Shown piece after piece: positions 1 through 64,000 of a stretch of DNA of 64,000 bases. The position numbers and the translations under genes are program-made. The stretch is from assembly GCA_030390025.1 (NCBI GenBank), contig JASTWF010000138.1, positions 434,001 to 498,000 on the forward strand, written 5' to 3'. Numbering within the stretch: the first letter of the stretch is position 1; each line of letters opens with the position of its first letter. The notes below the pieces were generated by a model. That model had not been told where the DNA came from and did not search any database. It saw nothing but the letters and a program-made list of their open reading frames with translations. Origin of the DNA: Squalus acanthias (Eukaryota).

Positions 1-143
1 CTTGTCATTGACGGTCCACTTGACGAAGATCTCTCGTGGGGAGAAACCTCTCACTAAGCAGGTGAGGCTGACGAACCACTGAGCGGAGACTCCTTCTGCC
101 GGGGGCAGGAGGACAGACACGGACGGTTCCCGCGGATCTTCAA
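1..143 (-). CDS. IGHM: IgM heavy chain Cmu4 exon (5' part; continues beyond window)
   Basis: Acceptor tctgcag| then phase-1 open frame (V)[47 protein letters not shown], a C1-set domain typical of shark IgM CH4. Confidence 0.9.
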
Positions 144-661
144 CTGCAGAACAATTACAATAAAGGTCAATAAACTGGAGAATTCCAGAGACAATGAAAC
201 CGGCGGTTAGATGTGAGAGAAATGTGCTTTGCGCTGAATTTTAAAGGACTCCCTTTTCCCCTCTGTGTCCTGTCCGGTTTTCCAGCCCGGAGCAGAGGGA
301 GATAGAATCCTTCTTTCTGGGAGCTTGAAGAGTTGGAATGGAAAATTACATGGAATTCACATCATAGAAACAGACCATTCGGCCCAACTGGTCAATGCCG
401 CTGTTTATGCTCCACACGAGACTCCTCCCACCTTACTTCATCTAACCCTAATAACATATCCTTCTATTCCTTTTTTCCTCATTGACTTATCCAGCTTCCC
501 TTTAAATGCATCATCTCGGGTCCCAGAGGTTTTAATTAGTGGAATTACCCATTGAATTATCAGAGCAGTCCATTAAAACACTGAATAGAACGAATTGGGC
601 CGTGAACAAGCACCAGAAATAGTCACAGAGTCTCACTCATTGCTACAATCTCACCGCTCAC

Positions 662-970
662 CTTTTTCCTTGTGGATGGAATCTCTTATAGGAGTCGCCA
701 TATCCTGATGGCTCACCACGCAGTAGAACTCATCCCCACTCAACCAGGCTTGTGTCGAGATGTTTAAGTTGCTGATCACACTGTTGGGAGCCTCTCCGGG
801 TTGGACGGCAATCTCTGATTTCAAAGTCTCCTTTTCTCGGGTCCAGGACACGTTGACTCCATAAGGAGCATTAGACACGACGCAGGTTAAGGTCACCGTC
901 GCCTCCAGTAAGACCTGTTCCAGTGACGGTTGCGGAAGAGTGATTTCTGGATCGCTGCATGAGGAACCAT
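662..970 (-). CDS. IGHM: IgM Cmu3 exon
   Basis: Acceptor ttcacag|, donor |GTGAGC; 309 nt; (D)[42 protein letters not shown]...[22 protein letters not shown]. Confidence 0.92.
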
Positions 971-1669
971 CTGTGAACAGAAATGAAAGTCAAGCAAAGC
1001 TTCATCTTCAGAATCAGGACACCAGTATTCAGCCTTCACTCTCTCAGGGAGAATAAATCACCTTTGAGATATTAACCTCTCGCTGTTGCATAAACACCAT
1101 CGTTATTCGAAGGACAAAGAATTGACAACCATTCCTGGAGGCTCTTTAACATTTCCTGTGTATTTGCTTCCATAGCCTCCTGTAATGGGCTGTGAAGCAA
1201 ATAACCGGCGTAAAAACATTGAATAAATTCGGCCGCAATTTTATTAGGCAGTAAATAGCGCTCTTCCTGAAATCCCTTGCTCCTTTACGCCCGTCTATAG
1301 ATCCTTGTGCCCGAACGCATTCCCGATCATTATAATGGCTCCGCCCCCAGGGTCAAGAGCTCTACACGAAACTTACACTGGTTCAAACCGAGTGTCAAAT
1401 GAAATCCAGAATTTTAGGTGCAACAGGAAACAAAATTAATTTTCTGGTATCTTGTTGCGATTTTGGGGGCGATGAAAATGTGCAGGAATCAGTTGCAGCC
1501 CCGCCAGAGGAAAAGTGAAAGGTCGGGTGTTGGAATTCCAAGGGGTCCTTTGTGGTGGAGAATAATGTGTAATGCCGATGTGAAGTAGTTTGTTCATTTC
1601 TGTCATTAGTAAGCATTTAACATGTCTGGTGAGAGAGTCAGAAGGAAATATGACCTCAGGGCAGTAATA

Positions 1670-2220
1670 GCAACATGGGAACAGGAGTAGGCCCTTCAGC
1701 CCATCCAGTCTGTTCCGCCATTCAATTAGATCACGGTTGATCTACACCTCAACACCATCTACCCGCCTTGTTTCTGTAACCCTTGATACCTTTGCCTACC
1801 AAAGATCTATCAATCTCAGTTTTGAAATTTTCAATTGACTCCCAGCCTCAACAGCATTTGGCGGTGAGAGAGTTCCAGATTTCGACTGTCCTTTGTGTGA
1901 AGAAGTGTTTCCTGACATCACCCCTGAACGGCTCAGTTCTAATTTTAAGGTTATGCCCCTTGTTCTGGACTCCCGCACCAGAGGAAATAGTTTCTCTCTA
2001 TCTCCCCTATCAATTCCATGTATCAACTTAAACACCTCAATTAGATCACCTCTTAATCTTCCATAATCAAAGGAATACGAGCCTATTATGTTCAGCCTCT
2101 CCTCATTATTTAACACTTTTATCCTCGGTGTCATTCTATTAAATCTGCACTGCGGCCCCTCCAAGGCCAATATATCCATCCTGATGCGCGGTGTCCAGAA
2201 TTGAACGCAGTTCTCCTAAA
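1670..2220 (-). mobile_element. CR1-type LINE 3' fragment
   Basis: ORF 1796-2179 shows the CR1 ORF2 C-terminal motif RLRGDLIEVFK plus a CR1-like 3' UTR. Confidence 0.8.
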
Positions 2221-2409
2221 TAGGGTAGATGTCCTTTCTAGCATTGGGTCCCGAGACAGTTACCAGTAAAGGGTTCCAGACACCTACTGTCGCTCCGAAT
2301 ATGATCAGCCAACTCAGGATAAACCTGAGACCGAGGACACCTCACTCACTGACTGACATCAGAGCAGAAGGAAACCTTCTTTGGCGAGGTTATGGAATCA
2401 TGAACCTGA

Positions 2410-2850
2410 GGTAACCTGATTCAGAGAGATCGTGGGTTCAAGTCTCACTCCAGATACTTGAACACATAATGTAAATTGACACACCCAGTGCAACACTGAG
2501 GGAGAGCTGCACTGTCGGAGGTGCCGTCTTTCGCTTGAGAAGTTAAACCGAAGCCCCGTCTGCCCTCTCAGGTGGACGTCAAAGATCCCATGGCACTATT
2601 TCGAAGAAGAGCGGGATGTACTCCCCGGTGTCCTGGCCAATATTTATCCCTCAACAAACATCACTAAACAACAGGATTATCTGGTCATTATCACATTGCT
2701 GTTTGTGGGACTTTACTGTCTGCAAATTGGCCGCCGCGATTTCTACATTACAACAGTGACCACATTTCAGGAAGGACTTCCTTGGTGGTAAAGCGCTTTG
2801 GGACGTCCGGAGGTCGGGAAAGGCGCTATGTAAAGGCAGTTCTTTCTTTT
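2410..2850 (+). mobile_element. tRNA-derived Deu-domain SINE (SacSINE1-like)
   Basis: B-box-like GGTTCAAGTC, core ctgcactgtcggaggtgccgtcttt...ctctcaggtggacgt, tail gaaaggcgctatgtaaag...tctttcttt; a related tail occurs at about 37660-37870. Confidence 0.7.
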
Positions 2851-3154
2851 ATTTTAAATCGGAAGAAAACACAAACAGCATGATTGGAAATTAGAAATAG
2901 AGCTTTCTCAGGGTAAACCTGAGATTAAGGACACCTCATTCACTGTCTGACATTACAGCTGAGGGAAACCTTTGGCGAAGTGCTGGAATCCTGAACCGTG
3001 AGGAACCCTGAGTCAGCACTGACATCGGAAGGAAACACAAACTGTGTGATTGGAAATTAGAAATAATTCTGTGCTTTTTACTAATTCCAATAAAAGTCCT
3101 GACTGAGATCAGCGCTCAGAATGATCTGGAACTTCTCGGGGTTGTGTCTCTTAC

Positions 3155-3472
3155 CCGGAGATCTGGAGATGTTTCTGCTTTGGAGGATTCGTTCATGAGT
3201 GACCTGGCAGGTATAGACCGAGCCGGCGAACCACTCCCCGGCGGTGAATGTCAGCCGACTGGTCGCCGAGAAGTTCCCATTCACTTCAAAGACGGGAGAG
3301 GTGACGAAGCCCGAATCCATGAGCCGTCCATTCTTCAGCCAATTCACGGTCAGTGACTTTGGACGGAAATCGATGATTGAACACACGGCGGTTGCATATC
3401 TGCTGCTGGTGATTTCTTCATTGGAACTCAGGGTGAGGATCACAGTTGGAGGGACGATGTCCCGTTTCGAAC
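3155..3472 (-). CDS. IGHM: IgM Cmu2 exon
   Basis: Acceptor ttttgaag|, donor |GTAAGA; 318 nt; (G)[13 protein letters not shown]...[21 protein letters not shown]...YTCQVTH. Confidence 0.92.
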
Positions 3473-3589
3473 CTTCAAAAGAACACATGTTAATGACATT
3501 CCCTATTAAATAAATGATTAAGAAATGCAACGTGTCCTTATAATTTAACAGGTCCTTTACTGTCAGGCTCACACTAAACTGGCACTTCC

Positions 3590-3815
3590 AGAGAGCAGAA
3601 CAGTGCACAGTATTCTAAGAGCGATATGGAGACCGGAACTCGGCACAATACACTAAGTGTGATATGGAGACCAGAACTGTGCACAGTATTGTAAATGTGA
3701 TATGGAGAACAGAACTGTGCACAGTTCACTAAGTGTAATATGGAGACTGGAACTCTGCAAAGTACACTAATGTGATATGAAGACCAGAAGTGTGCACAAT
3801 ACTCCAAGTGTGGAC
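3590..3815. repeat. About 38-bp minisatellite derived from a CR1 fragment (Cmu1-Cmu2 intron)
   Basis: Repeats of gatatggagaccagaactgtgcacagta, grading into CR1 sequence (reverse complement of the YCxxFWS motif). Confidence 0.65.
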
Positions 3816-3891
3816 TAAGCAATTTTCTGTAAAAGTTGAACATAACTTCTCTGCTTTTCACAGTTTTCCCCCTGTATCCCACAACACTAAC

Positions 3892-4191
3892 CTGGCATTT
3901 CGACGCTTAAGTCCGACCCACTTTGTCGAACCTGGCAGTAGATGGCGCTGCTCCCCACCTCTGACTCGGTGATGGTTAACTGGCTGCTCAGGGTGTAGGT
4001 TCCCTTCTTGTTGAACACTGACGGGTAGGTCTTCAATCCAGTGGTGATCGGCTCTTTATCTTTGCTCCAGGAAAGGCTGGTGATTTCCGGGAAGTAGTCC
4101 ATCGCCAAACAGCCGTAGGTGACGGGGCCGCCGGTGTTGGGTTGTTCACAGGAGGAGAGCAGGGCGTAGAGGGTGGGAGGAGACTGTGTCG
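3892..4191 (-). CDS. IGHM: IgM Cmu1 exon
   Basis: Acceptor ctttcccag|, donor |GTTAGT; 300 nt; (A)[16 protein letters not shown]...[16 protein letters not shown]...IYCQVRQ. Retains the N-terminal Cys expected for the light-chain disulfide. Confidence 0.93.
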
Positions 4192-5579
4192 CTGGGAAAG
4201 AATGGCCAATTGAACAAGTTAGACTCTGTAATCCGTGCTTATAACATAACCAAACAACTCGAAATGTGACTACAGGATGAACTAATTCCATCATTTTCCG
4301 ATCAAAACCTACATCGGCATTTGAGCTTCTGTCAGTTCCATCATAAGCACCTGTCGATCCCCTGGTCAGGAACACACCTCTCTGTCCCCGAGCTCTATCA
4401 CATTACAAAAATAAGAACCTGTGCACGTCACCACGATAAATTATCTTTCATTGGCTCATAAAATAGAAGAGCGGAGACGTTTTCCTAATATTTCGGCCAG
4501 CATTTATTTCTCAATCAACGCCACTTCTGGTCATTTATTTCATTGAAGTTTTTGGAAATTTGCTCTGTGCCAATTGAGTGCTGCGTTTCCCTACAAAACA
4601 ACAGTGACTACACTTCAAAAGTAACAGCGTAATCCGCGCTTATAAAATTAGCGAAAAAACTCAAAACTTGATGAACACAGAATTCAACAGAGAACATTTC
4701 CACTGCCTAGTTTCTAAGATTCAAGCTGTAGATAAATCGGGATTGATGAGAATCTATGTCTTTCCTTCTCAGTGTTTGAGGAAGACCGATGTACTTCAAC
4801 ACACTCTGATTTGTGCTCTATCCCATTCTATTGAATGGATGTCTCCTGAGTTTCCTCCTCCTTCCCACTCAATTAATAATCCGCGTTCAATACGGTTCCA
4901 AAATCCGGTTTATTGAAGTTTCTCTTTAAATGCTCCATTTCATTTACCAAAGTACCTTCCGACCTCCCACCAGTGAGAACAGGCGCTGCTTTCTGGGTCG
5001 TTACAGTCACTTCTTGTTGCTGTTTGTACCGAACATAATCTAAACATCGGGACATGTTTCTTCACTAAATATCTAATATTGGCAATTCTTCAACATTATA
5101 AATCTATAGGAGGCGGAGAGCAGTGGTGATCGGATGTGACACTAACTGGATAAAATTATGCAGTGCGGTCCCCCATTGAACCAAATAATGGTTTCAAACA
5201 TAAGGTTCCCATGATGGTTATTTGGAGCGGGAGTCTCGACATTCTCCATTTAAATTCTCAAAATAATTTCCAGCCTCCCATCAGATCAGAACAGGCGCTG
5301 CTTTCTGGAGCGTTACAGTCACTTCCTGAAACTGTTTGTTCTAAAAGTGAGCTCAGGATTAGGCCAATCTCATTCAATCATTATCTGATTCTCAAAATGT
5401 TTAAATTCATTAAAATTTGGGCATTTGTTTCAGAAATAATGTTAACATCGATTAATGTGCGTTGTTCCATCTGGGCAATGGAACAATTTATTTGTATATA
5501 CCTGGCTCGAGCACTCGCAGTTTATTGGTTAGCTGCAGATTAAGGTTCCTTGGAGACTGCCTGACCAAGCACCATAATG

Positions 5580-6490
5580 TCAGATACAGCACGGATAAGA
5601 TAGAGTAACGCTCGCTCTGCACTACCCTGGCTGTCAGATCAGGTATAGCAAAGGTTGGGTGCAGGGTGATGCTCCTCTACACTGTCCAGTCAGGCACTCC
5701 GGGTCAAGTATAGCAAGAGATAGATATATTTTTACACTGCCAGGTCAGATTCAAGACGAGTTAGATAGAGAATACAACTCGCTATGCACAGCCCAGTCAA
5801 ATATTCACGGCTCACATACAGCAGAAGTTAGATACAGTGTAAAATTCCTCTACACTGCCCTATCAAACACTTTAAGGTCAGGTGATACTCGTAGATACAG
5901 CGTAAAACTTTATCCATACTGTCCCATCAAACATTCCCAGCTCTAGTAAAGCACAGTTTGGAAAAAAATAAATTTCCCATAAAATGCGTTTTCAAATTGT
6001 CCAGGTTAGGTAAAGCACAATTATATACAAAGTAAAGCTTCCCATACACTGTCCCATTAAAGCTTCCCAGCTCACCAATAGCACTGATTAGATAGAAGGT
6101 AAATCTATACTGAAGTTGTCCATCAAACTCTACGTCCTTGTAAATAAAAGGTTATATATCCCTCTGCACTGCCCATCAAACGCATTCAGGGCAGGTACAG
6201 CACAGGTTAGATACAGAGTAAAGCTCCCTCTACACTGTCCCATTAAACACTCACAGGGCAGATACAGCACGGGTAAGATACAGAGTAAAGCTCCCTCTAC
6301 ATTGTCCCATCAAACACTCCCAGGGCAGGTACAGCACGGGTTAGATACAGAGTAAAGCTCCCTCTACACTGTCCCATCAAACACTCCCAGGGCAGGTACA
6401 GCATGGATTAGATACAGAGTAAATCTCCCTCTACACTGTCCCATCAAACACTCCCAGGGCAGGCACAGCACGGATTAGATACAGAGTAAA
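5580..6490. repeat. 67-bp tandem satellite in the J-C intron
   Basis: Unit tacactgtcccatcaaacactcccagggcaggtacagcacgggttagatacagagtaaagctccctc starts at 6231, 6298, 6365 and 6432; degenerate copies lie to the left and at about 6830-7060. Confidence 0.85.
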
Positions 6491-9449
6491 GCATCACATT
6501 GTCGATTTAAATTCTCAAAATAACTTCCAGCCTCCCATCAGATCAGAACAGGCGCTGCTTTCTGGAGCGTTGCAGTCACTTCCTGAAACTGTTTGTTCTG
6601 ATAGAGAGCTCAGGATCAGGCCAATCTCATTCAATCATTCTCTGATACACAAAATGTTTAAACGTTATCAATTCGTTATAAGTTGGGCAATTTTTTTGAA
6701 AGAAGACTAAACTCAATAAATGCGCGGATGTTTCACCGGAGAGATGGATATATTTTTAGATATCTGGCTCTCGCACTCGCGCCTTATTAGTTAGATGCCG
6801 ATTAAGGTTCCTTCAACACTGTTGCAACAAACACTCAGGTCAGATACCGGACAAATACGATAGGGCACTGCAAAGGGAGATTTACTTCGTCATGCGCTGT
6901 AAGGTAAGGTTGAATTCAAATTAAATATCCTACTCCACTGCCCTGTCCGACACTCCAGGTATAGCAAGGTTTAGATTCCTAATAAAGTTCCCTTTACACT
7001 GTCCCGTCAAACATACCCAGGGTAGGTACAGCACAGGTTAGAAACTAATTAAAGCTCCTTCTATAGTCTCTCTGCCGTGTTTCTGAACTGCTCCATCTGA
7101 ATGTCACAAACTGGGTTCCTGATCTCATTTCCGAGGCGCCTCCTCAACCTTAAAGTCAACCGTTCAAGTTTCTCACAGATACAAGTTTCATAATAATTCA
7201 GTCAAATTACACTTGCTGAAATACAGGAGCACGAACCAGCCGGTTTACAACCAGTCAGGAGGACTCCTGATTCTCACACAGTGAGCAGGCGCACAGAAAC
7301 AGAACAGACACAAACGGTGCAACAATCGTGCTCTCAGCAGATAGATCTGTTCAATCTGTCAATTTCAATGAAGCTGATTTCTAATTGATCTCTTGTCAAT
7401 TTCCGACCACCTCAACTCTGCACGTTTTTTTTAAACTTAAACTGGTATTCATGAAAAACACTTCAACATCCAACCATTTCTCGTCTCTGTCGGCAATCTT
7501 ACAAACCGAGTAAGATTTAATTTCCCTGAAAATAAGTAGCTCGAAATAATTCACATTCGAAGCAATTTTCTGCCCGTAACACAGGGACTCGGTGACAGAG
7601 TAAGAATTTAACAAACGAGGAGACACTTACATTGAAAACCGATTACACACTGATTTAATATAATTTCTTAATTAAATATAACCTTTAAAGTCACCGAGGG
7701 AAATCACGAAGTTAATTCATTAAAATCTGCGGCGACACTTTCTCGCGCTGAGCACAGCTGAGTCAGATATGTATTGTTTCTGAATTAATTTTAGACTTAA
7801 ATAAAAGTTCTCTCCAACCATTGAGATTTTGCAGTAACTGTATTCCTGTCCAGTGTGCAACGCAATTGTGAGAGGTCATTTATGTTTAATGAATTAGCAC
7901 TGATGTTATATTGTAAGTTAATATTCATGTTAACTAATGTTACACCGTATAATTGAAAATATTCTTCGAGCCTGTCTGGCCCTTCCTCCTCAGAACCACA
8001 TGCACCTGTAACTTTTGTAATTAAATTAATCTGCTCGAATTTCAGTGTGTTATTTGTCATCTCCAGCCTTATTAATACAATTAATTAATAGTAATTTTAA
8101 ACCTGTTTCTGCCTGGTAACTTATGAAATTAGGGTTTTAATAAAATTGGCATGATAATTCATCAATATTAAAATATAAACATCATATTTATACATAACGC
8201 AAGCAGACAAATATATAATTTTTACTTAAATCAAATCATATTTGAATAATTAATACTGATCACAAACTTCTAATACTGTCCTGATCTCTACCTACACCTT
8301 TGTAAACTCTTCATGTTTCTGAACGCTCTGATATAACATAAACTCCGTCTATTCTCAGAGTGGATTTCACATTATGGATTTAGGAATGGACTATTTAAAA
8401 AAAATCAAAGTCCGGCCGGGGTCACATCTCACTAACAACCGATGGGCGGCAACACCGCCTGTTTACTAAAGCTGGACTCTCGAGTTGAAATATTCTTCTC
8501 AATCTTAACTTTAAAAAAATATTTTCATGAATTAAAAAACACCCGGGTAGTTTGCAGTCAGTAACAGAGCCTCCGCTATTTAATAACACGGACAACCTTT
8601 TATATTTTACTCCCGTAATTCACACAATGCCCGTAAATTAATAATTAAATATATTCCGCTATTTATTGAAAATAATCTCCAGAATGATCAGTGTAAAACT
8701 GGCAGAGAACAATTCATTCAGACCATCTGCGATACTGAAACTTAATGAGCAAATGGAGGAGAGACATTGTTAATCAATTTACTATTGATCAGAATTAAAC
8801 ATAACTCTCAGATATACTCCGTCCTTTGCCTATCGTTCTATCCCGTATACAGCAGGGCTATGGGAGATAGGATGTTGTTTTAAATTCAAAATAATATGAA
8901 CCTTTTGTGAGTAAATTAATCGCCTTGAATTTCAATGGGTTATTTGTCTGTCTCCAGCCTTACGCAGTCTGAACCTTCCATGTATTAAAATAGAATCGCA
9001 TGAACAATTCTTTGACTGCTTCTGTCTCTCAACCTTTGAACTTGCTGATTAGTTTAGTGATAATTGTTTCGCCATCAAACAACCAATAATATTGAAAGAG
9101 TAACAAGGATTCGGCTGCACAGTATGAATTTACTAACTCGGCAGATATGTTAAATTGACAAACTGCAATTTACAACAAGGATTTAAGTTGTATTTAAATA
9201 CAACCCGTCATTCATCTGTGTAAAACCGGAGGTAGCCAGTAATTGAGCGCCCCCAATCAAACTGAACACAGCGCTGGAATCAATATGTTGTTATTAAAAT
9301 AATTTCAGGCATAATGAAAAACTGTCTCCAGCCTCTAAAATGTTCCGCTCACGTTAATTGTTCCCACTGTAGAGCAGAATTGTGGAGGGCGAATAATGTT
9401 TAGTAAATTAATATTTATACTACAGCATATTTTAGTGACATTGGGGATA

Positions 9450-10650
9450 TTATCGCATTACAATCGTTGATTAATATTAATTTTATTTAACTACAACCTG
9501 AACACTTGTTAATTATGTAGGTCGTAATCACAGTAACATTTCACGCATTAAATATGAGCGTCGCAAAGCATAGATTAATGGCTGAATGCATAATTATCAC
9601 TTAAATAAAAAGATATGTTAAAATACCTTTCAATGATTTTTGATTTCTAAAACCTTCCTGTTTTCTGCCTACGATCTTCTTTCAAACAGTTTTAAACACA
9701 TGTAATGTTTGCAATAGATCCGAAACCTGCTGCCGCTCGATGTGACCGAGATTAAACATTGTACAAACGCCAAATAGTTTCACAAATTCTAGTTATTCAG
9801 AGTAACACAGGCACAAACTCTCCTCAGCAGATCAACATTCTCGATAGAACCCTTCATGGAGCAGCAGCTTCATTCTATAAACCCTTTCCGCAGAATCAAA
9901 TACAACATTGCAAAAAAATCTCAATACAGAATCCAGCGAACAAGCCTATCACTCAAATAACTAATTATTTAAATTAACAGAAATATAAATAATGACAGTA
10001 GAATTGTGAGCAGACGGAACATGTTTAATACATTAATATTGATGTTGTAGCATTTTTTAAATAATATTGGGTAATATTACTAAATTACAATAATTTAATT
10101 TATATTAATTTAAATTTGTTCTGGCTGCAAATTTGTTAATTTTGTAGTTATTAATTACAGTAACATTTCACTTATTGAATATGACCGTTGCTGTACATTA
10201 GATTAATAGATGACAATGTAATTATCACAAATAAAAATACATTAAAATATCTTAAGATTATTTTTGACCGCTGTAGATTTCTGTTTTCTGCCGACAATCT
10301 TATTTCAAACACATTTAGTCACATAATGTTTACATTTGATCAGAAAACCTGCAACCATTAGATGTCACCGAGATTAAACATTGTAGAAACGCCAAACAGT
10401 TCAACAACCGTTAGGTATTTAAAGAACTCCGGGCTCACAGTCTCATCAGCAGATAAACACCAAATCACATCAATCAGGGACTCAACCCCTCAACAATATA
10501 TTTTTCTGAAGAACCATTTTAATTCTATTATCCCTTTGTAGCAGAATCAAATAAAACATTGCAAAAAATCTCAGTACATAATACACCGAACCAAAGTTTC
10601 AGTGAATGAATGAATTACTGAAATAAACAGAAATATAAAATAAAGACACA
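9450..10650. repeat. Diverged tandem duplication (about 620-bp period) next to JH
   Basis: acagtaacatttcac at about 9530 and 10157; accgagattaaacattgta at about 9745 and 10367; acattgcaaaaaa at about 9905 and 10556. Confidence 0.75.
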
Positions 10651-10686
10651 AATACAACCGTTACTGAAAGAGTGAATGTGTCTTAC

Positions 10687-10742
10687 CTGCAGTCACCGTC
10701 ACCATGGTGCCTTGTCCCCAGTATTCGAAGTAGTTGGTATAC
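10687..10742 (-). CDS. IGHJ: JH segment, probably with a pre-joined D2 remnant (DJ)
   Basis: G TAT ACC AAC TAC TTC GAA TAC TGG GGA CAA GGC ACC ATG GTG ACG GTG ACT GCA G|GTAAGA = YTNYFEYWGQGTMVTVTA; WGxG motif; phase-1 donor matches Cmu1. Confidence 0.93.
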
Positions 10743-10770
10743 CACAGTGAGACTCGCCGTGCCAAATACT
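10743..10770 (-). other. 12-bp-spacer RSS 5' of JH
   Basis: Reading away from the coding end: CACAGTG (10743-10749), 12 nt spacer, CCAAATACT (10762-10770; 6/9 match to ACAAAAACC). No nonamer-like sequence at 22-23 nt spacing. Confidence 0.75.
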
Positions 10771-11083
10771 GCGGTGGACTTTTAACTGCAAAATACAGAG
10801 ATGAAATTCCACAGCGCTCTCAAAACCCTGATTCCGACTCCCCTAAGAGTGAATCAGTGAGATATTTCAGTTTGTGCTGGTAATTATCTTTATAAAGGAG
10901 ATTAGAACACTTCTGAAGCACCTGTGCAGATTTAGCACGACAATCAACACTAATAAAGCAGAACACTTTCATACATTTTTACAAATCTTCATTACTTTTA
11001 ACCATTATTTTAATTTAAGCCTAATGTTCTCCGACGCTCCTGCCGTGGCAGTGATCGCAGGTGTGAGCAAACTCCCTGTCTGG

Positions 11084-11121
11084 GGTTTTTGTATGAGGAG
11101 CTCGCTCTGTACAGCACCGTG
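11084..11121 (-). other. 22-bp-spacer RSS 3' of VH(D)
   Basis: CACGGTG (11121-11115), 22 nt spacer, perfect ACAAAAACC (11092-11084). Confidence 0.92.
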
Positions 11122-11437
11122 ACCCCCTGTACGTCTCTTGCACAGTAATAGATGGCGGTGTCTTCGGTCCTCAGGTTCTTCATGTCCAAAGCGAAGATGC
11201 TGTTTGAAGTGTCTTTGGACGCAGTAAATCGGCTCTGAATCCCTGGGGCGTAGCCATTGTTCGATGAACTTTGATATCTAACCAGCCACTCCAGCCCCTG
11301 CCCGGGATACTGCCGGACCCAGTGCATGGTGTAGCTGCCAAGATCGAACCCGCTGGTTTTACAGGTCAGGCTCAGGGAGCCTCCGGGACTCCTGGTCTCT
11401 ACCTCCGGCTGAGTCAACACGACATCCGACTGGACAC
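11122..11437 (-). CDS. IGHV: IgM VH exon with D-like 3' extension (VD)
   Basis: Acceptor ttttacag|; (G)[51 protein letters not shown]...[10 protein letters not shown] followed by GTACAGGGGGT before the heptamer; no stops. Confidence 0.95.
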
Positions 11438-11564
11438 CTGTAAAAACAATCAAAAACCCCGAGGATTAATCCTGGTGAAATGATTCCTGACTCTGTAACA
11501 TTCCAGAGAGAGACTAACACTGAGACAGTAACAGTGAGAGACTTGGACAATAAAAACTACTCAC

Positions 11565-11610
11565 CGGATAAGAAAGCCAGCAACAGACTGAGAGAAATCG
11601 CCGACCTCAT
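11565..11610 (-). CDS. VH leader exon
   Basis: ATG AGG TCG GCG ATT... = MRSAISLSLLLAFLS + G|GTGAGT; 46 nt, phase 1, hydrophobic signal peptide. Confidence 0.92.
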
Positions 11611-11699
11611 CCTCCTGGCAATGTGTGGGAAATGGTTCTGGCAAGAACTCACTGAGCAAACCCGCTCCCGGACTGTTGTATTGCGGTCCCAGTGACCGG

Positions 11700-11790
11700 C
11701 AGTTAAATACCCGGTAGAAGGGGGCGAGGTTACAGGCGCCGCCTATTGATTCCCTGATAGAGGCGGCTACTGGATCCACGTCACACCTTC
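11700..11790 (-). promoter_or_regulatory. Putative VH promoter (TATA-like and CRE/decamer-like motifs)
   Basis: Minus strand TATTTAA about 95 nt and TGTGACGTG (11777-11785) about 170 nt upstream of the ATG; no ATGCAAAT octamer seen nearby. Confidence 0.5.
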
Positions 11791-13318
11791 CACATCACCA
11801 ACAGAATGGACTCACATCTGGACTGTCAATGAAATCCCTTTATTTCCTCACTCCTTCACAGGAGATGTGAATCTCTCAGATTAAATTACATTATCAGAGT
11901 CTAAAGAGACTGCCAGTATGTGTTACTCCATCTCCCGCTACCATCCTTCACTCTGTCCCAATAAAGTATCCGCTATATTATGAATCGCTTTAGATCTATG
12001 TACCTGAATGCGGGAGGTGCGTAATGTGATTCTATTTACAATGTGGATGGCTGTAGCTACACGATTTGGGTCCGAAGATGAGTAGAAAGCCCTGATGTTA
12101 TACAAATGTCTCTGATTGCATTTCTCTAACGGCTCCTGAGTCTGTGACCCTAACAGTCCTTTATAAAATTAGTTGTTAAATAAGTCCGCTTGCCTGATAA
12201 TTAAGGAGTGAGTTGACAGAGACACGTAAGAATATGGGGCCCGCCCGCTTCAGATCAACTTTTGAAAAAGAGAAGCAGGTGAATCAGAACCGATAACGCG
12301 ATCAGCAAAACCCCGGCATCCAAATCCTTGCAGCAAACTTTAATAGCGACCGAATGTGTAACATGCACTGGTATCAGGAACACAATATATCAGGACATAG
12401 CGGTATGTTGCAGAATATCACAAGAAAAAATGCTTCATCTCCCGCTGAAACAGATCACAAACTGGGCATTTCTCTGCCCATTGGTAGCCGGGCTCTGAGA
12501 GGAGTTGTTTAGGAATTCAAATCAGCACAAATTAAACTGCACAGTGCGCGGCTGCTAATCAGTAATAAGGGAGCCCTTAGTTTCAATCAGGCTCACAACT
12601 CTGAGAATATTCAAGGAAGTGCAGCGGGATCGAGGCAATTCCACCTGTTGTTTTATTTACTTTCCGATTCCCACTGATCTCATTACAGTGTGGGTGTGGA
12701 GTCATTAACATCTCTCTCCAGCACTTCGTGCAGTGCTGAATAAACCGACTGAATTATCTGGAATTATCTTTATTAGGATTTTTTTAATTAATTAGCATGT
12801 GGATCAATTTACTTTTTCTGCTCCTATTTTATAATATTGTGAGCAAGGAATTTACCGAAAATCATCCTTTAGATGTAATATCATGTAAAATGTTTCTTTC
12901 ATCTAACAGCGGTGCAGAATAATTTAATGTTCAAATAGTTAAATCCCATCCTGTTTCCCAATTCATATTCACGCCAATCTGCCCCACACAGTATTTGGCA
13001 GCAACCCAGCCGATTGCCGTCAGGGAGGCTCGAACACCCAATGTCATTTACAGGAAGCATCTGGGGGTTCTGTGCAGTGAATCAAAGATCTGTTTCCTCA
13101 CTACTGACTGCTTGGCTGAAAGCCAACTTCAAACCCTTAACATTGTGAGTGAGGCCTATTGATAAACAAATCTGCCCAGCAACAGTACTGGAGTCAATTT
13201 AATTATTTAGTTGTGTAACTGTGTGTAACTGTTCCCATCTCTCAGGATAGGAAATATATCCAGTGTCTGAGACATCCTGTCAGCAGCAGCAGTCAGCTGG
13301 AGGGACTGTCCAGCACAT

Positions 13319-13496
13319 NNNNNNNNNNNNNNNNNNNNNNNNNNNNNNNNNNNNNNNNNNNNNNNNNNNNNNNNNNNNNNNNNNNNNNNNNNNNNNNNNN
13401 NNNNNNNNNNNNNNNNNNNNNNNNNNNNNNNNNNNNNNNNNNNNNNNNNNNNNNNNNNNNNNNNNNNNNNNNNNNNNNNNNNNNNNNNNNNNNNNN
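13319..13496. other. Assembly gap (178 N)
   Basis: Run of N between the IgM cluster and the TCR V genes. Confidence 1.
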
Positions 13497-14449
13497 AGGA
13501 CCTCAGAGAGAGGATACATTCTGAAATAAATAAGTATGCGTGTTTGCATGGATGAATAGATGGATGTAGCGATGCAGGAATATATGGATTGTTAGATGTC
13601 TGAATTTTTAGTAATGGGTCGATGAACGGATTAATGGATTGATGAATGGATGGATGGATGGGCCTGAAAGTTGCTGTTAGAACATAAGAACATAAGAAAT
13701 AGGCGCAGGAGTAGGCCATTCGGCCCTTCGAGCCTGCCCCGCCATTAAATAAGGTTATGGCAGATCTGATCTTGGCCTCAACGACACTTTCCCGCTAGCT
13801 CCCCATAACCCTTGACTCCCCTGTAGCTCAAGTATATATCTACATTCTCATCTTTGTGAGTCTCTACTTCCGAACACGAGGCAACCCCTTTACATTTGTG
13901 TCAGTATTGGCGCCTCCAGTCCTTCCTCATTTTCTGTATCATTTCACTCCATACAGTGTCAATTTCTACCGAGCTGAACATCACGAAGAGAAGCCTGAAG
14001 GTATCCATACGGTACCGATGGTCCTTCTGTGGCGATGGGGAATCTCCATCTCAAAGATATAAAGCGAGCACATGTCTGGGTTGAGAAGAGACAAGTGTAA
14101 TATTTGGAGCATGTGGTCCCTTCATGTATAACAAAGCACTCAATATATCCTCACCCGAATTACTTCAATCAATGCGGAAATATAGCAGATCAATGTGTAC
14201 GTAATTTTTCCCCTTCGCTACCTAAATCGTTGCTCCTTTGTGAGACTGGTGCAGTCACACCATTCTGAACACACGGATAAAAGGAGCATCAACTCTGACT
14301 TTCTTTACCACCATATAGTCATTGTAAGTCATTGCCGCAGTGAAATATGTCCCGTGGGTTTTGGACATTGTGGTTGCAAATTTCAATGCCCTTAACTCCT
14401 TTAACCACACTCCCCAGAGCCTTTCCATTCAGTCCATTCACACAATGAA

Positions 14450-15045
14450 AGGAGAGGTTGTGTAGATTGGGACTCTACTCATTGGAGTTCAGAAGAATAA
14501 GAGGCGATCTTATTGAAACATATAAGATTATGAAGGGGTTGGATCGGGTGGATGCGGGGAGGATGTTCCCGATGACGGGTGAGACTAGAACTAGGGGATA
14601 TAGTCTTAGAATAAGGGGCTGCTCTTTCAAAACTGAGATGAGGAGGAACTACTTCACTCAGAGGGTGGTAGGTACATGGAATATGCTGCCACAAAAAGCT
14701 GTAGAAGCTACATCATTAAATAAATTTAAAACAGAAATAGACAGTTTCCTAGAAGTAAAGGGCATTAAGGGTTACGGGGAGCGGGCAGGAATTTGGACAT
14801 GAGTCTAGGTTCGGATCGGTCATGGCCCTGTGGGTAGTGGAGCGGGCTCAGGGACCGCGTCGCCTGATTCTGCTCCTATTTCGTGTGTGCAATTCTGTTA
14901 GATGCAGGAGATGGTTCTGTGATAGTAGATAGTAGATTGGCGGTTAGGATCAGATCAGCCATGATCTTATTGAATGGCGGAGCAGGCTCGAGGGGCCGAT
15001 TGGCCTACTCCTGCTCCTATTTCTTATGTTCTTATGTTCTTATGA
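14450..15045 (+). mobile_element. CR1-type LINE 3' end
   Basis: RLGLYSLEFRRIRGDLIETYKIM... plus 3' UTR ending tcttatgttcttatg. Confidence 0.85.
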
Positions 15046-16419
15046 ATGAATTGTTCACCAGTTGGGCGGGTAAGGTCAGTACATCACTGAGATGTGCTCA
15101 GGTTGATGGGGCCACTGTGATGCAGATATATGGTTAGAGTGGTCATGGTACTTCATGCAGACAGAGCTGGGTCAGTGAAGTTGTTGAATATGGTGATTTG
15201 AATGAAAATTTTGGACAACATTATAGAGTCAATGTTCTATGACATGAGGTTAAAACAGACTCTTATTTCTCAGAAGTTTGTACATTTTTGAGCGACTTGT
15301 TTAGGTTCGTGGAGAACTGGTGCAGGGATATATAGACTGGAATAAGGTGCTATTATGGCCATATTTAGAAATTACTTATCCATGTAATTTTCTGGTCCAA
15401 ATGTATAGCTTCAAACCCTTTCTTAATGTCCCAAAGTGCTTTAAAATGAATTGTTATTTTTGGTAATGTGATTTTCGGCGAATGGCTCCGAGGTGACTGA
15501 TTCCTGATTGAACCCCTCCCCCTTGTACAAGAGGCGCTCTCCCATAATCCAGGGATTAACAATGTGGTTTGTGTACAGTTCCCATTCCCGCTCAATACCC
15601 CACAATCAGGAGTAACAAACTGTCTCTGCGCCAACTAACAGAAATAATGACAGATGGAAGGAGAGAGATTTCCGGACCCATTGTTATTTCCCAGGAAATC
15701 ATATTACTAAACAAATGATATTTCTCAATACTGTCGGCCTTCATCATATTTTTCAAAGGCTAAGGGATCGAATCGAGTTTTTCTTAATTGTAAAAGAGTT
15801 TTACTGGTGGGAAGAAGGAAAGTCTGATTCCTCTGATTGAGGAGTCTGTAAGCAAAACTTCGCCAAATTGAAATTGTCAATAAGAAAGAGAGAGGTCAGG
15901 AGATTTCTGTATTAGGGGGTTGTTGGAGCATTGGAATACTTTGCCATATTGAATGGCCGAGGCAGAAAATATAAAAGGATGCAGTAATGTATTGGTAATG
16001 TTACTGGATTAGCAATCCCGAGGCCGGGGCTAATAATTAATCAATTAACATCCCACCATGGCATTTCAGTTCAGATTTTTAAAAGTTGAAAATAAATAAT
16101 CTGGTATGAGTAAGAATGAGAAACTCCTCTGGGTGAACATAACTCTGTAAATGCGGGATTATGAATCATGTTTAATAAACTCAGGAGCCTGTAGTAGATG
16201 GTGTTCATCAACAGGTGCCGACAGTGATCTTATTGAAACATGAATCATGCAGAGGCCGATGTTGCTGTGCACACAAGTCACTGTCAGCACTGTCAGAACA
16301 AGTCATAACATTGCTATCAATATTGATCATACTCAGATTACTGCTCAGTCCAATTTTAAGAGAACATCTATCCTTAGAAATAAGCTGAAGGAGAAATAAA
16401 GGTTGAATTTATTTCAATC

Positions 16420-16925
16420 CACACATTAGGAAGGATGTGAAAGTCTTGGAGAGGATGCAAAGGAGATTTACTAGAATTATACCAGGGATGAGGGACTTCA
16501 GTTATGTGGAGAGACTGGAGAAGCTGGGGTTGTTCTCCTTAGAGCAGATGAAGTTAAAGGGAATTTAATAGAGGTGTTCAAAATCATGACATTTTTTGAT
16601 AGAGTTGATTATGAGATATTGTTTCCTCTGGCAGGAGTGTCGGTAACCAGAGGACACAGATTTAAGATAATTGGCAAAAAAACAGCGGGGATATGAGGAG
16701 ATTTGTTATGATCTGGATTGCACTGCCTGAAATGGTCGCGGAAGCAGATTCCACAGTATCTTTCAAAAGGGACTTGGATAAATACTTGAAAGGAATTCGC
16801 AGGGCTTTGTAGAAAGAACAGGCGAGTGGAACTAATTGGAGAGCTCATTCACAGAGCTGTAATAGGCACAGTCACGATGGGCCGAGTGGCCTCCTTCTGT
16901 GCCGTAAGATCCCATGATTCTGTGA
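16420..16925 (+). mobile_element. CR1-type LINE 3' fragment
   Basis: Degenerate RKDVKVLERMQRRFTR and tail gggccgagtggcctccttctgtgc. Confidence 0.75.
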
Positions 16926-17599
16926 ATTTCAATTGCATTAATCAAAAGTTTTGTAATTGAAATCTTGAAGTTACTATTTGTGATATTAGGTTGTGGATGC
17001 TTAATGGCAACGGTAATAACCGATGTTATTTCAAAATACTGGATATAATTTATCACCTGAGCGCATTAAGCATTTTAGTAACAGCTTGGGTAAAGTGACA
17101 ATATTCTGGTTTCAGAATCAGTAGATTGTGGACTTCACCTCAACTTCAGCACCTGAGCACATTAACTAGGTGTCCAATCGGTGCAGCACTGAAAAGGAAC
17201 GACGTTTCCTGAACCAATAATCTCTCCCCGCCCGCCGCACCTTGTCTGTTGAGGTGGACATTAAAGCTCCCAGGGCCCCACACTGTGTCCGGGTCAACAT
17301 TCCTCCCTTCAACCAAGTTCAACAGAAATATATTAACAGGAACCGAGCCACTTTGCTCTTTTGCTGATCCTTCTGAGCGCGAATCGGCCACGTTCACCTG
17401 TAATTAGTTGCAATTTAAATCCTTTGGGAGCTCTCCCAGAATGTGATGAGGTGGTACATCAATGCAAGGTGTTTCTTGATATATTAATTTCAGAAACAGT
17501 AACTGACATCATCATTTTCCCAATAGGAGCAATGGCAAACCTTGGTCACCAGGTGGCAGCGAAACTCGATTGTTTACATCACACTGAACAGGTGCTGCC

Positions 17600-17985
17600 T
17601 CAGTTATGACTACGCTACAACCTGTCCCTATTTATATTACACTAGGCCCTGTCTCTATTTTTATTACACTGCAGCTTGCCTCAATTATAACTGCACTAGA
17701 ACCTGTCTCGGTTTATATTACATTAGACCCTGTCTTATTTATTACTGCACTAGACCCTGTCTCTGTTTATATTACACTGAGCCCTGTCTCTGTTTATATT
17801 ACAGTAGACCCTGTCACTGTTTATATTACACTAGACCCTGTCTCTGTTTATATTACACTGGACCATGCCTCTGTTTATATTACACTAGACCCTGCCTCTG
17901 TTTATATTACACGAGACCCTGTCTCTGTTTATATTACACTAAACCCTGTCTCTGTTTATATTACACTAGGCCCTGTCTCAGCTAT
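17600..17985. repeat. 27-bp minisatellite
   Basis: Unit ctctgtttatattacactagaccctgt, about 13 copies. Confidence 0.9.
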
Positions 17986-18179
17986 CACTGTTCCAGACTA
18001 TTTCTCTGTTAAATGGATAGATAGGTATTAATATAAATAAAGTTATATATGTGAGTGGGTGGCAGGATGCAATACTTTTTTGGATGGAAGCAGTTGTTTA
18101 GTCCTGTTAATAGGTATCACCTGCTGTGTGCAATTTCTAATTGATCTGGTATTTTGTCGGTAATATTTGTGTTGAAAGG

Positions 18180-19905
18180 ATGGGGTGAATCTTGGAACAA
18201 TCTCCCAGAGATGAACTGGGATTGAGGAACAGGACTAATAATCAATACTCAAGGGGCTATAGGGAGGGGGGAACTTAAAACAATCACTATCACTAAAGAA
18301 AAAGTACTCGGTAAAATAATGGGACTAAAGCTGGACTAGTGCCCTGGACCTGATGGCCTGCCTCCTCGGGTCTTAAAATAGGTGGCTGCAGAGTTAGTGG
18401 ATGCATTGGTTGTTATCTACCAAAATTCCCTGGATCTGGAGAGGTCCCAGCGGCTTGGAAAACCGCAAATGTAACGCCCCTATATAAGAACGGAGGGAGG
18501 CAGAAAGCAGGACACTATAAACCAGTTAGCATAACATCTGTCATTGGGAAAACGCTGGCTTCCTTTATTAAGGAAGCAGTAGCAGGACATTTAGAAAATC
18601 ATAATCCAGTCAAGCAGAGTTAGCATGAGTTTATGAAAGGGAAATCATGTTTGACAAATTTGCTGCAGTTGTTTGAGGATGTAACGAGCAAGGTGGATTA
18701 AGGGGAACCAGCGGATGTGGTGTATTTGGTTTTCCAAAAGGCATTCGATAAGATGCCAGATAAAAGGTTATTGCACAAGATAAGAGCTCACGGAGTTGGA
18801 GGTAATATATTAGCATGGATAGAGAATTGGCTAACTAACAGATAGCAGAGAGTCGGGATAAATGGGTCATTTTCCGGGTGGCAAACGGTAACTAGTTCGA
18901 TGCCACAGGGATCAGTGCTGGGGCCCCAACTATTTACAATCTATATTAATGAATTCTATGAAGGGACCGAGTTTAATGTATCCAAATTTGCTGATGATAC
19001 AAAGATAGGTGGGAAAGCAAGTTGTGTAGAGGAGACAAATAATCTGCAAAGGGATATAGACAGGCTAAGTGAGTGGGAAAACATTGGAGTATAATGTGGA
19101 AAATTGTGAGGTTAACCACTTTGGTAGGAAAAATAAAAAAGCAAATTATTATTTAAATGGAGAGAGATTTCAAAATGCTACAGCGCAGAGGGACCTGGAG
19201 GTCCTTCTGCGTGAAACACAAAACGTTAGCATGAAGGTACAGCAAGTAATCAGGAAGGCAAATGGAATGTTGGCCTTTATTGCAAGCGGGTTGGAGTACA
19301 ACAGCAGGGAGGTCCTGCTACAACTGCACAGGGTATTGGTGAGACCACACCTTGAGTACTGCGTACAGTTTTGGTCTCCTTATTTAAGGAAGGATATACT
19401 TGCATTGAAGGCAGTTCAGAGAAGTTTCACGAGGTTGATTCTTGAGATGAAGGGGTTGATTTATGAAGAAAGGTTGAGCAAGTTGGGTCTATACTCATTG
19501 GAGTTTAGAAGAATGAGAGGTGATCATATTGAAACATATAAGATACTGAGGGGCTCGGTAAGGTAGATGCAGAAGGATGTTTCACTCATGGGGGAATCTA
19601 GAACTAGGGGGCACAGTTTCAGAATAAGGGGTCGCCCATTTAAAACTGAGATGAGGAGGAATTTCTTCTCTCAGAGGGTCGTGAATCTGTGGAATTCTCT
19701 GCCCCAGAGAGCTGTGGAGGCTGGGTCATTGAATATATTTAAAGTGGAGATAGACAGATTTTTGAACAATAAGGGAGTCAAGGGTTATGGGGAGCGGGCA
19801 GGGAAATGGAGCTGAGCCCAAGATCAGATCAGCCATGATCTCATTAAATGGCGGAGCAGGCTCGAGGGAACAAATGGCCCACTCCTGCTCCTATTTCTTA
19901 TGTTC
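18180..19905 (+). mobile_element. CR1 LINE, degraded RT and 3' end
   Basis: PQGSVLGP and FADDTK motifs, RPHLEYCVQFWSP; frameshifts and stops. Confidence 0.9.
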
Positions 19906-20204
19906 TTGTAAAGGTGAGCAATATGCACTGCATTTTGCACTACTCAGTGACAAACTCTGTGCTGTTAAAGTTTACTAATTCACACTTGTGTTATCCTGTG
20001 CCAGTTGCTCATAGTTTTAAATGTTATGGATTGTTTTTCCTGCAGTATTTTCCATTGAGCTTTCACGTGACAGACTGATAGTGTGACAGAGCCTGGAACA
20101 GTGACCTCACAGCATCGCCGGATGGGCTGCCGCAGGGTCCCAATGTCCACTGAGTTCATTTACTCACATCTGGTTGCGAGGAACAACTAAAAATATCGCA
20201 CACG

Positions 20205-21970
20205 GAGGCAGCGATTTCGCCTACCGTGTCAGACTCAATGAGACCGAGGTAGGTGGCGTGTTGCGACCCCGGTTCCGGCTCCATCCCGCTCTGTGAGAAG
20301 AATTTTCCGTCGATTGGGCTTGTTAATCCCGCCCTGCGAGGTTCCCGGCCAAATAAAAGGAAGCAAGTTTGATTACGTCATTGGATGACACGTGATCTGG
20401 CGGTTTCCTTAAAGGGACGACGTCCACAATCATTTTGACAGTTGTGCTGTTAGCATTCAGGTGTTGCAAACACTGACAAGCACTGCACAAAGGTGCACGG
20501 CTGCAATAAGGCGCTTCCATGACTCCCTCCGTGTGCTTATGGAGGGAGTCACAGCAGGCGGGGAAGTTCTCTTCCCTTTCAATGGGCGGAAGAGACCTCA
20601 CCAGGAGAGCAACGCAGCCTTGTTGCACATTGCACAGGAGGGCACAAGCAAGGATGTCGTCATGAGTCCCCGGCTGCAGTGGTGCAAATTTTTCAATGAT
20701 CGCAGTAGATCACGAAACGTTAATGCCAAGCCACACTCAACCTCAACCCTCTGTGCCACTCACCACATCCCCATCACTCTGCCTTGCTTACCCTACTCCT
20801 GCACATCTTTACTCACACCAAATTACCTTGTGCCTCCACCCATCCCTCCCTATCTACATTATCACTTCCCCATCTCACTAGTCACCCCTCACACTCGCCC
20901 TCATCCTACCAACTAAGAACACACAAGGGTTGGTACTTGGGTGGTTTAGCCAATGTTCATGTGTAGTTTCTGCTGATGTTCTGTCAAAAATTAAAGTCTT
21001 TATTTACAACACTTTACGTTCTTTGAAAGATTTGTATGCACCTTTGACTTAGTACATTCCAGTGAATGGCGCGGTGTAAGGGTAGCCCCACCCCCCGCAA
21101 TGGTGATGAGTGTGAAAGGAATGGCTTGGACTTTGTTGGGATGCTTTATGGTGCTGTTGTGAGGTGGTGCCAATTTTGCTCTTCTTGTGGCAGCCAGGGT
21201 GTATAGCGTCAAGTGAAGTAAATCATGGTGGGGCCATCGCTGGCGTCCCGGGCAGCAACGTAGTCGGGTTTTGATGCTCTTTGTGCTGTGCAGCATCAGG
21301 TGATTGCTGAGAAGGTTGGTGCTGTTATTGGCTGTGCTGGTGTGCCTGGTGATGTTGGTGTTGGCGCTGATCGTGGTGGGATTCTGAGGAGACAGCTGAG
21401 ATTTTTTCAAGGGCACCGATGCTGCTGAAATAGATGGCAGCTGAAGTTGAGATGACAGAAGTAATCTGTCAATGATGAGAGAGCTTGTTTCAAGAAGGTG
21501 AGAGTGGATAGAGAGTTTACTCCAAACACTTCCAAACTGCATAAAGCTCAAAAGTGGGTTTCAAATCATGAAGGCTCCAGCTTCTAAGAATGGAAAGTGA
21601 ACAGCTGTGAAATGTTAGGTTTCATACCACTTTTGCAGCTGTCACCTGTTCACAGCAATCCACAGTCATTGAGAACACGACATACTTACCTGACTTGACA
21701 GCTGCTCTCCGGGAACCTCATTAAAAACCTGGCAAAATTGTAAGTACATGGGAAAATGGTTCTTAACTACCTTTTAACAAGCTTTTAAGTATTTAAATTG
21801 GCTGACCAGCCGTTTGGTGTCGGGGCTGTTCAGGGATGACAGACCCGACACTTGGGAAACTGACAAGGAGGCGGGTTTGCAGCGGGATACCGACCCGCTT
21901 TCAAGCTTTGTGATTTTGACAGCTGACCCGCCTCCAAACCCGCACTCTGAGCGCCGGCAAAATTCCGGCC
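20205..21970 (+). mobile_element. Harbinger/PIF-type non-autonomous element with Myb/SANT-like remnant
   Basis: Decayed RFHDSLRVLMEGV...EVLFP...LHIAQE...LQWCKFFND; related copies at about 23866-24583, 47315-48250 and 52574-54160. Confidence 0.6.
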
Positions 21971-22411
21971 AAGGTGTGAGCTAGAATGTTACATGCCTCT
22001 CTGCTCCTCTACTCCTTTTAAAGTTTTACCATTTCATGCACATTTCCTACAGTTTTCTTCCTCCTAAATCTATCACCTCACATTTCTCAGCGTTAAATTT
22101 CATCTGCCATCTCCCTCTCCAATTTACTAACCTGTGTATTCACACTGAAGTCACTGACAGGCCTTTCACACTTGGCCATAGTCCCTTTTTGGTGTCATAT
22201 AGATATTTTTATCTTGCCCCATATACCCAAGCCCAGATCATGTCTCTATATTGAGAAGAGCAATGGTCCCAACACTGACCCTGGGGGACACCACTGATAA
22301 CATCCCTCCAGTCTGAAGAACATCCATTAACCACTACTCTCTGTTTTCTGCCCTTTACCCAACTTCCTATCCGCGCTGCCCCACTCCCTTTAATACCGTG
22401 ACCCTTAATTT

Positions 22412-22651
22412 CATAGAATCCCCACAGTGCAGATAGAGGCCATTTCGGCCCATCGAGCCTGCACCGACACATATCCCACCCTATCCCCGTAACCCCACGT
22501 ATTTAACCCCCCCCCCCCCTAACACTAAGGGTCAATTTATCATAGCCAAATCAACCTAACCCGCACATCTTTGGACTGTGGGAGGAAACCGAGCACCCGG
22601 AGGAAACCCACGCAGACACGGGGAGAATGTGCAAACTCCACACAGACAGTG
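22412..22651 (-). mobile_element. HE1-like shark SINE
   Basis: catagaatccccacagtgcag...gaggaaacccacgcagacacggggagaatgtgcaaactccacacagacagt, inserted in a CR1 fragment (about 22040-22760). Confidence 0.7.
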
Positions 22652-22829
22652 TCCGGCACCTTATCAAATACCTTTTGACAATCCATCTACACAACATCCA
22701 CTGCATTTGCTTTCTCACCACACTGTGTTATTTCCTGAAAGAATCCCTGCTGTCTGTCCTGAATAAATCCATTTCACTACCAAATGTTGCAATGTTTGCT
22801 CCACACCACAGGGTTTCATCTGTTTAAAG

Positions 22830-23850
22830 CCACAACAACAACAACTTGTATTTGTATAGCGCCTTTAGCGTAGTAAAACGTCCCAAGGCGCTTCACAGGA
22901 TTATTAAAAGACAAACAATTTGACACTGAGCCACATAAGGAGATACTGGGGCAGGTAACTATAAGCTTGGTCAAAGATGTAGGTTTTAAGGAGCGTCTTA
23001 AAGGAGGAAGGAGAGGTAGCGAGGCAGAGATGTTTACGTAGGGAATTTATCTCGGGGGCGGGGGTAGGTGGTTGTTGTGGGGCTGAATGAGATTACACAG
23101 ATAGGGATAGTCTAAGCCATGGAGGGATTTGGCCTCGACCGTCCCTATCTCTGTAATCTCCTTCAGGATGAGACTTTTGAAATCGAGGCGTTGCTTAACT
23201 GGAAGCCAATGTAGGTCAGCGAGCACAGGGGTGATACGGGCGAACAGGACTTGGTGCGAGTTCGGACACGGGCAGCCGAGTTTTGGAACACCTCAAGTTT
23301 ACTTAGGGTAGAATGTGGGCGGCCAGCCAGGTGTGCGTTGTAATAGTCAAAACTGGAGGTAACATAGGCATGGATGAGGGTTTCAGCAGCGGATGAGCTG
23401 AGGCAAGGGCGGAGACGGCCGATGTTACGGAGGTGGAAATAGGCGGTCTTAGTTATGCTGTGGATATGTGTTCGGAAGCTCATTTCAGGATCAAATATGA
23501 TACCAAGTTTGCGAACAGTGTGGTTCTGCCTCAGACAGATGTTAGGGAGAGGGTTAATTAGTGACGAGGGAACGGAGTTTGTGGCGGGGACTGAAAACAA
23601 TGGCTTCGGTCTTCCCAATATTTAATTGGGGAAAATTTCTGCTCATCCAGAACTGTATGTCGGAGAAGCAGTCTCACAATTTAGAGATCGTGGAGGGGTC
23701 GAGAGAAGAGAGGTAGAGCTGGGTGTCGTCAGCGAACATGTGGGAATTGACGTTGTGTTTTCGGCTGATGTCGCCAAGGGGGAGCATGTAGATGAGAAAT
23801 AGGAGGCGGCCAAGGACAGATCCTTGGGGGACAACAGAGGTAAAGTGCCT
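22830..23850 (-). mobile_element. L2-type LINE 3' fragment
   Basis: PQGSVLG...IYMLPLGDI...[25 protein letters not shown] and a (ttg)n tail. Confidence 0.85.
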
Positions 23851-23865
23851 ACACTTATGAGTTGT

Positions 23866-24583
23866 TAGTTGGTATGATTGGACCACGTTGAGGGTGAGTG
23901 TGAGGGGTGGCTAGTGAGATGGGGCAGTGTTAAGATAGATAGAGAGGGATGGGTGGAGGTGCAAGGTAAGATTTTGTGAGTAACGATGTGCAGGAGTAGG
24001 GTACGGAAGGCAGAGTGATGGGGATGTGATGAGTGGCACAGCAGGATGAGGTTGACTGTGGCTTGGCAGTAACGTTTCGTGATCTACTGGGATCATTGAA
24101 AGGTTTGTGCCACTGCAGCCTGGTCCTCCTCACGACATCCCTGCTTATGCCCTTGAGTGCAATGTGAACCAGGCTGCGTTGATTTCCTGGGGAGAACTCT
24201 TCCACCCATTGGAAGGGTAGAGAACCTGCTTGCGTGCTGTGACTCCCTCCATAAGCATATGGAGGGAACCTGGGTGCAGCCGTGCACCTTTGTGCAGTGC
24301 TTGTCAGTGTTTGCCGCACCTCAGCGCTGTAGAACACTGACAGCAGAACTGTTTATATCAATTGTGGGCATGACCCCTTTGAGGAAACCGGCTGATGATG
24401 CGTCAACAGATGACGTCATCAGACCCGCTTCATTTTAATTGGCCGGGAACCTCGCAGGGCGGGCTTGACAAGCTCAGTCAGAGCAAAATCACTTGGAAGA
24501 GGTGGGATGACGACGGGTGTGGTTTTTGCGGACGCTTTCTACTCAGGCCGCACCGGACTCGCCTTGGCTGGCGAAATCGCGTC
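23866..24583 (-). mobile_element. Harbinger-type element copy
   Basis: Reverse-complement homology to 20205-20900. Confidence 0.6.
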
Positions 24584-26689
24584 CTTCGTATTCGTAATAA
24601 ATTCGAATAACAAATCCACACAATATGTGTAAAGTTCAGCATATTGCTTCCAAGCTTGTAGCTTTAACAGTAGGACTGCGTGATCTCATAGAACATCGTC
24701 CTTCCGAGTGCGCAGTGCTAGAGTTGGCTGACCCGCCTCCCTCTGGTCACTCGTGGTCACCTCTAGTTCGGCCTGGTCTGTAGCTGTAGTATTTCTTCTT
24801 TCTCCCGCCAGTTCCTTTCTCCCGGGTGGACCGAACTTGCCGTCTGTTCTCAGAAACGTCACTGTTACAATCCCAATGGTTCACTTAAAACATTACCGGC
24901 AACTGGTTGGACAACTCAAACTTTAAGTCTCACTCTTAACAGTGTATTAACTAAGAAACTCCGATTCACAAACTGTTCCTTTCTTTAAACCTCTGAATAC
25001 ATCTCTAGAAATATTTAAACATTTATGAGCGCCTGTCACCTTCTTTCTCCCTCAAAACCTGTCTGCTTTAGGTGTCAAAAATAGTATATCATATAAATTA
25101 ATTTTAAAAGAACGATCCCACTTTCTCGTCTATACCCAAATCTGCCCAACGGAAGTGATCCGTTGTATTGTGAGATACTATTTTGTCAATCGCTAATCAT
25201 ACGTCAAAAATTTATATTGAGCCAGCCTTGCTCATAAGCTGTGAAACTCCTTTGACTTTTTCTCACATAAAGTTAAGGCAACAAGACATTAGATATAAAG
25301 CACTGCTTTCCATTACTTATCCCAGATACTTCCTATCTTGGTCACTCAACATTCCTTCATTAAACCGTGTAAAACTTCTGACGAAAGGTCAGCGACCTGA
25401 AACGTTAACTCTGATTCTCTCTCCACACATGCTGCCTGACCTGCTGTGTATTTCCAGCACTTTCTCTTTGTATTTTTGTAAAACTTGGGTGTGCCCGTTC
25501 TCTGGACTCTAAATGGAACCAGCTGCTACCTGTGAAAATGTCTTTTTTTCTAGCACAACTTTCTGAAGTACCCACGGTTCTTAGTATCAACGCTCTCAAT
25601 TTCCCCAAGGTTCCACGGGACTGCTGCTAATCCCACTTTAGGTCCACTTCCCTATATACCGCTGCTCAATTATTCGGAATTTTGCGTCAATTTCAGCTGC
25701 GAGCCACTAGATGGCAGCGTGTTACTGTAATGAGATTGATAGTTTGCTGTATTGCATTTCCTACCATTTAACATTATGGCAACAATGCTTGACTAAAATA
25801 GAAACAGTGATATTTGTACAGCAAAGATTTCCTCAAGGTAAGTTATTGTGGTGCTCCGTGTCCATTTCCCTGTGCTCTGGGTTGGCCATTTCCCCTTCAG
25901 TTCTATCAGATTAGACGAACACTCCCTTTCCATTTACCTCTGCTCTGGGTTGGCCGTTTCCCCTTCAGTTCTGTCAGATTATACTAACACTCCCTTTCCA
26001 TGTACCTCTGCTCTGGGTTGGCTGTTTCCAGTTCAGTTCGATCAGATTATAGCTGGATGAACAGACAAGTTTTAGCGTAAATCAATTGCAGCGTAAAGAT
26101 ACATAAAAATGCAAACTGTGGGAAGTAACAGCGCTCAGATAGGCGAAGATCCTGTTTGGTAACGATAATACAAAACGCATCAGTGTGACTGACAATACCT
26201 TTGATACTTTACATTACGAAAAATGTTAGAAGTATTTAAAGCTGGGAACAAAAAGCATACTGTAGAGAGAAAAAGACCCCATGAATCAGTGAGTAAATGT
26301 GCCAACTGGTGCTACCAAATGCAGCCAGGAAAGTTCTAGAAGAAGTTGCCGGTCTGTACTGAGTGAGCGATGGAGCGGTTACAGTGGGTGTCAACCCTCC
26401 ATTTCCACGTTAGATCGGGGATCAATCAGCCGGAGATCCTGCTCCCGATCGGTATCTTACTATCACTCTAAGTGTGAATCAGGAGTGAGGAGAAGTTTGG
26501 ACTCGCCTTTGATCAGCTACATGGTCCAATCTCACCATCGAGTCTTGCTGAGGTATCGAATGGGGCTGGCAGAGCCGGAAACTTTTGTAGATAGAATCAG
26601 CAGCTAAAGCAGAGGAAGAAAGGCACATGTGGGACCCAACTGAAGTTCTCAATATGAAGATACAGATATATAAAAAGGACATTGGTGCC

Positions 26690-27585
26690 CATCAAATAAC
26701 AATGGTGATTAGTGTCCATCAAATAACAACGGTCATTGGTGTCCATCAAATAACAATGTTGATTAGTGTCCATCAAATAACAATGGTCATTGGTGTCCAT
26801 CAAATAACAATGGTCATTGGTGTCCATCAAATAACAATGGTCATTGGCGCACATCAAATAACAATGGTCATTGATGTCCATCAAACAACTATGGTCATTG
26901 GTGTCCATCAAATAACAATGGTCATTGGTGTCCATCAAATAACAATGGTCATTGGTGTCCATCAAATAACAATGGTCATTGGCGCCCATCAAATAACAAT
27001 GGTCATTGATGTCCATCAAATAACAATGGTGATCAGTGTCCATCAAATAACAACGGTCATTGGTGACCATCAAATAACAATGTTGATTAGTGTCCATCAA
27101 ATAACAATGGTCATTGGTGTCCATCAAATAACAATGGTCACTGGTGTCCATCAAATAACAGTGGTCATTGGTGTCCATCAAATAACAATGGTCATTGGTG
27201 TCCAGCAAATAACAATGGTCATTGGTGTCCATCAAATAACAATGATCATTGGTGTCCATCAAATAACAATGATCATTGGTGTTCATCAAATAACAATGAT
27301 CATTGGTGTCCATCAAATAACAATGATCATTGGTGTCCATCAAATAACAATGATCATTGGTGTCCATCAATTAACAATGGTCATTGGTGTCCATCAAATA
27401 ACAATGATCATTGGCGTCCATCAAATAACAATGGTCACTGGTGTCCATCAAATAACAATGGTCATTGGTGTCCATCAAATAACAATGATCATTGGCGTCC
27501 ATCAAATAACAATGGTCACTGGTGTCCATCAAATAACAATGGTCATTGGTGTCCCTCAAATAACAATGGCCATTTATGTCCATCA
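26690..27585. repeat. 27-bp minisatellite (about 33 copies)
   Basis: Unit ccatcaaataacaatggtcattggtgt. Confidence 0.95.
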
Positions 27586-27720
27586 ACGCTGGCGCTGGGC
27601 TATAGTTGTGAATTGTGTTCGCGGTTCTAGTTTCTTCACTTTGTTTGGCTGTCCCGCCCTTTCCAATACCGAACCTATCGGTTTCTGGGAGACGCCTAGT
27701 AGAGAAAACTGACAGCCGTG

Positions 27721-27790
27721 ATTTGCATATTGCTCATTTATCCTGTATTGATGTCCACGTAAATGCAAATGCCGCAGTTGAATATAATAA
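27721..27790 (+). promoter_or_regulatory. Paired octamer motifs and AT-rich box upstream of the candidate TCR V1 leader
   Basis: ATTTGCAT at 27721-27728, ATGCAAAT at 27763-27770, TATAATAA at about 27783. Confidence 0.45.
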
Positions 27791-27850
27791 CCTTCTTTTA
27801 TGTGCAGCGTGTACTTCCGTACAGTGTAGTACTTGCACACAGAATAAAAC

Positions 27851-27938
27851 ATGACCACGGCTCATTATTCCCAGTGTGCGTTATGGACCATAACAGTACC
27901 CGTCAAAGCGCTACTTTTCCTCTTAACTGTTCTACCGG
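27851..27938 (+). CDS. Candidate leader exon of TCR V1
   Basis: MTTAHYSQCALWTITVPVKALLFLLTVLP + G|GTAGGT; 88 nt, phase 1, matching the V exon acceptor; hydrophobic core but longer than usual. Confidence 0.5.
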
Positions 27939-28466
27939 GTAGGTATTTCATGAGATTGTAATAGTTCATTTGTTTATTAATGGTAGTTATATTTCTCCTC
28001 TAATGTTTATTGTCTCCACTGTTGACAACACTGCCATATTGACGTACGGTCCTCGGGTTTTGCCCCCCGGTCAGTGAGTGTTCGTAGATTATTCCAAATC
28101 GCCACAACATGGCCGGGCACTGTAAACACGGCAGATTCACGGAGATGCATATTCTCGCGGGAACGGGACCCAGGCTGATTAACCCACTTGTTCCGAGACA
28201 CTGAGACCATTGTACCGTCCACAGCCTGCGATCAGCTAAATGAGGCGCGAAAGCTTTGGACCTTCCCATTCTGTTTCACATTGGCAGTGCGGTTAACAGC
28301 TGAATCAAAGGGGAGATGTGTGTTTGATTGTGTGGTTGTTTGTGTGTATGTGTCTGCGTATGAATGTCTGTTTGTGTGTGTTCTCCAACTATGTGCTTGG
28401 TCTAAAGTAGAAAAACTTTTTATATCTAAATGTTCTATTGATAACCTCCTCTTACTCTGTTTCCAG

Positions 28467-28774
28467 AACCCAGCCGGCAGGATAACCTTTCTCAAGGGCC
28501 TTCACTAGCAACAGTGAGTGAAGGAGATACTGTGCTGTTGCCCTGTAACTACCCCGTCATCTACACAGCCGCTAACCTATTCTGGTATGTACAGTACTCG
28601 GGAACAGGCCTGCAGTATATGCTCGTCAGACACACTGCTGGGAATGAAGAGAACGCACCGGCCTTTACAAAGCGGTTTTCTGCCGTACAGGACAGAATGA
28701 ACAAAAAGATCCCTTTGAACATCACACACACCCAGCTGTCTGACTCCGCCGTGTATTACTGCGCGGCTATGTAG
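28467..28774 (+). CDS. TCR alpha/delta-type V segment 1
   Basis: Acceptor ttccag|; (E)PSRQDNLSQGPSLATVSEGDTVLLPCNYPVIYTAANLFWYVQYSGTGLQYML...RFSA...LNITHTQLSDSAVYYCAAM*; canonical Cys/Trp/Cys. Confidence 0.88.
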
Positions 28775-28813
28775 CACCGCGTTACATGAACCCTTGACAC
28801 TGGTACAAAAACT
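28775..28813 (+). other. 23-RSS of TCR V1
   Basis: CACCGCG + 23 nt + ACAAAAACT. Confidence 0.85.
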
Positions 28814-30987
28814 ACCAGTCCCAGGTCTTGTCAGGTTTGTGAATTCCCCGCTTCTACCATCCCCCACACAGAAAACCGGCACAGTGGGCGGACTCTCCGT
28901 CTACACCTGACTTTAATGATGGAATGTGTTGTTAACTTTGGGACTTCCTGAGATTGTGAAAGGCGCTGTATAAATGCAAATTCTTTCTTCCTTTCTTTTT
29001 ATTTACTCTATAAAAATGCTCTTATAATATTGAATGACCTTTTTTAAATCATCCCGTGATCTTCTCTAAGGAGAACAATTCCAGCCACCCCCAGTCTCTC
29101 CATATAACCGAAGTCCCTCATCCCTGGTATCATATTTTGGTCCGATTTGTTTTATACCGTGTCCTCGCTCCTGTTTAGGAAAATGCTCCCATGATTGATT
29201 TGATGGCCCAGCAGGTTAAGATCATAGTTCCATCTCCAGGTCTGTGCTGGTGGCAGTCGGGTTAATGACTGCGCTTAGCGAATAGTGAAATCACACTATC
29301 ATTGGGCTCTGTCAGTTAACAGTTCAAGTTAAAATAATAGACTTTATACATATTCATCTTCTTCAATAACACAGAAAAGATGCCTCCTGGTGGTTAGGAT
29401 AGCGAATAATAGTCTGTGTTTCTTCAATAAAAGTGACAGCTTGGGTTAGAATAATTTAAATCTTTAACCGTATAAATTAGAATTAGAATTATACATGCAA
29501 TTGACTAGTTGAAGGACATTCGGGTTCTCAGACCGGATCCCTCTACAGACCAGGTGTGAGCTTCCCTACTGCAGACAACACCTCACTCATTTTCTCTCGG
29601 GGAAACGGTCTGCTCAAATATTCCATAATCTCCAGAAGTAACCGTGATGGATACCAGAATATCCATCCATAATCACAGTTCTCAGAGCCGCCACAGACAG
29701 CGCTCCCACATTTAGGGACAATTAGAAGCCCGGGGTTCACAAATAACATCGGACAAGGACTTCCGAGTGACATGTTAACCTTCGTGTGCATAGTTACCTG
29801 AAGATCTTTTGGATCAAAGTGAATGTGGCGCCACTCTTCACCGACTGAGAGGAAAGGGACAAGAAATGGAATTACTTCTGCCATATACCAAACGCACGGT
29901 GGCGCTAATGTGTTTCTTTTTCAAGTGCAAATGGTGACTGCAGCATTTTGCAATCGTTATTCAGTGTTAGCCTCAACCAAAACCTAGAATCTTAGTAACT
30001 GTGCTACGGTTATTCTTTTGAAACGTAACATTGAATTCGATCATATTATGATCGCTGTTGGATGAATGTTCTCTTACTATTAGATTATTGACTAATTCTG
30101 GTCATTACTCCTTACTAAAACTAGCATAGCCTACCCTCTTGTTGGTTGTATAACGTATTGCTCCACAAAACTAACTTGAAAGCACTCAAGAAATTCACTA
30201 CCTTTCTGGCTTGAGCTACTCTGCTCTTCCAAATCTATATGAATATTAAAGTTATACAATTAAAACTATTCTGCTTTTGCTACAAGCCTCACTAATTTCT
30301 GAATTAATGCATTCAGCCAGTTAATCGCTGCTGTCAGGAGGCCTGTAGACAACTCCAATTACAGTTTTACTCCACTTTTATTCCTCATTTCTCACCATAG
30401 AGTCTCACTGATTGCTTTCCCTCACCTACATTCTCTCTTACTTATATTGCAATCGTATTTTTAATCATAAAGGCTAATCGAGGGTCAGCTCCTAATTTGA
30501 GAATCCAGCGAAGTAAAGCAAATCGGTGCGACACCTGCTCTTGTTTTAGGGAGGGAAGTGCAGACTGGCACCGCTTCTGCTTTGTACCTTAGGAGTACCT
30601 GAAGTTTGCAGCGCTGAAGTAGGTCATTTCCCCCTCAAAACTGAAAGAGGCCATTCGGCCCACCATGTTTGTGCCAGGCCTTTGCTGGAGTAATCCAAAT
30701 ATAGTCAAGCTTATCCACACTCTCCATAGTCCTGTATCCTCTCCTCAAAATGCCATCAGCTTTCAGACTTAGAAAAGACATCTACTCCTTTTGACAGAGG
30801 ACTCCATCATTTTAATAACTATATGCATAACCATCTGCAGTTTATGAAGGAGGAAATGTAACGATACAGTGTAACTATGAAGAAAGCTCAACCACGGAGC
30901 GTCTGCACAATAGCACAGCAGGTAATGAGATACTGCTTAGCCACAATATTTAGATGTAACCTTTCGCTTCACAGATTTTACTAAAGA

Positions 30988-31187
30988 NNNNNNNNNNNNN
31001 NNNNNNNNNNNNNNNNNNNNNNNNNNNNNNNNNNNNNNNNNNNNNNNNNNNNNNNNNNNNNNNNNNNNNNNNNNNNNNNNNNNNNNNNNNNNNNNNNNNN
31101 NNNNNNNNNNNNNNNNNNNNNNNNNNNNNNNNNNNNNNNNNNNNNNNNNNNNNNNNNNNNNNNNNNNNNNNNNNNNNNNNNNNNNNN
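30988..31187. other. Assembly gap (200 N)
   Basis: Run of exactly 200 N. Confidence 1.
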
Positions 31188-32959
31188 GCTCACCCTGTGC
31201 TCTGGGACCTGAATATACTTTGGTTGACTATTCTGAACAATGCTGATCAATGTGTGACATTCCCTAATTTAAATGTCTGAACGTCACACATAGATTACCA
31301 TTTCTTTTTCACTTTGGAACCAATTCGCCCCCAGATTCGCGCACTCATGAACTCCTTATCATCACAGTGTCCCTTCCTCATACAAATTACAGGATATTAA
31401 AACCCAAGTCTGAGATCAACCAAACGCCACTTCCTTATTTAGCTCCCTACTGCACTACTTTTTTGGCATTTCTGATGTCCTGCACTACAAGCCTTCTCAT
31501 CGGCTTCTTAACACAAAACTGAATTCAGTTTTCTCAAGCACCAAACAACACTTCCTCCGCATCTGTCTGCTTCTAAAATGCATTTTTTCAGATAGTAGAA
31601 GTTAACATAATTGCCAAGAAGCCAGTGGGGAGACGAGGAGACATTATTTTACTCAGCAAGATGTTATGATCTGGAATGCAGTACCTGAAAGGCAGGTGGA
31701 AGCAGATTCAATAGTACCTTTCCAGCGGGAACTGGATATATTTTTAAAAAGGCAACATTTTCAGGTCTTTGAGGAAAAGCAGGGGGTGGGACTAATTGGA
31801 CAGCTCCTTAGATGAGCCGACACGGGCAGGAGGGGCCGAATGGCCTCCTTATGTGCTGAATGATTCTATGATTCTAAGTCTGGAACTCTCTCCCCCAAAA
31901 AGCTTTTGAGGCTAGGTCAACTGAAAATTAAAAAACAGATGGATAGATGTTTGTTAGGCAAGGCTATTAAGGGATGTGGAACGAAGGCGGGTAAATGGAG
32001 TTAAGATAGAGATCAGCCATGATCTAACTGAATGGCGGAACAGGCTCGTGGGGCTGAATGGTCTACTCCTGTTCCTATGTTCCTTTTCCCAGTGCTTGAG
32101 TGATCAACTGTTCAATATGAATAATTGTCACCCAAAACCATCGTAAATTAGAACGGCTCATACACTTTCTGCAGCAGGTTAAGTTCCTTCGTGTTGGTTA
32201 AAACACATGATACTTGTGAGCGCAACATTATTCTGCAGTGAATCAAACAAATCTCCGAAATGTAACCAGAGAAGAACGCTTTTTCGATCTCAGCCACCTG
32301 AGACATTACAAGCTGTAAACTGGAAGTATTTACTCCCGTCCTATTCCCTCTGTCCTACAATATTTTCTATTTTGTTTCTTTTAACGCATCCTTAACATTG
32401 TGATTGACTCGCCCTCTATGGTCACTTGTGGTAATTTATTCCACATTCTAAGATAATATTATACATTACTATCATCATTCCGACACTAAGCCTAATGCTA
32501 TGTTCCCTTGTTACTGGTCACCCAAGAAGTTCAGAAATGTATAGTAATGGTTTGCTTAAGAGACGACCATTGCTCTATGTACCCTTTGCATCACAAATGT
32601 CTCCTGACCTTCCTTGTGGTGATTCTAGATCTACCAGCTCTGTATCTCCTTTAGTGACATGAAATCTTCCCCTTCTTATAAACATTATCATGGCTTTCTG
32701 CTTCATCCCGCCGCTGGCAACATGTCCATAATAAGTTCCTTAAATTTAACAATGTTATTAAACGTTCACACTTTCCTTCCACACCCTTAACATTAATTCT
32801 TGTCCACTAGTCATCGAACCCTGCGACACCCTGAATCAAAATTCTCCACAGTGATAGCTTTCACTATTTAGCCTCTAATAGTTATTCTTAATATCGAGCA
32901 CTAGATTTAGCTATCTGTGTTCCGGTAAACGCAGCTCTAGCTTTTCACATTTCTCACAA

Positions 32960-35920
32960 TTTCGGAACAATGGGTGATCTTTAAGGAGGAGATGTTCCAA
33001 GTACAGGCTAAGGTACATTTCAACAAGAGGGAAGGTAAGTGAATCAAAACAAGGGCGCCTTGGATGACGAGGGAGGTAGAGAGATTGATGAAACAAACAA
33101 AGAGAGTGTATGATGCATGTCAGGTGAATTCTCCATGGGAGAACCAGACCAAATACAATAAGTTGAGAGGGGAAGTGAAGATGAAAATGAAGATTGGCAA
33201 AGAGAGAATATGAGAGTAGAATGACGGTTAAGAGGCTTCAAGGGGATCTCGACAGGCTCAGTGAGTGGGCGAGAACATGGCAGTTGGAATATAAGGTGGA
33301 TAAATGTGAAGTTATCCACTTTGGTAGAAAAACAGAAAGGCAGAGTATTTCCTAAATGGTGAAAGATTGGGGAATGCAGATGCTCAAAGGGCCCTGCGTG
33401 TCCTTGCACATGAGTCACTGAAAGTGAATGCGCAGGTGCAGCAAGTCATTAGGAAGGCAAATGTTATGCTGGCCTTCATTACAAGAGGATTTGAGTACAG
33501 GAGTAATGAAGTCTTACTCCAATTATTTGGGCATTGGTGAGACCTCACCTGGAGTACTGTGTACAATTTTGGTCTCCTTACCTAAGGAAGGATATAGTTG
33601 CCATAGAGGGAATGCAACGAAGGTTCACAAGATTGATTCCTGGGATGGCGGGACTGTCGTATGAGAAGAGATTGAGTAAACTAGGCCTGTATTCTCTTGA
33701 ATTCAGAAGAATGAGATGGGGATCTCATTGAAGCATACAAAATTATTACAGGGCTTGATAGGATGGATGCTGGGAGAATGTTTCCCTTGGCTGGGGAGCC
33801 TAGAACCAGAGGCCACAGTCTCAAGATAAATGGTAGGCCATTCAGGACTGAGATGAGAAGAAATTTCTTCACACAGAGGGTGGTGAATCTTTGGAATTCT
33901 GTACCCCAGAAGGCTGTGGAGGCTCAGTCATTGGGTATATTCAAAACAGAAGTCGATAGATTTCTGACTAGTAAGGGTATCAAGGATATGGCGCTGGGGC
34001 CGGTGAATGGAGTTGAGGCAGAAGATCAGCCATGATCTCATTGAATGGCGGAGCAGGCTCGAAGGGCCGAATGGCCTACTCCTGCTCCTATTTCTTATGT
34101 TCTTATGTTAACATAAAAGGGAACCCAAAAATCCTCTACCGGTATGTAAACAGTAAGCGGGTAGTAAGAGGCGGTGTGGGGCCTATTAGCGACAAAAAAG
34201 GTGATATATGCTTAGAGGCGCAGGGCAAGGTTAGAATACTCAATGAGTACTTTGTATCGGTGTTTACTAAGGATGTGGATGCTGACAAAATATCGGTAGC
34301 AGTGGAAAAGGTAGAAGCAATGGAAGGGGAGTAAATTGATAGACAGGATATATTAGAAAGGCTTAAAGTGGATAAGTCACCTGGTCCAGATGGCTTGCAT
34401 CCCAGGTTGCTAAGGGAATTGGGGGAGGAGATAGCGGAAGGGCTTGCCATAATTTTCCAATGTTCCCTAGATGCAGGGGAGGTGCCTGAGGATTATAAAG
34501 TGGCAAATGTGACACCGTTGTTCAAGAAAGGGTGTAAGGACAATCCTAGTAACTACAGGCCGGTCAGTTTAACATCAGTGGTGGGTAAAGTTTTAGAAAC
34601 AATAATCAAGAAAAAAATTAACGGGCACTTGGAGAGGGTTAAGTTAATTAAGGAGACCCAACACGGATTTGTAAAAGGCAGATCATGTTTGACTAATCGA
34701 ATTGATTTTTTTTGATGAACTAACAGGGAGGATCGATGAAGGGAATTTTAGGAAGGCGTTTGACAAAGTACCACATAGAATGTTGGTTAACAAAATTGAG
34801 GCTCATGGAATAGGTGGGTCAGAGGCAGCTTGGATAAGGAATTGGCTTAAGGACAGAAAACAGCGAGTTGTGGTAAATGGCTGTTTTTCAGACTGGAGGA
34901 TGGTAGACAGTGGTGTTCCCCAAGGGTCATTGCTGGGGCCACTGCTTTTTTTTAACATATATATATAAATTACCTGGATTTTTGAATACAAAGTAGAATT
35001 TCTAAATTTGCCGATGACACCAAACTTGGGGGTGTGGCAAATAGTGAGGATGACACTAATCGACTGCAACAGGACATAGAAAGGCTAGCAGAATGGGCAG
35101 ACAAGTGGCACATGGAATTTAATATAGAGAAGTGTAAGGTGCTGCATTTTGGCAGAAGGAACAGGGAGAGGCAATATATACTTAATGGCACAGTTTTAAG
35201 GTGTGTGCAGGGACACAGGGAGCTGGGAGTTAATGTGCATAGATCCCTGAAGGTGGCGCGACATATTGAGAGAGTGGTTAGCAAAGCATATGGGATGTTG
35301 GGTTTCAGAAATAGAGGTATTGAGTACAAAAGTAGAGAAGTTATGCTGAACATTTATAAAGTGCTGGTTAGGCCACAACTGGAGTATTGCGTCCAGTTCT
35401 GGTCACCACACATTAGGAAGGATGTGAAGGCACTTGAGAGGGTGCAGAGGAGATTTACCAGAATGGTTCCGGGGATGGGGGATCTTAGCTACAAGGACAC
35501 TTTGGAGAAGCTGGATTTGTTTTAATTGGAGCAAAGGAGGTTGAGGGGTGATTTGATAGAGGTGTGCAAGATTATGACGGGTTTGGATAGGCTAGACGGG
35601 GAAAGGCTGTTACCACTAGTTGATGGTACAAGGACTAGGGGGACACAGATTTAAGTTTTTGGACAAGAGATACAGGGGGGATGTGAGGGAAAACTTTTTT
35701 ACGCAGCGAGTGGTGAGGACCTGGAACTCGCTGCTGACGGAAGTGGTGGAAGCGGAGACACTCAATGTTTTCAAGGGGAGACGGGATAGTCACTTGAGGG
35801 AATAAACTTGCAGGGCTACGGGGATAGAGCGGGGGAATGGGACTGACTGGATTGCTCTACAGAGAGCCGGCACGGACTCGATGGGCCGAATGGCCTCCTT
35901 CTGTGCCGTTATGACTCTAT
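32960..35920 (+). mobile_element. Nested CR1 LINE fragments
   Basis: KSPGPDGLHPRLLREL, NYRPVSLTS, KAFDKVPH, PQGSLLGP; a second CR1 3' end (about 33225-34108) sits inside. Confidence 0.9.
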
Positions 35921-37022
35921 CTCTATGAGTCATCAGAACTCTGTCGCTTGCCTGGTTCAATCTTAATGATTCTACTTTACGTTCTTTCCGTGGTTTCAAT
36001 ATTCTCTTTATAATTAGGTCACCAAAAATTAGCTCTGTGCTTGAAATGTGGCGTCAGCAGTGTTGTGCAGTTTCTGGGTCATCTATTACGCATAATCGTT
36101 AGCATCATCATCAGCCTAGAATTGCTCTGTTCTCCATTGAGTCCCATTTCTCTCTCGAGTCAGTTGGAGATCAGAAGCTGCCGTTGGAACCGGAAGTGCA
36201 CCTGTATCGTGCTGACGCACCTTAGACCGCAACTGTCACCCCAGGTTGCAGCAGCAGTAAGCTCGACAGCACTAAATGGTTTCAACATAACCTCAACGGT
36301 TAAAAACATGTTAACAGTGTATGTTTGCTCAGCGAAACTTTATCACGTTGAAAGGGGCGTTTCATTCATTGTGGAAATAATTTTGCAGGTAAATGCAACA
36401 GAGATACAAAATCCGTCCTCATCAGCAGGTGGCAAATTGAAAATGTGACACAATTATCTACAGGGGAAACCCCGTTATTTAGATATCCCTTGTTTAATTT
36501 GTCGTGAATTTCATCCAGGACCCTAAAAATCCCGGTGCCTCGCATGGACCTAACACCAAGAAGGAAAGGTTCAATATTTACACAAATATTTCCTCCAAGT
36601 TATTACTTTCTGCAACATTTGATACAGAATAATGTAATGAACTTTAATGTTCAAATTTTAAATAAGCTGATTTAAAATTCATATTTTGGAGCGGTGTTCG
36701 CGATGTCAGCAAGTTCACACTCACACACGGAGAGCGAACTACGATATTGTAAATTGATGCCTTGGAACCATTCGCTCTTTCCCTCTGAATAAAATGCTTG
36801 TCCTGTTTGGACTATGAGTGGTTGCGGTTTGTGCGGTTGGAATATTTACTTTGTCATTGGCTGGAGACTGCCGGCCGTGCTTTAACCCAAAGACTGAACC
36901 TCACGGCACATCCGCGGGGACACTGGAGCGGGACAACCGACCCTCAGTGCGGGTTGTTTCAGCGTCCAAATCGTAGCAGTTTCCAGAGGTTACAAAGTTA
37001 ATAAACACAGGGCGGAGCAGCA

Positions 37023-37068
37023 ATGCGGTTAATCGCTATCTGTGCTGTGTTTGGAGCACTTATTACAG
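37023..37068 (+). CDS. Leader exon of TCR V2
   Basis: MRLIAICAVFGALIT + G|GTAATT; 46 nt; 84-nt intron to the V exon. Confidence 0.9.
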
Positions 37069-37152
37069 GTAATTATTCTGGGTCGCGATTTTGGGTCAAA
37101 TGTGAATTTAAAAATGGTTTAGGTTTTTGACGTTGGTTTGCATTTAATTCAG

Positions 37153-37459
37153 GTCTGAGCCAGGAAATCTCTGTCAGACAGCGGCTTCCCACAGTGAGGA
37201 GGACAGAAGGAAGCATTGTAACTTTAGACTGTGTCTATTTCACCACCAAGAGTTCCTACAGCTTACTGTGGTCCCGTCAATACCCCGGCAGAGAACCGGA
37301 GCTTCTTGTTCGCAGGTTTTCAGGCGGTTACCAAATTAAAGCGGACTTTGCTCGCAGCCGTTTCTCCTCTGCGCTGGACGCCTCGAATGCCGCCTTCACC
37401 TTAACCGTCTCCAAACTGCGGCCTGCTGACTCCGCCACGTATTACTGCGCGCTGACTCT
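37153..37459 (+). CDS. TCR alpha/delta-type V segment 2
   Basis: (G)LSQEISVRQRLPTVRRTEGSIVTLDCVYFTTKSSYSLLWSRQYPGREPELL...DFARSRFSSALD...FTLTVSKLRPADSATYYCALT; open frame; WSRQ in place of WYRQ. Confidence 0.92.
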
Positions 37460-37498
37460 CACAGCGGTGGGAACCAGTTAGGCCCTCGTACAAAAACT
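37460..37498 (+). other. 23-RSS of TCR V2
   Basis: CACAGCG + 23 nt + ACAAAAACT. Confidence 0.92.
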
Positions 37499-39140
37499 AG
37501 CGGGGTCTTTGTGCCCTGGACATCATCCCTATTCGGGGCTGTGCAGACTGGCAGTGAGAGGATGCAGTGCTCGGCTCACGGTGTGGTGTGAGGGTCACAG
37601 GGAGAACATATTACAGCGACCCAGAAACAGTTTGACTGCAAATCGCCCTCAAACCTCCACAATATTTATTCCTCAACCAACATAACAAAAACAGATTATC
37701 TGGTCATTATCACATTGCTGTTTGTGGGAGCTTGCTGTGCGCAATTTGGTTGCTGCGTTTCCTATATTACAACAGTGACTACACTTCAAAAAGTACTTCA
37801 TTGGCTGTAAAGCGCTTTCAGACGTCCGGTGGTCGTGAAAGGCGCTGTATAAAAATTCAAGTCTTTCTTTTTTTCAAACCAACAGCTGTCGGTGACCCGT
37901 AGAAAGGATCGGGTTTGATTTCCTTTCCTGTTAGAGATACAAACATGGAATCAATATGTCTTGTGAGTTATTTCTAGCGAAATGGGAAAAATGTGTGAAT
38001 GCAGCGAAAAAGTTATTTTTATATTACTTTATTCAGATTAACTTTTAGCTTTTGCCTGTTAAGCGAGTTTCTGTGAGCCATGCGCAGTTCGCTAGTTTAA
38101 ATTTAAAGGAATTCCAGGCAGAGACAACCTTAGGAAGCTCAGCAGAGACAAAATCAGACTTTCTTTGTTAGGCGGCTGCGTCGAGCACCATCGATCTCTC
38201 AGCAGTGAGATAGGCGACATCTCTATAGACATGTGTTGACCATCAGCTCGCCGAGCTCTAACTCCAGATAGTGACTCCACCGAGGACATCTGTGTAAGGA
38301 GTGTGGAACGTCCTGTTGGGCGCCTCTGCTCTCTGTAACTGTCTCCAGGTGAATGACTTTATTGACAGTTCAGTAAAGGTGAAAGCTTGGGGAGTGATTC
38401 TTGTTAAACTGAAGTTTATGCTGCTAACTGACCGAGGTGATGCGATGGAACATGTGACACGTAGCAGGGTGGAAAGAAAGGTTTAAAAAGTGGAAGTTAG
38501 GACAGGTACTTCAGAATTTGACGAGTCCGGATCAGCCGTGCCCCTCGAGCTCGAGACCAATAACTGATGAATCTCCGGTAACTCGTATTACCCAAATTGC
38601 TCTCTTATGTATATGTATAATTGTTATTAATAATAGTTATCTATGTCTGCTTAATTTCTATGATTGCGAATAAATGCCTTTGAACCCTATTAACTTGTGG
38701 AATATGTTATAAACTTTTAAGTAAGAAGATCCACTCCTTGTCATCAGATTATATCGATAAAAGGAAATATCTCCCACGTCTGTCATGTCTCACAAAAGGC
38801 AACCCGAGGGAACATCTCGCACACACCATCATTTCACTTCTACTTTAAGTGATGAAAAAGAGCAGGAAATTCGGGCCGAGAAGGCCACCCACTGAGAGCG
38901 GAGCCCGGGAATGTCCTTACATCCCAAATAATGGGAGGAAAATGTGGGGAGGGTGGCTCATTATAGGCGTGTAATTCCCCCGCCCCCGGCAGATTTTCCT
39001 CTCTGTTCGCCACCCAGGCGATGCTTTCTGTCCAGGCGGTAATTGCTAAAATTTAACTTTGTATTCCAGCGCCTCTGGGAACTATGGAACAAAGCAGCTC
39101 TTCCACCTCTTAAATATTTACCTCCGGAAAGAAAAATAAT

Positions 39141-39904
39141 GGCCCAGAAATTAGACTTCGATGGTTGCCGCGGGGGTAAGGATCGTGCGCGATCTTACCT
39201 ACCGCGCCTGCCTTTATGGTTTTGGCCCACACGAACTTCTGCTCCTGGGCCTCTCCCTGGTGCCGACGCGCAGTGTGTGCGTGTCCCAGAGGCGCAGTTA
39301 GTTCGATGCGACCTCTGGGATCACGTGGGCCAGTTAGAGCCAATGGCAGCACACCATCTTTCATTCATAGTTTTGACAGGAAGAGCTGTCAAAACTATGA
39401 ATACAACTTGCCCCCAAAAGAACAGCTAAACCTCAATTAAATTGTTTTTAAAAACCATCACATTAATAAAATAACTATCGTTAAATAAATTAACCACTTT
39501 AAACAAAAATTTACATTTTTGAAAAAATTTAAATTCTTTTTAAAAGTTATAAAAATAAACTTACCTTTCTTTAAAGTCTCTAAAAAAGATAAACCTGTGA
39601 AAAAATTTAAAATAATACTTAATTAACTACTTACCTTGTTAAAAGGGGGTCTTACGCCTCCTTTTTTCATGTGTAAAATCTTCAATACTTACCCTCGCGT
39701 TCAAACCTGAAAAAAAACCTAAGTGTGCTGCGTGCGCACGGCCTGTAGTGCGCACGCGGTTCACTTAGGAACCGCCCCCTTCGCAATATCGGAAGTGCCG
39801 GTTTCCCGCGCATGCGCAGTGCATGCAGGGAACCGGCACTTCGGAACCGAATATGGGTGAGTACACAGTGCGTACTCTCCCGTATTCGGCCGAATTTCTG
39901 GGCC
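39141..39904. mobile_element. MITE / non-autonomous DNA transposon with terminal inverted repeats
   Basis: GGCCCAGAAATT ... AATTTCTGGGCC; a partial inverted copy lies at about 49690-50115. Confidence 0.7.
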
Positions 39905-40354
39905 ATTAGGCTCCTATATCGATTCAAATACATTATTTAGAAGTTTAAACTGAAAGATAAGCAAATTTCATAGATCAAAGAAGATTCGGTCCATTGAATC
40001 TCATTGATCCTTTACTCCTCCTCCCCCAGTATAAAAGCCAGCTCCAGCGTACGCTCCATAATGCTCTGTCTCTGCCTCCTCCTCCTCCAGTATAGAAGCC
40101 AGTTCAAGAGGAAGCTCTATAATGCTCTGTCTCTGCCACCTCGCCCCACTGATTATGTCACAAATATCGACGTTTGAGATAGTTACCTCCAATTGTTGCT
40201 TAAACTAATTGTCCGGATGCAAATCCATCCTGAGCTGGCGCATGGGCCTACAGATTCGTCCCGAGTCCAGCACAATCTCACACCCACACCCCTCACTCTC
40301 ATCAACACACAAATGAGGGAAAATAAACCAAAGTAATTCACTTGTTTCTAAAAA

Positions 40355-41580
40355 TCATAGAATGATACAGCACAGAAGGAGGCCATTCAGTCCATTGTGC
40401 CTGTGCTGGCTCTTTGGTAGAGGTATCCAATTAGTCCCACTCCCCTGCTCTTTCCCATAGCCCTGTAATTTGTTTCCCTTCAAGTATGTATCCAATTCTC
40501 TTTTGAATGTTACTATTGAATCTGCTTCCACCACACTTTCATGCAGTGCATTCTAGATCACAACAAATCGTTGTGTGAAAAAAGTTTCCTCATGTCACCT
40601 CCGGTTCTTTTGCCAATCACCTTAAATCTGTGTCCAGTGGTTACCAACCCTTCTGCCACTCGAAACAGTTTCTCCTTTCTCCTTATTTACTATATCAAAA
40701 CCATTCATGATTTTGAACACCTCTATCAAATCTCCTCTGCTCTAAGGAGAACATTCCCAGCTTCTCCAATCTCTTCACATAACTGAAGTCCGTTGTCCCT
40801 GGAACAATTCTAGTAAATCTTTTCTGCACCCTCTCCAAGGCCTTGACATCCTTCCTAAAGCGTGGTGCCCAGAATTGAACACAAAACTCCAGCTGAGGCC
40901 TAACCGGTGTTTTATAAAGTTTAGCATGACTTCCTTTTATTTTAAACTCTATTCATAAGAAATAAGAAATAAGAAATAGGAGCAGGATTAGGTCATACCG
41001 CCCCTGAGCCTGCTCCACCATTCAGTAAGATCATGGTTGTCCTTCTCCATCAACTCCCGTTTCCCGCCGTATCCCTTGATTCCCTTAGTGCCCAAAAATC
41101 TATCCATCTCTGTCTTGAATATACTCAACGACTGAGCCTCCACAGCCCTCTGGGAAAGAGAATTCCAAAGATTCGCAACCGTCTGAGTAAAGAAATTCCT
41201 TGTCATCTCAGTCCTAAATGGACGAGCACTTATCCTGTATTATGCTTTATTAATTAATCCAAGGAGCCCATAAGCTTTTTGAACAGCCTTCCCAACTTAT
41301 CCTGCCACCTTCAAAGAAGTTTGTGCATACACCCCCAGGTCTGTTTGTTCTTGCACCCCCTTTTAAAATTGCACCATTTAGTTCTTATTGCCTTTCCTCA
41401 TTCTTCCTACCAAAATGAATCACTTCACAATTCTCTGAGTTACAGTTCATCTGCCATGTGTCTGCCATATCACCAGTATGTCTATGGCCTTCTGAGGTCT
41501 GTTACTAGCTACCTCATTGTTTACTAGCATTTCCGAGTTTCCTATCATCTGCAGACTTTGAAATTATGCCCTGTATATCT
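40355..41580 (-). mobile_element. Nested CR1 LINE fragments
   Basis: Reverse-complement CR1 3' ends (RNFFTQTVANLWNSL) and CR1 tails. Confidence 0.8.
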
Positions 41581-41889
41581 TTTAAATTATGTCCTATACG
41601 TGCTCCAGGAAATTGTAATTCTGCCGTATGCCCTGCAGTGATTCCAGCCGCCCTTCAAGCTCAAAAATCCTGAGCTCGACTTCGTGCAACTGGAGGCACT
41701 TCCTGCACACGCGGTGATCCAGGTCACATGGAGTGTCCTGGAGTTCCCACATGACATAGGAATTGCAGGCAACGGGTGTCATTCTCTATGTAGAACACCA
41801 CGAAGGCCAGCTAGTCAAATATTAAATGTTTGACGTTTTCCTGCAAATGCTGTGTCAACATTTCTACTATAAATTCTTATGTTATATTC

Positions 41890-44720
41890 ATAATGGAGAC
41901 TTATCTCACAAGTGTGAGGAGCTCATGAACTTTGTCTCTAAGATTGAAACCATCCGATCAGCTGCCTCTGCCACTTCCCTTCCTTCCCCTAGCCCACAGG
42001 GCCAAACTTCCTCTAAGGTTCCCCCCTGCCCTAGCCATGAACTTGCATCTTTCTCCAGTTTCTCTCCGATCTCCCCTCATGACCTGTTCAGGCTCATCTT
42101 GACCATGAGACCCTCTTCCTGCTCCCTCGACCCTATTCTCACCAAACTGCTGAACACCCAACTTCCTTTTCTGGCTCCCATGTCAGCTGACATTGTTAAC
42201 GATTCTCTCTGGTTAGGTGCTGTGTAGGGGGTGGTGGTTTGTGTCAGCTTCACCTCTGACTTCTGAGCGGTTCGAATCGCTCCCAGTCCCTTGGTTCTAG
42301 ACCTTGGACTTATTTGGGGGTTGTGACAAAAAGTGCAGCAGACAACTGGTTTTGATGCAAGAACGTTGATCTTTATTCAAGAAAGTAAAATACAACACAA
42401 CAATCTTAACACTCTAATAAAATGGGGAACACTTCGGTACAAACGAGGGAAATAACATTAGGAGAATATTTCACCCCTCCCAATCCCACTTCACTAGCTA
42501 GGTTGGACCCTAGAGAACCAGGGATAATGCTCACCAAACGAATCTTTGACAGTTGAGATAGGGTTTAGAGTCTTTTTAAGTAAAAAGTTTCGTAAGGCCC
42601 TTGTTGCCGCAAGGTGTCCGATGGTCACTGAGGCGGTCGCTCTGGTCTCTTCTTGCGTGTCGGCCTACTTGTGGAGCTGTTGGCCTTCTTTGTTGAACTT
42701 CTTTCTGTTGCCCCCTCGCCTTGTTGAACTGTCTTCTTCAGAGCTGTGGAACTGCCTTTTTGCAGAACTGTGGAAGTGCCTTCTGCCGGACTGCTTGCTG
42801 AACTCCCTGCTGCTTGCTGTAACTTGTTTCTGTTGAACTGTGTAACTGTACTCGAGAACACCTTTCTGTTGTTCCTGTGTAACTGCTCCACCCTTGAACT
42901 CGAACTTAAGAACTTGTTGTAACTGCTGAACTGACTTCTTGAGAAAACAGGGCCTTCAGTTATACCCATTGAAGCTTCCTTATCTGCATGCCAAATCAAA
43001 TCTTGGTCATTGTAAGATTTTGGAGGGCTCGTAAACAGTAACTGGTTTGTTAACGTGTGAAGTAGTTTCAGGAAGGCTCCATCCTGTCGATCTGTTGTTT
43101 AAGTGTAGTTGATTGTCCATATGCATGTCTTTAATGGGCTCTGTAAATTGGGGTGGAGACTGGTTTTCCTCGGGTTTATTGTTAGGATGCTAATGTCTGA
43201 TAGGGGCCGATTTAAACTCCAAGCGAGATCATGCGGATCCGAGACAGTTCCCATTAGCTCCAATACCCAAACTGTTTTTACAGAGGTTGAGCCCACCTTC
43301 CTTCACAGCCTTTTCTCCCTTACAAGTCCAGACATGTCTTTTAAAATCCAAAATCTTGGTTTTTGCTCGAACAGTCCTTCGGTTAGGCCCAATGCACTTC
43401 ACCACCCTGTAATAGCTAGGAAAGAGTCCAAAGTCTTTTTTCCTTAGGTGTTTTCTTAGAGTTTAGGGGGATCTGTGAATTTTGAGAATCTTACAGCTGT
43501 CCCCTCTCCTTCAAATCTGCCGTCATCACTCCTCTCCTTAAAAAAACAACCCTTGACCCCTCTGTCCTCGCAAGCTACCACCCCATCTCCAAACTCCCTT
43601 TCCTCTTCAAAGTTCTTGAAAGTGTTGTCGCTTCCCAAATCCGTGCCCATTTTCCCCGCAGCTCCATGTTTGAATCTCTCCAATCAAGTTTCCGCCCCTG
43701 CCACTGTACGAAAACAGCTCTCATCAAAGTCACAAATTACATCGTTTGTGATAAAGGTAAACTATCTCTTCTCGTCATTCTCGACTTGTCTGCAGCCTTT
43801 GACACGGTTGACCACTCCATCCTTCTCCAACGCCTCTCCACCATTGTCCAGCTGGGTGGGACTGCACTCGCCTGGTTCCATTCTTATCTATCTAATCGTA
43901 ACCAGAGAATCACCTGCAACGGCTTCTCTTCCCGCTCCCGCATCGTTACCTCTGGTGTCCCCCAAGGATCTATCCTTGGCACATTCCTATTTCTTATCTA
44001 CATGTTGCCCCTCGGCGATATCATCCGAAAACACAGCGTCAGGTTCCACATGTACGCTGATGAGACCCAGTTCTAACTCACCACCACTTCTCTCGACCCC
44101 TTCACATTCAATAAATTGTCAGACTGCTTGTCTGACATCCAGCTCTGGATGAGCAGAAATGTTCTCCAAATAAATATTAGAAGGCCGAAGTCATTGCTTT
44201 TGGTCCTTGCTACAAAATCTGTTCCCTAGCCATCGACTCTATTCCTCTCCCTGGCCACTGTCTGAGGCTGAACAACACTGTTCACAGCCTTGGTTTCGTA
44301 TTTGACCCTGAAATGAGCTTCCGACCACATATCCACATCATAACTAAGACCGTCTATGTCCACCTCTGTAGCATCGCCCGTCTCCGCCCCTGCCTCAGCT
44401 CATCAGCTGATGAAACCATCATCCATGTCATTGTTACTTCTAGACATGACTATTCCAACGCACTCCTGGCCGGCCTCCCACACTCTACCCTACGGAAACT
44501 TGAGGTCATCCAAAACTCGATCGCCCGTGTCCTAACTCGCACCAAGTCCCGTTCACCCATTACCCCTGTGCTCGCTGACCTACATTGGCTCCCGGTTAAG
44601 CAACAACTCGATGTTAAAATTCTCATCCCTAGCTCTGTAATCGTCCCAAGCCCCACAACCCCCACCCACCCCCCGCGAGATATCTGCGCTCCACTAATTC
44701 TGCCCTCTTGAGCTTGAACC
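41890..44720 (+). mobile_element. L2-type LINE interrupted by a solo LTR
   Basis: LDLSAAFDTVDHSILLQRL, PQGSILG and YADETQ motifs; the sequence resumes after the insert at 43496. Confidence 0.85.
42223..43495 (-). mobile_element. Solo LTR
   Basis: Ends TGTAGG...CTTACA, flanked by a 4-bp TSD GCTG (42219-42222 and 43496-43499); AATAAA on the minus strand at about 42372. Confidence 0.7.
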
Positions 44721-45413
44721 TCACTAGTAACAGACTGGGTACAGCGGCCACTTCCTGCAAGTGTCACACCGACTACCGCTAAAAAGATCCCTTTCAGGCT
44801 CTGTTGATAAAACCCTAGTCACGGTGACCAATGCCGCGGAATGGCTGCTTGAAACCTCATTAAATTTAAAACAGCTACAAAGTTCAGGAGAACTGCACGC
44901 TTGATTTGCTAAATACACTAAAAAATATTGTTCATGTTTCGAATCAGTGATGTTTTCCAAGATTTTAGATGAAAAAGTGAAATACAAAGAAACCGAACGG
45001 CTAGGAATCAAACAACCCTTAGTAATTGCTGCTGTTATATTAGTAGGATCAATGAGCAACTTGTCGGTTAAACATCCCTTTACGGAAATGTTAGTCCATT
45101 ATGGTAATCCGGGTAACACTTCCGTTACGCGAATGTGTTAAATCTTGGCTGTTAATTCGCCAACAATACCAGCTGGGCAGCATATGACGACGCCGTTTAA
45201 TTTTGCACCAATCGTGTTCCTTTTCTAAATGACGAAACTGACCCACGTGACCAGTACATAATGATATCAAATCAGATCGAGGTTGTGCATGTGTTTTTCT
45301 TCCGGCAGGATAAACCAGTGAAGCATTTGAATGTTATTGTTCCCGTAACACTTCTCAGTAATTCCTGCCACAATACTCTGATCGGAATTGTACCGAAGCT
45401 GTCAGCGCACAAG

Positions 45414-45471
45414 ATGCAAGAGTTTTTCAAATGGATATTAATGCTTCTTATTCCAGTCAGCTTTATGACAG
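45414..45471 (+). CDS. Leader exon of TCR V3
   Basis: MQEFFKWILMLLIPVSFMT + G|GTACGT; 58 nt, phase 1. Confidence 0.82.
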
Positions 45472-45584
45472 GTACGTTTTTAAATGTGTGAGCTAACAGC
45501 GACAGTTCGTGTCAAGTTACATTACACTGTGTCCCTGGAGATGGGTACAGATATTTATTATCATATTTATTAATTACTTGGATT

Positions 45585-46200
45585 AAGGAACAGAGAGTTG
45601 TATATCCAAATTTGTAGATGACATTAAATTAGTAGGGCCAGTAAGTAAGTAGTGCAGATATAAGGAGGAAGTTGATAGATTAAATGAGTGGGCAAAACTG
45701 GGGCATATTGAAGTTAATGTGGGCAAAGGGGAGGACATCCACCCTGGACCTAAGAAAGATAAATCGGAGTACTTTCTAAATGGTGAGAAACTAGGTATTG
45801 TCGAGGTGCAAAGTGAATTAGGAGCCCAAGCACACAAATCATTAAAAGCAACTAGACGTGTACAAAGTGCAATCAAAGGGGCTAATGGAATGTTGGTCTT
45901 TATCTCGCGGGGGCTGGAATACAAAGGGCTGAAAGTTCTGCTTCCATTGTGTAAAGTTCCGGTTAGACCGCATCTGGAGAACTGCGTTCAGATCTGGGCA
46001 CCGCACCTCAGGAAGGATAGATTGGCCTTGGAGCGGTTACAGCGCAGATTCACCAGAATGATAACGGGGCACAGAACATTAAATTATGAGGACAGGTTGC
46101 ATAAACTTGGGTTGTATTCCCTTGTGTAGAAATATTGAGGTGTTTCAAATGTTAAACGTATTCGATACGTTAGAAATGGAGAAAATATCCCCTCTAATCG
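45585..46200 (+). mobile_element. CR1 fragment inside the V3 leader intron
   Basis: RPHLENCVQIWAPHLRKD...RRFTRM motif. Confidence 0.8.
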
Positions 46201-46283
46201 GGAACGGCTATATTCCTGAGATATCTTTTGGAACTGACTGGTGTTGTCCGCTTTGCTCCATTAATAACATTGTTTTTTTACAG

Positions 46284-46554
46284 GTAAAGAGGAAGTTGTA
46301 CAAACATTTCCGTCACAGACTCCCAGTGAATTGAAAACCACATCGATGAACTGTCACACAACCACTCCGTTCACCGCGATATACTGGTACGTACAGCCTC
46401 CAAACCAGAGCCCAAAGCTGTTGATAATGGCATCGGAAAAGGGTGAACATAAAGGTCGATTCACAGCCGTCAGTCGAAGTTCGGAGAATCGCAGCTCCCT
46501 GACTATCGCGGCCTTACTTCTGACAGACACCGCGACCTACTTCTGTGTCGTACA
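46284..46554 (+). CDS. TCR alpha/delta-type V segment 3
   Basis: Acceptor ttttacag|; (G)KEEVVQTFPSQTPSELKTTSMNCHTTTPFTAIYWYVQPPNQSPKLLI...KGRFTA...SSLTIAALLLTDTATYFCVV; TRAV-like; open frame. Confidence 0.92.
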
Positions 46555-46593
46555 CACAGTGTAATAAGGAGCGACAGAGTCCGTACAAAAACC
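46555..46593 (+). other. Consensus 23-RSS of TCR V3
   Basis: CACAGTG + 23 nt + ACAAAAACC (perfect consensus). Confidence 0.95.
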
Positions 46594-46635
46594 GGGGCTG
46601 CTTTTCGGATCGTATGTTTAGGAAGAAGAACGAAC

Positions 46636-46821
46636 GGGGTAGATTTTCAATTTGTGCGATAGTGTAAACCGGGTGATAGGGAATCGGCAGCCCGTTTTAC
46701 ATCTGTGCTGATTAATATTTCCATTGACATCAGTGGAACTACACATCGGGGGAGATGTAAACCGGGCTGCCGACTCGCTCTCACCGGTTTTACACTGTCC
46801 CACAGAGTGAAAATCTACCCC
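46636..46821. mobile_element. Palindromic MITE
   Basis: 14-bp TIR GGGGTAGATTTTCA ... TGAAAATCTACCCC. Confidence 0.75.
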
Positions 46822-47314
46822 AATGTGCATTTGTTCAGCTCGTTTCACGTCTCCAGCGCCCTCCAAAGCGCTTTAAAATTGGTGAATTGCATTTTGAAGA
46901 GTAATTACTGTTCTTCGGACGCAAACATGGTCGGCATTTTGCGCCAAGCAGGATCCCACCAACAACAAACGAGATAAATAAGAGGTTCACTTGTTTTGGG
47001 GGTGCAGGTTGAAGGGAGTAAATTCAAATCCAAGCTGCTGCAACAATATTTCAGTGAGTGAGTGGTCAATCTATGGGACAGGCTCCCTCGGGAGACGGTG
47101 GAAACAATTAGTGTCGATTCATTCAAATGCAAATTGGACCGATGTCATTCATAGAATAAGATTTTGGGAGACAGTGTGTGAGTAATTTGAGACATGACGT
47201 GTGATAAGTACAGAATGCTTGGGAGGAAGAGGTGACTTTGGACCTGCAGTTTCCAAAGCTCTCCACCACTGGGGTTTTCCTCGCCTCATGTCTGGGTCTG
47301 TTGTAGACTCATTG

Positions 47315-48250
47315 GCCGCGAATTTAATTGTGGAGGCGGGATGGGAGCGGGACAGATGGTTTCCGCGTTCCGATCCCGCCCCCAGCTGCCTCCGCTCTGC
47401 AGATGTGATTTTCCCTTGATTGGCCTTGTTGAGCCCCGCCCTGCGGGTTTACCGGCCAATTAACAGGAAGCGGGTCTGATGACGTCATTTGATGACGTGA
47501 CATCTGCCGGTTTCCTTAAAGGGACCATGCACAATTTTATTTTGACAGTTGATCTGTCAGTGTTTGATAGCAATGAGGTGCTGCAAACACTGACAATCAC
47601 TGCACAAAGGTGAACACTTGCACCCAGGCTCTCCAATGACTCCCTCCATATACTTATGGAGGGAGTCACAGCAGGCAGGGAGGTTCTCTTCCCTTCTAAG
47701 GGCGGAAGAGTCCTCCCCAGAATACCAACTTACCTGGAATCTCCACCCAACCCTCTATATCTATATGACTTCCCCATCTCACTAGCCACCCTCACACTCA
47801 CCCTCATCCTACTGCAAGCATACCAACTAACAATACACAAGGGTAGGCACTTGAGAGGTTTAACCAATGTCCATGTGAAGTTTCTGGTAATGTGTTGTCA
47901 TACAGTGTAATATCCTTTACCAAAAATGTCCCTTATTGGACAGATCTGTACGCACATTGAGAAGTGTTTTACTCCCCCTCCCCCCGTCCCGCTATAGTGA
48001 AGAGTGTGCATGGAATGGCTTGGACATTAAAGGGATGCTTCACGTGCTGGTGAGGGATGGTGTCAACCTGGCGCATCATGTGGAAGCCAGGGTTTACAGC
48101 ATCAAGTGAAGAAAATCTAGCATTGGTGGTGCCATCCTGGCCACCCGGACAGCAATTTTGTCAGGGGCTGATGCCCTGTGTCCAGTGCTGCTTCAGGTGG
48201 GTGAGGATGAGGTTGGCGCTCCTGGTGCTGGTGTTGCTCTTGTGGCTGGT
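47315..48250 (+). mobile_element. Harbinger-type element copy (internally deleted)
   Basis: Homology to 20205-21400 (tgatgacgtcatttgatgacg; MEGVTAGREVLFP). Confidence 0.6.
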
Positions 48251-48420
48251 TGTGGTGCTGCCGCGGCTGTACTCGGATTGTTGTGCTTGATATAATGTAC
48301 TCGATTGTAGCGCTTGCTTTAATGTATTCGGATTGTAGCGCTCTCTTGCTATTCGTCTAACAGTATTATTGGATATTGAAGTCTCTTTAAATAGACTCGC
48401 TGGACTTGTTTCCCTTTCAG

Positions 48421-48674
48421 GTGACTTCAGTCAGAGAATAATAGAGACCAATTTTAGTGAGTAGAAGGATCGTCAGTCTGTCACCAGCACCTGGAATTTC
48501 CACGGTGACTAGAAATTGGGTAAACTATCGGTATCCAGAAGGAAATCACAGTCGGAAAACATTCCTCTTGGAGGACGATTTGTTGAATCAGTCAACAAAG
48601 AAAGGAAGTGGTTTACTTTGGGAATGAAGGATCTGGGGATTGAATAAAGCGCCACCTACCGCTGCAAAGCTTAG
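48421..48674 (+). pseudogene. VNAR / NAR-TCR-type V exon pseudogene
   Basis: Acceptor ccctttcag|; phase-1 frame (G)DFSQRIIETNFSE*KDRQSVTSTW...QSENIPLGGRFVESVNKERKWFTLGMKDLGIE*SATYRCKA*; resembles the VNAR framework GGRYVETVN...FSLRIxDLxVEDSxTYRCKA; internal stops; first Cys replaced by Trp. Confidence 0.7.
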
Positions 48675-48759
48675 TGTTGGTTAGGTAAGTCCCAAAGAAC
48701 ATACAGTGGATTCTGCCATCCAAAGTATATCGACACAACTCCGATATATCATAAAAACG

Positions 48760-49685
48760 TAAGAGCCTAAGAAATAGGAGCAGGAGTAGGCCATACGGCC
48801 CCTCGAGCCTGCTCCGCCATTCAATAAGATCATGGCTGATCTTCTACCTCAACTCCACTTTCAAGCCCTATACTCACAACTCTTGATTCCTTTATTGTCC
48901 AAAAATCTATCTCTGTCTTGAATATACTCAAAGACTCAGCATTCACAGCCCTCCGGGGCAGAAAAAATTCCAAAGATTCTCAAACCTCTGTGTGAAGAAA
49001 TTCTTCCACATCTGAGTCCTTAATGGCCAACCCCTTATCCCAAGACTAGGTTCTAGACGCTCCAGCCAGGGCAAACCGCCTCTTAGCCTGAACCGTGTCA
49101 AACCCTATAAAAATGTCATACATTTCAATGAGATCGCATCTCGTTCTTCTGAACTCCAGAGACTATCGGCCCATTCTACTTAATCTCTTCTCAAAGGACA
49201 ACCCTCTCATCCCAGGAATCAATCCAGTGAACTTTTATTGCACCCGCCTCTAAGGCAAGTATATTCTTCCTAGGTAAGGAGACCAAAACTGTGCACAGTA
49301 CTCCAGGTGTGGTCTCACCTAAACCCTATATAATTGCAGCAATACTTACTTACTCTTGTATTCCAAATCCTTGCAATAAAGGCTAACATGCCATTTGCCG
49401 CCCTAATTGCTTGCTGTAACTGTATGCTAAAGTTCTGTGATTCGAGTATAAGGACACCCAAATCCCTCTGCATACCAACATTTATTAGTCTCTCACCTTT
49501 TAAAAAATATTCTGCTTTGCTATTCTTCCTACCAAAGTGGATAATTTCACATTTCCCCACATTATGCTCCATCCGCCACCTTATTGCCCACTCACTTAAT
49601 ATGTCTCTATCCATTTGCAGGCTCTTTGTGTCCTCCTCACAAGTTAGTTACCCACCTAGCATTGTATCGTAAGCAAATGTAGATA
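48760..49685 (-). mobile_element. CR1 LINE 3' fragment
   Basis: Reverse-complement CR1 ORF2 end and tail (ggccatacggcccctcgagcctgctccgccattcaataag). Confidence 0.85.
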
Positions 49686-50269
49686 CATAGGCCCGAAAAT
49701 TAGACCTGATACGCGAGAGTACGCACTGTGTACTCTCGCGTATTAGTTCCAGAATTGCCGGTTTCCTGCATGCACTGCGCATGCGCGGGAAACCGGCACT
49801 TCGTGTATTGCAAAGGGGGCGGTTCTTAAGTGAACTGCGTGCGCGCTACAGGTTGCGCGCACACTGTGCACTTAGTTTTTTTTTCAGGTTTGAACGCGCA
49901 GGTAAGTGGTGAAGATTTTACACATAAAGAAAGCAGGCGTAGGACCCCCTTTTAACAAGGTAAGTCGTTAATTAAGTGTTATTTTAATTTTTTTTCAACA
50001 GGTTTATCTTTTTTAGAGACTTTAAAGAAAGGTAAGTTTATTTTTATAACTTTTAAAAAGATTTTAAATTTTTTCAAAAATTTCATTTTTTGTTTAAAGT
50101 GGTTAATTTATTTAATTGGGTGCTAGGTTGGTTGCTAGGAACTTCAGTATATGTTATGTCGCAAAGGGGTGAAACTCCCGTGCATCTGTGCCTGAGTTTT
50201 GTGACATCACAAAGGTGCCCTGCAGACCACGCCCAGATCTGTGGTTGACCCGGAATCAGCATTTCAAAC

Positions 50270-50980
50270 AGCCCTTCTCCCAAAACATCACATTACACAG
50301 AGTTACAGAGTCTGCAGCACAGCCCTTCTCCCCCACACATCACATTACACAGAGTTACAAAGTCTGCAGCACAGCCCTTCTCCCCAAATCACATTATACA
50401 GAGTTACAGAGTCTGCAGCACAGCCCTTCTCCCCCACACATCACATTACACAGAGTTACAGAGTCTGCAGCAAAGCCCTTCCCCCCACACATCACATTAC
50501 ACAGAGTTACAGAGTCTGCAGCACAGCCCTTCTCCCCCACACATCACATTACACAGAGTTACAGAGTCTGCAGCACAGCCCTTCTCCCCACACATCACAT
50601 TACACAGAGTTACAGAGTCTGCAGCACAGCCCTTCTCCCCACACCACATTACACAGAGTTACAGAGTCTGCAGCACAGCCCTTCTCCAGACATCACATTA
50701 CACAGAGTTACAGAGTCTGCAGCACAGCCCTTCTCCCCACACATCACATTACACAGAGTTACAGAGTCTGCAGCACAGCCCTTTTCCCCACACATCACAT
50801 TACACAGAGTTACAGAGTCTGCAGCACAGCCCTTCTCCCCCACACATCACATTACACAGTGTTACAGAGTCTGCAGCAGAGCCCTTCTCCCCACACATCA
50901 CATTACACAGTTACAGAGTCTGCAGCACCGCCCTTCTCCTCACACATCACTTTACACAGAGTTACAGAGTCTGCAGCACC
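50270..50980. repeat. About 52-bp minisatellite
   Basis: Unit cacatcacattacacagagttacagagtctgcagcacagcccttctcccc, about 13 copies. Confidence 0.92.
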
Positions 50981-51249
50981 GAAGCAGACCTCCCGGCTGC
51001 AGTTTGGTCCGAGCCCGTTTCCCCGAGGATTCCAGGGGGCGGTGGGCCTCAGCGGCTCGTCCGCCTGTGAACAGTAAACTGACAGAGGGACCAGTCCCGC
51101 CCCGCCTCGCCCCTTTTGGCCCAACAAGTCGTGTCAGCTTTTACTCTATCAGGAAATCCTCCTTTTCGTTCTTCCCTCATGTTCTTATCTCGCTACCCCT
51201 TAAATAGCATCTGTGCTAATCGCCTCACTTTTGGAACTATAGACCAATC

Positions 51250-52230
51250 AATTTAACGTCGGTGGTAGGAAAGATAATGGAATCCTTGTTAAATGAGAAA
51301 TTAGAAAAATATTTCGAAACCGAAACTATAATAATGAATTGTGAGCATGGATTTCAAAAGGTTAATTCATGCTTGACGAACCAGATTTAAATATTTGAAG
51401 AGCTAATGGAGAAAGTAGACATGGGTAATGTAGTTGATGTAATTAATCTAGATTTACGAAAGGCCTTCGATAAGGTGCCACATAACAGATTAATGAACCC
51501 GGTCAGAGCATGCGGAGTTATCAGACAATAGCAGAATGGAGAGCTAGCTGGCTTCAAGGCAGAAAGCAGAGTGTAGTGATAAAGGCTAGCTATTCTGAAT
51601 GGCAGAAGGTGGAAGGTGGGGTCCCAGAAGGATCAGTGCTCGGACCACGGTTGTTCACAATTTATATTAACGATTTATACTTTGGAATCAAAAACACAAT
51701 TTCTAAATTTGCGGATGAAACCAAATTGGGGCGGGGGGGGGGGGGGGGGGGTGGGGTGGGATTGTCAATACTGAGGAGGTTGCAACAAATTACAAGAAGA
51801 CATTAATAAACTTCCAGAAAGGGCACATAACTGGCAAACGAATTTCAACGCATAAGTGTGAGGCAATACATTTTGGTAAGTAAAATAAGGAGGTCACATA
51901 TTACATAACATAAGAAATAAGAGCAGGAGTGGGCCATTCGGCCCGTTGAGCCTGCTCCACCATTCAATAAGATCATGGCTGATTTTGTACCTCAACTCCA
52001 CCTACCCGCCCGATCCCCATATCCCTTGGTTCCCCTAGAGTCCAAAAATATATCTATCTCCGTCTTGAATGTACTCAAACATTCATCAAAGCAGCCCTCT
52101 GGGGTGGAGAATCCCAAAGATTCACAACCCTTTGTTGAAGATTTTTTTCCTCATCTCAGTCCTAAATGGCCGACCCCTTATTCTGAAACTGTGACACCTG
52201 GTTCTAGACTCCCCAGCCAGGGGAAACATC
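51250..52230. mobile_element. CR1 fragments (plus-strand RT piece and minus-strand 3' end)
   Basis: VPEGSVLGPRLFTIYIND...KFADETK, then a reversed CR1 tail from about 51905. Confidence 0.8.
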
Positions 52231-52573
52231 CTCCCATTGCTTATTATGTGCTGTGTTTAGCTCGGCGCTTTCCCAGGCAGTGAAAGAGAAGCTGGGCTCA
52301 GTTTGTGTGGCGTGTGTGCGTGAATCACATACCCTGCACATCACCACATTGATCAGGCAGTATAATATTAAGAGACGTAAAATTATTATTGAAACTTGAC
52401 TCTCTGGTCTTCAGACCATGATCTGACTGTGTTCAAGGTGAGATGGGCACAGTTCATGGTTCACTCTCCCCAAATGCTGTCTTCAAAGGGTCAGTTCGTT
52501 TGGTGAATTTCACTGGAAGATAATCCGTCCACAGGAGAACTTTTAATCCCAAGGGTGGATAAATGGAAACAAG

Positions 52574-54160
52574 GGCCGCGATTTTTCTGACCTCGGCGGC
52601 CGATGTCGGTGGCGAGTCCCGACCCCGGTTTCCGCTCCATTCGGCTGTGTAAAATGATTTTCCATTGATGTGGCTCGTAAAGGCCGGCCACGCGTTTCCC
52701 GGTCCAATTCGAGGAAGCGGGTCTGGTGACGTCATTTGATGACGCGTCATCAGCCGGTTTCCTTGAAGAGACCATGGCCAACTTAACCTTGACATTTGTG
52801 CTGTCAGTTTCTGCAGCATTGAGGTGCTGCAAACACTTACAGTGACTGCACAGATGCACAAGGCTGCACGCAGGCTCTCCCATGACTCCCTCCATATGCA
52901 TTTGGAGGTAGTCAAAGCACGCAGGGACGTCGTCTACCCTTCCCATGGGCAGAAGAGACCTCCCCAGGAGACCTAAACAGGCTGGTTGCACATTGCAGAG
53001 GAGGGCACAAGCAGGGATGTGGTCAGGAGGACCAGTCTGCAGTGCCGCAAACGTTTCAATTATCTCAGTAGATCACGAAACGTTCGTACAAAGCCACACT
53101 CAACCTCATCCTACTGTGCCTCTCATCACATCCCCATCACTCTGCCTTCCCTATCCTGCTCTTGCACATCCTTACACATATCAACTTAACTTGCACCTCT
53201 ACCCATCCATCTCTATCTATCTATATTACTACATCACCATCTCCCTAGCCGCGCCTCACACTCAACCCCAGCCTAGTGTAATCATACCAATTAACAACAC
53301 ACAAGGGTAGGCACTGCGTTCTTGGACAGATTTGTGTGCCCCTTTAGAAGTGGCTTAGTGAGTTGCAGTGAATGTTGAGACATAACGGTAACCCCCGTAC
53401 TGGTGATGAGTGTGAAAGGAATGGCTTGGGCATTGTGGGGATGTTTTATGGTGTTGGTGTGGGGTGGTGCCAACCTGGCGCATCATGTGAGTATACAGAG
53501 TCAAGTGAAGTAACTCTGGCCATGGTGAGGCTACCCCTGGCCTCCTGGGCAGCAATGTGGACGGCTGCTGCTGCCCTCTGTCCTGTGCAGCATCAGTTGA
53601 TTGCGGAGAAGGTTGGTGCTGTTGTTGGTGCTGCTGGTGTGCCTGGTGCTGTTGGTGTTGGGGCTGATCGTGCTGGGATCCTGAGGACCAAGGTGAGGGA
53701 ATATAAAGGGCACCTTTGCTGATGGAATAGATGGCAGGTGAATTAGAGATGACAGAAGCGATCTGTCAATGGTGAGATCGGTAATGAGATTAAACTGGAT
53801 GTAGATTTGTGTGAAGATTGCAGCATGGTGATTCTGTTGTGAAAATGCAGTGAGGAAGAGCTTGTGGCTGAGGGAAGATATCTCTGTAAGGTGGGAGCTT
53901 TAACTTGACATTTGAAGTTGTCGACTCATCAGCTGATTCAATGGCCACTGACCTACCTCCTCAGCTTCACAGAAGAGGTCTTGGCACAGCGTGAAACCCG
54001 TGAGCGAGCTGTCACATTCAAAAGGTCAGTTTAAAACCATTGTTCAGTGGCTGTAAACAAGCCACTAATCATTTAAATTGGCTCCCCCGCCGCTGCGTGT
54101 CGGGTCCACCCAACCCGCCTCCGATCGCGCCCACTGACCCCACCACCAGAAAATCTCGGC
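52574..54160 (+). mobile_element. Harbinger-type element copy
   Basis: WLHIAEEGTSRDVVRRTSLQCRKRFNYL, a Myb/SANT (trihelix)-like remnant. Confidence 0.62.
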
Positions 54161-54889
54161 GACTGTACCAGTTCCAAACTAATTCTACTGCCCACTCTCT
54201 CCCCATAGCCTGGTATCAGTCCCAAACTAATCACACTTCTACATTCTATGAACAGACCTGTATAAATCCCCAAACTATTCCAACTACCCCGCACACTCCC
54301 CAAATCCCTGGATCAATCCAAAACGAATTTCATCGCCATGCTCTCTCCGCCTGGCAATCCAAAACTAATCTCAAGTTCCGCGCACTCCCCATAGACTTTT
54401 TTCAATCTCAGACGAAACCCATTGTCCTTCTCCCTCCCCTTAATCCTGTATCAATCCCAAACTCACCCCTCAGTCTCACACTCTCTCCAAAGGCCTGGAA
54501 CAATCCAAAAAAAAAACCATCCCGCTCCCTCCCGATAGCACTGTATCAGTCCCAAACTAATCCCAGTCAGAGGGACCATGAACTATGATGTCACACAGAG
54601 ATTCCAGAGCAATGGACTCCTCATTACCAGAAAGGGAGCACAAAAATAAAACAGCAATAGAAAATTAACAGATGTATTCCAGATTTAATAAGCAACTACC
54701 AGATGATACACAAAGTAAAATAACGACACAATTTCCATTGTCAAACAGTGAGTCATGGGATAACCTTGAACGGACGTTGAGCTCATGCTCTCATTAAAAT
54801 TCCCGCCTGTAGCAGAGAAATTCAGGGCACAACATCTGCAAAGCGCTTGACTGAGAAATTAGTGCTCACCTGTCAGAAAATAGTGATGT

Positions 54890-55850
54890 CTTTGTCATTG
54901 GTACAGTAAGGACAACTGACAGCAAATTAGGATGTTTGTGTCTCTGGTACAGTTAGAACAACTGACAGCAAATTAGGATGTTTGTGTCTCTGGTGCAGGC
55001 AGGTCACCTGTCAGTAAATTGGGATGTTTGTGTCTCTGGTACAGTTAGGACAACTGACAGCAAATTAGGATGTTTGTGTCTCTGGTACAGGCCGGTCACC
55101 TGTCAGTAAATTAGGATGTTTGTGTCTCTGGTAAAGGAAGTCACCTGTCAGTAAATTGGGATGTTTGTGTCTCTGGTACAGGAAGTCACCTGTCAGTAAA
55201 TTGGGATGTTTGTGTCTCTGGTACAGGAAGTCACCTGTCAGTAAATTAGGATGTTTGTGTCTCTGGTAGAGGAAGGTCACCTGTCAGTAAATTAGGATGT
55301 TTGTGCCTCTGGTACAGGCAGGTCACCTGTCAGTAAATTGGGATGTTTGTATCTCTGGTACAGGAAGGTCACCTGTCAGTAAATTGGGATGTTTGTGCCT
55401 CTGGTACAGGCAGGTCACCTGTCAGTAAATTGGGATGTTTGTATCTCTGGTACAGGAAGGTCACCTGTCAGTAAATTGGGATGTTTATGTCTCTGTTACA
55501 GGAAAGTCACCTGTCAGTAAATTAGGATGTTTGTGTCTCTGGTACAGGACGGACACCTGTCAGTAAAATGGAATGTTTGTGTCGCTGGTACAGGAAGGTC
55601 ACCTGTCAGTAAATTGGGATGTTTGTGTCTCTGGTACAGGAAAGTCACCGGTCAGTAAATTGGGAGGTTTGTGTCCCTGGTACAGAAATACCACCTGTCG
55701 GTAAATTGGGATGTTTGTGTCTCTGGTACAGGAAGATCACCTGTCGGTAAATTGGGATGTTTGTGTCTCTGGTACAGGAAGTCACCTATCAGTAAATTGG
55801 GATGTTTGGGTCACTGGTACAGAAAGGTCACCTGATAGTAAATTGGGATG
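54890..55850. repeat. 45-46-bp minisatellite
   Basis: Unit cacctgtcagtaaattgggatgtttgtgtctctggtacaggaaggt, about 20 copies. Confidence 0.93.
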
Positions 55851-56072
55851 TAAGGTCTCCACCCCATTCCACAACTCTATGCTGCTCATTGCACTGTTGG
55901 AATCTTATCTTTACACTAATACAGATGGTGATATTTGTATGCCACCGAACAGGGAGATGTTTCCTGTTTACATCAATACATTCCCAGCGGCGGAAATTTT
56001 TTTTTCCAAATGTAAAGCAGGCTCGAGCTATTCTGAAAAGGCAGAATTGTTGCTGGAACTTAATTTTTTTCT

Positions 56073-56974
56073 TTATTTAATTAATTTACCTATGGGGCCC
56101 AGCGGATATCGCACCATATTCTTTAACTGCTCCCTGAATTTGCTCTGAGTCACTGCATAAATAAACGTGTTTGTGCAGCAACTCAACAGCTGAAGCATAT
56201 TTGCGCTTTCTAGGAGGATAAATTTGGGGTCACTGAAACCGTTGATTTTATAATCAATTGTAAATCGCTCATAAAAGAATTGTCCAACATACGTCATCCA
56301 CAACAGGATGAAACTACCCGAAATGGCGAAGAGTAAAACGATGGATTTTCTCCGGCTTTCCATCTCTGGGTCACTCTGATTCTCTCCATTGCTGTTGGCC
56401 CGGAGTCTCCTGCGGGCTCTACTGGCCGCTAGAATGTATCTGACGGTCAGAGCATTGAGCAGCAATATCAGGAAGAACGGGAGACATGGGGTTAAAAGAC
56501 GATCAGTCCAATCAAATACTGTCCATACAAGCGAAGTATAACGGATATCCTTCTGTCTGCAATACCACGGGACATTGTTAATTATGTAGATGGGTTCGTA
56601 TATAAAATACCAGGGAACGCTTTTAAAACATCCCAGCGCACAAACCGTTCCTATAACAACAGCCGCCGTTTTCTCGGTGCAATATTTTGCCTTCAGCTTC
56701 TGGCAACAAATGGCTACAAATCGATCAAAGGTGAAAGTGACTGTTAACCAAACAGAACAGTCTCTGGCTGCATAAATTAACGCAATGCTGAGGCTACATA
56801 CGGGAGTAATGGACAGGAAGCTACCTGGAAAATAAATACTCGGAATCCGGTTTAATATCACAGCAGTGATAATGACCAAGAGATCCGTCACCGCCATGGA
56901 CACCAGGTACCGAGTGATACATCTGGAGAGACCGCACCTTCCTCGGGACAGGATCACAATCGCCACTAAATTAA
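56073..56974 (-). CDS. Class A GPCR, GPR139-like (shark-expanded family), exon 2
   Basis: Acceptor tcttacag|; (V)NLVAIVILSRGRCGLSRCITRYLVSMAVTDLL...FTFDRFVAICC...LLSCCTNTFIYAVTQSKFREQ; 7TM pattern; stop at 56073-56075. Confidence 0.88.
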
Positions 56975-57054
56975 CTGTAAGAAAGAGAGCGAAAGAAGAG
57001 AGGTTACAGAGTAAACTCCCAGCAGAAGGAATATATTTAACGGAATTATTGGTC

Positions 57055-58750
57055 AGAGATGGGGGGAGCAGGGAGAGAGAAACCGAACGGATGGAGAGAG
57101 CAGGGAGAGATAAACCGAACGGATGGGGAGAGCAGGGAGAGATAAACCGAACGGATGGGGAGAGCGGGGAGAGATAAACCGAACGGATGGGGGGAGCAGG
57201 GAGAGATAAACCGAACGGATGGGGAGAGCAGGGAGAGATAAACCGAACGGATGGGGAGAGCGGGGAGAGATAAACCTAACGGATGGGTCCAGCAGGGAGA
57301 GATAAACCGAACGGATGGGGGGAGCAGGGAGAGAGATAAACCGAACGGATGGGGGGAGCGGGGAGAGATAAACCGAACGGATGGGGAGAGCAGGGAGAGA
57401 TAAACCGAACGGATGTGGGAGAGCAGGGAGAGATAAACCGAACGGATGGGGGAGCGGGGAGAGATAAACCGAACGATGGGGAGAGCAGGGAGAGATAAAC
57501 CGAACGGATGGGGGGAGCAGGGAGAGATAAACCGAACGGATGGGGAGAGCAGGGAGAGATAAACAGAACGGATGGGTCGAGCAGGGAGAGATAAACCGAA
57601 CGGATGGGGGGAGCAGGGAGAGATATACCGAACGGATGGGGGGAGCAGGGAGAGAGATAAACCGAACGGATGGGGAGAGCAGGGAGAGATAATCCGAACG
57701 GATGGGGAGAGCGGGGAGAGATAAACCGAACGGATGGGGGGAGCAGGGAGAGATAATCCGAACGGATGGGGAGAGCGGGGAGAGATAAACCGAACGGATG
57801 GGGGAGCAGGGAGAGATAAACCGAACGGATGGGGAGAGCAGGGAGAGAGATAAACCGAATGGATGGGGAGAGCAGGGAGAGATAATCCGAACGGATGGGG
57901 AGAGCAGGGAGAGAGATAAACCGAACGGATGGCGAGAGCGGGGAGAGATAAACCGAACAGATAGGGAGAGCGGGGAGAGATAAACCGAACGGATGGGGAG
58001 AGCAGGGAGAGATAAACCGAACGGATGGGGAGGGCAGGGAGAGATAAACGAACGGATGGGGAGAGCAGGGAGAGAGATAAACCGAACGGATGGGGAGAGC
58101 GGGGAGAGATAAACTGAACGGATGGGGAGAGCAGGGAGAGATAAACCGAACGGATGGGGAGAGCAGGGAGAGATAAACCGAACGGATGGGGGGAGCAGGG
58201 AGAGATAAACCGAACGGATGAGGGGAGCGGGGAGAGATAAACATAACGGATGGGGGGAGCAGGGAGAGATAAACCGAACGGATGGGGAGAGCAGGGAGAG
58301 ATAAACCGAACGGATGGGGAGAGCAGGGAGAGAGACAAACCGAACCGATGGGGGGAGCGGGGAAAGAGATACCGAACGGATGGGGAGAGCAGGGAGAGAT
58401 AAACCGAACGGATGGGGAGAGCGGGGAGAGATAAACCGAACGGATGGGGGGAGCAGGGAGAGATAAACCGAACGGATGGGGGGAGCAGGGAGAGATAAAC
58501 CGAACGGATGGGGAGAGCGGGGAGAGATAAACTGAACGGATGGGGAGAGCAGGGAGAGAGATAAACCGAACGGATGGGGAGAGCGGGGAGAGATAAACCG
58601 AACGGATGGGGAGAGCGGGGAGAGATAAACTGAACGGATGGGGAGAGCAGGGAGAGAGATAAACTGAACGGATGGGGAGAGCGGGGAGAGATAAACCGAA
58701 CGGATGGGGAGAGCAGGGAGAGAGATAAACTGAACGGATGGGGAGAGCGG
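57055..58750. repeat. G/A-rich about 31-33-bp minisatellite in the GPCR intron
   Basis: Unit ccgaacggatggggagagcagggagagataaa, about 50 copies. Confidence 0.95.
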
Positions 58751-59309
58751 GGACAGCGAATCCGAGCAGGAGCCCGGGATGGAAGTTCCTGGGAAATGGG
58801 CTATTCTTGAATCCAGTCACTTACTTCATTGTCGTGAATTATCAATAACGCGTTGAGCTATAACTTACTTCAATAAGTTAATTCCTTCACACCAAATCAC
58901 AATTTCATTACTTATTGAATTAACTCACCCAATCTTAATTTATTAATTACTTAATCAAAGCAGTTAGTGATAAAAGCATTTGAGAAATTCAGCCAGGAAC
59001 GACATATTTCTGAATCGGTGTAAAATCTGGTAAAAATAAATGTTAACAGAAGACAAATAGCAATTCCATTCACCTCATACAGTTATGTCCATTAATTGTT
59101 GGCCCTTTGTATTCTCGTGGCCTGTTCAATTTTGAGAGGGCCAGGATACCAAGTTCCCCAACCTCATCTTCCACTCACATGATCTGCGGGTTCTTCAGTT
59201 TAATGGTGGGATGGACTTTGAACATGTGGGCAAGGTTACTGCATTTTTCACAATATTACACATGTTGGAGTTCACTGCTTGTTTCACAGCCGCTAAACAG
59301 ATTAGGAAA

Positions 59310-59880
59310 CTAGGAGCAAGAGGAGGCCATTCAGCCCATCTAGCGTGCTCCGCCTTTCAACTAAATCATGGCTGATGTGAATCTTAACTCCATTTACCCG
59401 TCTCGGTTCCATATCCCTTAATGCCCATGCCTAAAAAAAATCTCTCATTCTGAGTTTTGACATTTTCAATTGCCCTAGTCTCAACAGAATTTTTGGAGAT
59501 AGAGATCCAGTTTTACACTACCCTTTGTGTGAAGAAGTGTTTCCTCACTTCACCCCTGAACGGCCGAGCTCTAATTTTACGGTTATGCCCCTTTGTTCTG
59601 GATTCTGTCGCCAGAGGAAAAGTTTCTCTCTATCTACCCTATCATCGTAAACACCTCTTGATCTTCTATTCTCAGGGAATTCAAACCACGTTTATGCAAC
59701 CTGTCCTCATAATTTAACCCTCTAAGCCCCGGTATCATTGTGGTGAATCTGCCCTGCACCTCCTCCAAGGCCAATGAATTCTTCCTGAGTTGCGGTGCCC
59801 AGAACTGAACACAGTACTTCAGATGCGGTCTGACCAGGGCGTTGGTATTCCAGCACTTGGAGATAACAGCTAACAATCCA
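59310..59880 (-). mobile_element. CR1 LINE 3' fragment in the GPCR intron
   Basis: ALVRPHLKYCVQFWAPQLRK motif. Confidence 0.8.
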
Positions 59881-59913
59881 TTAATTAATGACTAGCTTGC
59901 TGCAGTACTTTAC

Positions 59914-59983
59914 CTGGAACAGCGATAGCTGCAAGGGCAGTGTAGTAAATGGCATAGACCGGGCCTTCGGGCGGGACGTGCAT
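59914..59983 (-). CDS. GPR139-like GPCR exon 1
   Basis: MHVPPEGPVYAIYYTALAAIAVP + G|GTAAAG; 70 nt phase 1; joined to exon 2 gives 972 nt (323 aa plus stop). Confidence 0.82.
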
Positions 59984-60519
59984 TTTCTGTGAGAAGCAGC
60001 GATGTCTGTTCGGGATCCCACACGCGCTCTGTTCGACATTCGAAGGATCGCTTATTATACCTGATGTTAACCCCCCATGGACATAATTAGATAGAATCAA
60101 CATTAATGTTAGTCACGCTCATTGAACAAACATCTTAGGTGACATCACCATTTATGTTAGCGGCAGTCATTGAAGAAATAGAATAGGTTGCATTACCTTT
60201 AATGTTAGTTACAGTCATTGAACAAACAAGTTAATGCAGTCGATTTTACCTTCATTTTTAATGCAATAGAATGGATAAACATAGAGGTCACAGAGTTTTA
60301 AAGGGAAACGTTGCATCCTTTAGGAAAGAAAACCTCCTGTACATACCCGGTCTGGCCGAAAAGTGACTCCAATCCCATACCAACGTGGTTGACCATTAAC
60401 TGCCCTCTGAAGGGGCCCAGCAACCTAGTCACTTGTATCAAAAAGCTACAAAGGAACAAAAGAATAAAACCGGATGGACCATTGGCTGCGACATAATCAC
60501 AGAATTCGGAGACAAGAAA

Positions 60520-63500
60520 AGCACACCCAGCCCAGTCCACCCTGCCAAGTCCTTCACACTAACATCTGGAGATTGGCGCCAAAGTTGGGAGAGCTGCCTC
60601 ACAGAGTAGTTCATCAACAGCTTGACATAGTTATGATCCCAGAATCATACCGACAAGCCAAGGTCCCAAACTCCTCCATCACCATGCTTGCGTATGTCCT
60701 GTCCCACCAGCAGGACAGACCCACCAGAAGTGACGGTATACAGTCTAGGGGTGGTGGCCCTGGGAGTCTTCTATGTTGATGCTGTACTCCATGACGCGCA
60801 TGGCTTCAGCTCAAACAAGGGGAAGGAAACCTCCTGTTCATTACCACCCCACCATCTCTCAGCTGATGAATCGGTACTGTGCAATGTTGAAAACCTCTTG
60901 CAGGAAGCAACGAGGAGATAAACGGAAATAACAACAGAAAACGCTGGAAAAACTCAGCAGGCCAGGCAGCATCCGTGGAGAGAGAAACAGAGTTAACGTT
61001 TCAGGTCGAAGACCTTTCGTCAGAACGGTGGAGATAAACGGTGTAGAACCTACTCTGGGAGGGGGACTTCAATGTCCATCACCAAATGTGGCTCGGTAGC
61101 AACACTACTGACCGAGCTGGCCGAGTCCTGAAGGACATAACTGCCAAACTGGGCTTGTGACAGGTGGTGAGATATACAACACCAGGGAATAAACTACTCG
61201 ATCTCAGACTCCGGAATCTACCTGTCGTGGATTCATCTGTCCATGACAGTATTGGTATGAATGACCACCACACAGTCCTTGTGGAGTCCCCTCTTCACAC
61301 TGAGGACACCATCCATCGTGTTGTGTGACACTACCACCGTGCTAAATGGGATAGATTCAGAAGAGATCCAGCAGCTCAAAACTGGGCATCCATGAGGCGC
61401 TGTGGGCCATCAGCAGCAGCAGAATTGTATTCCACCACAATCTGTAACCTCATGACCCGGCATATCCCTCACTCTACCATTACCAGCAAGCCAGGGGATC
61501 AACCCTGGTTCAATGAAGAGTGTAGAAGAGCATGCCAGGAGCAGCACTAGGTGTACCTATAAATGAGGTGCCAACCTGGGGAAGCTGCAACACAGGACTA
61601 CAGGCATGCTAAACAGCGGAAGCAGCATGCTATAGACTGAGCTAAGCGATCTCACAATCTCACGGATCAGAGAACGGTAGCATAGTGGTTATGTTACTGG
61701 ACTAGTGATCCAGAGACCCTAGATTAATGATCAGGAGACATGAGTTCAAATCCCACCACAGGCAGCTGGGGAATTTAAATTCAATTAATTATATTAATCT
61801 GCAATTAAAAACTAGTATCAGTAATGGTGACCATGAAACCACCGGATTGTTGTAAAAACCCATCTGGTTCTCTAATGTCCTTTAGGGAAGGAAATCTGCC
61901 GTCCTTACCTGGTCTGGCCTATATATGACTCCAGACCCGCAGCAATGTAGTTGACTCTTAATTGCCCTCTGTGGTTCACAAAGGCGGCTCACCACCACCT
62001 TCTCAAGGGCAATAAATACCGGCTTTGCCAGCGACGCCCACATCCCATGAACAAAAAAAAAGATTAAAGCTCTGCAGTCCTGCCACATCCAGTCGTGAAT
62101 GGCGGTGCACAATTAAACAACTAATGGGAGGAGGAGGCTCCATGAATATCCCCATCCTCAATGATGACGAAGCCCAGCAGGCGAGCGCAAAAGACAAGGC
62201 TGAAACATTTGCAGCCAGAAGTGCTGAGTGGATGATCCATATCATCCCCACGATCACAGAAGCCAATCCGATTCACTCCACGTGATATCAAGAAACGACT
62301 GAGCGCACTGGATACAGCAAAGGTTATGGGCCCTGACAACATTCCGGTTATCGTGCTGAAGACTTCTGTTCCGGAACTAGCCAAGCTGTTTCAGTACAGC
62401 TACACAACTGGCATCTATCCGACAATGTAGAAAACTGCCCAGGTATGTTCTGTCCACAAAAAGCAGGACCCGGCCAATTACCGGCCCATCAGTCTACTCT
62501 CAATCATCAGAAAATTGATGGAAGGTGTCATCGACAGTGCTATCAAGCGGCACCTTCTCACCGATGCTCACTTTGGGTTCCGCCAGGACCACTCGGCTCC
62601 AGACTTCATTAAAGCCTTGGTCCAAACATGGACAAAAGAGCTGAATTCCAGAGGTGAGGTGAGAACTACTGCCCTTGACATCAACGCAGCATTTGACCGA
62701 GTGTGGTATCAAGGAGCTCTAGTAAAACTGAAGTTAATGGGAATCAGGGGGATAATGCTCCACTGGCTGGAGTCATACAAAGGAAGATGGTTGTGGTTGT
62801 TGGAGGTCAATCATCTCAGCCCCAGGACATCGTTGCAGGAGTTCCTCAGGGCAGTGTCCTAGGCCTAACCATCTTCAGCTGCTCCATCATTGACCTTCCC
62901 TCCATCATAAGGTCAGAAGTGGGGATGTTCGCTGATGACTGCACAGTGTTCAGCGCCATTCGCAACTCCTCAGATAAGGAAGCAGTCCATGCCCGCATGC
63001 ACCAAATCCTGGATGACATTCAGGCTTGGGCTGATAAGAGGCAAGTAACATTCGCGCCAGGCAATGACTATCTCCAACAAGTGAGAGTCTAACCACCGCC
63101 CCTTGACATTCAACGTTATTACCATCACCGAATCCCCCACCATCAACATCCTGGGGGTCACCATTGACCAGAAACTTAACTGGACCAGCCACATAAATAC
63201 TGTGGCAACAAGAGCAGGTCAAAGGCTGAGTATTCTGCGGCGAGTGTCTCACCTCCTGACTCCACAAAGCATTTCCACCATCTACAAGGCACAAGTAAGG
63301 AGTTTGATGGAATACTCTCCACTTGCCTGGATGAGTGCAGCTCCAACAACACTCAAGAAGCTCGTCACCATCCAGGACAAAGCAGCCCGCTTGATTGGCA
63401 CCCCATCCACCACCTTAAACATTTACTCCCTCCACCACCGGCGTACCGTGGCTGCAGTGTGTACCATCTACAAGATGCACTGCAGCAACTCGCCAAGGTT

Positions 63501-63820
63501 TCTTCGGCAGCACCTCCCAAACCCGCGACCTCTTCCACCTAGAAGGACAAGGGCAGCAGGCGCATGGGAACACCACCACCACCAAGTTCCCCTCCAGGTC
63601 ACACACCATCCTGACTTGGAAGTATATCGTCGATCCTTCATCGACGCTGGGTCAAAATCCTGGAACTCCCTCCCTAACAGCACTGTGGGAGTACCTTCAC
63701 CACACGGACTGCAGCGGTTCAAGAAGGCGGCTCACCACCACCTTCTCAAGGGCAATTAGGGATGGGCAATAAATGCTGGCCTGGTCAGAGACGCCCACAT
63801 CCCATAAACGAATAAAAAAA
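60520..63820 (+). mobile_element. Non-LTR retrotransposon (CR1/L2 group), endonuclease and RT remnants, degraded
   Basis: GDFNVHH-like endonuclease motif at about 61060, ALDINAAFDRVW, PQGSVLG...FADDCT, IYKAQVRSLMEY; 3' end with an A tail at about 63820. Confidence 0.85.
61674..62060 (+). mobile_element. tRNA-derived SINE nested in the LINE
   Basis: A-box-like ggtagcatagtggt, B-box GAGTTCAAATCC, 3' tail matching the host LINE 3' end, A tail. Confidence 0.75.
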
Positions 63821-64000
63821 AGACATACCGAAACCGCCCTGTAGTTTGTTTCCTTTTCTACACCACATTCTTTTCCAATATGAGTGAAAGTTATAAGGAC
63901 AGTTTTTCACGCACTGCTGGTGTTAAGCTGTTGTTAACGAGGACCCGCCCTACACCTCACCGTTTGAACCCGCTCCCGCGCTCTGCTCCCGGGCACTTTA

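Follow-up and report, generated by a model that had tools for sequence, protein, structure and literature searches.

Heavy-chain immunoglobulin clusters that are joined in part or in full outside the ordinary somatic sequence of events are described as: (i) germline VD-J, VD-DJ and VDJ clusters, all named in a 2016 review (PMC5192425), the VD-J germline form being named also in PMC4279169, (ii) rearranged, partially rearranged and non-rearranged H-chain clusters, as set out in PMC2193156, and (iii) nurse shark IgM1gj, a fully germline-joined VDJ for which PMC4279169 and PMC5192425 propose an early-life role. Germline-joined Ig genes are the main evidence for RAG action in shark germ cells and are candidate 'hard-wired' antibodies. 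A full-text search, with older primary papers outside its scope, found the term VD-DJ only in PMC5192425 and PMC2435157 and brought up no primary paper that describes a germline VD-DJ cluster at the sequence level; extending it to the other partly joined forms, such as VD-J and VDD-J, yielded nothing further on the germline form.

The closest described systems also supply dimensions. In nurse shark IgM clusters, PMC2435157 places the segments ~400 bp apart, gives a J-Cmu1 distance of 6.3-6.8 kb and lists 2R products of 809-832 bp against ~433 bp for 3R, such that the last step amounts to ~380-400 bp. The bamboo shark has 37 IgM clusters, according to the part of PMC8692893 consulted, in which their joining states are not given. 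Elasmobranch IgH clusters are linked to the TCR alpha/delta locus, and VH-to-TCR-delta-D trans-rearrangements are known (PMC12227049). The Squalus acanthias cluster described here probably has the VD-DJ form in the assembled genome, with its four rearranging segments reduced to two: V is fused to D1 and D2 to J, and the D1-D2 intersegment is kept. It is a real, well-formed example of a kind known from cartilaginous fish and leaves the current picture unchanged.

Layout and relatives of the cluster

The window (the whole stretch of DNA analysed, 64 kb) carries the leader, V, J and C exons of one heavy chain on one strand (minus) over ~12 kb. The leader exon (11565..11610) is read directly, with an ATG at 11610..11608, a length of 46 nt and a donor GT at 11564..11563; a possible TATA-like TATTTAA lies ~90 nt upstream of it. 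An intron of 126 nt separates the leader from the VH exon (11133..11437), which is open, ends in TAC TGT GCA AGA GAC and matches Pfam V-set with 60.1 bits (cut-off 26). The JH segment (10687..10734) encodes ..YFEYWGQGTMVTVTA and is followed by a donor GT at 10686..10685 (GTAAGA after 10687). The Cmu1 exon (3892..4191), ~6.5 kb from J, the Cmu2 exon (3155..3472) and the Cmu3 exon (662..970) match C1-set above the curated cut-offs (52.6, 65.9 and 39.2 bits, respectively, with exons searched singly and not as a spliced model), while Cmu4 enters the window with its start (1..143; acceptor AG 145..144), in a frame open to the window edge. The leader, V, J and Cmu1-3 had been predicted to be open; all of them are, as are the first 143 nt of Cmu4, with AG/GT splice sites. 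A retro-copy origin is rejected on the presence of both the leader intron and the J-C intron.

The V exon is most similar to VH of Chiloscyllium punctatum, Heterodontus francisci and Scyliorhinus torazame (76-77% amino-acid identity; 55 hits at E <= 0.001 among 56 candidates) and is 77% identical to the Swiss-Prot entry HV01_HETFR of H. francisci. The best match of the Cmu2 exon is an S. torazame fragment (70% identity; 2 hits among 3 candidates). A protein atlas search for the isotype returned generic C1-set clusters only and nothing isotype-specific. The cluster appears to be an IgM-type heavy-chain minilocus of cartilaginous fish, where mu is assigned by V similarity, exon layout (three C1-set exons and the start of a fourth) and the J-Cmu1 distance, not by a tree, and where the exons for the secretory tail and TM fall outside the window.

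The region between V and J holds two coding extensions and two RSSs. The V exon runs into an 11-nt extension, GTACAGGGGGT (11132..11122), and a 22-spacer RSS (11084..11121) composed of the heptamer CACGGTG (11121..11115), a 22-nt spacer and the nonamer ACAAAAACC (11092..11084; 9/9 to consensus). The J side carries a 12-spacer RSS of opposite sense (10743..10770), composed of the nonamer AGTATTTGG (10770..10762; 6/9 to consensus), a 12-nt spacer and the heptamer CACTGTG (10749..10743), and then an 8-nt extension, GTATACCA (10742..10735). The intersegment between the nonamers (10771..11083) counts 313 bp, close to the ~310 bp of the original prediction, which also had the VH end with its 11 extra nt and 22-spacer RSS and the 12-spacer RSS before JH as they are found here. 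Its 5' extension of JH is likewise present, but measures 8 nt against a free paralogous J and not the 7 nt (GTATACC) originally read.

Chance origin of the two RSSs is excluded. The exact heptamer-22-nonamer pattern has one match in the window and none in each of 100 shuffles, and the 12-RSS pattern, at two mismatches or fewer, has one match against a shuffle mean of 0.03. The 22-RSS directly abuts the V-side extension and the 12-RSS the J-side extension; these two are among the 9 rows, at 6 heptamer sites, that a strict RSS scan returns from both strands of the 64 kb. When both strands of 10700-11160 are scanned under relaxed settings, no further RSS pair able to flank a D appears, in agreement with the earlier statement that no RSS-flanked D is visible; the sole extra row is a weak 5/7 + 5/9 site within the J coding sequence.

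Free segments in paralogous clusters and the two junctions

The identity of each segment was tested with the loose ends of paralogous short Logan contigs placed on the window. Four public runs were used: two samples of organism A, presumed to be DNA, one of organism D, and one run of organism A (X16) guessed to be RNA. Each free-segment identification is drawn from one to three short contigs, for which the length of the matched part is not displayed.

Free V segments are found in contigs of runs X5 and X8, in which the match to the V exon stops at 11133 and gives way to ..CTCGCTGTG, with the heptamer CACAGCG and a spacer unlike that of the window. As the free V ends exactly at GAC with another RSS, the 22-RSS of the window is not the V's own. 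One X5 contig instead joins the 22-RSS to a free D1: it matches the RSS side and ten extension nt up to 11131, beyond which it reads GTAC, CACAGTG, a 12-nt spacer and the A-rich nonamer ACAAATA. The free D1 is thus 14 nt long (GTAC+TACAGGGGGT) and lies between a 5' 12-RSS of its own and, on the 3' side, the RSS of the window. Over its last 10 nt, the V-side extension matches this D1 with 0 or 1 mismatch, at 11126, where the corresponding place in the free D1 is G or T and the single X5 contig over 11126 carries the other letter.

On the J side, one X1 contig matches the 12-RSS from 10740 rightwards and joins it to a free D, with ~10 more coding nt and the heptamer-like TGCTGTG on the other side. 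The 12-RSS of this free D is not the one found 5' of the free D1, and the segment is therefore read as D2. In an X5 contig, a free J agrees with the window as far as 10734 and continues with CACAGTG TTACATTCCCCGGGCTGGGTCA; contigs of X1 and X8 carry the same long-spacer J RSS after slightly different J starts, with the heptamer at or before 10734. Since the free J begins at 10734 and carries another RSS, of the long-spacer (23-type) kind, the J's own RSS is absent from the window. In paralog contigs, each end of the intersegment runs on into a free D segment, and contigs at least 90% alike cover it piecewise in two stretches (10746-10973 and 10977-11165). A single-D or D-less layout is rejected on the paralog contigs.

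The original prediction had read the 22-RSS as the 3' RSS of D1 and the 12-RSS as the 5' RSS of D2. The X5 and X1 contigs agree with these identities, and the free V end at 11133 and free J start at 10734, each with another RSS, bear out the V-D1 and D2-J fusions proposed with them. As read from the loose ends of paralog contigs only, the extensions and RSSs belong to D1 and D2 in the way foreseen.

At the V-D1 junction of the window, GAC is followed by G and TACAGGGGGT. Two readings fit: four D1 nt were trimmed and one was added, or a D1 short of one TAC unit was joined without loss. A contig of the presumed DNA run X1 spans this junction but lacks 1 nt at 11132; its depth of 74.6, compared to ~17-25 for exact-match contigs of X1, indicates a near-identical VD join elsewhere at more than single-copy depth. 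At the D2-J junction, the first six of the 8 nt match the start of the free D2 (GTACAC) at 5/6 positions, and the two further nt are unassigned; the extension is read as a D2 remnant that may include junctional nucleotides. The D2 origin of the 8 nt fused to J is argued mainly by their position.

Predicted rearrangement and competing readings

On this reading, both fusions show the anatomy of coding joints, in that the V RSS, the D1 5' RSS, the D2 3' RSS and the J RSS are all lost, while the 22-spacer RSS of D1 and the 12-spacer RSS of D2 remain intact and face each other across the original intersegment. A single RAG-mediated deletion between these two RSSs would take out 379 bp, both heptamers included, and yield a complete V domain. 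The two RSSs are the pair of a normal D1-to-D2 join, and the 12/23 rule is thus observed. The CDR3 would start with the V end and the D1 stub and finish with the D2 stub and J, both being fixed germline residues, and trimming and N addition would be confined to one junction, with diversity arising there only. These steps are derived from established V(D)J mechanics. An untrimmed precise join spans 45 nt from the Cys codon to the Trp codon and is in frame. The gene was originally described as functional in appearance and as giving a semi-invariant CDR3, and we infer the same. The cluster presents a clean case (both remaining RSSs intact, ORFs complete within the window and the precise join in frame), and its products could be told by the fixed D1 and D2 stubs on either side of one junction, which offers a simple experimental handle.

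The window's own V-J letters are seen in none of the contigs placed from the four runs, the best of which has 0.45 of the sampled words. Every X1 contig placed carries another letter at 10680, 10771-10781, 10899-10904, 11026, 11126, 11370 and 11401; at the same places, X5, X8 and X16 mostly carry another letter where covered, with some places uncovered or mixed. Exact-match contigs are displayed only at 9921-10110 and 10487-10623 (X1), at 12024-12127 (X5) and in the multi-copy leader region. Coverage holes prove nothing by this contig method, in which contigs resembling human DNA are dropped, and the absence of own-copy contigs is treated as missing confirmation, not as contradiction. The germline state of this exact copy is reached by reasoning, against which a '2R' partial rearrangement made somatically in a lymphocyte, or an artefact of the assembly, has to be weighed. 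Nurse shark B cells and thymocytes do pass through the VD-DJ form as a somatic intermediate (PMC2435157), and the exact junction letters of the window are in no placed contig. An assembly consensus, however, follows the read majority, whereas a single somatic clone would be rare; the window belongs to a large assembled piece, X1 contains a near-identical VD junction at multi-copy depth, and neither a collapse nor a mis-join could produce two coding joints together with the corresponding loss of four RSSs. A somatic or artefactual source is very improbable. Scarcely credible is a primary V(22/23)-(12)J layout that never held a D, in which the 11 and 8 nt are native V and J ends: it accounts for the bare light-chain-like anatomy of one long-spacer RSS facing one 12-RSS, but the paralogous free V ends at 11133, the free J starts at 10734, and both RSSs of the window are found on free D segments with a second RSS on the other side.

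The cluster may also be a germline VD-DJ gene that is a relic, never or hardly rearranged or expressed and adding nothing to the repertoire, which we regard as unlikely. The signature of its own product (a joint from 10736 or higher to 11132 or lower) is absent among the 15 joints listed of 25. Joints of X16 linking 10723-10735 to 11133-11140 across 12-31 other letters were rejected as products of this copy; they are ordinary VDJ family transcripts, none with both stubs. The lack of a cluster-specific joint or transcript among the joints listed for X16 would suit a relic, as would the private FR1 differences of the V exon from all placed paralogs (at 11370 and 11401) and the 12-RSS nonamer at just 6/9. 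The RNA evidence, however, is one guessed RNA run of short contigs that are unable to tell paralogs apart, the exons and splice sites within the window are all intact, the 22-RSS nonamer is perfect and, among the differences from paralogs that are listed, none falls inside the 12-RSS nonamer. A VD-DJ cluster able to complete its V domain in one step is the preferred reading.

Comparison with known joined and one-step systems

The plus strand of the window holds three TCR alpha/delta-like V segments, each with a 23-spacer RSS (ends near 28774, 37453 and 46554; the third is a V-set match), head-to-head with the IgM cluster. These neighbours fit the Ig/TCR-alpha-delta linkage described in PMC12227049, to which the position of the cluster adds a data point. 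It is conceivable, though doubtful, that VD-DJ clusters form a duplicated and selected subfamily that provides one-junction semi-invariant chains (e.g., to early-life or innate-like B cells), with the VD unit serving also as a possible donor for TCR delta trans-rearrangement. The donor role is suggested by the head-to-head TCR alpha/delta-like V segments and the 22-spacer RSS; if true, a fixed D1-encoded stub would be carried into TCR delta chains.

The known germline partly joined clusters of sharks likewise have a cluster organisation, a V fused to D with an RSS kept and a need for RAG to finish the gene. The cluster described here differs in that it sits among TCR alpha/delta-like V segments. 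IgM1gj (PMC4279169 and PMC5192425) resembles it in IgM-type germline joining and a predetermined CDR3. By contrast, IgM1gj needs no recombination and is without Cmu2, whereas the gene in the window keeps two RSSs and a Cmu2 exon.

The somatic 2R VD-DJ form of nurse shark, as presented in PMC2435157, has an identical topology in which the D1-D2 intersegment is kept. The nurse shark dimensions agree with those found here: the 2R-to-3R step of ~380-400 bp fits the predicted 379 bp, the segment spacing of ~400 bp fits the cluster and the J-Cmu1 distance of 6.3-6.8 kb matches ~6.5 kb. The two differ in setting, as 2R arises in single somatic cells while the VD-DJ form of Squalus stands in a genome assembly. 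A further likeness is to the one-step V-J joining of light chains, in which one long-spacer RSS similarly faces one 12-RSS at ~0.3 kb and a single junction is left to diversify; here, however, the RSSs come from D segments, the coding ends carry D remnants and the V, J and C exons are of the heavy-chain type.

A joint common to two runs

The contigs of X5, a public run presumed to be of DNA, and those of X16, a public run guessed to be of RNA, carry the same V-to-J joint, which leads from 10734 to 11135 with an identical 12 letters in between, at a depth of 96.6 in the former and 135 in the latter. That one joint with the same intervening letters occurs in both the presumed DNA run and the guessed RNA run suggests that a fully germline-joined and transcribed VDJ gene is present elsewhere in the organism.

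J segments and the J-Cmu1 intron

The organism has a second type of J, seen in contig ends that run on beyond the match at 10723; this segment is free (i.e., unjoined and with its own RSS), differs in the 5' part of its coding sequence and has the same long-spacer RSS as the other free J. The J-Cmu1 intron of the IgM cluster includes a tandem duplication of ~625-650 bp (9396-9990 vs. 10021-10640, in blocks at 70-96% identity), the start of which directly adjoins the donor site of J. The second copy shows no coding sequence resembling a J.

Surroundings of the cluster

The IgM cluster (minus strand) is arranged head-to-head with three TCR alpha/delta-like V segments on the plus strand (28466-28813, 37153-37493 and 46283-46593). 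Behind every one of the three stands a heptamer that a 23-nt spacer separates from a ACAAAAAC-type nonamer. The segment at 28466-28813 has a TAG two codons past the Cys codon, immediately ahead of the heptamer. The long ORFs at 17540-18030 (+) are built from a repeated unit of ~10 amino acids (..YYTRPCLCL..) and most likely represent a tandem DNA repeat, not a gene. The window also includes two runs of N (13319-13496, 178 nt; 30988-31187, 200 nt).

Private letters of the V exon

Two letters in FR1 of the V exon, at 11370 and 11401, are private to the window and absent from the compared contigs of all four runs. These letters encode S and V, where related shark VH have R and A.

Follow-up and report, generated by a model that had tools for sequence, protein, structure and literature searches.

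A decayed NAR-type V exon among TCR V segments in an antigen-receptor complex of Squalus acanthias

The window (64,000 nucleotides of Squalus acanthias DNA, the whole stretch analyzed here) contains, at 48421–48671 of the + strand, what its sequence identifies as a decayed NAR-type V exon, termed here the NAR pseudo-V. It is real but an ordinary immune pseudogene, unannotated and situated in a locus of described type. With its 5′ cysteines changed, stops in the frame, and heptamer and nonamer decayed, it is dead as a coding unit; the open frame, the full pair of canonical Cys residues, and the intact CAC heptamer and nonamer of a functional rearranging V are not found in it. We favor the NAR-TCR lineage over IgNAR, a preference that falls short of proof, because of the N-terminus, the a–b loop, the long germline tail in register, and the position among TCR V segments and an IgM cluster. 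An earlier note, made from the sequence alone, had called the element a decayed NAR-TCR V; the NAR type and the decay stand, and the choice of NAR-TCR stands as a preference only, as AU tests reject neither lineage. The NAR-TCR (NARTCR) V segment of cartilaginous fish was reportedly described by Criscitiello in 2006. The features of the exon and its immediate surroundings are as follows.

47364–48269, no strand assigned: high-copy interspersed repeat that bounds the island on its 5′ side (depth up to 1e4–1e5 in four read sets)
48268–48342, no strand assigned: 27-bp tandem repeat, 2.7 copies, at the expected leader-exon site (repeat scan)
48400–48420, + strand: polypyrimidine tract and AG acceptor (AG 48419–48420), phase 1, split-leader type (sequence)
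48421–48509, + strand: strands A–B, with FSQ start, a–b-loop Arg, and first Cys changed to Trp (translation, profile alignment)
48510–48554, + strand: CDR1-FR2 remnant, shortened, frame ambiguous (translation, shuffles)
48555–48671, + strand: ENIPLGGRF to CKA, strands D–F, no CDR2, the best-kept part (PDB, library, and frame-3 matches)
48672–48701, + strand: 30-nt tail, opening with TAG, then two codons resembling the YW of relatives (comparison with relatives)
48702–48741, + strand: decayed RSS with heptamer TACAGTG, spacer of the 22–24-nt class, and a nonamer with at least 3 mismatches (RSS scan)
48749–49688, no strand assigned: high-copy LINE/SINE-like repeat, starting 8 nt past the putative nonamer (depth up to 1e7)

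Directly behind the polypyrimidine-AG acceptor, which the earlier note had described as clean, the exon begins at 48421 in phase 1. The frame-3 peptide quoted there, with its stop and CKA, is likewise present: GGR lies at 48570, the second Cys at 48663, and the end of CKA at 48671, and a TAA (48645–48647) occupies the Asp position of a DSATY-type motif. A frame-3 TAG at 48510–48512 falls in the CDR1-FR2 remnant, and the shifted-frame NYRYP, also reported before, is found in frame 1 at 48523–48537 (YRYP, 48526–48537). The longest open stretch of frame 3 is 44 codons, and therefore no ORF was called. The 5′ third is recognizable too, as evidenced by the FSQ start, KDRQS at the a–b loop, and a Trp (48492–48494) at the first canonical Cys. 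The a–b-loop Cys, which is present in all 15 relatives with that region, reads Arg (CGT, 48471–48473), a codon one change from Cys and also one change from the Gly of VNARs, and its neighbors K and Q match NAR-TCR exactly. Alignment to the NAR-TCR profile calls for two small deletions that offset each other, near 48447 and near 48463, at all three penalties tried, and these inferred deletions would account for a missing codon and for the TAG at 48462.

The assignment to the NAR type draws on several searches. The frame-3 reading with stops written as X (P0001) was the query for the PDB search; its best solved-structure matches are VNARs (phmmer E 9.4e-9, 7spp), and the next class follows at E 0.27. 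The best 30 of 63 PDB sequences lie between E 9.4e-9 and 1.4e-4; 27 of them carry the name VNAR or new antigen receptor, and the remaining three are close kin of a VNAR. A frameshift-aware NAR-TCR V profile scores 106.7 on the island, and the best score from eight locally shuffled 15-kb downstream regions is 34.7–45.3. A comparison with IgNAR V and NAR-TCR V had been proposed in the earlier note and gives similarity on both sides; neither a want of such similarity nor a better transposon match, the two outcomes it had named as contrary, was found, the VNAR match being E 9.4e-9 and the island low-copy. By hand count the Cys-to-Cys span is 57 codons, with 59–63 in NAR-TCR, 61 in the VNAR P0019, and 64 and 72 in two TCR V of the window. 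This short span gives the NAR pseudo-V the CDR2/C′-C″-less form of a NAR-type V, which is a V-set domain described as having no CDR2/C′-C″ strands (PMC5192425). In trees it groups with NAR V, apart from TCR V and VH (clade support 99/97).

Chance resemblance or a transposon origin is the most improbable of all the readings considered. It would fit with the Pfam V-set match, which is sub-threshold (16.8 bits vs a cut-off of 26) and equaled in score by a spurious DUF4847 match, and with an island flanked by repeats; however, the E of 9e-9 to VNARs, a profile score over double that of the best shuffle, and an island that is unique in the window and low-copy in the reads refute it. Shorter or alternative queries returned little. 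No family matched the 38-aa open piece, frame 1 of 48421–48546 alone gave 0 PDB matches, and word searches with the frame-3 reading yielded no candidate among proteins of 46–147 aa and 23 candidates among proteins of 148–2000 aa, none of them at E 0.01.

The PDB ranking does not discriminate between NAR-TCR and IgNAR because no entry named NAR-TCR occurs among the PDB matches. A phmmer scan of 1.84 billion protein representatives with a cut-off of E 0.001 returned nine matches at that level or better, eight of which are shark proteins; P0010 (a 607-aa repeat protein, E 9e-4) was dropped as spurious. Seven of the eight shark proteins combine a NAR-like V and a J with a further V that bears a CDR1 Cys. 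As hallmarks of NAR-TCR V, PMC1845163 gives a leader, an a–b-loop Cys, and the absence of Trp in WYRK, and it describes the supporting V as leaderless with a CDR1 Cys. By these sequence features we assigned the shark proteins, whose source names are uncharacterized or TCR-like, to the NAR-TCR type. No IgNAR was found at E 0.001 in this library, a result to be read with the fact that the scores of the NAR-TCR-type matches include second domains. Profile searching added eight further NAR-TCR-type V and two VNARs; P0003 and P0005, mis-spliced in their 5′ parts, were excluded from the NAR-TCR V profiles and from the trees.

The 5′ part of the exon resembles NAR-TCR more closely. Over the 10 codons before the first Cys, the NAR pseudo-V is 5–8 changes from 15 NAR-TCR blocks and 9–10 from two VNAR blocks, and shuffles do as well in 0 of 2000 cases for NAR-TCR and in 88 of 2000 for VNAR. 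The FSQ start matches NAR-TCR with 4–8 changes per 24 nt; the phmmer alignment spans residues 2–83 in two of the eight NAR-TCR models, and among the VNAR matches listed no alignment begins before residue 32. Further likenesses to NAR-TCR V (XP_078058183.1, XP_067870253.1, XP_038643991.1, GCC20034.1) are the CDR2-less form, the FSQ start after a phase-1 acceptor, K-D/E-x-Q-S before strand B, GGRF, CKA, a T-H-S-frame heptamer after a long tail, and a site among TCR alpha/delta V and IgM clusters, with 34–39% identity between frame 3 and six V domains. Unlike NAR-TCR V, the NAR pseudo-V has its a–b-loop and first Cys changed, carries stops and deletions, has a tail 12 nt longer, and shows a possible WYR-type motif in place of FF[RK], along with E, L, and R at three IgNAR-like positions; leader, J, and supporting V were not found.

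Toward the 3′ end the comparison is a tie. The GGR-to-CKA block is 17–28 changes from NAR-TCR and 18 (P0019) and 24 from VNAR, and it contains the VNAR-like E of VES, K-D-L, and R of TYRC. Change counts for the whole domain also tie, at 78–90 for 11 NAR-TCR and 78 and 87 for two VNAR. The middle of the exon leans toward VNAR, as frame-1 YRYP is two changes from VNAR YWYR (p 0.022, 4000 shuffles), whereas FFRQ fits no better than chance (5 changes, p 0.99). The canonical Trp of WYRK occurs in none of the 18 NAR-TCR-type V retrieved, and no frame of the NAR pseudo-V now has it. The earlier note had offered NYRYP, as a one-substitution relic of NYWYP, in support of NAR-TCR. Because NAR-TCR V do not have that Trp, the clue points to IgNAR and counts against the very inference it was meant to support.

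These observations bear on a second reading, in which the exon is an orphaned IgNAR V that has lost its D-J-C cluster and been left behind in a group of TCR V genes. The likeness to IgNAR V (7SPP_C from Squalus acanthias, 8HT3_A from Okamejei kenojei) comprises the CDR2-less fold type, VESVNK, KDL, the SATY stretch, and the possible YWYR remnant, with 57% identity to 7SPP over the 3′ half. In addition, the top PDB matches are VNARs, alignment to P0019 costs 78, the same as the best alignment to NAR-TCR, the P0019 alignment accounts for the missing 5′ codon by a single codon deletion, and AU p values of 0.29–0.43 leave room for the placement. Nevertheless, we regard an orphaned IgNAR V as quite unlikely. 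The PDB ranking is uninformative for the reason given above, the library produced eight NAR-TCR-type matches and 0 IgNAR at E 0.001, strands A–B are the poorer fit (9–10 vs 5–8 changes), and F rather than Y follows GGR. No J or C exons lie downstream, the setting is a TCR V/IgM zone, and single-isotype IgH clusters are described in PMC12227049 as grouped rather than mixed with other isotypes.

Trees were built with only two VNARs, and with 13 NAR-TCR rows in a first set and 10 in a second. The best trees place the NAR pseudo-V with or inside NAR-TCR (88/63), and AU tests do not reject a VNAR-side or basal placement (p 0.29 in the first set, 0.39–0.43 in the second). In the first set a branch with support 64/81 has all 13 NAR-TCR rows on one side and leaves the NAR pseudo-V on the other. 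In the second, with YRYP included, it is sister to all 10 NAR-TCR rows, 0.79 lnL from basal/VNAR trees, and masking the middle brings it inside NAR-TCR. Per-site lnL under two readings shows 5′ columns favoring NAR-TCR and the GGR end favoring VNAR (+9.8/−2.6 and +1.4/−2.1), part of this signal coming from columns where the NAR pseudo-V is gapped. Its branch is long (0.9–1.0).

Such a mixture could also mean that the exon is left over from a NAR V lineage that stood between NAR-TCR V and IgNAR V, or that it is a gene-conversion chimera of both, with NAR-TCR-like strands A–B and tail, a WYR Trp motif, and IgNAR-like D–F strands; in the TCR V array it would have served as a single-domain V able to rearrange. 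The sister position with YRYP included, the branch separating 13 NAR-TCR rows from the NAR pseudo-V, and the opposite preferences of the two ends in both readings speak for this view, and the two word searches brought up no significant protein sharing three 5-mers. We still hold it to be unlikely. Decay alone would draw a long pseudogene branch to the base of a clade, masking the middle moves the NAR pseudo-V inside NAR-TCR, the YWYR match is post hoc at p 0.02 and requires two further frameshifts, and the per-site signal comes partly from gapped columns with n = 2 VNARs. No description of a NAR V intermediate between the two lineages was found in the literature searched, which included few of the specialist shark TCR-delta papers.

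The window itself is part of a shark antigen-receptor complex, and its receptor elements outside the island are as follows.

About 11121–11465, − strand: VH of an IgM-type cluster
Near 10720, − strand: J of this cluster
3890–4200, 3144–3470, 654–962, and near 150, − strand: C exons of this cluster
About 28460, 37150, and 46285, + strand: three TCR alpha/delta-type V with good 23-RSS (RSS scan)

The cluster's isotype, presumably IgM, was assigned by likeness to shark IgM CH1, and a PDB search with its CH2 gives mixed heavy-chain matches. Within 10680–11465 (− strand), the VH extends 20 nt past its second Cys to a 22-RSS with a perfect nonamer at 11121; about 370 nt on, a 12-spacer RSS is followed by a segment continuous with J, and no further RSS lies between. 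From its sequence the cluster looks partly germline-joined, VD-DJ, and VD-DJ clusters are a known class (PMC5192425). The three TCR V lie upstream of the NAR pseudo-V on the same strand, which puts it within a TCR alpha/delta V array; TCR-delta C is not in the 64-kb window. The arrangement is like that of the elasmobranch AgRC of PMC12227049, where an IgM cluster, TCR alpha/delta V, and NARTCR V are interspersed, and Table S1 of that source shows NARTCR V, IgM clusters, and TCR V intermingled on great white chromosome 27. The same table includes pseudogene V segments and one NARTCR model marked "pseudo??"; it consists of annotated gene models, and a remnant as decayed as the NAR pseudo-V would escape gene prediction.

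Several other elements of the window were recorded. The TCR V at 28460–28813 (+) has a TAG directly before its CACCGCG heptamer and a weak leader donor, lacks a CDR1 Cys, and is the window V closest to a supporting V-delta (64.9 bits). The TCR V at 46285–46593 (+) is open with a perfect 23-RSS and no leader within 400 nt; a LINE-like repeat (45679–46145) lies just 5′ of it, and just past its RSS is a 186-bp imperfect palindrome (46636–46821, 78% self-complementary) that is probably a small non-autonomous DNA element. Two 426-bp repeats in inverted orientation (39481–39904 and 49690–50115, 88.5% alike) enclose the third TCR V and the NAR pseudo-V and could act as a substrate for inversion. Farther downstream, a rhodopsin-family GPCR exon (56073–57060, − strand; Pfam 7tm_1 E 2.6e-20) adjoins a 32-bp VNTR of 52 copies, and a hydrophobic piece at about 59900–60000 (−) may be the first exon of the GPCR. 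Three minisatellites, at 50268–50979 (51 bp x 14), 54866–55851 (46 bp x 21.5), and 57058–58753 (32 bp x 52.5), give rise to long spurious ORFs. Assembly gaps at 13319–13496 (178 N) and 30988–31187 (200 N) make order and orientation across them uncertain.

Behind CKA, the GTAAGT donor and the weak RSS-like TACAGTG of the earlier note lie at 48685–48690 and 48702–48708, the latter exactly 30 nt past CKA. The donor is near-perfect and in phase 1, one of 12 GTAAGT on the + strand of the 64 kb; TACAGTG has lost the first C of the heptamer, and the nonamer is poor, with 3 mismatches at a 24-nt spacer. Relatives read through their germline ends in two ways, one class having six codons followed by H-S or H-G (P0003, P0012, P0018, P0022) and the other ending in x-Q-stop (P0011, P0013–P0017). 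From this protein read-through, rather than from DNA, we infer a heptamer 10–18 nt past CKA in both classes. The first three tail codons of the NAR pseudo-V are two changes from the QYW of P0012, and T-Y-S at 48699–48707 is one change from T-H-S in P0003 and P0018, in the same frame; ACA followed by a heptamer within one mismatch occurs five times on the + strand of the 64 kb. Because of this shared frame, TACAGTG is most simply, and probably, the NAR pseudo-V's own RSS with its first C mutated. The 30-nt tail would then be the long germline tail typical of NAR-TCR V, as judged among NAR-TCR-type relatives, with 12 extra nt relative to the 18-nt class, the longest inferred. What had seemed an odd 3′ side is thereby reduced to this extra length, the heptamer lying in the T-H-S frame and the donor not being kept in a second copy described below.

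The additional length admits a modification of the preferred account, in which the tail is a germline V-D join and the heptamer at 48702 belongs to the 3′ RSS of the D segment. A join of this kind is conceivable, since germline joining seems to have occurred in the IgM cluster of this same window, a germline-joined NARTCR V is listed for great white (PMC12227049 Table S1), and the tail exceeds the longest inferred relative tail by 12 nt. On the other side, the ACA (Thr) before the heptamer and its frame reproduce the T-H-S pattern of the V itself in four relatives (P0003, P0012, P0018, P0022), and we consider the join doubtful.

The island, 48270–48748, occurs once in the window, and its read depth of 60–135, with flank peaks of 1e4–1e7, marks it as low-copy. 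Four of 24 listed read sets were compared for further copies; only X1 (about 55% read) covers the island substantially, without 48456–48573. Contigs of X1 that differ from the window by 0 and 1 have depths of 76.6 and 38.8, and a second version has depths of 44.9 and 21.3 in two variant contigs that are not physically linked. The second version shows four substitutions and a 10-nt deletion spanning the acceptor in 48334–48455, and 11 substitutions with a 1-nt insertion in 48574–48733, a divergence from the window of about 4–7% that suggests a paralogue and not an allele. It is identical at the TAA (48645–48647) and at the first base of the heptamer, and it has AAG for the TAG at 48672 and GTAAAT for GTAAGT. 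Since both copies are broken and the TAA stop and heptamer lesion are common to both, they diverged after inactivation. At 80% likeness, X9 and X10 show no cover of the island and X13 gives short low-depth pieces only, so that no orthologue was seen.

The second copy also bears on whether the exon was once a functional, non-rearranging V exon spliced via the phase-1 GTAAGT at 48685 to a downstream exon. The quality of the donor, its 12 occurrences in 64 kb of + strand, and the replacement of the stop before it by AAG in the second copy agree with such an exon, which is nonetheless highly improbable, as the second copy reads GTAAAT, the upstream TAA is common to both copies, a G strand is absent (no J-like motif), the RSS remnant is in register, and no Ig exon was found downstream. 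With GTAAAT in the second copy and nothing downstream to splice to, the GTAAGT inside the tail appears incidental.

The partners of a NAR-TCR cassette were sought on both sides of the exon. A NAR-TCR-like leader scoring above shuffles was not found in 46600–48420 (best cost 11; shuffle minima 9–14), a weak candidate lying within the 27-bp repeat (ATG 48295, 13 codons, weak donor, 86-nt intron). Because the leader region is disrupted by this repeat and by the high-copy interspersed repeat next to it, the absence is compatible with decay. Downstream, neither a J nor a supporting V was found on the + strand of 48750–64000 (15.3 kb) at the sensitivity tested, and D segments, sought via their RSS only, are represented by no convincing RSS, so the earlier note's statement that no D, J, or supporting V follows is upheld for J and supporting V and holds for D as far as an RSS search reaches. 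No C-type match better than E 0.65 and no J motif occur downstream of 48700, and the V-D-D-D-J-C arrangement of an IgNAR cluster was not found at the NAR pseudo-V. Two-V NARTCR models span 3.8–12 kb (n = 5; PMC12227049 Table S1), less than the 15.3 kb searched, and the missing partners count against a NAR-TCR cassette. One candidate supporting V-delta, at 51096–50977 (−), is no more than a lead: its score of 62.4 is matched by 5 of 298 single-strand shuffles, non-V sequence of the window scores 64.6 and 62.4, and the strand is wrong. That stretch, 2.3 kb from the NAR pseudo-V, carries CQFTVH and TAAG-like motifs and ends at the 51-bp VNTR.

The likeliest account, and in our judgment a probable one, is that the NAR pseudo-V belongs, as its V segment, to a NAR-TCR cassette of the shark antigen-receptor complex that is now dead. 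In NAR-TCR, the rearranged V is spliced to a supporting V-delta, which yields a TCR-delta chain of three domains (PMC12227049, PMC5931798, PMC6795676, PMC3457774), and by analogy we apply this mechanism to the present copy. In its live form, a leader exon would have been spliced to the phase-1 acceptor at 48420, and RAG would have cut at the heptamer at 48702, joining the CDR2-less V to the D and J of its own cassette. This rearranged unit would then have been spliced onto a leaderless supporting V-delta already rearranged to TCR-delta D-J-C, and would have formed the top domain, unpaired, of a delta chain with three domains.

Decayed V segments are to be expected in a birth-and-death antigen-receptor complex, and the NAR pseudo-V, as read here, matters little in itself. 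NARTCR V beside IgM clusters and TCR V have already been tabulated for other sharks (PMC12227049 Table S1). For annotation, the finding indicates that unannotated NAR-type remnants exist and have been duplicated after decay. PMC12227049 still gives only a "most likely" direction for the transfer of the V from one of the two loci to the other, and for that reason the exon would be of interest to comparative immunologists if, and only if, the mixed NAR-TCR/IgNAR features were ancestral. Should the intermediate lineage prove true, the NAR pseudo-V would be a molecular fossil of the passage of the single-domain V from one locus to the other, TCR-delta and IgH, and the direction of passage could be tested on intact orthologues from other sharks.
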